Below are positions 1-64,000 of a stretch of DNA of 64,000 bases, piece by piece. Location: positions 12,338,001 through 12,402,000 of the forward strand of contig NC_043024.1 of NCBI RefSeq assembly GCF_006345805.1, read 5' to 3'. Each line of letters begins with the position of its first letter. Positions within the stretch are counted from its first letter, which is position 1. The DNA comes from Octopus sinensis. Lineage: Eukaryota. The position numbers and the translations under genes were made by a program. The notes under the pieces were generated by a model. The model saw only the letters and a list, made by a program, of their open reading frames with translations, did not search any database and was not told the DNA's origin.

Positions 1-752
1 ACACCCATGCACATGTAATAACTTTTTGTGTTTTTATATATATATATATCTATATGAACTTATGTAGTATATGTATGTATACATATAATTTATATATATG
101 CATACATATTGCTATGCATGTACATATGCCTATACATGAGTATCAGCTTTTGTATACACATGCACATGTATACATGTATTCTGCATTTGTATTTGCAAAT
201 GAACATATGTATATAATTATATATACATGTGTGCACAAAGACATAAATGTGTATATAATCACACACCCGCAAACGTGTGCATGCACAGATACACATAGAT
301 ATGTATATCGATACACACACATTATACATATATCTATCTGTAACTATGTATGTATATAAAAGTTAGCAATGCACTTGTACTTATATATACATGCATATGA
401 TATGCACAAGTATATATGATTATATGTATAAATAATAGAAGGCATATATATAAATATATATTACTGTATGCTTGTGTGTGTTTATATATATACTTATACA
501 TGCATATATATATACACACACACACACATATACATACATATATTTATATGTGTGCATGTGTATATATTTACAAACACACACATATATATGCTTATATATA
601 CATATTTACATATGTATAGAAGCATGTATATATATATATATATTTGATATGTTACTACCTTATTTTGGTCCAGTAATTTTTATGGCTATCATTACTGTCT
701 TCTTTCTTAATTAGACATTTTCTTTTTTCATTATTTTCTTCTGTTTTGTTTC

Positions 753-758
753 TTTATT
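753..758 (-). promoter_or_regulatory. Candidate polyadenylation signal AATAAA
   Basis: First AATAAA on the minus strand, about 33 nt after the GALNT stop; the AT-rich context makes a chance match likely. Confidence 0.25.
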
Positions 759-790
759 TCGTCAATTTTGCTTCCATTATTTTGAAGTTG

Positions 791-946
791 TCACAAACGG
801 TTCCGGTTTGAACCTCCACTCACTGCTTTCCTCTTCCAGAACCAAATTTGTCGATCAATGCCTGTGCAGGGCTTCATTAACAGCGTCTTCCCATCCATTG
901 ATATTTCCATGCACTTCAGTGTGTTCACATGTAAAATTGTTCGATC
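791..946 (-). CDS. pgant9: GALNT terminal coding exon (lectin gamma subdomain): DRTILHVNTLKCMEISMDGKTLLMKPCTGIDRQIWFWKRKAVSGGSNRNRL*
   Basis: aaattcacag acceptor, phase 0, C..C..QIW repeat, TGA at 793-791. Confidence 0.92.
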   Translation of the reverse strand, partial: DRTILHVNTLKCMEISMDGKTLLMKPCTGIDRQIWFWKRKAVSGGSNRNRL

Positions 947-1255
947 CTGTGAATTTGAAAGAAAGCACGAATATAATACATAATAATGATATATAATAAC
1001 AATCCATTACAGTCAGAAGTGCTTCTCCTAAAAGTCTCAAGGCTTCTGGAATGCTCTGAACGTCAAGTATTGTCTGGGGATATCTCAATATAGTTGCTAA
1101 ATTAAGCTTCACGAAATTGCAATTAAATCTCCCCCAACAACACTACCAGTTTGAAAAATATATATATGTCAGTTTATGTTTCACGTTTCTTGGAAACAAA
1201 AGCATAGAAATACGTGGATTGTGTCTGTGGAGGAAAAACAAAGGAAATAATAATA

Positions 1256-2457
1256 TTGGGTTGGCAACTAAGTTCCCGCTGTTTTTTTTAAATTTTGGAA
1301 TTATTTTGAAATTTATTTTTTTTTGAGCATTCTATTTTGTTTTTTTTTCTCTAATTAATTTTTGTTTATTTTCAGATCCCTAAAATGGAATGTCAAGTTA
1401 AGAAAAACGAGCCTTTTCGACACCTCCTTCTTTTTGCTTTTAATGAAGGTTCTAAGGCCACAAAAGCTGCTCGTGACATTTGTGCTGTGCCATAGCTGAA
1501 AGAACCACTCGTGATTGATATTTCAAGTTCAAAAATAGGAACTTTTATCTCAAAGATGCACCTTGTTCTGAAGGTCCAGTTGAGTTTGATGAAGAGCAAT
1601 TAAACCAACTTTTGCACGAAAATTCTCGTCAAACGACAAGGGAACTGGCAGAGAAAATGGAATGCTCCTACACTGCTATAGAGAAGCATCTTCACTCAAT
1701 GAGAAAGGTTCAGAAGTATGGACCATGGGTTCCACATGCTTTAAGTGACAACAACAAAAATCGAGCCACAATCTCCGCTGGTTTGCTTGCTCGTCACCAC
1801 TCAACTCATGAACACAAGCAATGATTTCTTTACCGAATCGTTACTGGTGATGAAAAATGGTGCCTATACGTCAATATGAAGCAGCGTAAGGAATGTTTTA
1901 GCTCCGGTAAGCAAGCAATATCGTGTGTGAAACAAGATCTTCATCCGTGTAAAATGATGGTGGGACTGGGAAGGGATCATCCATTACGAATTGCTTGAAC
2001 GGAACCAAATGGTCAACGTGGAGCTCTGTGTTCAACAGATGGAACGACTCAACACAGCTATTCAAGAGAAAAGACCTAATCGTCAGCACAGAGTTCTTTT
2101 GCTACGCAACAATGCCCGCCCTCATATGACCAAGGAAGCCATTCAAACGCATGGCTGGGAAGTGCTGCCACATCCATTGTACTCTCCTGGTTTGGCACCA
2201 ATGAATTTCCACCTCTTTTGTTCTTTTTCTAATGCTTGAATATGATGCGGAGATATGATGCAGAATTGAGAGCTTGGTTGGATCAATTTTTTTGAGTTGA
2301 AATCAGTTGATTTCTACCAAAGAGGTGTTGAACATTGGGAAGAAGTTGTGAACAAGAGTAAATACATTATTGATTAATTAGTTAATTTTTATGAAACATT
2401 TTAAAAGATTTAAATGAAAGAAAAAAAAAAACGACGGGAACTTAGTTGCCAACCTAA
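1256..2457 (+). mobile_element. Near full-length degenerate mariner DNA transposon (~1.2 kb)
   Basis: TIRs ttgggttggcaactaagttcccg / cgggaacttagttgccaacctaa with flanking TA at 1254-55 and 2458-59. Broken transposase from ATG 1385 with WVPHAL, TGDEKW, NNARPH and YSPGLAPMNFHLF; contains stops and frameshifts. Confidence 0.93.
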
Positions 2458-2990
2458 TAGATTCTGATCTGGGCAGAAAGGATGGAGTCAGTTGATTCCA
2501 TTACTAGAGTGGCACTTTTTGACGATGAAGGGTAAAAATTCACTTCAGTAAGATTTGTAATCAGAGTGTAAATTACTGGAAAGTTTAACACCAGGGGGTT
2601 CACTGCTCTAATAATTCTGCCAACCAAAACTCGTATAATATCTAATTTTAACCCAAAGTCACTCATATTTTTGAGGGGAGGAGCTAATTGATCTCTGTAC
2701 TTAACCGGTTCTTTATTTTATTGACACTGGAAGGATGACAAGCAAAGTCGATATTGGTTGGATTTGAACTTGAAATGCATAGTGCAATAATGACGATAAA
2801 AGACATTGAGCAGATTCCAAACCAAACTTGGAAACAAGCAAACTACATTTCAATAGTTTTGACAATGGTTAAGCTGTATTACTCCTGTGTCAGCTCAGAA
2901 CAAAATGGTCAAGTTACACTTTCTCTCCCATATTTCTACAAATGGTAAGAAAGCAATTCTTTTCTAAAACCATGTATTTTATATACTCAC

Positions 2991-3119
2991 CTCTCGATAC
3001 TGCCATTCTTGGTTCCCGTGTTGACTGTGGCATGGGTATATTATAACATTTTCACCTCCTGAGTAATCTAAACAGCCATCATCACGCCGAATTTCATCAT
3101 TTTTACTTAGCATCCAGTA
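2991..3119 (-). CDS. pgant9: GALNT lectin beta-subdomain exon: YWMLSKNDEIRRDDGCLDYSGGENVIIYPCHSQHGNQEWQYRE
   Basis: tttcgttcag acceptor, G|gtgagt donor, 129 nt; CLD...PCH...GNQEW. Too short for the ORF track, so read manually. Confidence 0.95.
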
Positions 3120-3879
3120 CTGAACGAAACCAAAAACAATATTTTTAAAATATTAATTAAACACATTAATTAAACACATTAATTAAACATTAGAAAATCT
3201 GCCTCAATAAGCTTCATCTGACCCATGATGCAAGCATGGAAAAGTGGATGTTAAATGATGATTTGAAATATATGAGAGAAAGAGAGATTTTTTTATAAAA
3301 GTTTGGTGGGAAGAGTTAGTCACCCCCCAGTATGTCACTGGTATTTTATTGATCCAGAATGGATAAAAGGCAAAGATGATCTCAGCAGAATATGAAAAAA
3401 ATGGAAAACCATGACTCATGTGAGTATCTCTGGGATTGAGATTTAAAGCTAGAAACAGAGTTTGTTGGCTGCTGAAGATCAAGCTCTGGTTCAGCAAGCA
3501 AGGTCCTTAAATGGGACCTTAAATGAGGGTTCCCTTTACTTTAAGCAATTGGAAAATACTGATCATATTGTTTCAAAATGTTAGAAAGAATACAAGAGAC
3601 TTCATGATAAGATTTGTCTCAGGTCACTTTGGAAATATATATTGGTTTCCAATTTTGGCACAAAGCCAGCAATTTCGGTGGTGGTTGTTGATCACATCAG
3701 ACCTAGAGCGCAACTGGTACCTATTTTATTGATCCTGAAAGGAGGAAAAGCAAAGATAACCGTGGTGCTATTTGAACTCAAACTGTAAAAAAGTAATAAT
3801 CTTTTCTACTATCTGCACAAGGCATGAAATTTTGTGGGAGGGGACAACCCTTCCATGGCAAATACAGAGATAAACTAAA

Positions 3880-4570
3880 CAGAAAAGAAACGGACAAAGT
3901 AAAATCCTGAAAATGGTTGAGAAACTCAGGACTCAAAGCAGAGACTGAAGGGTTTTTAATTACAATATTAAAGCCTCCCCACCAGAAACTCAAAATGAAG
4001 CAAAATATAAGTAACTGCAGAATATGTGGTGATGAGGAAGAGACAATAAATCATGTTGTCTTTGGCTGTTCCAGTCCTGGCTAAGAAGGAATATATCCAC
4101 AGACACGACAGAGTTGGGACCAATATACACTGGAAGATATGCCAACACTATGGAATGATGACAGAAAAAAAGATGGTGTAAGCATATCTCAGAAACGGTC
4201 AAAGAAAATGACAAAGCAACCATATTGTAGGATATGCCAATACACACAAAAATCAAGGCTAATAGACTGGATATGGTTGTCGGAGATCATCAAGGAAAAA
4301 AATGCCTTTTAATTGATGTATGAATCCCAAAAGGTCTCTGAAAGAAACAGAAACTCTTGAAATACAAAGATATAGAAATAGAGATAACCCGAATGTGGAG
4401 TCTAAAAATAGAAACAATCCCTATAATAATGGGGGCATTAAGGAATGATTGAAAAACACACCTAAAAAACACACATAACCAAAACACCAGAACTTACAGC
4501 AGTATATATAACATCCAGAAAATAGCATTACTAGGCACTGTGTACATTCTAGATAAAGCATTTTCAAAAG
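3880..4570 (+). mobile_element. 3' fragment of an R4/Dong-like non-LTR retrotransposon (CCHC knuckle and restriction-like endonuclease)
   Basis: WLRNSGLKAETEGFLI, CRICGDEEETINHV, KKEYIHRHDRVG..IHWKIC; frameshifted. Confidence 0.8.
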
Positions 4571-4898
4571 AGTGGAAGTAACAATATCAAAAGAAAACTG
4601 TGGTGCATTTGGTAATCTGCTTTTATCCGCTTTTATTGCTTTTATCCGTGTTTGAGGACCGATAAGAGCAATGTATTGATGGAGGCAAACTTGACTGGAT
4701 TTGCAGTCTTTGCCACATCTAGGGGCAGCACCACCTTCAGTTTGGCTCTTTGAAGCCGCTTTTGCTGCAGCCTGACCTTAGTGCAAACAAGCAGATAGCA
4801 AACTGCACTGAGTCATGTCCTTCCCAAACGCATAAATAATTAAAAATCTAACGAATGCAGCTAAATACCAATTAATGAATGTTCAAGATTCTACATAC

Positions 4899-5003
4899 CT
4901 GGTTTCCTCCCTGATTATGGCACGGCCACATAATAACTGGTTTGTGCATGTTCTGGTGATCCACAGAGGCATCAACACACATGGCTTTCTGTTTGTTTCG
5001 GAT
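4899..5003 (-). CDS. pgant9: GALNT lectin alpha-subdomain exon: IRNKQKAMCVDASVDHQNMHKPVIMWPCHNQGGNQ
   Basis: ttcag acceptor, G|gtatgt donor, 105 nt; CxD...PCH..GGNQ ricin-B repeat. Confidence 0.94.
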
Positions 5004-7547
5004 CTGAACAGTTTGGAAATGAATAAAGAAATAAATATTACAACAAAAACAAAAACAAACAATTTTGTCCAAAACAATGACAAGAATATACAATGGATTG
5101 CTGGTGTCATGGAAAAGAGTTTAATAGATGACAAAAGGGAGATTGTGAGGCAAAAAGATGATGGTGAAAGATGTTTCCAGCAGAAATGAAATGTTGTTTG
5201 TAGAAAGATTGTGGAGAGGAAAGCAGAAAATTCTTCATTTTGGATGAAGTTGATAGTAAAAGAAACAAAGAAAATAAAATGGTTGCTGCATTTATATATA
5301 CATGTATATACACAAATGAATAATAACGGATGGTGGCTAATTATCAGCTCATTACAGCTGTTTCTTATGCACACCTGAGCCAATTCTTTCCCAATTCCAC
5401 AAAGCAGGTAATCCATATACCTGCATACAGTTAAATAATATAAGGAACACGCTGTCCAAACCTCTTACACAAGACTATTGTTTAGAGTTACAATAGCTGA
5501 TTCTAATAATGGTGATTATAATATCTAATTAGTTATCAACACCACCGATATAACATTCCAACAAAATACAATCAACATAACATGAGCTTTGGACCAGCCC
5601 CCAGGTGCTAAACATTCATAGGGTTGGTGTTCTCTGTGTACACAACTGGAATATCCTATTTTCAAATATTTGAATCCTTATTATTTTATATATAATTAAT
5701 CCCCCAAAAAGGAAGAAAAAAACATGAGTACGTGGCACATGCAAAGTATTAACAGATGTTCAGGGAAGGAAAGAAAGGGTGTTTTACGTTTGAAGCAAAG
5801 CTCTTCAGAAACAGGAGACGGAAGAAAGTCCAAGAGAAAAGGAAGACGGAGGAAAGAAAATTGCCAACAATTCACATGTAGTTACACACTACACATACAA
5901 ACATATATATACACACATATATATAGAGAGAGAGATTTGAAAGAAATATATACACTTAGATGCATATATACACATCAGAAAATGTGCACACATACACATG
6001 CAGATGAGCAGTTGATGTTCAGCCCTTGGTCATCCCTGATCACATGATGTAAGGATGATTTAGCTGCTATTTCTAACAATTTCATTACATAGAGAACAAG
6101 TTGTAAAAAATTGCACCAATAAACGGTGAAATATCTTTTGTTCTGAGTTGTTAATAACCTCATAATTGCACAGAGATATATTCAGAGTAGTTTTGTCCTC
6201 ATCTGGGTTGCTTTATCCCAACCATTGTATCTTTAGACACTATTTAGGTGTCTATCAAATTTGGTGACGTTCTTGAAGCAACAACAAGATTCCTCTAATA
6301 GATTTCATAAAGGGTTTGATTTGCAATTCTTAAAACATTATTGAAAATGACAAGTGCCTGGGAATTCTGAAGGTTTCAACAGCTGAATCTTGTAAGCAAA
6401 ACAATGAAGATTAAGACATTAGTCTGAAGACAGCATCGTATGATAAGGAGAATTGCTGATGAGTTGGTGTTAACACTCCCCATACCATAGACACACATAG
6501 ACATCTCTTATAAACACATATACACACTACTGAATTTTCATAGCTATAGATAAGAGATGCTTATCTGCATCTGCAGTATTGATGGTGTTAATATGATAAT
6601 TGGCCATTAGAGATGAAATATGTTTAATATTTACATTACAATGTTTCCCCCAGATCAATATTTCTAGAACATAATAAACATATGTAGGTGCATTACCCCG
6701 CTTGACAGCAGGTAAACAAGCTGGCTATACAGAGATAGAAGGCGTTGCACAACATTAAGGTTCAGACACGTGACCTTATCTCTTCCTCTTTCTGCTCTGG
6801 GACCTCAAACTGTAAAGATGTGATCTAGCTTCTCTTAACAGCCACCAGCAAGCAGATAGGAGCATAGCACAGGAGACCATAGCCTTTTACACAAACCATT
6901 CTATTTATCATTCCATTGTGTATAAACGTGTGTGTGTGGCCACAATAAACATGTTTCAGTTGCAACCTTGCTTGTATATGTCTTTCATCCATGTTTACTA
7001 CCAGCGAAATTACAGCTTTCTGAGAGTCAGGGTTTGGTGGCTCAATAATGACCTGAACCATTTAAAACTTACAACAATGTAAGAACAAGAAACTTGACAT
7101 TGTTTGGATATGAAACTGACTGCAATGTCATAAATTGAAAGAATGGAAAAGACACAGTAAACTGCCCAAATTGCAGTTCAAGCAATTTGTGTAGAAAACA
7201 CCATAACTAAGGTTAAACACAAAGTAACCGAAAGTAGAGGAGGAATAGCTGACAGTTTCATGGATAGCATCTCTAAGGTTGGTGTTAGACTGAGTCCAGG
7301 TTGTAAAGTGGTTGGTGACAGGAAGAGAATGCAACCCTCACAGCCAGGCAAAAATAAATAAAGAAAATATGCCTAACACTAAAGATGAGTGGTGTATTCT
7401 ACAACTGAGGATAAATGACCATGATCATTGACAGAAGAAACAGAGAGACTTGTCCAACCCATGTCAACAGGTAAAATTATGATAATGTTAACAATCCAGG
7501 TAATTATAACTCTAATGTAACAGAAATTTTATGACATAATGACTTAC

Positions 7548-7676
7548 CTCTCCCGACGCTAATGCTTCGCCAGGTATAAAAAGATCAGGATAGACATTCT
7601 TTATATACCAGTCGAATGAATGACATTTTAAACGTTCACGTAATTTTTTCCTGTCTGTGACATCACCAAAATCTCC
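7548..7676 (-). CDS. pgant9: GALNT constitutive exon: [43 protein letters not shown] (end of catalytic domain and linker)
   Basis: ttttag acceptor, G|gtaagt donor, 129 nt, phase 0-0. Confidence 0.95.
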
Positions 7677-7727
7677 CTAAAACACAAAGTGAAAATATGT
7701 AAATGTAATTAGATACATTATATATAT

Positions 7728-7872
7728 GAGTGGTTGGCATTAGGAAGGACATCCAGCTGTAGAAATGCTGCCAGATCAGATTGGGGCCTGGTGCAGCTTC
7801 CTGGCTTCCCAGACTCCAGTCAAACCGTCCAACTCATGCTAGTATGGAAAACAGACGTTAAATGATGATGAT
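7728..7872 (+). repeat. Dispersed repeat ending in a (GAT)n tail (RTE-3'-end/SINE-like family)
   Basis: gagtggttggcattaggaaggacatccagctgtagaaa...gacgttaaatgatgatgat; related copies near 8366, 8745, 28700, 40100, 55280 and 62040. Confidence 0.75.
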
Positions 7873-8365
7873 ACATACACACACACACTCCAGGCTCACG
7901 AGGCTGGAGCTTAGTAGGGTCTCCAAGGTATTTAGGTGACTGAGAGTACAAGAACTGACCCCATTCCTTTATAGAGAATGAAGTGCTTTGCTCAAGAAAA
8001 TACACTTCCTAATCCTGCAATCAAATTCATGGCAGAGTGATCATAATTTTAATATCCTAAACACATACCAACAAAAATGATCTTAATAAATGATATGAAG
8101 TGCTCAATATATGAATATAAAACTCGTTATTAACTGGTATGCATGAAATACAAATCACAGGATCTTAATAGATTCAAGTTTATCAACAACCATCAGTAGA
8201 AGCGAAAATTCATTGACTAAAAGAAAAGTTGTTCAAAAATGTTTCCAACAAATCAGGACACAACTGTTTCTTGTGCCATTTCACTTTGACAGATTTTCAG
8301 CTGAGTGGAATTATTTCATGGAAAATTTCAAAAGATTTATTACTGCTGCTGCATGTTATATATAT

Positions 8366-8520
8366 ATCATCATCATCGTTTAACGTCCGCTTTCCATGCT
8401 AGCATGGGTTGGACGGTTCAACTGGGGTCTGGCAAGCCCGAAGGCTGCACCAGGCCAGTCAGATCTGGCAGTGTTTCTACAGCTGGATGCCCTTCCTAAC
8501 GCCAACCACTCCGAGAGTGT

Positions 8521-8521
<1 letters not shown>
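8366..8521 (-). repeat. Same (GAT)n-tailed repeat family in the opposite orientation
   Basis: catcatcatcgtttaacgtccgctttccatgctagcatgggttggacgg...ctggatgcccttcctaacgccaaccactc. Confidence 0.75.
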
Positions 8522-8559
<38 letters not shown>

Positions 8560-8966
8560 ATACATGTATTCTGATATATATGTGTTCTCCCATATTTATG
8601 TATAGGTACAGGTGTGAACATGTGGGAAGAGGTTTCATTTCCAGCTACATGGTGTCAGACTCAGTGCCAGGGAAGACCAAAGCCTTGTGAGAGGATTTGA
8701 TCGATGGAAACTGAAAGAAGCACTCATTGTATGTATATATATCCTCATCATCATTTAACGTCTGTTGTCCATGCTGGCATGGTTTTCTATGGCTGGATGC
8801 CCTTCCTAACGCCAACCACTCCAAGAGTGTAATGGATGCTTTTACAATGCCACCAGCATGGGAACCACTTGTGTGACACTGGTATCTGCCATGACTGTGA
8901 TTTTGCTTGGCTTGAAGGGTCTTCTTCTCAAGCATGACATAATGCCAAAGATCTTGGTCATTGCCT

Positions 8967-9036
<70 letters not shown>

Positions 9037-9513
9037 CCGAAAAGAGATCTTCTTGACTACACAACCCAACCAGCATGTATGGAATATTTCATAGCTATAA
9101 GGACAAGGCAGTGTTAAGACGTTTTGCTTTGTATCTGTGTGGTTTCAGGTTTGATCCTGCTGAGTGCCAACATGTGAAAGCATCTTCAACGATAGCTTTG
9201 AGTTGACCAATGTCTTGTGAGTGGAACTGGTGAACAGAAACAATGTGGAAGCCCATTGTGTGTTGTATTTGTCTCTACATGTCTTGGCAGTGACGATGTT
9301 TATATCTCACATGAATCAAAAGTCTTTTATTTTGGTCTTTTGTGTGAAATAAAGCGTTTTACTTGTAACGCAAGTGAGGAAAGCATCTGGTTATAAAAAA
9401 CATTGCCTGAGCAAGAAAAAGCAGATGTAAAATCAAGGATATATAACACTATGTGATGCAATAATAATAATAATAATAATAATAATGATAAAACAATATA
9501 TATTGTAACTCAC

Positions 9514-9699
9514 CAAATCATAATTAAAACGTTCATAATAATAATTTTTATATTCATCCATCCATACTTCTGCTAATCGTACTGAATTCTTTTTTACAAC
9601 ATTTACACCTGTACGCCACTTGTATGGGCTTCTTTTTCGGAATATATGTCCTACATGTGAACAGGGGATTATTTCTAATGTACCACCACACATCCATAT
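9514..9699 (-). CDS. pgant9: GALNT constitutive exon: [62 protein letters not shown]
   Basis: ttcttccacag acceptor, G|gtgagt donor, 186 nt, phase 0-0; CSHVGH and the flexible-loop region. Confidence 0.96.
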
Positions 9700-12118
9700 C
9701 TGTGGAAGAATAAAAACAAAATTTAGAACAATGTTTAAAAAACAAAAATTTCAAAAATATATTACACATTTCCTTTTTATATATTTAGGTTTTATACATT
9801 GTAGTGCAAAGTGTATCCGAGTCATACAGAAAAAGGGACGCCCACTTTGAAAGCTGCTTTGTAGACTCAAAAAAGGCCACAATTCTACAAAACAGAACTT
9901 TTCAGTCTCTCTGCAGACAATCTCTCTTGTGCCGGTAGCACGACCAAGTGCATCTTGTACCATAATGTGAAATGATTACTGATAAGAATGGTAGCCAACC
10001 ACAGAAATTGCTAAATAAAAAAAAATAGGTACAAATGAGATGTGGACTTTACAAGTTACGTAACAGGTTACCCATTTATGAGACGTGATTCTGAAAACGA
10101 AATCATGGAGGACGGCAGTAGAGCTTCAGTCGTTTGTCATGGGACAGTCTTGATATTACAGGTGACACAATAAAACCCATCCTTTACATTGTAAGACAAA
10201 CATAACACTAAAGTTGGTAAGACTAGAGAGAAGCAGTTAGCTGTCAGGGGCTGCCTCATCCAAATTGGATGTTACCCCATACAGACTTCAGTTGAAATCA
10301 TTCCTAAATTTTACAAAAAGATCAAAGTCAGCAGCATTTTTTGTTTAATGATGTAGGCTGCATCCTTATACATCACAACTTAATAACCTTTACGACAACC
10401 CCACAAACTAGAATCCAAGCTTCAACGAAACAGCAAACTTAACTATTACTTACCTGGTTTTACCATACAGCTATATTTATTAAATATACATCTGCATCTA
10501 TGTACATTTGATACTGATTATAAAGCAAATTGTGATAACAATGGAAATGATGATAAAATTTTGATGAATAAACTTTGAGATTCAATATGGTGGCACTTAG
10601 GGAGCTAATGATAATAGCAATTATAATTAAAACCATAATAATAATAATAATCTTTTCGACAATGATTCTGAAGGACAATATAATGGTTTGATCACTCATG
10701 TTGCGGGAACCTTATCATTACTGGACCTTTCTTTGTAGGGGAACACTGTCTGTAGAATAACTAAATCAAACTCATGACCTTTGATATTTATTGATGGACA
10801 TAATATATTTGGTGTTGGCTTTTTACAATGAAAACATAATAATTTCCAACTGGGAGGAGAGGAAAACCATGCAGCATCTACAGAAGCCACTTATTAGACA
10901 TTGAGTGAATGTTCAGAATCAGTCTGTTTGAACAAAAGTTTGAAGCTGTCTGCTCGAGGGCTGGAGGAGGTGAGTGAATCAGTTGGTTACTCTCAGTATT
11001 TCTGGCTGGTGAATAGCACCAGTTGGTTTAGATGGGACAACAAGATGGTAAATTCTAGAACCTCTAAGAAGGCCATATAATCCTTTCTACTACAGAGACA
11101 TAGCTGAGAATTTGCGAGAAGGGGAACAGTCGATCATATTGACTCAACTGGTACTCAACTGGTACTTGATTTATCGACCTCAAAAGGATGAAAGGCAAAG
11201 CTGAGCAAACGATACAATGTCAGAGCTTCACACTGATTGGTTTGTTGATGAATCACAGGGAACTGGAGGCTCATTCAAGGGGCCTGATTGAGTGGTTGGG
11301 GGTTCACATCCCTGCTATGACAACAATGAAGCTAAGATGGCAGGAAGAGATGATAAAGAAAAGGATGAAGACTCTCTCTGCCTCTCTCTTTCATGCATGC
11401 ACATACACACACACACAAATGCAGGTGTGTCATGAACTCATACATTGCACCAGAATAATCTTTTTTTGAAACTTAAACATTTTAAACTGTTGACAAAAAG
11501 GAATAAATTAAAAATTAAGAAATAAATTTACATAAAAACAAACAGGTTAAAAAGAAGAATTTATTATTATCATCAGCACAGCTATGTTACTAAAGTGTGG
11601 ATGTTCAGTCCTGTGTACCATATAATTGCCACTAGTTCCAGACCATTACTGAAGACTATATATTCATGTTAAATACATTTGTAAATTCCCCTCCTGGGTC
11701 TCACCACAGACTGTTTTCAATTCACACATACTTTATTCCCGGGAATGAATTCTCTTAATTCACCTTTTGGTTTAACACTTCAATTGTAAATGAGGACCTG
11801 CTGAAAACCAGGTTTTTGGATTCATACAAGTCAAATTGCTGGTAACAGTCTCAGCTAATTTGTATGCCAACCTTTTCTTCATATACTTAAAGGCCTCACT
11901 TAAAGTTGAGCGTTTAGATTCATTTGGAAAAAAAAAAAGATTTGATTATTTAAGTTAATATTTGATAATTCTGCTTAATATTCTGAAATCCAAAAAGCAG
12001 TGACAGAAGCCAACCATGTCATCACATCAGTAAAAAACAGACAAACAAAATAAAATAAAAAAAAGTAACGGCAGTGAAGAGAAAGGAAAAAAGAGGAATT
12101 TTTTTAGAGTTTACTTAC

Positions 12119-12236
12119 CCTAAATGAAAGTTCTAGGTTCTCACCACCCCAAATATCCATTCCAGCATCATACGTTCCAAGCTCTGTGAAATAGGCACGA
12201 CTAATAGCAAATAGGCCACCTGCCATGGTAGGAGAT
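12119..12236 (-). CDS. pgant9: GALNT constitutive exon: [39 protein letters not shown] (Gal/GalNAc-T motif)
   Basis: acag acceptor, G|gtaagt donor, 118 nt, phase 2-0; its first base completes AG+A (Arg) or AA+A (Lys) from any B variant. Confidence 0.96.
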
Positions 12237-12613
12237 CTGTTCGGATATGCAATATGGTAAATATATATATAAGAATATATTTGTATGTATGTATAATAAA
12301 CACATTTATTGGTTTACATATGCGTAGAATTAGTCTTGACTTTGATATAGAGTCTCTGTTGAATTAAAATCATCTTTAGGTGTGTGCTTTTGAAATGATT
12401 TTAACTCAATACAGATTATATATTAAAGTCAAGACTAAGTCTAATGCATCAAAGTCCCATGATGGCTTCACTGACCAAAACTTCAAAGTCACTGTCAACA
12501 ACATTCTTGTATTAAAATAATAAATTAGTTCTCTACAAAAATGTATAGAGTAGCTCGTCAGATTAATGTAAAATTGCTTATATTATAATTGAATATAAAA
12601 AAAACAAACATTA

Positions 12614-12652
<39 letters not shown>

Positions 12653-13009
12653 ATAAATAAAAACACATTTATTGGTATATATAGATATATATAGGCATAT
12701 ATACACATATGTATATACATATTACATAATATATATACATTGCATTTACACATTACATAATATATATATATATATATATAAATGTATATATATATTGCAT
12801 ATACATATAATTGTATGAATATGCATGCATACATTATTATCCACATATATGGGTACATAAATATGCATACATGACTATATAGATCTCTATATATGGAGAA
12901 GTAATATTCATTGCCACCTAAATGGAATGTTTATAAGAATAGATGATACTACTATTTTAACCGCAGGAGGACACCTCTCCCAGCACTTTGCACTTGATAT
13001 ATATTTGTT

Positions 13010-13200
13010 TCTACTCGAGCACAAGGCTCGAAATTTTGGGGGAAGGGGCTAGTCAATTAGATCAACTCCAGTACGTAACAGGTACTTAATTTATCGACCC
13101 CGAAAAGATAAAAGGCAAAGTTGATCTCGGTGGAATTTGAACTTAGAATGTAAAGACAGATGAAATACCGCTAAGCATTTCACCCAGCTCACCACCTTAA
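13010..13200 (-). mobile_element. tRNA-derived SINE with a Meta-like central domain
   Basis: Minus strand reads ...TTCAAATTCCACCGAG...CTTTGCCTTTTATCTTTTCGGGGTCGATAAATTAAGTACC...; many further copies in the window. Confidence 0.75.
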
Positions 13201-14167
13201 TATATGCTGCAAGCCGGGAGAGAACTACCGACTATTTTAGCTCAAGTCTGCCACATTTAGTTGACAAGAAACATTACTTCTCAGCAGAAATACTTAACAG
13301 AGATTTTCTCAATGAACAAAGTTTGTAATGAATGTATGCATGCATACTGCCATGGATGGATGTATGTATATATGTGTGTATGAACACAATGATGTTTTAA
13401 TGTAAAATAGATTGTATACACACACATATTTATACAAACACATAGACCTATGTATTATATACAGATGCAGCATGAAGTTTTGTCAGTGAACAAGTCGTGG
13501 TTGGAAAGTGACAAAAATATTTGGAACACAAATTAAATTTAAACGTTGAAGTGAATCTAACTTTTTTTTGTCTGTTCTTAAATGGCTTATAAACATTATA
13601 TATATACACACACCCATATATATATATATAATTAAAAATAAAAAATGAATTGAATGATATTCTTTATTTAAAATTATTTAAAGTCAATCACTACAGTTGT
13701 TTCGACATATTCTTAGTCTTGGAGTAAATTGGGGAGATGATAAGATTAACATATTGTTTAAACATTATCATCCATCAAAGATGTAAAATGCACTTCGTCA
13801 GGTGATTGTTTTAAATAACTCCTTGTTCAAATCATAGTCATTTCACCCAGTGTGAGAATGAATACCCTAAGCACTTGCTATTCACAGTATGTGATTACAC
13901 AATACGTCGCATGTGTTATCTCAAAAATGTACTAAAGGTGTAAAAATGTGTCAAAACAAATGTAGTGATTTTAAATAAAGAATGTCATTCAATCTATTTC
14001 CTATTGTTTATGCATTTATATAAACTCTATGAATAATATGAAATTCCTGATGTCTATCCAGCAGCAGGAGCATATCCACTGTATGATGACATCAGGTAGC
14101 CAATGACTGGGGATGAGCTTTGCATAGCATATCACACAGTTTTTACCCAAATCCCTTTAGCTATATA

Positions 14168-14217
<50 letters not shown>

Positions 14218-14273
14218 CATACACACACATATACACATGTTTACACACACACACACACATATATATACATGGG

Positions 14274-14311
<38 letters not shown>

Positions 14312-16512
14312 TACATGCAAACATGTTTGTTTTAATGTACATATTCATAAACGTGTACACTCATGTTTGAAAGATGTGTCAAATAGCGAGAGGCTGTGGC
14401 TAAGATGGCTGTGTGCTACAGTGTTAGATTACAAAGTAGCAAATGTGAAAAGGATGCTTGTGGTGGTGACTCTGCCTCAGAAGATGAAGTGACAAAATGT
14501 GTTTGTCACTACTTTCAGTTTGGGACAATATCAAGTCTGCAACTTTTGAAGGTCAAAGGGGAAAGAGGTGACGTATAGTTGATTCTATCCATCCCTGATA
14601 TTTGATTGCTATTTTATTTCATAAACACAAAGAATATGATATTTAAAATCAACATGGCTGAATTTAAAACTCAGTAAATCTTATCAAAATACAAAAGAAT
14701 CTTTTCTCTGAGACTCAACCAATTTTGTTATAAATAGCTTTTAAATAACCATAATATTAATTGACTAAAATTAATAATATTAATTATTAATTAAATTTAG
14801 AAGACCAGTTTTAATGGAATGAAATTAAAAAGGAAGTTAAACAATTAGTATTTTTTAGTTTGTTTTAGAAATATTCATTATATGTGTTTTGCTCATAGAA
14901 AAACATTTGTTTTTTGAAATCATTGAAGAACAGAATTTTATGTGTGTGTGTATGTGCGTGCGCATGTGTGTGTGTGAGCGTATGTGTGTGCGTGCGTGTG
15001 TGTGTGTGTATGTATGTATTTTTTTAAATTCTTAGGAAAATTTGTTTTAGAAAATTAGTTGGTCACATTTTTTTTCCTTTTGAAACTAAGAAAAATCCTT
15101 GTTTCAAATAATTCTGTTTAATATTTTTTTGAAAGAAATGTTGTTGGGTGTGAAACTTGTAGTTTTCCTCTTTTTTGTGTGTGTGAGTGTGTGATGGGAA
15201 GAGATGGGAAAAGCCAGGAAAAGTATTTAATTTCTTTGACAAATACACTCATTAAAAAACTTTTCTTTATATTCCTCATATTAAGAAATGAAAAGGGCCA
15301 AATTTCAAAGGTTTGTGTATATGTGGCACTTTGTTATGCAAACACAATATACTAAGAAGCATTAAATGTTTTTAGAAGTCAGTCCTTTGGCATCAGAAGT
15401 GCTTTTTACTTTATTTTTAAGGTTGTTTCTACAGATTTTCTATCGATATTTTTGCCAGCACTGATTTTTGCTACAACATTTCATATCAGACGTAAATAAG
15501 CAACGAGATCGGAGACGTGGGTAATGAGTGCATATGCCATATTTCAGGGGTTGTTGTCCCTTCATCAGCACCCATCTAACCCACTTCTGTCCCCAAACAC
15601 ATTGCTTTTGTAGCCACTGCATACAGTGGTGTTGACTTATTGGATTTACCAATTTATATACATTAGACATATTCCTGGAATTGCTATGTCAACATTAAAT
15701 GTTTGTTTCATTTCCTCATGGAATTCTACTCTGGGGGGTTTGCCATTTATGGCTATGGTCAGCCATAAGAGTGATATTAAAATTAATTGATGCCTGTGCC
15801 TGAAGCCTTTTAAAATAAAGAAATGTCTTACATAGGGAAGGTCTTACACTCAAAAATGTAAGCAAATGGACAAATATTTAACGATAATGTTGAGCATCGC
15901 AATGAAGCATTGAAAAGGAGTAAATTCAAAGATATTCTGCACAAAGAACAAGGAAACTGTAGTGGAAAGATTGGTACTTCTCAAAACGTAAAGAATATTA
16001 GTAAGAAATGCCACCATCTTCCTATGTAACATCTAAATCAAAACAACACACAAGTCAACTGAAAACTAATGTCCTTAATGCCAAACCCCTTATACTAACT
16101 CCCATGCACTCATCTATGAATGATTTGGATGGCCATAGAATTATAATAAATAGCTGAGTAAAGAAAACAACTAAACACCTCAATAATAATTAAGGAAAAC
16201 AAATGTACAACAACAAAGTGTATGCCAAGCCAGATTACAGAGAAATACCTTAGTTAATAGCAATGACTATGTGTCTCTTTAAATGGAGAAAACTCTGCTA
16301 AACTTCAAACCAAAATGAAGAGAATGTTAAACAGAAATCTAAAATAAGTGGTAAAAGAATATTTACTTCCATAAAATCTTTATTAGTTTTGGTTCCAACA
16401 ACGAAGTTGCACTCAATCCCTTTAGAGGCTGTAACAGGAAAAATTCTACAAAGCTGATAACCTCAAGTACAACAAACTACACATAAGGAAATGTAACTTG
16501 ATATGACACTCC

Positions 16513-16548
<36 letters not shown>

Positions 16549-17201
16549 GACTAACATACCCAATTCTTTATTCAAAATACCAAAGGCAAACTGACCATAA
16601 ACACTTTAGTATCGTCAATCGATTTACAGTAAAATTCTAATTCTCAACAGCATCCAACCTGGCAAATGTCATTAACAACTCTAATATCTCAACAATTAAC
16701 AAATACAGGGAACACAAGCCTTGTGCTAATGAAACACAATCTCTCTCTCCCTCTCTCTGTCTTATTTATGCAACTTAAATGGAGATGGAAATCCTCAAAC
16801 TCTATGAGAGAAGATCCAAAACACTCAACAAAGGGGCAAAAATACAGAAATAACTAGTTATAACTTGGGGTACCAAAACTATTCTAAAAACAAAGAAACT
16901 GGTGAAAAATCTTATTAGTACAAATCCAAAATTAACAAAGCTCAGAGTTCCTTCATAGCAAAGGATTTCGGATTTCCAACAGTCAAAGATGCAGTCCTAA
17001 AAATCTAACACTGAAAGTAAACACACACACATTAACATTAATAGGAAAATGCTGGGGGCTACTTGAACTGGTTGCAGATAGGAAGTCAATATTTCATTCA
17101 CAATCAACCTTTTCCAAGCAAGAATATAGAAATATGTATACAACTACAAAGTGGTGAGTAACCCATCAGGTTAATGTGGAAGTATTTGCACATGTGCACA
17201 T

Positions 17202-17232
<31 letters not shown>

Positions 17233-17263
17233 AAAATAGTAATGCCATATATTTACTTCTATG

Positions 17264-17308
<45 letters not shown>

Positions 17309-17639
17309 GAACACACGAGTTGATATATATGGAAAAAAGTCAGGTAGAAAATGCTAAATTAATTTTACATAAAACATTTCAGCACCGGTTTTTGAAACTT
17401 TTTCAACTGTAAGTATGGAAAACAATTAAATTTTGGAAAAATTAAAAGAAAAGTTTTTTTTAAAGAATATTTGCATAGTATTCAAATACAAGGGGCATTT
17501 TCCTTGTTTCTGCCTGTCTTTGTCTCTCAAATCTGCTGACCAAATCTGTGGCTGGTGCAAAGTCCCAGCTAGGCAGAGGGGGAAATGGTGGACGGTACTA
17601 TAGAAGCAAAGGGACAAGTCTGGGGAGACTGGAAAAACA

Positions 17640-19525
17640 GGAGAAGCAAAGGATTATATCAGGGAGCCAGAAGAGAGGTTAGGTGATGGGTTTACATAGC
17701 AAAAGGAATTGCAGAAAGTAAGAGGTTTGCCAATGTTCTGCAGTTTGAGGATGAGAGGCGTAAAGTGTTCAGGATTGCAAAACAGTGGATCAGAGAGAAC
17801 AAAGAGGTTTTTTTGAGGAGAACCTGTAACATCTCATGTTGCTGTTTTTGCAACTCTATCACAGCTGATAGTAACTCTTTCATGATAAACAACACGATGA
17901 ACTTTTGCTCTCATAAACAAAAAACATGCAATTCACAATAATTTGAATGAGTCTCAAACACTTCTGGTTGCCAACAGTTACATCATCTGTGACAATATAT
18001 GATGTGTGTGTGTGTGTGTGTGTAACAAGATATCACAGTACCAAATACAACTGCATAACAATAAGCAATGTAACCAGACTTGGTTATCTTATTATAACCG
18101 TTTGCACAATAACAATCCAATACTCAAATGCAGAATCAATAATGAGACTAACACTTCCACAGTTCGATCTCAACTGTGTCTATTGGCTCTCATCTGTTTA
18201 TAAGACTTGCCCAGTCCACTGAGAGTCACATGGGGGTTGGGGTGTCAGTTCATTCCACAACTGTGTGTGAATAGATAATGGTGAACTTGCACTCAGAGAG
18301 AAAGATGACTGGAGGTGCTGCTATGAATGGGGGGGGGGGAGTCTTTCAAATATTGAACCAACTGAAGAATCAGTCATCAGAGTTCATAGAAGTATAACAG
18401 ATGAGGTTATTAAGGACATGTAGGCAGGGTAAGCCCCTGGACCTTTTGGTATCACTATTAAGATGATTAAGATATCTGGTGGTGTGGGATACAGCCTAGA
18501 CACTTGCATAGTTGACCAGGTTATTCAGGAAGGAAGCATCATCCCCAATGATACAAGGTGTCCCTAAAGTCACTGATGGCTTTCAACTTCCTTAACTTTA
18601 CAAATAAATGCATGACATTTTGGTACAGTATGAAGGACATAATGGAAATTAATATGCACAAATCAAGCTTTGCAGCATCACTACATCACAGATGTAAAAT
18701 GACATCGCTTAAATAGCACCCATTTTCGGCTTTGCATGCCTGTGCTCTTTCCAAAACTTGCACCATAACACCTTCAGGAGTTTCAGACCTCACTTCTCTG
18801 GTTTCTCTATTGATGTCTTCCTTCAATTGCACCAGGGTCTCCAGTTTGTTGATGTGAACCCTCTCTATCGGGTAACTCCACGAGAAAACATCCAGGCTAG
18901 TCAAGTCTGGGGAATGTGAAGGCCATTCAAAATAGACCTCACCCATGGTTCCAGCAAGATAGGGCAACTGCTCTCCTACCACAAGAGAAACAATGCAGTT
19001 GCTACAGCAGCGCTTTGGAGAGAGAATAATCTCCTGCTATCGTAATGTCAACTGGCCTTCATGTTCCCCAGACTTGACTAGCCTGGATCAAAAATTGAAA
19101 CCCATCAGTGACTTTTGGGACACTCAAACAGCTGGACCAGGTCATGAAAGTTACAGAGAGAGTAATAGAATTAAACTAGCTGAGATGCAGTTTGGTTTTA
19201 TTCATGGGAGGAGAACCACAGATGCCATCTTCTTAGTGAAACAGCTGAACGAAAAGTATTTGGCCAAAAGTAAACCATTGTACTTAGATTTTGTTGACCA
19301 AGACAAAGTTCCCCACTCTGTTATCTGGGGGTCTCCAAGGAAGCTAGAAGTAGAGGAGTGGCTTGTTAGAGCCATGTACAGCAGTGCTGTCAGTAAGGTG
19401 AGAGTTGGCCATGAATACACTGATGAATTAAGTGTACAAGTAGGGGCTTACCAGGGATCAGTTCTTAGTCCACTATTATTCATCATAGTCCTCCAACTCA
19501 TAACAGAGGAATTCAAAACAAACTG
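17640..19525 (+). mobile_element. Fragmented RTE-clade LINE (RT), interrupted by other insertions
   Basis: EMQFGFIHGRRTTDAIFLVKQLNEKYLAK and VGAYQGSVLSPLLFIIVL; upstream pieces at ~17640-17810 and ~18290-18550. Confidence 0.75.
18553..19124 (-). mobile_element. Internally deleted and rearranged Tc1/mariner-superfamily element nested in the RTE
   Basis: TIRs gtgtccctaaagtcactgatgg / ccatcagtgacttttgggacac; transposase C-terminus WPSHSPDLTSLDVFSWSY...LKEDI on the minus strand. Confidence 0.8.
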
Positions 19526-19529
19526 CTGC

Positions 19530-22420
19530 TGCTGCTTCCTACAGCCAAAACCATGCCACAGGCAGGATAAAAGGCTTCCTTTGAAAAGGACCACAGAATG
19601 AAAATTCCCAAAGGGGGGAAAAAGTCGTGTATCATCTGCAATGAAATGAAAATATGCTGGTGTAGTGTACACTACCTCCAACAGCCAGCCCTGTCCAGAT
19701 GCCATCATAAGTTGAGCAACAACTATTTTTATGTATGGCACAAAAGATTGAACAGCAACTGATCTGGCTGTATCAATTTCAGGGTTGAAGCCATCTCCAT
19801 CAACATACAAGGCCACCACAGCCAATGGAACCAGTCTGGCCACCACTGGCATTAACACAGGTGTCACATCAATATTCTTTATGAACATCAGAGGATCGTT
19901 ACAACTCAGTAACATTCTTTTCCTGAGAAAGTTTGTGGTACGGAATCAAGTCTTATGCATAGCACTCACCCAAACACACCTAAAACCTGACAGTTCAGAT
20001 ACAGAAATACATGTACCAAAGTATGTTGTACTGCAAAGCAACAGAAAAGACAGGAATCATGGTTGAACTACAATCTACCTGTGTGAAAATCTTACAGCCC
20101 AGACCCTTTTGCCAAACTCAAACTCAGTGGGTTACACACTAATTGTACGTATAAAACACCTTAATGTCGTTATATGTACTACTTATTGCCCATCAAATGC
20201 TCCAAATCACATGGGCCTATTCAAAGACTGTCTTGCAAGAATAGAAGTCTTAACCAAACTAGAACAACATATCAGTGTATTTCTCATCGGAGACTTCAAC
20301 CTACACAATGTAGCATGGTCTCAGGAATGATGTGACATGAAGAAAGTCAGGTGGAAGCCCTGCTCAACCTCACCAGCAAGTTATGCATGGAGCAAGTAAG
20401 ACTCCAATCAACCAGGTCAAATAATATACTTGATCTCTGTTTCACAAACAATATGGATTTTATCCTTAATGAGAATCTAATACTGACTCTGCTCTTGGAT
20501 CACAATATAATGGAGCTGATACCGTATGGACCAAAGAAACCTGCAGACATGCAGCCTATGAGAAGCACCCAAAATCTATCCATTCTGAACTTCCATAAAG
20601 CAGACTGGAGATCAATTGAGAAAGAGATCATCAAACAGGATTGGCCCCAATGTCTCTCTACACATGACACTGACATGAAATTCAAAGAATTCATGTCTGT
20701 AATGCAATCCATATGCTATAAAATTGTCCCAGAGAGAAAGGCCACTGCACATAAGAACAAGATTCCCAGGGAGAGAAAAGTTCTTATGAGACAGTGTACA
20801 AAGATTGCAAGCCACTTGGATGTAATATTAGCAATCGATGCTAACTGAGCTACTGGCCATGCTGGAATCCCACCAATCCTTTCCAAGTCATGCAAACAAG
20901 CCCTTGCAAAACCACTGTGGCTTCTTTTTCAGAGCTTCCATGTAAATGGTAAACTCCCAGACAAACTGAGGGAATGAATGCTAAGCCCTCTTCATAAAGG
21001 AGGAACCAGAGCAGATGCTTAAAACTGTCTCTCTGACCTCACACGTCAGCAAAGTCATGGAATGAATTGTCCAAAGAACATTAATTGCATTCCTTGAAGA
21101 GAATGACTTGCTCACTGACACCCAACGTGGTCTTCAGCCAGGCAGAATCCAATTGAAACAGCTGTAGCAGCATTACAACTGGGTGTCAAAGCAGATGCTC
21201 AATAACTCAAATGTGAATGTGATATATCTTGACTTTGATAAAGTCGACCATGTTATGATATGTCACAAGCTGTGTAATCATGGCATTGTCAGAAAACTTG
21301 GAGAATGGCTACACGACTTTCTAAAAGATAGAAGTGAGGTAGTGATGGCCAATGAGGCCACCTTCAAGGAAGCTCAAATAATGAGCAGAGTTCCACAGGG
21401 CACTGTCTTGGGACCACTGCTACACTAGTGGCCCTCTCACACATCCTCTCAGCTGTTTAGATAGCCACCCTTGCTAGCTATGCAGATGATACAAAAGTCT
21501 CTTGGAGGATACACAACCCTGGAGATGTTGCACATCTAGAACAGGAGTTGGAGGTAATATATAAGTGGGCTAAGGAAAATAACATGCAGTTTAATTCTGG
21601 AGAACTCCAAACCCTGTACTACCAACACACAAACTGAATGAAAATCAGACATGATACAATGGCTCAGGAGGCGTTGTAATTACTGAATGAAAATTAGTGC
21701 ATGACCTGGGCATTGCCATGAGTAATGAAGCATCTTTCCAGGTGCATATTACTAAGTTGGCAATAAAATGTAGACAGTTGGCCAGATGGATCCTTAGAAC
21801 TTTCAGAATGGGAGGACAAAAAACCATGATGGTCCTCTGAAAGGCATTTGTCTGCAGCCATTTAGATTCCTGCTTCTAACTATGGTAATGGCACAGTGTA
21901 AAATGAATGATGGATCTGAAAGCAATCCAGCAAAGCTACACAAAAAAGATTGTCTCAATGCGACTTCGGCTAATGGCAGAAACTGAAAAAGTTAATCTAT
22001 TCCTTAAAATAAAGGCAGGAAAGATATAGTGATATAGATCTGGAAAATGCTAGAACATCTTTGGCATTGTAAGTTACACAAATAGCAGAATGGAGTGGTA
22101 ACACCACTGCATAGTACCAAAGTCACCAGCATACAGGACCAGATACTGCAGCAGCTTGGATTTCAAGGGTCCACAACTCTTCAACATCTTTCCACGAAGT
22201 CTGAGAGAACTACATGAGGTGGATGAAGGTGTCTTCAAAACAAAACTGGATCTCCTCCAATTAAAAGTTTCAGATTAACCTATCCTCTGTTAAGAAATGC
22301 AGACGAAGGCAGCAACATTAAACCCCCTCATTCACTGTATGTCATACATCAGTGAAGGTTAATTGAAAGGGTAGCAAAGCTAATTGTTGGTACCCCAGCA
22401 TAGTTGCAGCTCTTGAGCTA
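19530..22420 (+). mobile_element. Degenerate CR1/L2-group LINE ORF2 (APE endonuclease and RT)
   Basis: FMNIRGS, IGDFNL, TRSNNILDLCFTN, IYLDFDKVDH, VPQGTVLGPLL, YADD, DLGI; many stops and frameshifts. Confidence 0.85.
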
Positions 22421-22845
22421 AAACTAGTAAAGAAATATATATATATATATATAAAGAAAATCAAGTGTCAGGACTTGACTACTGAGACTATTGCAGTCAT
22501 CTGCCATAGTTTCTAAGTAAAATCAATGCACCATTTTGTGTAGAAGGCAGATCTGGAACCAAAGCTCTTGAAGAAAAGCACCCCCTCCTCCCCCCAAAAG
22601 CTATGGTGTTGGAGATCACTTCAATGGGGTTGTAGTTGACAGAAGATTATAGATGGGACCCTTTTTCTAAGGAAGGCTAATTCAGGTTAAGAGGACAAAT
22701 GCCTTGTGATTGTGAGATACCTGCTGAAGATACAGAAGGAGTTCAAACAATGAGATAACATTAGTTACCTGCAGAAGAATGTGCAATGCAAGAATTTTCT
22801 GTAGTTTCTCAGTGGGGCAGAGAATTTCTCATGTTTAATTCACCC

Positions 22846-22989
22846 ATATACCAGAATACGTGTGTATTGATATATCAGAATATGTGTGTATTGATATACC
22901 AGAATACGTGTGTATTGATATACCAGAATACGTGTGTATTGATATACCAGAATACGTGTGTATTGATATACCAGAATACGTGTGTATTG
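22846..22989. repeat. 24-bp minisatellite (atataccagaatacgtgtgtattg) x6
   Basis: Six tandem units; five are identical and the second has two substitutions. Confidence 0.95.
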
Positions 22990-23212
22990 ATATATATATT
23001 TATATGCACATGTGTGTGAGTATGTGTGAGTATGTGTGTACATGTACATATGTGTATGTATATGCATATACATATATCCATATTTGCACATTTATATGTT
23101 TGCGTGTATATCTGTATACTTTTATTAATACACACACACACATGTATTTACATATATACATATATATCTTATATAAATTAGTTAATGTGGCTGAAATTGA
23201 TGTTTAACCAAC

Positions 23213-23423
23213 CTAATTGGTGCTGTTAAGTCAGACATGTTTCTATAGAATTTCGATGGAAGCATCCAGTTGAATATCAAATTCCAGTCAAAACGGCCTA
23301 TTTGTATGCTACTTCCTACTGAAGTGACAAAGTGTAGTGTACTGTCATCAATCTGGTCAATCACTGGGGTCACAGCATAGCGCTTGTCAGTAGCTATTCG
23401 ATCAAGAATAGGCTCCAGCCAGC
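23213..23423 (-). CDS. pgant9: GALNT catalytic exon, alternative variant B3: GWLEPILDRIATDKRYAVTPVIDQIDDSTLHFVTSVGSSIQIGRFDWNLIFNWMLPSKFYRNMSDLTAPIR
   Basis: ttttatatccag acceptor, AG|gttggt donor, 211 nt, phase 1-2, no stops; homologous to B1 and B2. Confidence 0.88.
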
Positions 23424-24449
23424 CTGGATATAAAATTAGACAATTATTTTAACTGGTTAAATGTCTACATCTCTGTAAATTAGTTTGTTTATCATTAATA
23501 AGAGTATAATTTTTGCCAATAATAAATTAACCTCATTATCTTAAGAGATAGTATTTAGTTACAGCATTTCATCTTCCAGGTACTCAAGTCAAAATTTGCC
23601 TTTGATTGTAGAAGCTAATAGAATAAAATTGATTTAGTCAGTTAAGCTCTCTTCAAATATATGCTTTCATCAGACATCAATATTTTCATTTACAATTCCA
23701 CACAGCTTTGATTTCTGTTCTTGGATGAGTACAAAGTACAAGACTGAACTTTCAATCATTTTCTGATTTCTGATCTGACATTTCTCAGAGTGAATCCTAT
23801 GAATAAATTCAAGTATACTATGAAATAAGAAGTCTGATTAAAAATTTGTTTTAGCAAAAAAAAAAAAAAATCCCCCCCAAAATTATATTTACCATTTTCA
23901 GAATATTAAGTTATCATATATTATATATTATTTAAATAAAAGCTCTCAAACAATTTTCATTTAATATAAAATGGCAGAGTTGTCTTTAAATTATGGTTTT
24001 GCATTCCACGATTTTTGACAAAATCATTTAACAGATTCTGTGACAAAATAAGTTTAGGAATGTATTTCATCACAACACCATTGACACAGGAATTTGAAGT
24101 GATATTCCCTTCAGTTTAGAAATAAAGGTTTCCTGGTTCTAATTCAGTCTGATACAGTGTAGTTTGACTATTTCTAGGAATAAGACAATGACTAAAGATG
24201 AAACTGATTGATACAAATGTTTTATGTTCATCTCTAAGAGTGAACGAGGTTAATGGTTTGGAAAATTATAATCTTATTTTAAACAATTTAATTATGCATC
24301 CAGTTTAATTGTTATTTGCTTGGTATAAATAAAAAAAATGTTTTTAAAACAATATAAAGAAAGAATGTAATAATAGCTAAACAAAAATAATAAAGAATTG
24401 AATAATAATAATAATAATAAAAATGAAAACAATATCAACAACAGTAACA

Positions 24450-24910
24450 ACAATACTGATTTTGTTTGTCTCTCCTACATGTTACTATATGCGGCCTTCG
24501 GTGCACTAACACCTTGTCTGTCTGGAAGTCAAGGCCCCAGAAGATCTTTGCCCTCTCGCTTTCGCCCATTACCTTTTCCAGTGTATGTTGGTACCAAGCA
24601 CCCAATTACCTCATAGCCATACTTCCAGTTCAGTCGTCAGTGAATGCTTTGTCGTTTCTGTGCTCTTTCTGCACAAGACTTTCACAAGCATTTAACAATG
24701 CAACCCACACATGCTGCACGGTTCATTGCACTTGTATGGTATATACATCCGTTTTCTCTGAGTTGGTATCCAATGCCAGGTCCTGGGCAGTGACGATTAG
24801 GCTTCTTTCAGTCTTCTTTCAAGGTTACTCTTTGCTGAGCCACCTCCACGATGCCTCCCCACGGTACACACAATATCTTCAATCTACAACATCACAATAT
24901 TGGATACTGT
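24450..24910 (-). mobile_element. R4/Dong-like LINE fragment
   Basis: Minus-strand SLIVTAQDLALDTN resembles the IAAQDQAL.T motif; flanked by (AAT)n/(AAC)n. Confidence 0.55.
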
Positions 24911-24949
24911 GCAACACTTTCAATAATAATAATAATAATAATAATGATG

Positions 24950-27900
24950 TTTTCTACTAGAGGCACAAGGCCTAAAATTTTTGGGAAAGTGTTATTTAAT
25001 TACATCAACCCCAATATTTGATTAGTACTAATTTTATCAACCTCCTGAAATATTGCAGAAGTGGGCAGGTCAATTACAACAACCCCAGTGTGCAACTGGT
25101 ACTTAATTTATCGACTCTGAAAGGATGAAAGGCAAAGTTGACCTCGGTAGAATTTGAACTCACAACCTAAAGACACATAAAATGCCTCTAAACATTCTGT
25201 CCAGCATGCTAATGATCCTTATTTCTTTACTGCAATATTAATAACAAAATAGTTGTTGTTTTTTTAAAAATTATTTAGCGATAAGGATGAAAGGGGTACT
25301 ACAAAGAGAAATTAGGTAAAAAAAGAGGTGGGATTTTATGCAGAATCAATTTACAACAAATGCTTTTATATAATCAAATGCTTGATAATGCAACTTCTAC
25401 CAAACTACGCTGACATCAGCAATCCAGTGCATACAATACATTCTCTCTACAATCATCGCTCAATTCTATAACAGAACTCAAACCACAGAGCTGTGAGCTC
25501 TGTCATCAAATGCTACATTACAGATTCTATATGAAATAGTCAGCCCACGCTCAACATTTAGCCTTATAAAACATTGCTCAATCCATACAACTCACTCCCT
25601 ACACATTCACAACAACAAACGCGAAAGCAGCCAACAAAATGTGACATGGGGCTCGTAATCTGCACAGAAAATGCAAAGAACATTAAAATAACAACGAGAA
25701 ATAACAAATGTCACAAACAAAAGCAGAACATTATCAACACAGCTGTGAATTTCCATCAAAAGAGTGTCAAGACACAGCTCAGAAATCAGAGGTGCACTGG
25801 ATGGCGGTGTTGTAGACACACGGAGAAAATTGTTGAAATAATAATAACAATAATAATGGTTTCGAATTTTGCCACAAGAGCAGCAGTTTTGGGATGAGTA
25901 TATTACATGAACCCCAGTGTTCAACTGGTACTTATTTTATCTTTTCTACTCTAGGCACAAGGCTCGAAATTTTTGGGGAGGGAGCCAGGCGATTAGATCG
26001 ACCCCAGTATGCAATTCGTACTTATTTTATCAACCCCCAAAGGACGAAAGGCAAAGTTGACCATATAAAAATTTGGAATACCACTACGGTAGATATATAT
26101 CTCAAACTGACGTACCAAACAAATACTAGGGGTCTAAACATCTTTCTCTCAATATCAGGAGTTTCTCTTTTAGAAATTAGGAAACAGGAAGAAACTCGAT
26201 TGGACAATAAAAGACTTGAGAATATTTCCTCAAGAACTCTTTTAATATAAAAAGTCAAGGCAACAACAAAACCCTTCAGCAGAAGATTAAAGCAAAAGGC
26301 AAAAGATGACCCCCAACGAAAGTAGAAAAGCTGGAAAGAAAAGGTTATGCACGGAAAATATCAAAGGGTCAACAACGGATCTAAATCAATGGGTCAAAGG
26401 TCAGACACGCACAACCCTTTCACCTAACGAATTCATTTTATACATATATCAGGAAAACGAAAAAAAAAAAAAAGGTTGCAAGACGCAACGAAAATTTAGG
26501 AGAATAAAAATAAGAAAAACGTGGAAACTTTACCGGTCGATGTGTTTCCATCACAAGGAACGAAAAGAAAATGATTTTCCTCAGACAGAATAGAAAAGAA
26601 AAAACAACAAAAACGAATCGCCTCCCTTGTTTGCAATGAGAGTTACCTCTCTTGTTTGCCAAGGGAAGTTACTCTTGATGTAACGATGTCTTGCAACAGA
26701 ATTTACAAATCTTTTCCAATAATTAAACCAATTCAGCAGATTTATTACAACAACAACAACAACTCTCCGAGGCAGTTTGATCGGCTAGAAACTACAGCCA
26801 AATCTCCTGAACAACACACATGTAATGAAGGAAGAACACAATAGATAGTTGTCCTGTCATCGCAGGAACATCTTATATTACAGATTTGCTCGTTGCTTGA
26901 ACTGAGCTGACTTAAACAACAGCAACAACAACAACACAATCCGTTAGAAATCGATGGAATCTAAATATATAAGGATTCACTGTGTATCTGTATGTGTGTG
27001 GGTGTGCGCTAGTAGAAACAGGTGTAAAAGTATTTGTGTAGATATGTATGTTGTGTGTGTGTGTTGGTAAGTAAAGTGAAGCATTGTAAGTTCAAATGCA
27101 GCAATTAGAAATTTGCAATGGAGCAGATTTCAAAAGAAAGTTTGAAATGTGTGTTAAAAAAAAAAATGGTGCAGATTTAACGTAAGAGATATTAAGAAAA
27201 AATAATAAATGAGAAAAAAAATAGACACTAAGAAGTAAAAGTAATAATAAATTTTTCAAATTTTGGCAAAAGCTACCAAAAGGGTGAGCCAGGTTAGTTG
27301 ATTACATCAACCCAGGAAACGGAAAGGTAATTATGAACAGAGTCAAAGGAAATACCACAATCCATTTTGTTTGAGGCACCAACGATTCCGTTAGCTCACC
27401 ACTATAATAAACTTTCAGACACAAAGCCTGAAATTTGGGTGAGGGGGATAATCGATTACATCGACCCCAGTATGCAACTGGTACTTAATTGACACCAAAA
27501 GGATGAACAGGATGGAATTTGAACTAAGAACAGTGATAGACGAAATACCACAAAGCATTTCGTCCATTATGCTAATGGTTCTGCTGGCTCACAGCCTTGC
27601 TCACCTTTATATTAACAATAATTCTTTCTACTGTAGGCACAAAGCATGAATTGTTTGGGAAAGGGTGTAGTCCACTACATCAGCCCCAGTGCTAAATTAG
27701 TGCTTATTTCATCGATCCTGAAAGGATCAAAGGTAAAATTAGCCTCAGCGGAATTTGAATTCGGAGCAAAAAGATGGGACAAAATGCTGCTAAACTTTCT
27801 GTAACGATTCTCTCAGCTTGCTTCTGTAATAACAATAATGAAAATAATAATGGGTTCTATATTGGCAGAAGACCTCATGTTTCCAGGGAGGGCTCTAATC

Positions 27901-28030
27901 AATTATATCTAACTTTAGTACAATTATGGTACATTAATTAATTAATCTGGAAGAAATGAAAGGTAAAGTCAACTTTCAAAGAATTTGAAATCAGAACCCA
28001 GAACAAAAACAACAAGCAATTTGTTCAATG
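24950..28030 (-). repeat. Cluster of Meta-like SINE copies between exons B2 and B3 (~24950, 25060, 25860, 25950, 27420, 27630, 27860)
   Basis: Recurrent ccccagt..caactggtactt..tttatcgacc..gaaaggatgaaaggcaaagt.gacc..ggaatttgaactca, all in the same orientation. Confidence 0.75.
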
Positions 28031-28059
28031 CTTTGATGATTTTGTCTACCTTTCCTTTC

Positions 28060-28122
<63 letters not shown>

Positions 28123-28200
28123 GAAGAGGAAGAAGATGGAGAATTATTAATAGTATTAATAATAATGATGAAAAATTGATAATGATTTTAATGAACTAAC

Positions 28201-28408
28201 TTGACTGGTGCACAAAAATCTGAGAAATTCTTATAGAAGCTAGTGGATGCCATCCACCTGTAAGTTAGGGACCAGTCAAAACGGCCAATAGATACAGATT
28301 TGCCTGCACGTGTGAAATGTAAATCAGTATCACTGATGAGACCAATCATAGGTGCCACAACATGTGTATGGTTCATCTCGATACGTGAGAGTAATGGTTC
28401 CAGCCAAC
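28201..28408 (-). CDS. pgant9: GALNT catalytic exon, alternative variant B2: GWLEPLLSRIEMNHTHVVAPMIGLISDTDLHFTRAGKSVSIGRFDWSLTYRWMASTSFYKNFSDFCAPVK
   Basis: caactacag acceptor, AA|gttagt donor, 208 nt, phase 1-2, no stops; homologous to B1 over its full length. Confidence 0.85.
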
Positions 28409-28654
28409 CTGTAGTTGAAGAATTTTCAGAAAGAAAAAAAAATAAAACAATAACATAAACCACAACAACAACAACAGTGACAAACAATCAATTTCTCTGT
28501 TGCTTTATAATAATTTCTTACAAGGGAAGCAGTTTTTGATACGAGAGGTCACTCAAATTGGCTCCAACTTACCTTACAATAAATGACTGGTTCTTTATCA
28601 TATAAATTGATAGAATAATACAAGTTATTTTGTTTGGAACTCTAACAATTCTGC

Positions 28655-28697
<43 letters not shown>

Positions 28698-28879
28698 CAC
28701 CATTGTTTAATGCATGCATGGGTAGGACGGTTGACAAGAGCCACCCAGGTAGAAAGTCTAGCCAAGGTTTTTGTGTTCGTTTTGGCAGGGATTTTTTACA
28801 GCTGGATGCCCTTCCAACACCAACCACTCTGCAGAGTAGACTCAGTGCTTTTTATGTGGCACAAGCACAGGTGTAGTTA

Positions 28880-29200
28880 ATCAGGTTATTCAGGAAGGTG
28901 TCTTCTCCAAAGACTGGTGTAGCAGCATTACAGTCAACTGCTTCAAGGATGCCTTCGGTAGAAGCAACTACAGAGGAATCAAACTGCTGCATCAGGTCAT
29001 GAAAATTACAGAGACAGTTATATCTCAACTAATTAGGGATAGAATTAAACTAGACGAGATGCAGTTTGGTTTTGTTCCTGGGAGATGAACCACAGATGCC
29101 ATCTTTATAGTGAGAGAGTTGCCAGAAAACCATTTGGCCAAAAGTGAGCCATTGTACTTAGCTTTCATCAACCTGGAGAAGGCTTTTGACAGGGTTACCC
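28880..29200 (+). mobile_element. RTE-clade RT fragment
   Basis: NYRGIKLL..VMKITE..EMQFGFVPGR*TTDAIFIVREL...AFINLEKAFDRV; same family as 19130-19525. Confidence 0.8.
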
Positions 29201-29855
29201 AGGGAACCCCAGTGTTCAACTGATGCTCATTTTATTGACCTAGGAAGGATGAAAGGCAAAGCTGCTTTCGTAGGATTTGAACTCAGAACGTAAACACAGA
29301 TAAAATGCAACCAAGTATTTTGTCTGGTGTGCTAATGATTCTACCTGGTTGTTGCATGTGCATAAGGGCTGACATTCTGGGAGAAGGGCTTAGACCATTA
29401 CATCGACCCCGAGGCAGAATTAGTTCTTATTTTATTCACCTTAGAACTGTTTCTCATGCTTTTTACCCTTGTGCAGCCCTTAAAATAAATTACATTCCTC
29501 AAGGAACCCCTGCACAAAAAAATTATATACCATATCTTTCTCATATTTTTTCATCATAGTTCACATCGTAAATATCGTTTTATACGCACACACACACACA
29601 CATATATATGTATATATATATATACACATATATATATACACATATTTATACACACACACACACACATATATATATACACATATATATTTGTAAAAAATGA
29701 AGTTCGAAAATGCTGCTGTATTATACAATTTTTAATTTTTATATATACATTATAACATGTTTCAGTTCCTGAAATGAACCTTATCAAAAAAAGTTATATA
29801 TATATATACATATATACATACAAACACACACACATATATATATATATACATACAC

Positions 29856-29886
<31 letters not shown>

Positions 29887-29920
29887 TATATATACATATA
29901 TACACACACACAAATATATA

Positions 29921-29951
<31 letters not shown>

Positions 29952-29952
29952 G

Positions 29953-31950
29953 TTAGTTAGTTAGTTAGTTAATTTGGCTCAAAAGCAAATAGCAAGGCCA
30001 TGTAGGGGGACATGGAGTTAAGTACAGGGTGGTGTTCATGTAAAGAGTTCAGGCCACTTGAGGTCAAGGGAGGCTTTGAACAAAGCGGTCGTCGGCATCT
30101 TCACCATCTCGTCTGGCAGCTTGTTCCATGGATCCGCAACCCGGACGGAGAAAGCTCCTCTCCTTCGATTGAGATGAAATCGTCGCAGGTAGAGCTTTTC
30201 GGAATGACCCCGCAGCCGACGCTCTGGAGCAGGAGTCAAGAACAGCTCTTTCGAGAGGTTACACTTTCCGCTTATGATGCTGTGGGCGAGAATGAGATCA
30301 CCACGGCGGCGGCGTTTTTCAAGAGAATAAAGGTCGAGCGTCCTCAGCCTTTCTTTGTAGGACAAATTTTTGAGACCATGAACCATGCGGGTAGCCAGCT
30401 TCTGGACTCTTTCGAGATGCTGTATGTCTTTGAGGAGATAAGGAGAAGAGGCTTGAATCCCATACTCCAATATGGGTCTCACCAGCGTGACATAGAGTGG
30501 TAGGAATATGGCTGCTGTGAGCATTCCGAATGACCGTCGAATCAAGAACAGAATTCCGCGTGCTTTGTTGGCAGCATGGACGCACTGGGCCGAAGGCGAA
30601 AAGGAGGAATCCACCAAGATACCTAGGTCCTTTACCTGATCGGTCCTCTCCAGCAGCAGACGACTCGGCTCGAAATCAAGTTGAGTTGCAGGAGTAGAGC
30701 CGACAGGCAGATGACAGCACTTTGACACGTTCAGACACAGGTCCCAATTGTTAGACCACTTCCAAATTTGGTGGAGGCATCGACGAAGATCCTCTATATT
30801 ACCGCGAGGAGCGACCAGTTTGATATCGTCGGCAAATAGAAGGGTGTGTTGCGTGAGGTCGTCGGGCAAGTCATTTATGAAGACTAAGAACAACAAGGGC
30901 CCAAGCACTGAACCTTGAGGCACGCCACTGCTCGCACTGGAGACGTCGGACCGTGAACCATTAACTTGGACTTGGAAGGAGCGATCTGAGAGGAAGGCAC
31001 CAACCCATCGTACAATATCCGGATGGAAACTATATGCTTGAAGCTTGACAAGCAATAGGCGGTGGTTTACCGAGTCAAAAGCTTTGGCAAAGTCCAGTAA
31101 AACGATGTCAACAGCATCACTATCATCGAGGATGCGCGTCACCAATTCTTCCATTACTAGTAGGTTGGTCAAGCATGATCTCTTCGGCACGAAGCCGTGT
31201 TGGGAATCAGAGATAGAGGCTGTGTTTAGGAGGTGGAGCATCATACTTTTCTTAAGGATGGTTTCGAACATCTTGCTGATAATTGATGTAAGGGAAACCG
31301 GTTGGTAGTTAAGCGGGTCTTTGCGGCTCCCTTTCTTGAAAATTGGGCAGATTATCGCTGTTCTCCAGTCTGCAGGTATAACACCCGTCGCCAATGACAT
31401 ATTGAATAGTCGTGTTAAGGGCTCGCAGATGACCGGAGCCAACGCTTTGATAACCCGTGGGTGTATGCCGTCAGGGCCATGACCTTTGTTGACATCGAGG
31501 CCTTGAATAACACGTTTGACTTCGTCCCGCGTGATGACCAATCGAAGCATTGGAGGTACCGATCTATCAAATGGAGGGGGTTCACGACCATCATCTTGTT
31601 TGAAAATAGTTGAAAAAGCCTCGGCAAATAATTGACTCTGTTGATAAGGGTCCTCAATCGATACGCCTGTTGAGTCTACCAACGTTGCAATCTGGTTGTT
31701 CAAGCGGGAATTCTGCTGGACATGGGCAAAGAAGGTTTTTGGATTGCTACTGGCATTTGCCGTGATTTTGTATTCGTAACTGAAGCGTTCTTTCTTTTCA
31801 GTTTTCATGGCTCGGTCTCGTTGAGTTTTGTACACCTCAAAAGCTGCAGTCGAATCCAGATTTTTGAATTCAGCCCAAGCAATATCTCTGAGTCGACGTT
31901 CTCGTTTAACCCTCTTCGTCACAGGCTGTCCATAAATTACAGACGTCACT
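29953..31950 (-). mobile_element. Young 5'-truncated CR1/L2-group LINE with an uninterrupted 637-codon RT frame and (TAAC)n tail
   Basis: ORF 30036-31949 has no stops; NYQPVSLTS, QHGFVPKRSC, LDFAKAFDSV, GVPQGSVLGPLLF, FADD, KDLGILVD. No endonuclease domain and no ATG start. Short 3' UTR and TAAC repeats at 29953-29970. Confidence 0.93.
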
Positions 31951-32134
31951 AAATATATCCTCAGTGATTGTTATATTTGTTTTGATAACATAATATGTTA
32001 GATAGGATGATGTCTTATATTACAATAACCAATAATATGTTGTGCATGTGTAGTAATATTATAATCACGAAATTAGCAATAGCTTTTCGCACTCTTTCTC
32101 GCGAAACCCCTAGGAACCTTAATAAATAATAATA

Positions 32135-32355
32135 ATCCTTTCTACACTAGACAAAAGGTCTGAAGTTTGGTGGGGGGAGGGGCCAGTCGATTAGACTGAC
32201 CCCAGTACACAACTGGTACTTAATTTATCGACCCTGAAAGGATGAAAGGCAAAGTCAACCTTGGCGGAATTTGAACTCAGAACGTAACGGCAGATGAAAT
32301 ACCGCTAAGCATTTCGCATGGCGTGCTAACAATTCTGCCAGCTCAACACCTTCCA
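32135..32355 (-). mobile_element. Near full-length Meta-like tRNA-derived SINE
   Basis: Minus-strand head GAGCTGGCAGAATTGTTAGCACG..., B-box GAGTTCAAATTCC, central GCCTTTCATCCTTTCAGGGTCGATAAATTAAGTACC. Confidence 0.8.
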
Positions 32356-32360
32356 CTTTC

Positions 32361-32410
<50 letters not shown>

Positions 32411-32479
32411 CAACAACAATAATAATAAAACAAACAGGTGTCTTTAAAACCTAAATCTATCAGATCCCAAATAAACTAG

Positions 32480-32782
32480 CACTCTGTTGGTTATCACAAT
32501 GAGGGTTCTAGTTGATCTGATCAACAGAACAGCTCAAGAAATAACCATGCAAGTGGCTGAGTACTCCACAGACATAGTTCTCAGCGAGTTTCAGCATGAC
32601 ACAGAATGTGACAAGGCTAAACCCCCCCCCCCGCCCCGAATTACAGGTGCAACTCATTTTTGCCAGCTGAGTGGACCGAAGCAATGTGATATAAAGTGTC
32701 TTGTTCAAGGACACAACTCACTGCCAGGAATCGAACCCACAACGTTATGATCCTGAACTGAACACCCTAACCACTGAGCCAA
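32480..32782 (-). mobile_element. tRNA-headed CORE-like SINE
   Basis: Minus strand: GGCTCAGTGGTTAGGG...GGGTTCGATTCC...GTGTCCTTGAACAAGACACTTTAT; related copies near 39320, 48245 and 62340. Confidence 0.7.
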
Positions 32783-33808
32783 ATATGAAAACGTTGGTGG
32801 TGGAAATGGAAGTGGTGTTGGTGGGATTGATGGTGACAATGGTAAAGTGATGGTGTTGATGGTGTAGTGGTATCACTAATGATGATGGTGGTGTGGGTGA
32901 TAGAAATGGTGGTAGTGTGATGGTGGTGGCATAATTCAGAATGGTAGTGAATGACCTTAGTAAACACAAGAAACCCAACAATTTGAGGTTAATTTGTCTT
33001 CTTTTGTGGTTTTGTGGAAAAGAAATCTGAGATTCTGTTGTTGCAGAACATCACATCTCACATTGACCGTTTACAAGAATTCAGATTATTCTGTCAAATG
33101 AAAGGCTTTTTCATTTCCAATGCTTCAAATCTTATAGATTTGTGATTTCGATGACGTGTTTGTTTATTTTTAGAATGACATTGTTGCAAAAGTGTGAGAG
33201 GCAGGATCTGGCCAGTTCAAACCTAAAACAGGCAGAATATTTTGGCTGGATATGGCTGGCTTATATACTAAAGGATTAATGTAGTTACACACTAATATAG
33301 GCAAAGAGATAGACAAGGGTAAATACAGAAATTAAAAGATTGGTAGATAAAAGGACAAATAAGAATCTGTTTTTATAAAGAAAAGGAGGAAACTTTGAAA
33401 TCCCTTTCAACCATTTTTCTGCCTTATGAGGATACATTCCTTACTGAGTGACCCCAACCCACTCATGTGCCCCTTATCCTTTTCACAAACCCATGACCCT
33501 ATTCTTTGCCTTTTCCTTCTCTTACCCCATTTCCTAACACTGTTTCTCTAAGTCTATCCACTAACTCCCTCTGCCAACATTAAAACCTGTCCTTATCATC
33601 TCAACATCTCCCTTTTCTCTATTCCCCATCTCAGTTATGAAGGCTCTGAGGTACAAGGTGACCTGACTGGTGCTGGTGCCATGAGAAAAGCAGTAAGAGA
33701 AGGCCTAAATGTGAGATGCCTTTCGTAATTCTTTGGATATAAGAGAGCAAACGGTAGCCATGAGAACCATCAAAAAAGGCACAAAATGCAAGATGATTCT
33801 AATTTCAT

Positions 33809-33876
<68 letters not shown>

Positions 33877-34619
33877 AGCGTATAGAAGAAGAGATCTAAT
33901 AAATTGGACAAATGTATGCACTTCTACATCAGGCGTTCTCAACCAGGGTCCACATGACCCTTAAGGGCCCATATAAGATTTTGTTGTTGACGTTTATGAA
34001 AAACTAAATTGGTTTTGAAAGACAGAAAATAGTTATAAAAAATAATAGGATCTTTTAAAACATGGGATGGTTAAGAGCCACTACTCTACATGCTCACCTA
34101 ATCTGCTAGAAATAGCAACCAAATCTCTCTCAATTCACACTCATAACAGAAAGAATAAGAAGACACAAGAGAGAATGTAGTTCTAGATATGCTATACCTG
34201 AATAAAGGCTAGATGGTCACAATGGGAACGTTTTTGATCCGAAGACTAAAATAAATTTAAAACTAAAACAACAAATATTAATACAGCAGCATCAATAACA
34301 ACATCAATCTCTACCCTGCCTTCTCGTTTAGTGTCTGCAAACAGCTGGTTTAATTGATTTGGTCAATAAAAACAGAGAAAGCAAAACCCTCCTTACTTTC
34401 CATCAATAATTGGTGTTGCTAATTCAATACATGCAAAAATTACTAACGAGTTTCAGAGTTGTTGAGTGAGTTTGACTGGAGATGTTGCTGTTGTTGTTGT
34501 TGTTGAGAATCAATTTACTTTCAGGGAAAAAAGAGTCAAGTTTGCGATTTAACAGTGAATATAAAAACTGTTTACATGTTTCACTTCCTATCATTTATTT
34601 TGTTAATTGGATTGTATCA

Positions 34620-34882
34620 ATTAGCAGCAAATTTGCAAAGTTTGTTACAACATTGGCCAGAATACATTATTGGTTCTGGTTCTCAACACTCTCAATGTAT
34701 TGTATCTGGTTGAGACCAATTTTACTGATATGCCTTTCATGGTGGTGGGGCTGAATGCAATATACAGGTGGGCTGATGACAATAACATGCAGTTTAATGC
34801 TGGAAAATTCCAGGCCCAGCACGACCAGTACCAATGAAGTGCAAACAGGATACACCGATCAAGGTGTGTGTATGTATGTGTA

Positions 34883-34925
<43 letters not shown>

Positions 34926-36560
34926 GTGCATACACCCATAAATGATGCAAAGACACATACCAAAGTATGCTGCATTCTGTAATGACAAAAGAGAAGAATG
35001 TCATGGTGGGATTGGATTGTATATCTGTGGAGATGTCACACCACTAACCCTGCAGTTACATTCAGACTTAGTGACTCACTCATAGTGAGTCTGGACATAA
35101 TATGCACATTATATCACCCACCTAATGCTTTAAATCTTGATGGTAAATTTGTAGAAAACCTTGAAATGATAAAAGAAGTACTAATGAAGCTAGGTCAATG
35201 CATTTATGTACTTCTGAGAGGTGACTTCAACCACCCAAACATTCCGTAAGGAATGACATACAAAGAATGCAATCAAGCAGAATCTCTGCTTGATCTCATG
35301 AAAATGATGTCCAAGGAGCAAATTGGAATCTCCTCTTTAGCCAGAAACAATAATATATTAGACCCTTGCTTCACCAACAATGTAAAGGTATCACTGAGAA
35401 TTTTCTCAAACCACAACACGACAAAACCAATAATGTATGACCCCAAACTAATTAATAATGTATTCCACACAAATGACACTGAAGAAAAATGGATTATCCA
35501 GGAAAACTGGATTTAAAAGTGTCTATATGCAAGACATTGATATGAAACTTAAAGAATTCCTGTGAATAGTGCAAGCCATATGTGTTAAAGTTGTTCCAGA
35601 GAAGAGAGTCAGTACATACAAAAGCAACATTCTTTGAGACAGGAGAGTCGTTATGAGGCAAAGAACAAAGATCTCTACTCAATTAAACAACTTAACAACA
35701 GCAAGAAATCCCTCGTCAAAGAAGCACTCTCAGTGATAAAAAATAAACTCAAACTTTCCCATGAGAAAGAAAAGGAAGAAAGATAAATGAGGGTGGTTGA
35801 AAATATATACATGAATCCTGAAACCTTTTACAAGTTTGTGGAAAAATCTGCAAATAAACAAGCTTGATGAGTTCTTCAACATTGGAGATCAAAATGGGAA
35901 AGAGGAAAGCTTTGATTACATTGACATAAATGAGGAAGATGTAATATGAGCCATTGATGAGATGAACTCAAATTCAGCAATGGGCCCAGATGGATTTTCA
36001 GCTGTTCATGCAAGATAAATCTCACAAAACCACTTTTTCAGAGTTTCCTTGTCTGTGATAAACTTTCCAAAATGTTAAAAGATGTTATAATATACTTTGA
36101 TCATAAAGGAAGAAGCAGATCAGATGCTAAAGAATTAAAGGTCTATCTCTCTGACCTCACATACCAGCAAAGTCATGGAACATGTCATCAGAAGGAGACT
36201 GACCCCATTCCTGGAAGAGAATAACTTGCTCGCAAACACACAACATGGTTTCTGCCCAAAGAGGAACTGCCTCACATAGCTACTACAGCATTACGACTGG
36301 GTGCTAAAACAGCAGCTCAACCACTCGAATAGGGATGTGATATATCTCGACTTTGCCAAAGCCTTTGGCCAAGTTGATTAAGGGATGATGAATCACAAAC
36401 TACATCACTGGGAAACTAAGAGAGTGGTTGTGTGTTTTTCTCAAAGAGAGAAGTCAGACAGTTGCAGCCAATGGCTCTCTCTCTCTCACCAGGGAGACAC
36501 CAATTCTCAGTGGAATCCCTCAAAGAACTGTACAGGAACCATTACTGTTTGGGGTGGCTC
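34620..36560 (+). mobile_element. Degenerate CR1/L2-group LINE fragments (same family as 19530-22420)
   Basis: ADDNNMQFNAGKF, RGDFNHPNI, RNNNILDPCFTNN, SLTSH, QHGF, IYLDFAKAF. Confidence 0.8.
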
Positions 36561-36776
36561 TCTCAGTGATAAGCTGAAGAGTAGCCGGTGGTATACAACT
36601 CACTTGAATTCTTATCACTTCTGAGGTTCCGCCCGTTATGAAACGTATGTAGGTTGGATCTCACCTACTTCATTCTGTAATTCATACATATGTTTATACA
36701 CACACACACACACACACATTAATGTGGAATGATGAAAATGAGTGCTCAATGCTGCATTGGTGGATATAATTTCTTT

Positions 36777-37134
36777 ATTTGTGAATTAAGGCTACCATTG
36801 GTTTCCTAGTGTTTTAACAATTTTTCAAACTGATTACATGGAGAAAGGTGTTTGCCTTCATTTTGGAAAATACCCCTTGTTTAGTTTGCGGGGATTCTCA
36901 TGAATTCTCCTGAATAAAACAAATCAAGGTATGTCCACCCAAGAGTAACATCCCTTAATTCATCGTTTTATTCACAAGAATTTACCAGGATCTCTACGAA
37001 CTAAATGAGGTTGTGTTTTCCAAAATAGAGGCGAACACCTTTTTAGATGTGATTGGCTTGAAAAATTTTTAAGCCACTTGGATATTTTCCCACTTTTCTT
37101 AACATGAAACCAATGGTAGCCTTAATTCACAAAT
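36777..37134. repeat. MITE-like fold-back element
   Basis: Perfect 29-bp terminal IR atttgtgaattaaggctaccattggtttc / gaaaccaatggtagccttaattcacaaat plus diverged inner arms. Confidence 0.8.
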
Positions 37135-38068
37135 GCACACACACACACATTTACAAATCACTTACAGAAACACTATGCAATAACATGGAAAAAGTAATTG
37201 GCTAGTTATTGTGCAACCAACAATAGCAACAAAATAAGGGAATAATAACAGTTTTCATGATTACAGCAGATAAACTAATAACGACATATTTAAATAAATT
37301 AAACACTTTTTAAAAACGGAAATATTTCTCCAAACTTTTATCTGAATCTGAATTCTTCCTATTTAGTCTTGATTCCCTGAAATATATCCTTGCATCATTA
37401 TTAGAAACCACAGAGGTATCTTAATGTGTCTTCAGATGAAATTTGGGATAACTCACAGAAAATAAAGCAACAACAACATCAACAATCATAATAATTGCAA
37501 TAATTACTTCTTATAAAAGGTAAAAAGTTTGAAATTTAATGATTCAGTCAATTCTCGTTACTTGATTAATATTGTATTTTATCAACTTGGGAGAAACAAA
37601 AGACAAGTTCAAGCCTGGAGGGATGTCAACTCAGAATGTAAGAACTGGAACAAATACCACAAGGCATTTTTCTCAATGCTAACATTTCTGCTGACCACCA
37701 CCATTAATAATTGTTTCTAAGACAAGCAGAACGTCTGAAATTATTTATGGGTGGAGGGTGGGGTACTGTTAGTTGATGACATCAACCCCAGGGCTTGACA
37801 AGTTATTTTTTTTTATTGATTCTAGAAGGATGAGATGAAAATTCAACATTACTAGGATTTGAACTCAGAACATAAGGTGCCAGAACAAAGACAGCAATGA
37901 ATAAAGTCAGAACAAATGCCACAGTGAAAAGAATTAACTTTAAGGAGAAAGGTCTTGCTTATTAGGAAGGAGTGTGAAAGTAAATAAGAAAGCGTAAGTG
38001 AATGCAGAGAGAAAGAAGAAGTATATGTTTATTAGGTAGAAGAAGAATGAAGCATAACGAAAAATGTA

Positions 38069-38100
<32 letters not shown>

Positions 38101-38178
38101 GTTCATAGATGAGAATTAGATATTCTCCATATAGAATACACCTGGTAAAGCTCAAAAGGTTTAAACTTGAGTGGGTAG

Positions 38179-38794
38179 AGGAGTAAATGTAAAGATAAGC
38201 AAGTAATGCTGATATACAAAGAATATTTAATATATTAAATACAAAAAAATGTATATATAAGTTTAGATAAAAAAAGGTCCGACTTACACAGAATAGAAAT
38301 GATATCAAAGATTGAAGGGGGTTGATGGAAAGTGTTAGAATCCAACAGCTGTTTTTGGGAGTTCAGTGGTCCCAAATAATTATTGTAAATTGATTCCATT
38401 GATGGATGAGATGAGCCTCCATCTTCAGAGAAGAAATCTTACATTAGAGGTGTTGATAGTAAGGGGATTAAAGATGGTAAGGAGATTAAAGATTTCATCT
38501 TTAATCTCCTTACTGTCAACACCTCTAATGTAAGATTTCTTCTCTGAAGATGGAGGCTCATCTCATCCATCAATGGAATCAATTTACAATAATTATTTGG
38601 GACCACTGAACTCCCAAAAACAGCTGTTGGATTCTAACACTTTCCATCAACCCCCTTCAATCTTTGATATCATTTCTATTCTGTGTAAGTTGGACCTTTT
38701 TTTATCTAAACTTATATATACATTTTTTTTGTATTTAATGTATTAAATATTCTTTGTATATCAGCCTTACTTGCTTATCCTTACATTTATTCCT
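38179..38794. repeat. Near-perfect ~616-bp palindrome (~300-bp arms, 3-nt loop at 38494-38496)
   Basis: The arms are reverse complements with few mismatches; one extra ~18-bp duplicated unit lies in the left arm next to the centre. Confidence 0.95.
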
Positions 38795-40778
38795 ATATAT
38801 ATATATATATATATAAGAGAGGCATAAAAAATGAATAAGACAGTGTAAAAATTAAACACTGCATTAAATCCCATTATTCTCTCTCTCTCTCTAATTCGGA
38901 AAATGAAATCAACCGAACTAGTTTCAGTGGTTTCATAACTCAATAAGATCAGTTTCTCACTTGACAATTCATGGGTAACAACCTGTCTCCAAAAGGAGGA
39001 TTGAAATGTGTTGTACCCCTGCTAAGTGTATGAGAAGCAACATGTGTTACTGGAAGCTATGCACATGCTGGGCAATATGGGTAAAGAACCTTCCAAGTAA
39101 AATGCTTATGTCACCTAAAAATTGTTGGAATTATTATGTTGGATATGAAATTACTAATACAAATCCATACTCTCACCAAACCGGAATAAATGAATAAATT
39201 TGTCTGTGCATCTGTCTAACTATCTATCTATCTATATGTAGACATTACGATACTATTATTTTGGTTCATGTATCTTCAGTTACAACTTTTGTGTGTGTGA
39301 GTGTTTATGTACACACACACCCGTGCATGGTTTAGTGGTTAGGTTGTTCTGATTTTAAGATTGTGGTTTCGATTCTGGGACTGAGCAATGCATTCGGTTC
39401 TCAAGCCAAACACTGCATTTCGCATTGCTCCAGTCCAATCAATTAGCAAGAGTGAGTAATATACACATCACAGAATTCAGGGAACCAACCTTATGAGCCT
39501 TTGGCCTGGGAAGGACCCTTGACTTTTCCAGTTGAGGGGAGTTTGTCTTGTCATATGAGCTGCTTGCTGAGCACAACCACACTGGTATTGGTGCCATGAA
39601 AGAAGCACCCAGTACTTCTGTAAAGAGGTTGGCATTACGAAGGCCACCCAGCCTTTGACCGTGCCAAAATGGTTCCTGTAATCTTGCAATTTTTGATGAT
39701 TTGATGATGTCATCTGAAGATACAGTTTTCCCTTCTACGAAAAACTGTTATTGAAATAAAAAGTAAGAAAGCTTTGAATAAGGGTAAAGCTTTATCTTCA
39801 CATTTTCTATTTGTATCTTGAGCTCAAGAATGGAACTGAATTGCAAAACATGGATTAATATTTTGCTTGCTCTTCACAAGATGTTTTGAAATATATTGGT
39901 TGGTTGGTTGCTCACTCACTCACACACACACACACACAAAAGTAACAAAAACAGATGGAGTTTTAAACACTGATTATATGTCATGAACAATATACCACAA
40001 CAAACACAAACATCTACCTATATAAATATATATTTACACACACACACACACATTCATACATACCTACATACATACATACACCCACACATATAATCATAAT
40101 CTAACATCTATTTTCCATGATGTTACTCGTTGGAGAGTTTGACATGAGCTGGCAAGGCCCAATGCTGCATCAGCCACCTGTGTCTGTTTTGGCAAGGTTT
40201 TTATGGCTGGATGCCCTTCCTAACACCAACCACTTTATAAATGTGAACTGGATGCTATTTACATGGCACCAAGTAACTCACAAAGCAAAGATCCCTTGAG
40301 AGGGGTGGGCATTACAGGAGGGGACCTTGTGCCAGGTGATGAAAGGTTAGAGTGTGACAGAGAGACAGAAACAGGTATCTTGCTGTAGAGGGGACACAGG
40401 ATTACCCAGTCAGAGGGAAAGAGATAGATAGATAGATAGAGAGAGAGAGATAGAGATAGAGAGATAAAGAATGATGAAGAATGAGAGAGAGAGTGGAAGA
40501 GAGTGAAGTGTGAGAAAGATGGTGGCAAAGTGCTAGGGCATACCCTGAAGGTATGGGGATCAGGGTATAAATGGGATGGTAGAGTATTGTTAAGGGAGTA
40601 GGGATTTCATATGAATGCAAAGAGTGGGGAGGGGGGAATGCAGTGACGAGTGAAAGGTGAGTATTTAGAGGAGGTGGGGAGGGATAGCAATCATACACAC
40701 ATTTATATACATATATACATATACAACGGCATACACATATATGTATATGTATATATATGCGTGCACACACACAAGTAC

Positions 40779-40814
<36 letters not shown>

Positions 40815-41079
40815 GCACGTATGTTTGTATAGCTGATTAGACGAGGTAGTTGCAGGAAGCCACAATAAAAGAAACACAATGAGCGTAAGGGTGCTTAGCA
40901 TTTATTGGTGCCTCACAACATGGCCAGGGGACTTCAGTCTTTGAGAAGAGTCATAAAATTTGGTCATTTTATAAGATGACAATAAACACCAAATTTGTGT
41001 GCCTGTGTGAGTGTGTGTCCAAACACAGATATAAATACATCTATATGTATGCATCTATATATATGTGTGTGTGTGTATG

Positions 41080-41113
<34 letters not shown>

Positions 41114-41268
41114 TTTAAATATGTACATATACAAGGTTTTGATATTTAAAATAATAGCAGAGAATATGTAAATAATTATAATCTGAGAATGGAATGCCTC
41201 TTTCCTTTTTTATTTTGTATTTATTTGGTGGAGCTCTACTTGCTGCTGTCTTCTTTTTTTTGTATTTA

Positions 41269-41329
<61 letters not shown>

Positions 41330-41592
41330 ATATATATACACATACATTTGTGTATGTGTGTTGTCTTTAACACTTTAAAAAAAAGACAGGTGTTTGTGTG
41401 TGTGCATGCATTTTGTACATGTGTACACATATGATGTATGTATGTGTGTGTGTATATATATATATATATGCATACATTTATATATATAAATATATACACA
41501 CACAAACACGCATACATATATACACATACAGGGAAAGAATCCTCTTTTTTTTCTTTCTCTACATTTTGTCTTCTACTGGTTCCAAAATATAC

Positions 41593-41806
41593 CTGATTGG
41601 TGCGACATCACTGTTCCGTCTCTGTCGTTCCACATCTGGTATTCCATGCCATGTGAATTGTAAACTCCAATCAAATCCTCCTATACTTGTGCTCTTAGCG
41701 CTACCGTATTGGTAGCGGAATGACTCATCCTCGACCACATCTATCACAGGAGTCACAACATTTGACTTGTTTTCTCCTATTCTGTCTAGCAAAGGCTCCA
41801 GCCAGC
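41593..41806 (-). CDS. pgant9: GALNT catalytic exon, variant B1 (canonical): GWLEPLLDRIGENKSNVVTPVIDVVEDESFRYQYGSAKSTSIGGFDWSLQFTWHGIPDVERQRRNSDVAPIR
   Basis: aattctag acceptor, AG|gtatat donor, 214 nt, phase 1-2, no stops; canonical GGFDW. Confidence 0.95.
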
Positions 41807-41961
41807 CTAGAATTGGACAAAATTAAGGTGGATGATGACAGATATAATGAAAGGTGTATATATAGAGAGGGTGATGATATATAAAATGATACATATGTGT
41901 GTGTATATATATATAGTAGATGATGACTGACAAAATGATATATATATATATATATACACAC

Positions 41962-43446
41962 ACCCAAAACCATGCTAATAGCTTGGTTTTTTGTGAGTCA
42001 ATTTTGATAAACCTTTTCTCAGCTGATTTGCACACTATGGCAACACCTTTGTTATGTTTTCATTATTTTGTGTAACGTCCTTTCTTCTTTTATTTCAGAT
42101 TCTTCAGTTTTTGGGTGAACCACGCTATTAGCCCATCTAGACATTTTTTTTTTTTCATAAAATGAAGAGTAATGATAACATATTTAAGCATACATTGAGT
42201 ACATATTTAGCAGAAAACCATAATAATGTTATAACATTTATTGACATAATGAATTATTTGGACACATGACCGCCAAGGAAGAAACAATCCAATTGTGGGA
42301 CCTCCAAGACTGTTACAGCTAGGGATTTAAGGAATATTGGCCTCAAGTTATGTGGGAAACCTGGACAAACAAGCAAAGCCATTTTCACCACTTCCGGACT
42401 TCCTCATGTACAGAAAACCAGCAGAAACTGCATCCTTGGGAGAATCCCAGAAACTGACCCCTCAGAGGAGTTTGAGGCTTCAATGGGCCCAAAAGTACAT
42501 GACATTAGACATGAGTTGTGTTTTGTTCACTGACGAAACCAGGGCAACCTTTGGTGAACCTGGTAGTTTCGCAAATGGTTGGGTCTATTATGGAGATGAG
42601 CGCCAACAACGTTTGCGACATCAAACATAGGATGGAGGGGTCATGTTGTGAGCTGGTATCATTGGAGACAGACCTGTTGGCCCAGTCACCATGCCTGAAG
42701 AGATTAAAATGCCCGCAGCTGTCTACTGCAGTCTCCTGAACGAGGTCTTGGATCCCTGGCTAGATGACGTACCACTGCCACCTCTAAGGAGTCTTGTATT
42801 CATGCATGACAATGCTCCCTCCCACTCTGCTAGGACCACCCAAACATTCCTAGGGTTTTACGGCATACAAGGTGAAAGGTCGATGGTGTGGCTGCCAGCA
42901 TCTTTGAATCTCAGCCCTACTGAAAATCTTTGGTCTATCATTACACAAGATATTTATGCTGATGGACGCCAATTTATGCTGAAAGATGTCTTATGGGCAA
43001 CCATCAAGGCTGCAGGAGAAGCAATCCAATCTGCTTCTATTAAGAAATTGACAGATTCCAAGACAAATAGGGTTTTAAAAGTTATCCATCCAAATGGCAC
43101 TCATGTGGCTAAATAATTCCTTATGTCAATAAATGTTATATTATTATTATGGTTTTCTGTTAAATTTATACTCAATGTATGCTTAATACGTATCGTTACT
43201 CTTTATTTTCTGAAAAAAAAAAAATGTCTAGATGGGCTATTTTCATTCAAAAGCTATTAGTGTGGTTCACCCAAAAACTGAAGAATCTGAAATAAAAGAA
43301 GAAAGGACGTTACACAGAATAATGAAAACGTAACAAAGGTGTTGCCATAGTGTGCAAACCAGCTGAGAAAAGTTTTATCAAAATCAATTCACAGAAAACC
43401 AAGAAATCTTAAATTTCACTCCTAAGCTATTAGCATGGTTCTGTGT
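41962..43446 (+). mobile_element. Tc1-like transposon with long (~280-320 bp) TIRs; transposase degenerate and partly deleted
   Basis: IRs ~41967-42249 and ~43121-43441; VLFTDETR, FMHDNAPSHSART, WLPASLNLSPTENLWSII; flanked by TA/CA microsatellite. Confidence 0.9.
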
Positions 43447-43500
<54 letters not shown>

Positions 43501-44336
43501 TGGATGATGAAGATGATACATAAATATACAGTGCATTACAGAAAAATTGAATATGATGCAAAAATTGGATATTTGATATTTGCTTAAGCCAAAATTTCAA
43601 AATTTGAATTGTATTAGGTTCACAGATTCTACACTCACCTATTGTCAGTATTTTGTTGATATAAGCTAACTGCTATGATTACATATAAAACCTTGTTAAA
43701 AGTTTAATACCCAAAATATTAGAATGTAATATCAAAGTGAGTTCATTTGACGTCGATGACTGCCAGCATATATTGTGATATTGAGGACACTGACCAGTGA
43801 TAAAGGTCAGCCCTGGGTCTCGATAGCAGTATTCAGTGCTGCATGACCATTGGACAACAAACGAACTCATTCTAAACTCTTTTCCATGGATTCTCTTTGG
43901 GCTCGACGTAAAAACTGCTCTCAGAACTTTCTAAGCTACAATCACACTTGAATAGTGTCACACAGCAAGGGTTTCTCTAGAGAACAACTTATTCAGATAG
44001 TCAATGAAGCCACAGGAGTTCAAAAAAGTACTGACATTCAATAACTATGAGATAAATCGAATTCTATGAAATCTTGAAATTTTAAGGCTCAACCCATGGA
44101 AACTACAGTTCATATCAACAAATTAGCTGCTCATATCAGCAAATTACAGACAGTAGATCAGTAACGATTCATAAAAAATTATTACAATTGAAATTTTGGT
44201 ATTCAAAGTTACCTAACAGTAAAAGTGCAATTTTTGCACAATATTCTAATTTACTGATGTACATTGCATGCATATATATATTTGTATGAGTAAGTGTGTG
44301 TGTGTGACTGTATATGTGCATATATATGTATGTGCA

Positions 44337-44383
<47 letters not shown>

Positions 44384-44431
44384 GTGGTATGTATATATTT
44401 ATCAATTTATCTATCTATCTATCTATCTATC

Positions 44432-44463
<32 letters not shown>

Positions 44464-44480
44464 AAATAATATGTTACATT

Positions 44481-44624
44481 TACTCAATAGTCAAGATAAA
44501 ACTTTGAGTTTCAGATGGCGAAGTGGAAATCCACAACACCATCTCTTCTGATAACCGAAGAGATGGAGTTGTGGATTTCCACTTCGCCATCTGAAACTCA
44601 GAGTTTTATCTTGACTATTGAGTA
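44481..44624. repeat. 144-bp near-perfect hairpin (68-bp arms, ~8-nt loop)
   Basis: tactcaatagtcaagataaaact..gaagtggaaatccacaac.ccatctcttc / gaagagatgg.gttgtggatttccacttc..agttttatcttgactattgagta. Confidence 0.92.
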
Positions 44625-44764
44625 TTTCCTCTATTTACATAATATTGAGGTCTCTTTCTTTCTTTTGTTATCTTACCGTTTTTACCAATATATATATATA
44701 TATACCTTATACACACACAGATGTACTCATACACACACATGTACACAGATGAATTTGTATGAGT

Positions 44765-45050
44765 GTGAGAATAATCTTAGGATAGTTAACTTTCTTGAAG
44801 TCATGTTGGAGCTTAACTCGGTTATTCTACTCATGCCACGAAATGGATAATAATGTCAATTACATAAACTGCTACTCCAATTACTCCTAAAAAGATTGTT
44901 AATTCTATCATTAAAGGTGTCCCCAGTAGAATTTCATATCTATCAGCAAATGAAAATATTTTTAGGCAGCTTTTTGTTTCTATAATGAGGCTCTCAATAG
45001 GGCTGCATACAAGGAAAATAATTACTTTTATACCTAGATATGGTGGGCCC
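44765..45050 (+). mobile_element. Penelope-like retroelement fragment (RT C-terminal region)
   Basis: LRIVNFLEVMLEL followed by YINCYSN...IIKGVPSRISYLSANENIF resembles the Penelope thumb region; identified by motif recall only. Confidence 0.55.
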
Positions 45051-45749
45051 TTAATAATGGGATAAGCAATAATAGTACAAGTGGTTCTAAATAGAATTCT
45101 ATGAGCAACATCATCAAAGAACAAGACTAAAAATAGTCAAAATAACATCTATAATAATAATAATAAAAATAAAAATGATATAATTAATAAAACTAAAAAT
45201 AATAATAAAAATAATATTAATAATAATAATAAATAAAAATAATATAATTAATAAAACTAAAAATAATAAAAACATGAACAAAAATGTAGAGGCCATATCT
45301 GGATCCTCAACACAACATACTATCCCCAAAAAACTAACCCTCCTAAGAACAACCCACTTTCTTTGCAAGACATTATTAATACAACAAAACAAGCCACAAA
45401 CACAAGAAACACTGCATATAGCAAATATCCAATGAAATAAACAACCACCAGCAGGTTGTATTCACAATAGAACATAGATTGCATTGCACACACAATACAA
45501 ACACTAATACATTAAAAGACTGCAACAAGACCCCATAAAAAAAACAAACGGATGTAATACAATAATAGGATGAGTTTGCACTCCCCCAACAACAAGAAGG
45601 AACACAGAATAACTGTGCACACCCCAGCAAAAAGAAGGTGGAGCAGGTGATACAGTAGAAATTTGATTAAAACTACCAAATGTTGAAAAATAATAATAAC
45701 AGGAAGAAGAACTGACAAGTGCAAATGAACTGCTGAGTAATGTGAAAAC

Positions 45750-46370
45750 ATAGAGGGACATTTTGCAAGGAGACTTGCTCTCTCTGTACGTTAATCCCTC
45801 TGACGAGTTTACTCAGAAAAATGCAGGCCTGTCTATTAGTTTATGAAAAACCAAGATGAAAATAAATCACCTACTTTATATGGATGACCTTAAGATATAT
45901 GCAAAAAAGGAGACAGACCTGGATTCTTTGCTCCAAATCTTGAGAGGATTCAGTGAAGACATAACAATACAGTTTAGGGCAGATGAGTGTGCAGAACTAA
46001 TTATGAAGAGAGTCGGTAAGACAAACGATGAAGGCATAAAATTACCATAAAACAACATCATTAATTTGCTGTGGAGTAATGAGATTATACAAATGCCTGG
46101 GGGTGCTTTAAAACGATAGGAAAGAGGAATGAGAGAGAAAATCTCTAAAGAGTACAAGAAAAAGAATTTTGAAGCTACTTAAATTAAATGGAGGGAATAT
46201 CATTAATGCAATAAATTGATAGGCTACGCCAGTCCTGAGATACTCTGATCCCTTTCGGAAATGGCCAAAGGTCAAGCTACTGAACTCAGAAGAATTAGAA
46301 AGCTGCTCACAGTGCAAATGCATCCTGAAAGTAAGAGAGACAGGACTCTTCCTACCAAGAAAATCCTTCA
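45750..46370 (+). mobile_element. R4/Dong-like RT fragment
   Basis: LQGDLLS, KINHLLYMDDLKIYAK, LKLLKLNGGNIINAIN. Confidence 0.75.
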
Positions 46371-47669
46371 ATTTACTTCCAGCCTTGGGATATCTTTATA
46401 GTAACTGTATCATGCTCCCTATTTGCAGGCCTTATAATTCTCTATAATTTGTTATAATCCTAAAAACTCTCTGAACATTAATTAGTGTATAGGACCCCTA
46501 AAGCTCTTTTAATATCTTTTTAATCCTATTTTAAATTGCTTTGTAATGTTTTTCACTCCCGACTGGACTTCCAGGATTTTGCTTTATTCTAAACAATTTT
46601 GTGGCAATTTTGGCCGATATAAAAGTTTATCAGCTCAGCTTCTCATTCTCAATTAAGCTCTGGCCTTTCAACTGATAGATTCTTTACAACTAATTAACTG
46701 ATATCTACATATTTAGTTGTTCAACCTACATCAATTCATAAATTTATATCTTTTAAGTTGACACAGTTTATTGCACATACAAACTTTCATTATATTAAGC
46801 TGCACATTTATTTCATTGCTTATCTCGATACCATCTTCCTGTCAGTGCATTGAACACTTTCTCTCTTTCCTTTTTTTATCGTATCTTGTTTCTATTACTT
46901 CTTATCCTCTTCCTCCTTAACCTTCTCCACTGTTCCACTCATTCACAGAACACTTAGCTAATCTGCAGTTTAACCCTAAATTATTCTCCCTGTATTATGA
47001 TAAGCTGGATTTCCATTCAATGAGGTTAATAATCTACTAGGTCAGTAATGTTCTCTCAGAATTCCTGCCTTTGAACATGGTTTCAAAGGGTCAAATGTCA
47101 TGCTTGGAAAGTTCTATGAGCTCTATTCAAGCAAGTTCTGCCACAATTGGCATCTATTGATAAGGCTGATAGGCTTTATGTCTCTTTTAGAATATTAATG
47201 CTTTAAACTGTCCTTATATTTACTACCTTATTGCAAATATCCATTTTAAATTTCTAGAGTGTTGGTAATTCAGATTAGGATTTACTTGTTGACAATCAGT
47301 CGATTAATCAACAAGTCAATGCTCATTTATTTCACAGCCTGATGAGTTGGGAGGAGTTATGCAACGTATTATGCACACTAGTTCTATTATACTTTTGCCT
47401 CAATGAAAACTTCGAATGAAACGATTGTAACAAGACCAGATAATGTATTTGTTTTTATCATATACATACATATATCTAAAGACATATACATACACATGTA
47501 TACACACACACTCATGTACACACATATATACACACACACTCATGTACACACATATATACATATATATACACACACACTAGAGTGTGACAAAATCAAAAAC
47601 AAACAATATGCATGTGCAAAATTCAAAATATGAAATGGCAACATTTTGCCCATCACACACACACACACA

Positions 47670-47711
<42 letters not shown>

Positions 47712-47960
47712 TTCTATATACATTTGAAAAATAATTGCATATATGTGTATGCCTGTATATATATCTTATCATCATCGTATTAATATATATCATTCTCATT
47801 TTCCCTATCCTCCCCACCCCGCTATTTGCCTCTGATGACAAAATATCCCATACTCGAGGATATTCCAGAAACAGTTGTAAGATTTTGAATTTCTTCCTAT
47901 AATAATATTGCATATAATTTGAGATGTTTGCCTTACCTTAATGTTTACTGTCCTGTGTTT

Positions 47961-48007
<47 letters not shown>

Positions 48008-51000
48008 TAGATATAGATATGCAAACATATTTACATACATATATTTACATGCATACATATACGCACATATATGTGGATACATATATACACATATATCAAT
48101 ATACACACATATATGCATATATATACTTATATACACACATGTATTTATACATATATTTATCTGAATACACAATAGTTTATGTGCATGTATTTATATACCC
48201 AGATGTGTATATGCAAACACATATATAATATATATATATATAAGTGGAGGCAGAATGGCCCAGTGGTTAGGTCAGTGGATTTGTGGTCGTAGGATTGCAG
48301 TTTCAATTCCCAGACCATGCCTTGTAAGTATTTAATGAGTGAAAACACCTAAAGCTCCCCTAGGCTTCGGAAGGGGGTGGTGGCGATACTCTTTTACCAC
48401 AACTTCTTCTCACTATTTCTTCTGTTGGCCTGCTCACTTAGCCAGCAGGATGGTGTCATTTGAAGGCTAAAAGAATGCAAAGTGCATTGTGACCAGCGAT
48501 GTGTAGTGACATCTGATAGCCTGGTCGGTCACTGTGATATATATTCATACACAGTGTGCAAGAGTGTTTCTGAAGGCACTTAATCCCCATTATATCACTC
48601 TTTCCAAACTAATAAAAACGTGTCTGTCTTATAGATCCCCCATTTTAGGTAAAATGCTGACACAAGAAAAAACATGCAGTCCTTGTTGCTTTATGTTTAG
48701 AAAAGGCCTTTTGTAGACACCGTTTGGATGAAACTGGAAGCCTTTGGTGAGAATGTTTAAACTATATCAAGGAGAAAAATCATTCCAAACATTTAGACAT
48801 TATGAAGATTGCAGAACCCATCCAACAAGTTCAAAACATTAGTGATGATGATTTTGAAAAATCAAGATGACCAAAGAACCTCAGGAGGGGCTACCAAATG
48901 TACTGAGGAGAGGTCGATTTAGGATTGCAGTGACACCAGAAATGCATCTGATCCATGCAAAAGAGTTCCTTAACAAAGTTTAAGAACCTCTCATGAAAAT
49001 AGACTTTTGGCCCAACTATGTCATCAAGACTAGAAACATTTGCAGCAACTGCACAATGACTGCACAAACTAAATGCAAGCCAAAAATGGAGAGGCAAAAA
49101 CGTGACCATGAAAAGCAAAATCAAACCCCTGTGTGTTGGCTCACTTCATCATCCTGTTCACATGTGAGATGTGGAATCCCATTGCAGAGATACAAACACT
49201 GGAAATGAGAAGATGGTACAATATCTGAGGCTTTTCCATACTGAAACTACATTATAAGGGAACAGGTTTGTGAAACCATCCAACCCTGACTAACTTCCTC
49301 CCATGAAGACTTTCACAAAATGCTGTAGCAAAGGCTGGGATGGTGCGGCCATAGAACAAGATACAATGGAAGAAGTTGAGGGCACTAAGATAAGTGAAGC
49401 ACGCACTCATGCACTCAGATATGTGATTTTTACACACTCACACACACACACACACAGATACATATATAAACACTCACAAATATTCACAATCGTTTAAAGG
49501 TTTAGACAATGGATGTTATGAATGTTGTTTTGACAAAAAAGTTTATGGATGAATTATTGTCTTGTGTCAGGCTTTCAACAATTCTACCTTTGCCAAAATA
49601 TTCAAATGCTTTATTGTTAAGAACCAGGTAAGAGTTTTATGAAAGCTATGTCACCTACAACCCTACCGTCTCTATTTCTTTCTGACATAAAATGCACTTT
49701 GGATCACATTGTACAATTGGTCTTATAAAGAGAGTAGCAAGCAGTTTAAGGAAGATTTTAAAGTTCTGTTAGTCGTAGTAACAACACAAATAGCTTTTAC
49801 TCTTGCTGGGATGTTCACAACTACCATGAAGAGTTCAGCTCTAAGTGAAACTCTGAGTAGACCCTCATGTTTTTATATTTTAAACATATTTATCTTCGCT
49901 ACTGAATGTAGTGGGTTCTGTAATAATGCTTACAGTATGTTAAATACATTTTGTAATATACTTCCTAGCTCTTATGTTATATATCCAGGTGCATGACACC
50001 TTAGGCAAGTTTCTTCTACTTGGGCAAATCAAAGGGTTCAGTAGGCAGAAACTGAAAGAAGTCTGTGTGTGCACATGTGTGTGTGTGTGTGTGTGTGTGT
50101 ACATGTGCATAATATTTTCATGGTGAACTATGATTTTAAATCACTAAGAGCTTATTCAATTTCATAATCTTCTACAATGCTGCTGTATCTAAATTTACCA
50201 TTTTTCCATGATGATGGAGCTGTGGGAATTGCTAATTTTCATGCTCAAAGCCATGTGAAAATTCTTCAAGTTCACTGAGGCCGTGATTGTCAGGAGTGAT
50301 TATGTATACAACCGCAGGCCAAGTCAGTGAAGATTCATAATTTTCAATCTTTTTGACATGTGAAAATTTCTTTGTTGTTTTAAATTTTTTTTTTGGCTCT
50401 GACTATAGATTTATCAGAATTGCTAATAGAGCTTTTTAAACTTTTTATCAGCCATTCTTTGCTAAAATAATAATTTAAAATCACTACAGACCTGCAATTC
50501 ATATTTTTTATTCTAATTTGTTATTTTCACTGCCATGTCAACATTTTTACTTTTTGTTGGTTGTGGTTTATGCCATGAAGTCTGTGAGAAGACAAATTTA
50601 TCTAAATTCACAAAGTTCTTTACATAAATTCAGTATCCAGGTGCCATTATGAGTTCTAGACTTTTCTTAGCCTGGAATTGTCTGAGATCATTTGTTGAAT
50701 GATCCTGCTTTTATGAGCAAATTATGGACATAAAACTGAAATTGCCCAAAGGTAGCAAGCGTGATTTATGCCATCAAAAGCCAATTTCCCTCATAGTGTA
50801 GGACACAGTTGCATCATATGGGTGCAAGTCCTCCCTGATCTTCATTGATGCTGGCATCAAAGCAGTCAATCGAATAACTCTTTTGTCTTAATAACGGTCA
50901 ATCACACAGCAATTTCCCTTTGTATAACGGTAATTTTTCATAGCATTTTTCCGATGGCCAGATAACTTAAGAGATGGTGGCGTGGATTATTATTGAGTGA

Positions 51001-51639
51001 GAGTACAGTGCATGCCATCAAAGTGATACTAGGGTACAAATATATGAAACCCATTATACCCATCATGATTACATGCCTGATAAGGGTACACCAAGCACAG
51101 GCATCACAACCATATGTGTACAACACAGTGATTTAATATCAAGATAAACAGCACATGACCTTGCAGGTGGGACACAGTTAGAATTTTCTTCAGGTCAAGT
51201 AGCCCATCCTGCTTATTAGGTCCCTGAATAAAGGTTGAGGATGTTGAACGAAACACCCATGTTTCCAAAGATGAATTGTTCAAACCCCAAAGAATCCCTC
51301 TCAACACATGGCTATGATGCTCCCCCACTACTTCTGATCATGATCAGAGGTGCACATATTGTCAGCCTCTAAGAGACATGCTCAACTGGTTATGGTCAAA
51401 CAACTGACAAGCAAATCTGTGGTATTGAGCAGAATATTTGCTGTAGTCCATCTTTTATACTAAGACAAAACAATGTACATGATAACACTTCCAATCAGTT
51501 AAGATCAGAAACCATGAGAGCCACTGCCTGGTACTGCATCTGGGCTGCTATTATTTGGTTTGAGCCAGGTTTAGTCTTATTCCTGGTAGGATTTATGTGG
51601 GTAATGGGTTACTACATGTAACCTTAGGTATACAGAGGT

Positions 51640-53604
51640 ATTTTGTCTGTCGCTATGTTCTGAGTTTAAATTCCCCTGAGGCTGACTTTGCTTTTCATCC
51701 TTTTGGGGTTGATAAATCAAGTATCAGTGAAACACTGGGGTCGATGTAATTGGCAAGTCCCCTCCTTGAAAATTTCAGGCCTTGCACCTTTAGTAGAAAG
51801 GATTATTATTATTATTATTATTATTTCTGGGAGAATTTACGTGGCTAGCTGATTACTTCCTGTAACCCTAGATATCCACATAATTTCAATAAGCCATAGA
51901 AGAACTCACAGTCCTTCTAACAATCTTTCCTATTTCTAAGGGGCAAAGGTCTGCTGGACACTCTATTCCAATCGCTTTTATATATTTGTCAATCTCATCA
52001 CTCACAGCCTTTAATGAAACAATTATTACAAGTACAATCTTTACAATTTTTCTGCTCCAAATCCTTGTAACCTCAAATTTTAAGGAGTTGTATTTTTTCA
52101 TTTACTCTCTTCACAATGTGAGTATCAGATGACCAAAGATGACCAGTTTTCCTTTCTATTTTTGTTATGTTCTATCCTGTTGTCCTTTTAAAGTGGAAAC
52201 TCCTGCAGGTTTCCAACTCAAGTGTCCTTTCTGTCCAATGATTGTACCATGTACTTCCTGCTTCAAACTCTCACTCTTGACAAAGCTTCCAGTGTAAAAC
52301 TTTCACAATTTGTAAAACTTTCACAGGACGCCATGATAGATCATTAGCTCCTACACGCATTTTTTTCTCTCCTTTTTTTCTCTCCTAGTTTTTTCTGTAT
52401 ATCTTTCTGTCGAAGAGCGTAGGCTCGAAACGTAAAAGACTTTTTCCATTTCTATTCCTGAGCGCCATACTAATACATTTGTTTGTTTGTACTCCACCTG
52501 CCTTCGTCTTTTGTTTATTTTCATAAACTTTCCCGTTTCACAATTTCAGCCTGTTTCAATTTCTTTCATTCCGCTTAGACCAACTCAGGATATTCTGCAA
52601 CAATCTGTGCCATTGTTTCGTCCCAAAACACATTTTATTGACTCATTCTTCCCATACACATATTTTCTTTTGATTGTTGATTGTTTTTTAACACTTGATC
52701 TTCGGCAGCTGTAATAAAGTCCTCTCTTTCTTTTATCAGTTGTCCTGTTTCCGACCAAGCCTCGGCATTTGTTCCACACACATGCTCAGTGGCTTCCCAA
52801 AACTAACCATGGGAAAGTTTCTCATAATCTCTTTCACATTTTCTCTCATTTTCATTCTTCTCCTTCACCTCTTTCTCCAGTCTTCATTTCCTGTTCTTTT
52901 TCTTCAGTAACTTTTCTGTGCTGTTCTGTAAATAACCCAGTAAGCTGCTCCTTTCCACCTGCACACACTCTTCCACACCAATTAAGTCTCTTCTACCTCA
53001 GTCACTCTTCTTCCACAATCGACTGATATCAGCTTTTGGATTCTGCCCTCCGTACACAGTCAACAGCTTTCTAGTTTCCTTGTCAAGTTTCTGCATTTTG
53101 TCTTTTGTTCAATCCACAATTCCAGCTCCACATCTGACAATTGGAACTGTTCTTGAATTTACTGCTTCAAAGTCATGTATTGACTTCATCCTTGACTGTA
53201 ATATTTCCCTCACTCTCCCAGTCTACTCCCGACTGGTAATTTGCTTCATCTTTCCTTGTTATATTTCATCTGCCTCCAGTATTCCCAAATACTTAGACCC
53301 TTCTCCTTACTCACTTCATTTCATCATTTGCCCATTTGCCAATTCAATTCCTTGGCTTCCTTCAAATCTTTTCCATTTCATTTTCAAATTATTAACAGGC
53401 AGAATTGTCAGTACAATGGCGCAAAATGCTTAGCGGCATTTCATCCACCTCTCTGCTCTGAGTTGAAATTCTGCTGAGATCGGTTCTGCCTTTCATCATT
53501 TCAGGGTTGATAAATTAAATACCAGTTATACACTGGAGTCAATGTAATCCACTTACCCCTTCCCCAACATTTCTGATTTTGTGTCAATAGTAGAATGGAT
53601 TATA

Positions 53605-53635
<31 letters not shown>

Positions 53636-54065
53636 TATTATTATGACGAGGTTGACTTTACCTTTCATCCAATTGGGGCCAATGAAATAAGTACCAGTGA
53701 AACGCTGGGGGTCAATGTTATCAACTAGTCCCCTCCCCCAAAATTTCAGGCCTCGTGCCTTAATAGAAAGGATCATTACTATTATTATTATAAAAGAATT
53801 AATTATTAATAAAAGAATTAATTATTATTATTATTATTATTATTATATAAGATGGTGAGCTGGAAGAATTGTTAGTATGCTGAATGAAATGCTTAGCAGT
53901 ATTTCACCTGTTGTTATGTTCTGAGTTCAAATTCTGCAGAGGTCAGCTCTGCCTTTCATCCTTTTGGGTCGATAAAAAAAGTACCAGTTGGACACTGGGT
54001 TCGATGCAATTGACACATCTACCACCTCCCACAAACTGCCCTTGTGGCAAAAATTTGAAATAAAT
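51640..54065 (+). repeat. Cluster of four Meta-like SINE copies in plus orientation (~51640, 53420, 53645, 53850)
   Basis: ttctgagttcaaattc...gcctttcatcc..ttggggtcgataaa..aagtaccagt..actggggtc; opposite orientation to the copies at 2.6-38 kb. Confidence 0.75.

Positions 54066-64000: not shown

What the first reader, a model, noticed from the sequence alone, without database searches (positions are those of the whole stretch)
23213..41806. Three-way mutually exclusive exon cassette in the catalytic domain of a GalNAc-transferase
Seen in sequence: between the single-copy DxH exon (60859-61023) and the single-copy TMAGGLF/WGGEN exon (12119-12236) lie three homologous exons. All start GWLEP and end AP(I/V)(R/K), all have AG/GT ends, phase 1-to-2 and no stops, with lengths 214, 208 and 211 nt. 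Each is 3n+1, so including zero, two or three shifts the frame and only one-at-a-time inclusion yields protein. I found no duplicate of any other exon, so this is exon-level duplication, not a gene array. The copies are strongly diverged in amino acids yet keep frame, in-frame indels and splice sites, which suggests purifying selection. Established: Drosophila PGANT9A/B use alternative exons in the lectin alpha subdomain to change substrate preference. Inference: here the switch sits in the catalytic domain, so one gene could give three enzymes with different acceptor specificity. I am not aware of this arrangement being described.
Basis: partly seen in the sequence, partly recalled or inferred. 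Interest (0 to 1): 0.92.

Follow-up and report, generated by a model that had tools for sequence, protein, structure and literature searches.

The report
Swappable groove exon in octopus GalNAc-transferase
An octopus gene for an enzyme that starts mucin-type sugar chains on proteins holds three copies of one exon, only one of which fits the reading frame at a time, so the gene likely makes three enzymes with different target-binding grooves, and oysters, mussels, abalone, chitons, ribbon worms and crabs have annotated variants that swap the same segment.

Summary
Three homologous exons (214, 208, 211 nt) sit in one ten-exon GalNAc-transferase gene, and only single inclusion keeps the frame. 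RefSeq already lists the three Octopus sinensis products (X1-X3). The closest solved structure is Drosophila PGANT9. The exon matches human GalNAc-T2 residues 233-301, including proline-pocket residues F280 and W282. The copies are old (synonymous sites saturated) yet intact. The cassette is not octopus-specific. Annotated isoforms with identical flanks swap this segment in oysters (up to 5 versions), mussels, abalone, a chiton and two ribbon worms. Most share a derived signature (Gly to Arg/Lys, His to Met), which suggests an origin in early molluscs or before. Decapods swap a shorter form, likely independently. A second octopus paralogue also carries two copies. The concept is known: PGANT9A/B (lectin) and PGANT5A/B (another catalytic segment) change specificity by splicing. 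My nine paper searches did not find this exon described. The scan noted a similar pair before, in a sea urchin. No RNA junctions or enzyme activity were measured here. Verdict: new variant of a known kind, interest 0.57.

The parts
60859..61023 (-). Constitutive exon 4 (A), carries the DSH metal-binding motif; donor GTAAGT, ends in phase 1
41593..41806 (-). Alternative exon B1 (214 nt), the conserved form of the groove segment; RefSeq X1 and X4; donor GTATAT
   Evidence: 68 of 71 residues identical to the Sepia (Acanthosepion) pharaonis segment
28201..28408 (-). Alternative exon B2 (208 nt), derived form; RefSeq X3; donor GTTAGT
23213..23423 (-). Alternative exon B3 (211 nt), derived form; RefSeq X2; donor GTTGGT
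12119..12236 (-). Constitutive exon 6 (C), TMAGGLF and WGGEN motifs
9514..9699 (-). Constitutive exon 7: third metal histidine, catalytic flexible loop and following helices (likely the region that Drosophila pgant5 splices); single copy here
   Evidence: correspondence to PGANT5 398-457 inferred from the description
7548..7676 (-). Constitutive exon 8, end of catalytic domain and linker
4899..5003 (-). Constitutive exon 9, lectin alpha repeat (the region that Drosophila pgant9 splices); single copy here
2991..3119 (-). Constitutive exon 10 of the genomic series, lectin beta repeat
791..946 (-). Last coding exon, lectin gamma repeat and stop codon. Coding exons 1-3 lie beyond the window end, at window-equivalent 77308-77890, 73569-73722 and 66587-66753

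Best explanation
One polypeptide GalNAc-transferase gene, likely the PGANT9/GLY-5 orthologue, carries three intact copies of one catalytic-domain exon of which only one at a time keeps the frame, and each mRNA likely takes one copy, which would give three enzymes identical except for about 70 residues that line the acceptor-peptide groove and so would differ in which Ser/Thr sites they glycosylate. SHOWN: the exons, the frame logic, the single copy of every other exon, the exact match to three RefSeq isoforms, constraint on the copies, the mapping to GalNAc-T2 233-301, and annotated swaps of the same segment in other animals. INFERRED: B1 is the default form and B2/B3 are regulated forms. Exclusivity likely comes from regulated choice among weak donors, with zero or double inclusion removed by nonsense-mediated decay; steric exclusion cannot apply across introns of 13.2 and 4.8 kb. 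The derived exon likely arose once in early molluscs or before and was copied again within lineages. All three isoforms are predicted to be active, because DSH, WGGEN and the third histidine lie in shared exons.
For: Frame test: 3 of 8 inclusion sets are open, all single. RefSeq X1-X3 each carry one copy. 8 of 9 constitutive donors read GTRAGT against 0 of 3 alternative donors. Between copies pS is 0.73-0.76 (saturated) and pN 0.41-0.47; dN 0.59-0.74 against dS 2.8 or more. Best solved match is PGANT9 at 720 bits against 548 for GalNAc-T1. The B2 isoform model superposes on PGANT9 with TM 0.90 by target length. T2 F280/K281/W282 align with F/T/W in B1, Y/R/W in B2 and F/N/W in B3; F280, W282 and F361 form the proline pocket and K281 gates the +1 position (bioRxiv 10.1101/2020.06.25.171371, passages). 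Distinct versions of the segment with identical or near-identical flanks: Crassostrea gigas 5, C. virginica 5, Ostrea edulis 4, Saccostrea 2, four Mytilus species 3-4, Haliotis rufescens 2, Liolophura 2, Lineus 3, Tubulanus 2, Scylla paramamosain 3, two Macrobrachium record sets 5 and 6. Matching derived exons stay 60-70 of 69-72 residues identical between oyster species for three types, and 43 of 71 for a fourth. Precedents in which splicing changes GalNAc-T specificity: PMC6115407 and bioRxiv 10.64898/2025.12.22.695686.
Against: No spliced reads were examined here. RefSeq X models are predictions and I did not see their read support. No B2 or B3 orthologue from another cephalopod turned up in three searches, and the 7 other cephalopod-like proteins examined all carry the B1 type. 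No activity data exist for any isoform. B2 changes the Asp that is invariant in 30 of 30 canonical segments (T2 D254) to Gly, and the B2 model falls to pLDDT 61-75 over residues 391-420, so B2 may be weakened rather than redirected. The AU test did not reject an octopus-only origin with B2 included (p 0.053) nor a chiton-only origin (p 0.089). The derived copies are long branches, which can group falsely.
Confidence: 0.68

Rival explanations
1. The cassette is real and used, but the derived exons tune the enzyme in another way: lower or no activity, changed stability, partner binding or Golgi behaviour, or changed donor-sugar handling, and not the choice of acceptor peptide.
For: The derived copies change residues invariant in 30 of 30 canonical segments: T2 G273 becomes R/K in 21 of 26 and V255 changes in 25 of 26. 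The exon also holds the position of T2 I253, a gatekeeper by the donor sugar (PDB title; passages); it is Met in 3 of 26 derived copies. B2 and B3 gain N-glycosylation sequons late in the segment. PMC6115407 notes that splice variants of other family members showed no change in specificity.
Against: The proline-pocket Trp is kept in 26 of 26 derived copies and the Phe/Tyr in 26 of 26, as expected if a peptide still binds. Keeping up to five different versions per gene is hard to explain by loss of activity. Catalytic motifs are in shared exons.
Confidence: 0.22
2. B2 and B3 are unused or rarely used relics of exon duplication in octopus, and the RefSeq isoforms reflect noise.
For: No junction reads seen here. 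No orthologue of B2 or B3 found in other cephalopods. B2 is the longest branch in the tree.
Against: Open frames, both splice sites and phase survive saturated synonymous divergence. In a substitution-only neutral simulation from B1, 160 and 199 of 10000 runs stayed stop-free and 0 of 10000 reached the observed amino-acid identity (the simulation ignores silent change on B1's own branch, so it overstates the case). B2 and B3 share the derived signature with annotated isoforms of other molluscs.
Confidence: 0.07
3. The copies come from separate gene copies or from a mis-assembly.
For: None found.
Against: All other exons are single in 194 kb. The copies are only 40-49% alike in protein, far beyond allelic difference. 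No N lies inside the gene. An older oyster gene model strings three such segments together in one gene (P0113), which points to the same tandem layout in an independent genome.
Confidence: 0.02

Closest known systems
RefSeq Octopus sinensis XP_029652604.1 (X1), XP_029652605.1 (X2), XP_029652606.1 (X3)
   Same: These are this gene's three single-exon products, letter for letter.
   Different: Automatic records named 'GalNAc-transferase 5-like', with no statement on function or on the cassette.
Drosophila PGANT5A/B (bioRxiv 10.64898/2025.12.22.695686; abstract, passages and Discussion read)
   Same: Alternative splicing inside the catalytic domain of a GalNAc-T changes peptide preference and is tissue-biased.
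   Different: Another gene (the GalNAc-T1 orthologue) and another segment (residues 398-457, flexible loop and two helices, after the WGGEN motif); two forms with modest changes. Here a segment before WGGEN is swapped, with about 60% of its residues changed and three to six forms.
Drosophila PGANT9A/B (PMC6115407; passages and section 8 read)
   Same: Likely the orthologous gene (best solved match); a duplicated exon acts as a specificity switch.
   Different: The fly switch is exon 8 in the lectin alpha repeat. That exon is single in the octopus gene.
C. elegans gly-5 exons 9a/b/c and gly-6 exons 8a/b (PMC4165533; passages read)
   Same: A three-way mutually exclusive cluster of homologous exons in a GalNAc-T gene.
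   Different: Exons of 102-111 nt, all 3n, one pair excluded sterically by a 34-nt intron. Their place in the lectin domain is recalled, not read. Here the exons are 3n+1 and kilobases apart.
Tandem duplicated exon substitutions as a class (PMC9741552; one passage read)
   Same: [quoted passage not shown]
   Different: The one passage that names the family does not mention molluscs, decapods or this exon.

Membership tests
Polypeptide GalNAc-transferase (GT27) | GT-A catalytic domain with DxH motif | tested here: met
   PF00535 above cut-off in 3 of 3 isoforms; DSH at residues 349-351
Polypeptide GalNAc-transferase (GT27) | Gal/GalNAc-T motif (WGGEN) and third metal histidine | tested here: met
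   PF02709 in 3 of 3; both align with PGANT9
Polypeptide GalNAc-transferase (GT27) | C-terminal ricin-type lectin domain | tested here: met
   PF00652, E 4e-27
Polypeptide GalNAc-transferase (GT27) | N-terminal membrane anchor and stem | tested here: met
   Hydrophobic helix within residues 7-43 and a low-confidence stem 40-183 in the model; Golgi location not tested
Polypeptide GalNAc-transferase (GT27) | Transfers GalNAc from UDP-GalNAc to Ser/Thr | not testable with these tools
   needs an enzyme assay
PGANT9/GLY-5 orthologous group | Closer to PGANT9 than to other paralogues | tested here: inconclusive
   Best of 16 solved sequences by 170 bits; arthropod hits are named 'transferase 9' and nematode hits 'transferase 5'. 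No whole-protein tree with all paralogues was built.
Mutually exclusive tandem-duplicated exon cluster | Homologous, similar length, same phase, between single-copy exons | tested here: met
Mutually exclusive tandem-duplicated exon cluster | Each copy is spliced into mRNA, one at a time | tested here: inconclusive
   RefSeq models carry one copy each; junction reads were not examined
Mutually exclusive tandem-duplicated exon cluster | Copies under purifying selection | tested here: met
   dN 0.59-0.74 against saturated dS between paralogous copies; orthologous dN/dS not tested
Dscam-type docking-site/selector cluster | One intronic docking site complementary to a selector beside each exon | tested here: inconclusive
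   No shared 11-mer among 600-nt flanks and no site pairing exactly over 11 nt with flanks of two exons. The test allows no G-U pairs or bulges and has no cross-species conservation.
Sterically or U12/U2-excluded cluster | Very short intervening intron, or AT-AC/U12 splice sites | tested here: not met
   Introns of 13184 and 4777 nt; all donors GT and acceptors AG
PGANT9A/B-type lectin switch | Duplicated lectin alpha exon | tested here: not met
   Lectin exons are single in 194 kb. Decapod records show both switches.

The most novel reading that the evidence does not exclude
The peptide-groove exon is a recurrent hot spot for building a GalNAc-transferase repertoire by splicing and not by gene duplication. 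An ancient mollusc and ribbon-worm cassette with its own derived groove chemistry (basic residue in place of the second Gly of GGF, Met after the pocket Trp) defines an untested specificity class. Decapods, a second octopus paralogue and perhaps echinoderms reinvented the cassette, and decapods multiply it with the lectin switch (all 6 combinations of 3 by 2 annotated in Scylla).
Probability: 0.4. Interest if true: 0.75.

Novelty: new variant of a known kind. Interest (0 to 1): 0.57.

Why it matters
GalNAc-transferases decide which proteins get mucin-type O-glycans, and paralogues differ all over, so it is hard to tell which part sets specificity. These isoforms are a natural swap series: the same enzyme with three (octopus) to five or six (oysters, prawns) versions of the groove segment. 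Assaying them would test directly what that segment contributes. If the forms are tissue-specific, they would also point to how molluscs glycosylate different mucus, shell or egg-coat proteins from one gene (inferred).

Tried and rejected
Sequencing runs for B2: no RNA holder listed. Cephalopod orthologues of B2/B3: one search gave 1 hit (the RefSeq protein itself), one search gave 4 hits, of which 3 resemble bivalve-type derived exons; of the 150 hits listed I read 16 and none looked like a B2/B3 orthologue. Fourth or decayed copy: none in two profile scans. Docking-site/selector search: shared k-mers no more frequent than in random intron pairs. The inverted pair that spans B1 (32170-32317 with 53421-53568) is a dispersed repeat with 30 matches in the 264 kb held, so I rejected it as a specific switch. 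Octopus-only origin: p-AU 0.053 with B2, 0.040 without; treated as unlikely, not excluded. In the smaller quick tree the oyster 'e' copies left the derived group and Tubulanus joined it; in the larger tree it was the reverse. The larger tree includes 18 or so columns that decapod isoforms share, which pulls them together, so it is weak evidence for a separate decapod origin; the different boundary and signature are the better evidence. Paper searches (9 of 10 allowed): none returned a description of this exon cassette; most hits were seen as listings only. Subscription journals are largely outside the library, and the supplements of the two bioRxiv preprints were not seen and may bear on novelty. 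Only one version of the segment was seen among the proteins read for Biomphalaria, Dreissena, Mya, four scallops, Patella and ticks; absence from annotation is not absence from the genome.
Full report
Observation. The three exons are at the stated places on the minus strand, with AG/GT ends, no stops and lengths 214, 208 and 211 nt. Joined between exons A and C, only the three single-exon sets of eight keep the downstream frame. The window is G000:C28:12338001-12402000. With 130 kb of neighbouring DNA added, every other coding exon appears once and no fourth copy appears. The gene gives a ten-exon mRNA. The chains with B1, B2 and B3 translate exactly to RefSeq Octopus sinensis isoforms X1, X3 and X2. 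A fourth isoform, X4, uses B1 and lacks 35 residues of the stem.

Identity. All three isoforms carry PF00535, PF02709 and PF00652. The best solved match is Drosophila PGANT9, 720 bits against 548 for GalNAc-T1. An AlphaFold2 model of the B2 isoform from a 77-row alignment has mean pLDDT 74.5, pulled down by the stem. Across B2 the ten-residue blocks read 97, 94, 88, 75, 75, 61, 88. The model superposes on PGANT9 with TM 0.90 by target length. The fold was expected from the alignment, so this shows compatibility only. Orthology to PGANT9 and GLY-5 is inferred from these scores and from the names of hits, not from a full tree.

What the exon encodes. B1 aligns with human GalNAc-T2 233-301. Counting along the printed T2 alignment places I253, D254, V255, L270, G273, F280, K281 and W282 inside the exon. 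F280, W282 and F361 form the proline pocket and K281 gates the +1 residue (bioRxiv 10.1101/2020.06.25.171371, passages; PMC11423303, passages). I253 is one of two residues changed in the engineered T2 of PDB 6e7i, and gatekeeper Ile and Leu residues by the donor sugar are described in PMC13596352 (passages). A groove role for V255 and L270 is recalled. At these places B1/B2/B3 read I/I/I, D/G/D, V/L/Q, S/S/Q, G/R/R, F/Y/F, T/R/N and W/W/W. The pocket aromatics are kept and their neighbours change. Net charge of the segment is -3, +1 and -1.

Selection. The copies share 27-30 of 67-69 residues. Synonymous sites are saturated (pS 0.73-0.76) while pN is 0.41-0.47. Frames, phases and splice sites are intact. 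These are comparisons between paralogous copies; orthologous dN/dS could not be computed. B1 is very slow: 68 of 71 residues match the cuttlefish segment.

Distribution. A search with residues 190-701 of X1 listed the best 120 of 1579 hits, and I read the members of 20 of those clusters (at most 15 listed per cluster). Isoforms with identical or near-identical flanks and a different version of this segment occur in Crassostrea gigas (5 versions), C. virginica (5), Ostrea edulis (4), Saccostrea echinata (2), Mytilus galloprovincialis (4), M. trossulus (4), M. edulis (3 listed), M. californianus (3), Haliotis rufescens (2) and Liolophura sinensis (2), and in Lineus longissimus (3) and Tubulanus polymorphus (2). 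Each set that was listed in full has one conserved B1-like form. I labelled rows canonical or derived by eye. Among 26 derived mollusc and ribbon-worm segments, the G273 position is R or K in 21 and the residue after the pocket Trp is M in 23. Among 30 canonical segments these are G in 30 and H in 29. One version only was seen for Biomphalaria, Dreissena, Mya, four scallops, Patella, ticks and cuttlefish.

Age. In a 65-row tree of the segment, 25 of the 26 derived mollusc and ribbon-worm copies, with B2 and B3, form one side of a 98/96 branch, and B1 sits with canonical mollusc copies. A 35-row quick tree gave a similar group of 15 of 17 at SH-aLRT 88. AU tests: abalone-only origin rejected (p 0.0016), octopus-only borderline (0.053 with B2, 0.040 without), chiton-only not rejected (0.089). 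The abalone derived exon is 45 of 71 identical to an oyster derived exon and 32 of 71 to its own canonical exon. So at least one derived exon likely predates the gastropod-bivalve split, and octopus B2/B3 probably descend from it. Only 71 columns and long branches limit this.

Repeats of the theme. Decapods swap a shorter piece that ends before the shared FNWH: Scylla paramamosain 3 versions, two Macrobrachium record sets 5 and 6 versions among the 15 of 27 members listed. Their derived forms keep Gly and His (9 of 9), and they also carry two lectin alpha versions; Scylla has all 6 combinations annotated. The different boundary and signature suggest a separate origin (inferred). Unnamed gene models with two to four such pieces in a row also exist. 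In the octopus genome a second GalNAc-T gene on contig C10 has two stop-free copies of the same exon (192 and 183 nt, both 3n, AG/GT, starting one residue later) between single DxH and TMAGG exons. Its use in mRNA is unknown.

How the choice is likely made. The introns between copies are 13.2 and 4.8 kb, so steric exclusion is out, and all sites are GT-AG. Eight of nine constitutive donors read GTRAGT and none of the three alternative donors does, as is usual for regulated exons (general knowledge). Zero, double or triple inclusion creates stops well before the last junction, which nonsense-mediated decay would remove (inferred). A simple search for pairing elements found nothing above background.

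Known systems. Drosophila pgant9 swaps a lectin exon and changes specificity (PMC6115407). Drosophila pgant5 swaps residues 398-457 of the catalytic domain, and one residue changes specificity (bioRxiv 10.64898/2025.12.22.695686). C. elegans gly-5 has a three-way cluster (PMC4165533). PMC9741552 lists this family among those with convergent tandem exon substitutions. The finding therefore works like these switches and belongs to their kind. What differs is the exon, the depth of change, the number of versions and the spread across molluscs. Nine full-text searches did not return a description of it; the library lacks most subscription journals.

Open points. Spliced reads, tissue pattern and enzyme activity were not measured, and B2/B3 orthologues in other cephalopods were not found.

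Verdict. Real, old and constrained cassette; about 0.9 that B2 and B3 are functional alternatives and 0.68 that they change acceptor choice. New variant of a known kind; interest 0.57.

Noticed in passing
G000:C10:26617197-26617388 and 26636517-26636699 (+); L015:197-388, L016:9517-9699: A second GalNAc-transferase gene has two intact copies of the same groove exon (192 and 183 nt, both 3n), 19 kb apart, between single DxH and TMAGG exons; the 5' boundary differs from the window's cassette, so the duplication is likely independent.
   Followed up: partly
window 38243-38729: Near-perfect inverted repeat in the B1-B2 intron: arms of 234 nt, 99% complementary, 19 nt apart, with no other match in the 264 kb held. 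Could form a long hairpin in the pre-mRNA, or be a foldback element or assembly artefact.
   Followed up: partly
window 41982-42275 and 43095-43403: Inverted pair of about 300 nt, 86% complementary, starting 176 nt upstream of the B1 acceptor; a transposase-like fragment lies between the arms by eye (42652-43113, no Pfam hit). Probably a decayed DNA transposon.
   Followed up: partly
window 30039-31970 (-): 644-codon open frame with a reverse transcriptase domain (PF00078, E 5e-31), LINE-like, in the B1-B2 intron, same strand as the gene.
   Followed up: partly
window 18963-19598 (+): Decayed reverse transcriptase fragment in the B3-C intron (PF00078, just under cut-off).
   Followed up: no
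G000:C12464:106903-265449: Four matches of equal score to the TMAGG/WGGEN exon on one contig, which suggests a recent tandem array of another GalNAc-transferase.
   Followed up: no
window-equivalent 77308-77890 (L002): The first coding exon gives an Asn-rich stem; RefSeq X4 lacks 35 residues of it.
   Followed up: no
proteins P0103, P0116, P0195-P0197, P0199, P0216, P0217: Scylla paramamosain records combine three catalytic versions with two lectin alpha versions in all six ways.
   Followed up: partly

What the first reader, a model, noticed from the sequence alone, without database searches (positions are those of the whole stretch)
23213..28408. Variants B2 and B3 rewrite the acceptor-peptide groove (GGFDW to GRFDW, IDV to IGL/IDQ, FxW to YRW)
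By alignment from memory to human GalNAc-T2 (PIIDVI...ASADLKGGFDWNLVFKW), this exon carries the equivalents of the peptide-contacting residues V255, A266, L270, F280 and W282. B1 is canonical (IDVV, GGFDW, FTW). B2 has IGLI, GRFDW and YRW; B3 has IDQI, GRFDW and FNW. Both replace a normally conserved Gly with Arg and replace the charged segment DVERQRRNSD with TSFYKNFSD or SKFYRNMSD. The DxH, WGGEN and CSHVGH motifs lie in shared exons, so donor chemistry stays constant while acceptor recognition could change, for example toward acidic or pre-glycosylated peptides, or be lost.
Basis: partly seen in the sequence, partly recalled or inferred. Interest (0 to 1): 0.75.

Follow-up and report, generated by a model that had tools for sequence, protein, structure and literature searches.

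The report
Swappable groove exons in mollusc glycosyltransferase
An octopus gene for an enzyme that starts mucin-type sugar chains carries three intact versions of the exon that lines its protein-binding groove, mussels, oysters, abalone and a chiton have annotated versions of the same swap, and one gene would thereby make several enzymes that likely prefer different target proteins.

Summary
Observation confirmed. B1, B2 and B3 are intact, same-phase copies of one catalytic-domain exon of an octopus PGANT9-type GalNAc-transferase. Only single inclusion keeps the frame, and RefSeq already annotates all three isoforms. The same block swaps in annotated isoforms of mussels, oysters, abalone and a chiton. 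All 14 segments with Arg/Lys/His at the Gly site are molluscan and carry Met ten residues later; 106 of 111 Gly segments carry His (75). Arthropods have a shorter parallel cassette. The exon encodes groove residues, but Trp282, Phe/Tyr280 and Ile253 are kept. Strand alternation puts the new Arg on the face away from the listed peptide contacts (100, 33; inferred). The likelier specificity changes are at Val255, Leu270, Lys281 and the following helix. Activity and octopus expression are untested; no read evidence was obtained. Splice-tuned GalNAc-transferases are known (fly pgant5, pgant9), but at other exons. The scan noted this cassette before in another octopus genome. New variant of a known kind; interest 0.55.

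The parts
60859..61023 (-). Shared exon A: GT-A core with the DSH (DxH) motif
   Evidence: matches P0003 residues 302-357
41593..41806 (-). Alternative exon B1, canonical copy (GGFDW..WH), 214 nt; used in RefSeq isoforms X1 and X4
   Evidence: E 6e-23 to PGANT9
28201..28408 (-). Alternative exon B2 (IGL, GRFDW, YRWM), 208 nt; RefSeq isoform X3
   Evidence: modelled
23213..23423 (-). Alternative exon B3 (IDQ, GRFDW, FNWM), 211 nt; RefSeq isoform X2
12119..12236 (-). Shared exon C: SPTMAGG..WGGEN (Gal/GalNAc-T motif)
9514..9699 (-). Shared exon D: CSHVGH and flexible loop; single copy here (the region that is alternative in fly pgant5)
7548..7676 (-). Shared exon E: end of catalytic domain and linker
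4899..5003 (-). Shared exon F: lectin alpha subdomain; single copy here (the region that is alternative in fly pgant9)
2991..3119 (-). Shared exon G: lectin beta subdomain
791..946 (-). Last coding exon H: lectin gamma subdomain and stop. Three 5' coding exons lie beyond the window, each single copy in the 60 kb fetched

Best explanation
The window holds three intact, same-phase copies of the exon that encodes the acceptor-groove hairpin of a PGANT9-type GalNAc-transferase; they are likely spliced one per message, giving three enzymes that are predicted to stay active and likely differ in acceptor preference, and B2/B3 likely descend from an old molluscan duplicate. Shown: the exon anatomy; that only single inclusion keeps the frame; that the catalytic, metal-binding and lectin parts are shared; that the same block, and only that block, differs among annotated isoforms of mussels, oysters, abalone and a chiton; and that the basic-273/Met-283 signature is shared. 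Inferred: zero-, two- and three-copy messages are removed by nonsense-mediated decay. Also inferred: W282, F/Y280, G272, F274 and I253 preserve the Pro pocket and donor pocket, while polar replacements at V255 (and Gln at L270 in B3), changes at K281 and Y284 and a rewritten helix alter which flanking residues are accepted. Arg273 and Met283 would be a coupled pair on the outer hairpin face next to residue 281, acting on the groove rim rather than inside the pocket. B1 would be the default form and B2/B3 minor or tissue-restricted forms.
For: Frame test: A+Bx+C+D is open for each of 3 copies, and all 5 other combinations stop in B2, B3 or C. RefSeq X1/X2/X3 differ only in this block. Isoform pairs differing only in this block: 8 of 8 Mytilus pairs tested, 4 of 4 C. 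virginica pairs, 1 chiton pair and 1 abalone pair. Of 134 unique segments, 14 have R/K/H at 273, all from named molluscs and all with M283; 106 of 111 Gly segments have H283; 7 have other residues and 2 were dropped. V/I/L at 255: 1 of 14 basic against at least 96 of 111 Gly. The basic exons group together at 93/90 and 86/97; an octopus-only duplication is rejected under LG+G4 (p-AU 0.0009). One mussel and one oyster derived exon form a starred pair in all three trees. An oyster derived isoform of 640 aa is encoded on a 2,068-nt Logan contig, which I read as a spliced mRNA. The B2 model has pLDDT 87-98 over residues 361-410 and matches PGANT9 (TMt 0.95, rmsd 1.4). G272, F274, W282 and P251 are invariant in all 135 aligned proteins. 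Precedent that small catalytic-domain splice changes shift GalNAc-T specificity: PMC12776162.
Against: No read-level evidence for octopus B2/B3: no listed run is on record as RNA, and no reads were laid. The RefSeq isoforms are models whose support I could not see. All 6 segment-bearing Logan proteins of the two cephalopod-like clusters carry the B1 type. No close B2/B3 counterpart from another cephalopod is among the best 150 of 1,025 profile hits. With the two signature columns masked and a mixture model, the octopus-only tree is no longer rejected (p-AU 0.08) and the derived group dissolves; B2 and B3 are long branches. Derived exons are far less conserved (mean 47% identity) than canonical ones (69-85%). 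Listed members of the Biomphalaria and Physella/Bulinus clusters show no derived type. The model's confidence comes from an alignment dominated by canonical copies, and residues 411-420 are at pLDDT 69. No enzyme data exist for any of these isoforms.
Confidence: 0.65

Rival explanations
1. B2 and B3 are expressed but catalytically weak or dead, and act as lectin-bearing decoys or as a splice route that lowers the level of the active B1 enzyme.
For: D254 is Gly in B2 and V255 is Gln in B3; positions 254 and 255 are conserved in Gly-type segments and variable in basic-type ones. Derived exons evolve fast. B1 dominates the transcript-derived proteins.
Against: W282, whose mutation nearly abolishes GalNAc-T2 activity, is kept, as are F/Y280, I253, G272 and F274. 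Up to four different derived copies persist in an oyster, more than a simple off-switch needs.
Confidence: 0.15
2. All three are active with nearly the same acceptor preference; the swap changes stability, N-glycosylation, Golgi partners or kinetics instead.
For: The most conserved derived signature (R/K/H273 with M283) maps to the hairpin face away from the listed peptide contacts. B2 and B3 gain an N-x-S sequon in the following helix; such a sequon is present in 6 of 14 basic segments against 10 of 111 Gly segments.
Against: Listed contacts V255, L270, Y284 and the rim residue K281 all differ among the copies. A single loop residue is enough to shift PGANT5 specificity.
Confidence: 0.12
3. 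In octopus, B2 and B3 are decaying relics that are rarely spliced in, and the RefSeq isoforms are over-predictions.
For: No RNA evidence was obtained here. B2 is the longest branch. No other cephalopod B2/B3 protein was found.
Against: Both keep open frames, phase and splice ends after about 50% protein divergence (1.8% chance per exon in simulation). Codon positions 1 and 2 are 46-58% identical against 38-41% at position 3.
Confidence: 0.08

Closest known systems
RefSeq Octopus sinensis 'GalNAc-T 5-like' isoforms X1, X2, X3 (XP_029652604.1, XP_029652605.1, XP_029652606.1)
   Same: The window's exons match these proteins; X1, X2 and X3 use B1, B3 and B2.
   Different: Automatic annotation only; no paper describing the cassette turned up.
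Drosophila pgant9 (PGANT9A/B; PMC6115407; passages seen)
   Same: Closest solved structure by sequence and fold. One gene, alternative duplicated exons, isoforms with different peptide preference.
   Different: The fly swap is exon 8, the lectin alpha subdomain; that exon is single copy here. The octopus swap is in the catalytic groove, with three copies at about 41-49% identity.
Drosophila pgant5 (PGANT5A/B; PMC12776162; abstract and sections 3, 7, 11 read)
   Same: Alternative catalytic-domain segment that changes acceptor specificity.
   Different: The fly swap covers residues 398-457 (flexible loop and helix-turn-helix), the region of single-copy exon D here; it is a different gene (GalNAc-T1 ortholog) with two close variants.
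Human GalNAc-T2 peptide groove (PMC4432651, passages and section 7; bioRxiv 2020.06.25.171371, passages and discussion; PMC7276986, passages)
   Same: Gives the residue map: V255, L270, F280, W282, Y284 contacts; K281 rim; I253 donor gatekeeper. All fall in exon B.
   Different: These papers describe separate genes as the source of groove diversity; here one gene supplies it.
C. elegans gly-5 and gly-6 splice variants (Hagen and Nehrke 1998; recalled, paper not held)
   Same: Recalled as GalNAc-T genes with several splice forms; RefSeq's '5-like' name probably follows gly-5 (inference).
   Different: I could not check which exons differ. If one of them swaps this same segment, the novelty drops.

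Membership tests
Polypeptide GalNAc-transferase (GT27) | Type II membrane anchor, stem, GT-A catalytic domain, ricin-type lectin domain | tested here: met
   PF00535, PF02709 and PF00652 above cut-off in all three isoforms; N-terminal helix 4-37 in the model
Polypeptide GalNAc-transferase (GT27) | DxH plus distal His for Mn2+, and the WGGEN motif | tested here: met
   DSH 349, WGGEN 457, CSHVGH 480 in P0003, all in shared exons
Polypeptide GalNAc-transferase (GT27) | Pro-pocket aromatics F280, W282, F361 | tested here: met
   W282 in all copies, F/Y/F at 280; the Phe of HIFRK is in shared exon D (its equivalence to F361 is inferred from the motif)
Polypeptide GalNAc-transferase (GT27) | [quoted passage not shown] | not testable with these tools
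   Needs an assay for each isoform
PGANT9-type subfamily | Closest characterised relative is PGANT9 rather than T1/T2 | tested here: met
   682 bits to PGANT9 against 532 to T1; best fold match. No full-length tree was built, so orthology rests on best hits
Mutually exclusive exon cluster from tandem duplication | Homologous neighbouring exons with the same phase and similar length | tested here: met
   214, 208 and 211 nt; same phases; E 1e-13 to 1e-21 to each other
Mutually exclusive exon cluster from tandem duplication | A means of exclusion | tested here: met
   Frame incompatibility: 5 of 5 non-single combinations stop early. Steric block does not fit (introns of 13,184 and 4,777 nt); all ends are GT-AG; no docking/selector pairing above controls
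Mutually exclusive exon cluster from tandem duplication | Transcripts contain exactly one copy | tested here: inconclusive
   Annotated isoforms and one oyster Logan protein carry one copy each; no octopus reads were seen

The most novel reading that the evidence does not exclude
The PGANT9-type gene is a recurrent hotspot where animals build a library of acceptor grooves by exon duplication. Molluscs inherited a duplicate with a basic-273/Met-283 hairpin from before chitons, snails, bivalves and cephalopods split, and expanded it to two to five copies. Arthropods built a shorter array of the same exon separately. The basic-hairpin class would be a GalNAc-T acceptor specificity not yet described, for example for acidic or already glycosylated mucus, shell or skin proteins.
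Probability: 0.3. Interest if true: 0.75.

Novelty: new variant of a known kind. Interest (0 to 1): 0.55.

Why it matters
How GalNAc-transferases choose their sites without a consensus sequence is a long-standing question. Comparisons between paralogs are confounded because the whole enzyme differs. Here up to five natural versions of the groove hairpin sit on an otherwise identical enzyme, so the contribution of this one segment can be measured directly. It would also mean that gene counts understate O-glycosylation diversity in molluscs. The one molluscan GalNAc-T paper whose passages I read speculated in 2019 that molluscs have few, general enzymes (PMC6994419).

Tried and rejected
Expression: no RNA holder was listed, and no reads could be laid, so octopus expression stays open. 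Docking/selector RNA pairing: best shared scores were 20 and 21, within the range of 15 random-intron controls each (16-21 and 17-42); rejected at this sensitivity. Further copies: none in the window. Other exons: single copy in the window and in 60 kb upstream. The first AlphaFold2 model (B3 isoform, 32 rows) had mean pLDDT 59 with the exon region under 50 and was not used. No coordinates were returned for either model, so no contact distances were measured. Four-fold sites at codons with the same amino acid were identical in 6/9, 7/11 and 6/11, too few to show saturation. B1 and B3 downstream flanks gave a local score of 66 against 18-28 for the other five comparisons; I did not inspect it. 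Fisher tests treat related sequences as independent and are not used as probabilities. I could not view the residue at 273 in the T3, T7 or T10 structures; that several human isoenzymes have a non-Gly residue there is recalled only. The GalNAc-T4 short-range glycopeptide site (T283/Q285, which would align with positions 279/281) is recalled only; searches did not retrieve it. Literature searches showed no paper on this cassette among the rows listed; subscription journals are mostly not held, and no supplements were read.
Full report
1. Observation. The minus strand holds a polypeptide GalNAc-transferase gene. Between exon A (61023-60859, DSH) and exon C (12236-12119, WGGEN) lie three homologous exons: B1 41806-41593, B2 28408-28201 and B3 23423-23213. 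Each has AG and GT ends, starts in phase 1, ends in phase 2 and is 1 mod 3 long. A profile of 131 homologous segments finds these three copies and no other in the window. Every other coding exon is single copy, in the window and in 60 kb fetched upstream. The copies are 41-49% identical as protein. Codon positions 1 and 2 are better kept than position 3, and random substitution to the same distance leaves a frame open in 1.8% of trials.

2. What the gene is. B3 matches a RefSeq Octopus sinensis 'GalNAc-T 5-like' protein at 100%. Its cluster holds isoforms X1 and X4 (B1), X2 (B3) and X3 (B2), so the three forms are already annotated, as models. All three carry the GT-A and ricin-lectin Pfam domains above cut-off. 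The closest solved structure is Drosophila PGANT9, by sequence (682 bits against 532 for T1) and by fold.

3. Exclusion. A+B+C+D is open with any single copy. Zero, two or three copies give a stop in B2, B3 or C in 5 of 5 combinations. The introns between copies are 13,184 and 4,777 nt, too long for steric exclusion, and a search for docking/selector pairing gave nothing above controls. I infer removal of non-single messages by nonsense-mediated decay. No octopus read evidence was obtained: no listed run is on record as RNA and no reads were laid.

4. The cassette is molluscan, not octopus-only. A search with the B3 region returned 196 proteins, of which 120 were listed. Ten clusters were then opened, with 15 of 20 and 15 of 33 members shown for the two largest. 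Within a species, isoforms differ only in this block in 8 of 8 Mytilus pairs, 4 of 4 Crassostrea virginica pairs, the chiton pair and the abalone pair. That gives five types across Mytilus, five in the oyster, two in the chiton and two in the abalone. Each has one canonical copy (69-85% identical between these species) and divergent copies (mean 47%). Among 134 unique segments, 14 have Arg, Lys or His at the second Gly; all are molluscan and all have Met at 283. Of 111 Gly segments, 106 have His there; 7 have other residues and 2 were dropped. In the profile search, 16 of 16 basic-type hits among the 150 listed also have Met. One oyster derived isoform of 640 aa lies on a 2,068-nt Logan contig, which I read as a spliced transcript. 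Against generality: listed Biomphalaria and Physella/Bulinus members show only the canonical type. All 6 cephalopod-like Logan proteins with the segment carry B1, and no close B2/B3 counterpart appeared among the 150 best profile hits.

5. Age. The basic-type exons group together (93/90, including two unnamed long rows; 86/97). An octopus-only origin of B1-B3 is rejected under LG+G4 (p-AU 0.0009). It is not rejected when the two signature columns are masked under a mixture model (p-AU 0.08). A single pre-cephalopod origin therefore rests largely on the shared signature (positions 273 and 283, plus His or Tyr at 247 in 13 of 14), and I put it at about 0.7. Arthropods have tandem copies of a shorter exon that ends before F280 and keeps Gly. 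The different 3' boundary suggests a separate origin (inference).

6. What the swap changes. The exon aligns with GalNAc-T2 W233-I301. In B1/B2/B3 the equivalents are: I253 I/I/I, D254 D/G/D, V255 V/L/Q, L270 S/S/Q, G273 G/R/R, F280 F/Y/F, K281 T/R/N, W282 W/W/W, D283 H/M/M and Y284 G/A/L. PMC4432651 (passages and section 7) lists V255, L270, F280, W282 and Y284 as peptide contacts, with F280, W282 and F361 as the Pro-x-Pro pocket; its W282A mutant is nearly inactive. A modelling preprint (10.1101/2020.06.25.171371, passages and discussion) puts K281 at the groove rim as a +1 gate. I253 is a donor-pocket gatekeeper (PMC7276986, passages). G273 occurs in neither contact list. The AlphaFold2 model of the B2 isoform (135 rows; pLDDT 87-98 over 361-410, 69 over 411-420) has strands 396-400 and 406-410 forming a hairpin. 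By alternation, the even positions 270, 272, 274, 280, 282 and 284 share a face, which agrees with the contact list and would explain why G272 is invariant. Positions 271, 273, 281 and 283 share the other face. Arg273 would therefore sit beside residue 281 and diagonal to Met283, which fits their coupling. This is inferred from secondary structure alone. Arg at 281 is also what GalNAc-T1 has. Net charge from G272 to the exon end is 0, +2 and +2; group means are +2.4 for basic and +1.4 for Gly segments, a weak shift.

7. Mechanism. Most likely (0.65), one copy is spliced per message, the pocket core and donor site are kept, and changes at 255, 270, 281, 284 and the following helix give different acceptor preferences, with B1 as the default. 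Rivals: weak or dead isoforms (0.15); same specificity but different stability or glycosylation (0.12); relics in octopus (0.08).

8. Comparison with what is known. Splice-tuned GalNAc-transferases are established in Drosophila: pgant9 swaps the lectin alpha exon (PMC6115407, passages) and pgant5 swaps the flexible-loop region (PMC12776162, abstract and sections 3, 7, 11). Both regions are single copy here. Searches listed no paper on a swap of the groove hairpin. Most subscription journals are not held, and the C. elegans gly-5/gly-6 paper (recalled) could not be read. The scan earlier noted this three-exon cassette in another octopus genome, and a pair in echinoderms. These are unchecked notes, not support.

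9. Verdict. The feature is real and annotated at the protein level; I found no description of it as a system. It is a new variant of a known kind. The stronger result is the shared molluscan exon library. Interest 0.55.

Noticed in passing
P0048, P0176, P0177 (Scylla); P0182 (Halocaridina), P0183 (Ladona), P0184 (Armadillidium): Arthropods have tandem copies of a shorter version of the same exon, starting at the same Trp but ending before F280 (4, 2 and 2 copies in mis-joined gene models). 25 of 150 profile hits break there with a Val, as GT read-through would give. All keep Gly273. Scylla isoforms also differ in the lectin alpha block, so splicing there is combinatorial.
   Followed up: partly
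window 28201-28250 and 23213-23260, minus strand: B2 and B3 both gain an N-x-S sequon in the helix after W282; B2 also gains a Cys near its end.
   Followed up: partly
L005:1501-1683, minus strand: Another octopus GalNAc-T exon has Ile at the 273 position and Met at 283, so a bulky 273 with Met283 also occurs in a separate gene.
   Followed up: no
P0137, P0139: One bivalve derived exon type changes the strand around the donor gatekeeper (PQIP in mussel, PQMP in oyster, with Met at I253). It is the best candidate for an altered donor pocket.
   Followed up: no
window 30039-31970, minus strand: A 644-codon open frame with a reverse transcriptase domain (PF00078, E 5e-31) lies in the B1-B2 intron, probably a LINE-type element. 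A decayed similar stretch appears to lie near 20300-22300 (read by eye).
   Followed up: partly
window 22846-22994: A 24-nt tandem repeat of 6.2 copies, 96% matched, lies about 220 nt past the B3 donor.
   Followed up: no
P0002 against P0003: RefSeq isoform X4 lacks 35 residues of the Asn-rich stem; this may be a cryptic intron or a modelling artefact.
   Followed up: no
P0279: An unnamed 934-aa protein carries a basic-273/Met-283 segment directly after its DSH region, with no lectin domain found by Pfam; probably a mis-joined gene model.
   Followed up: no
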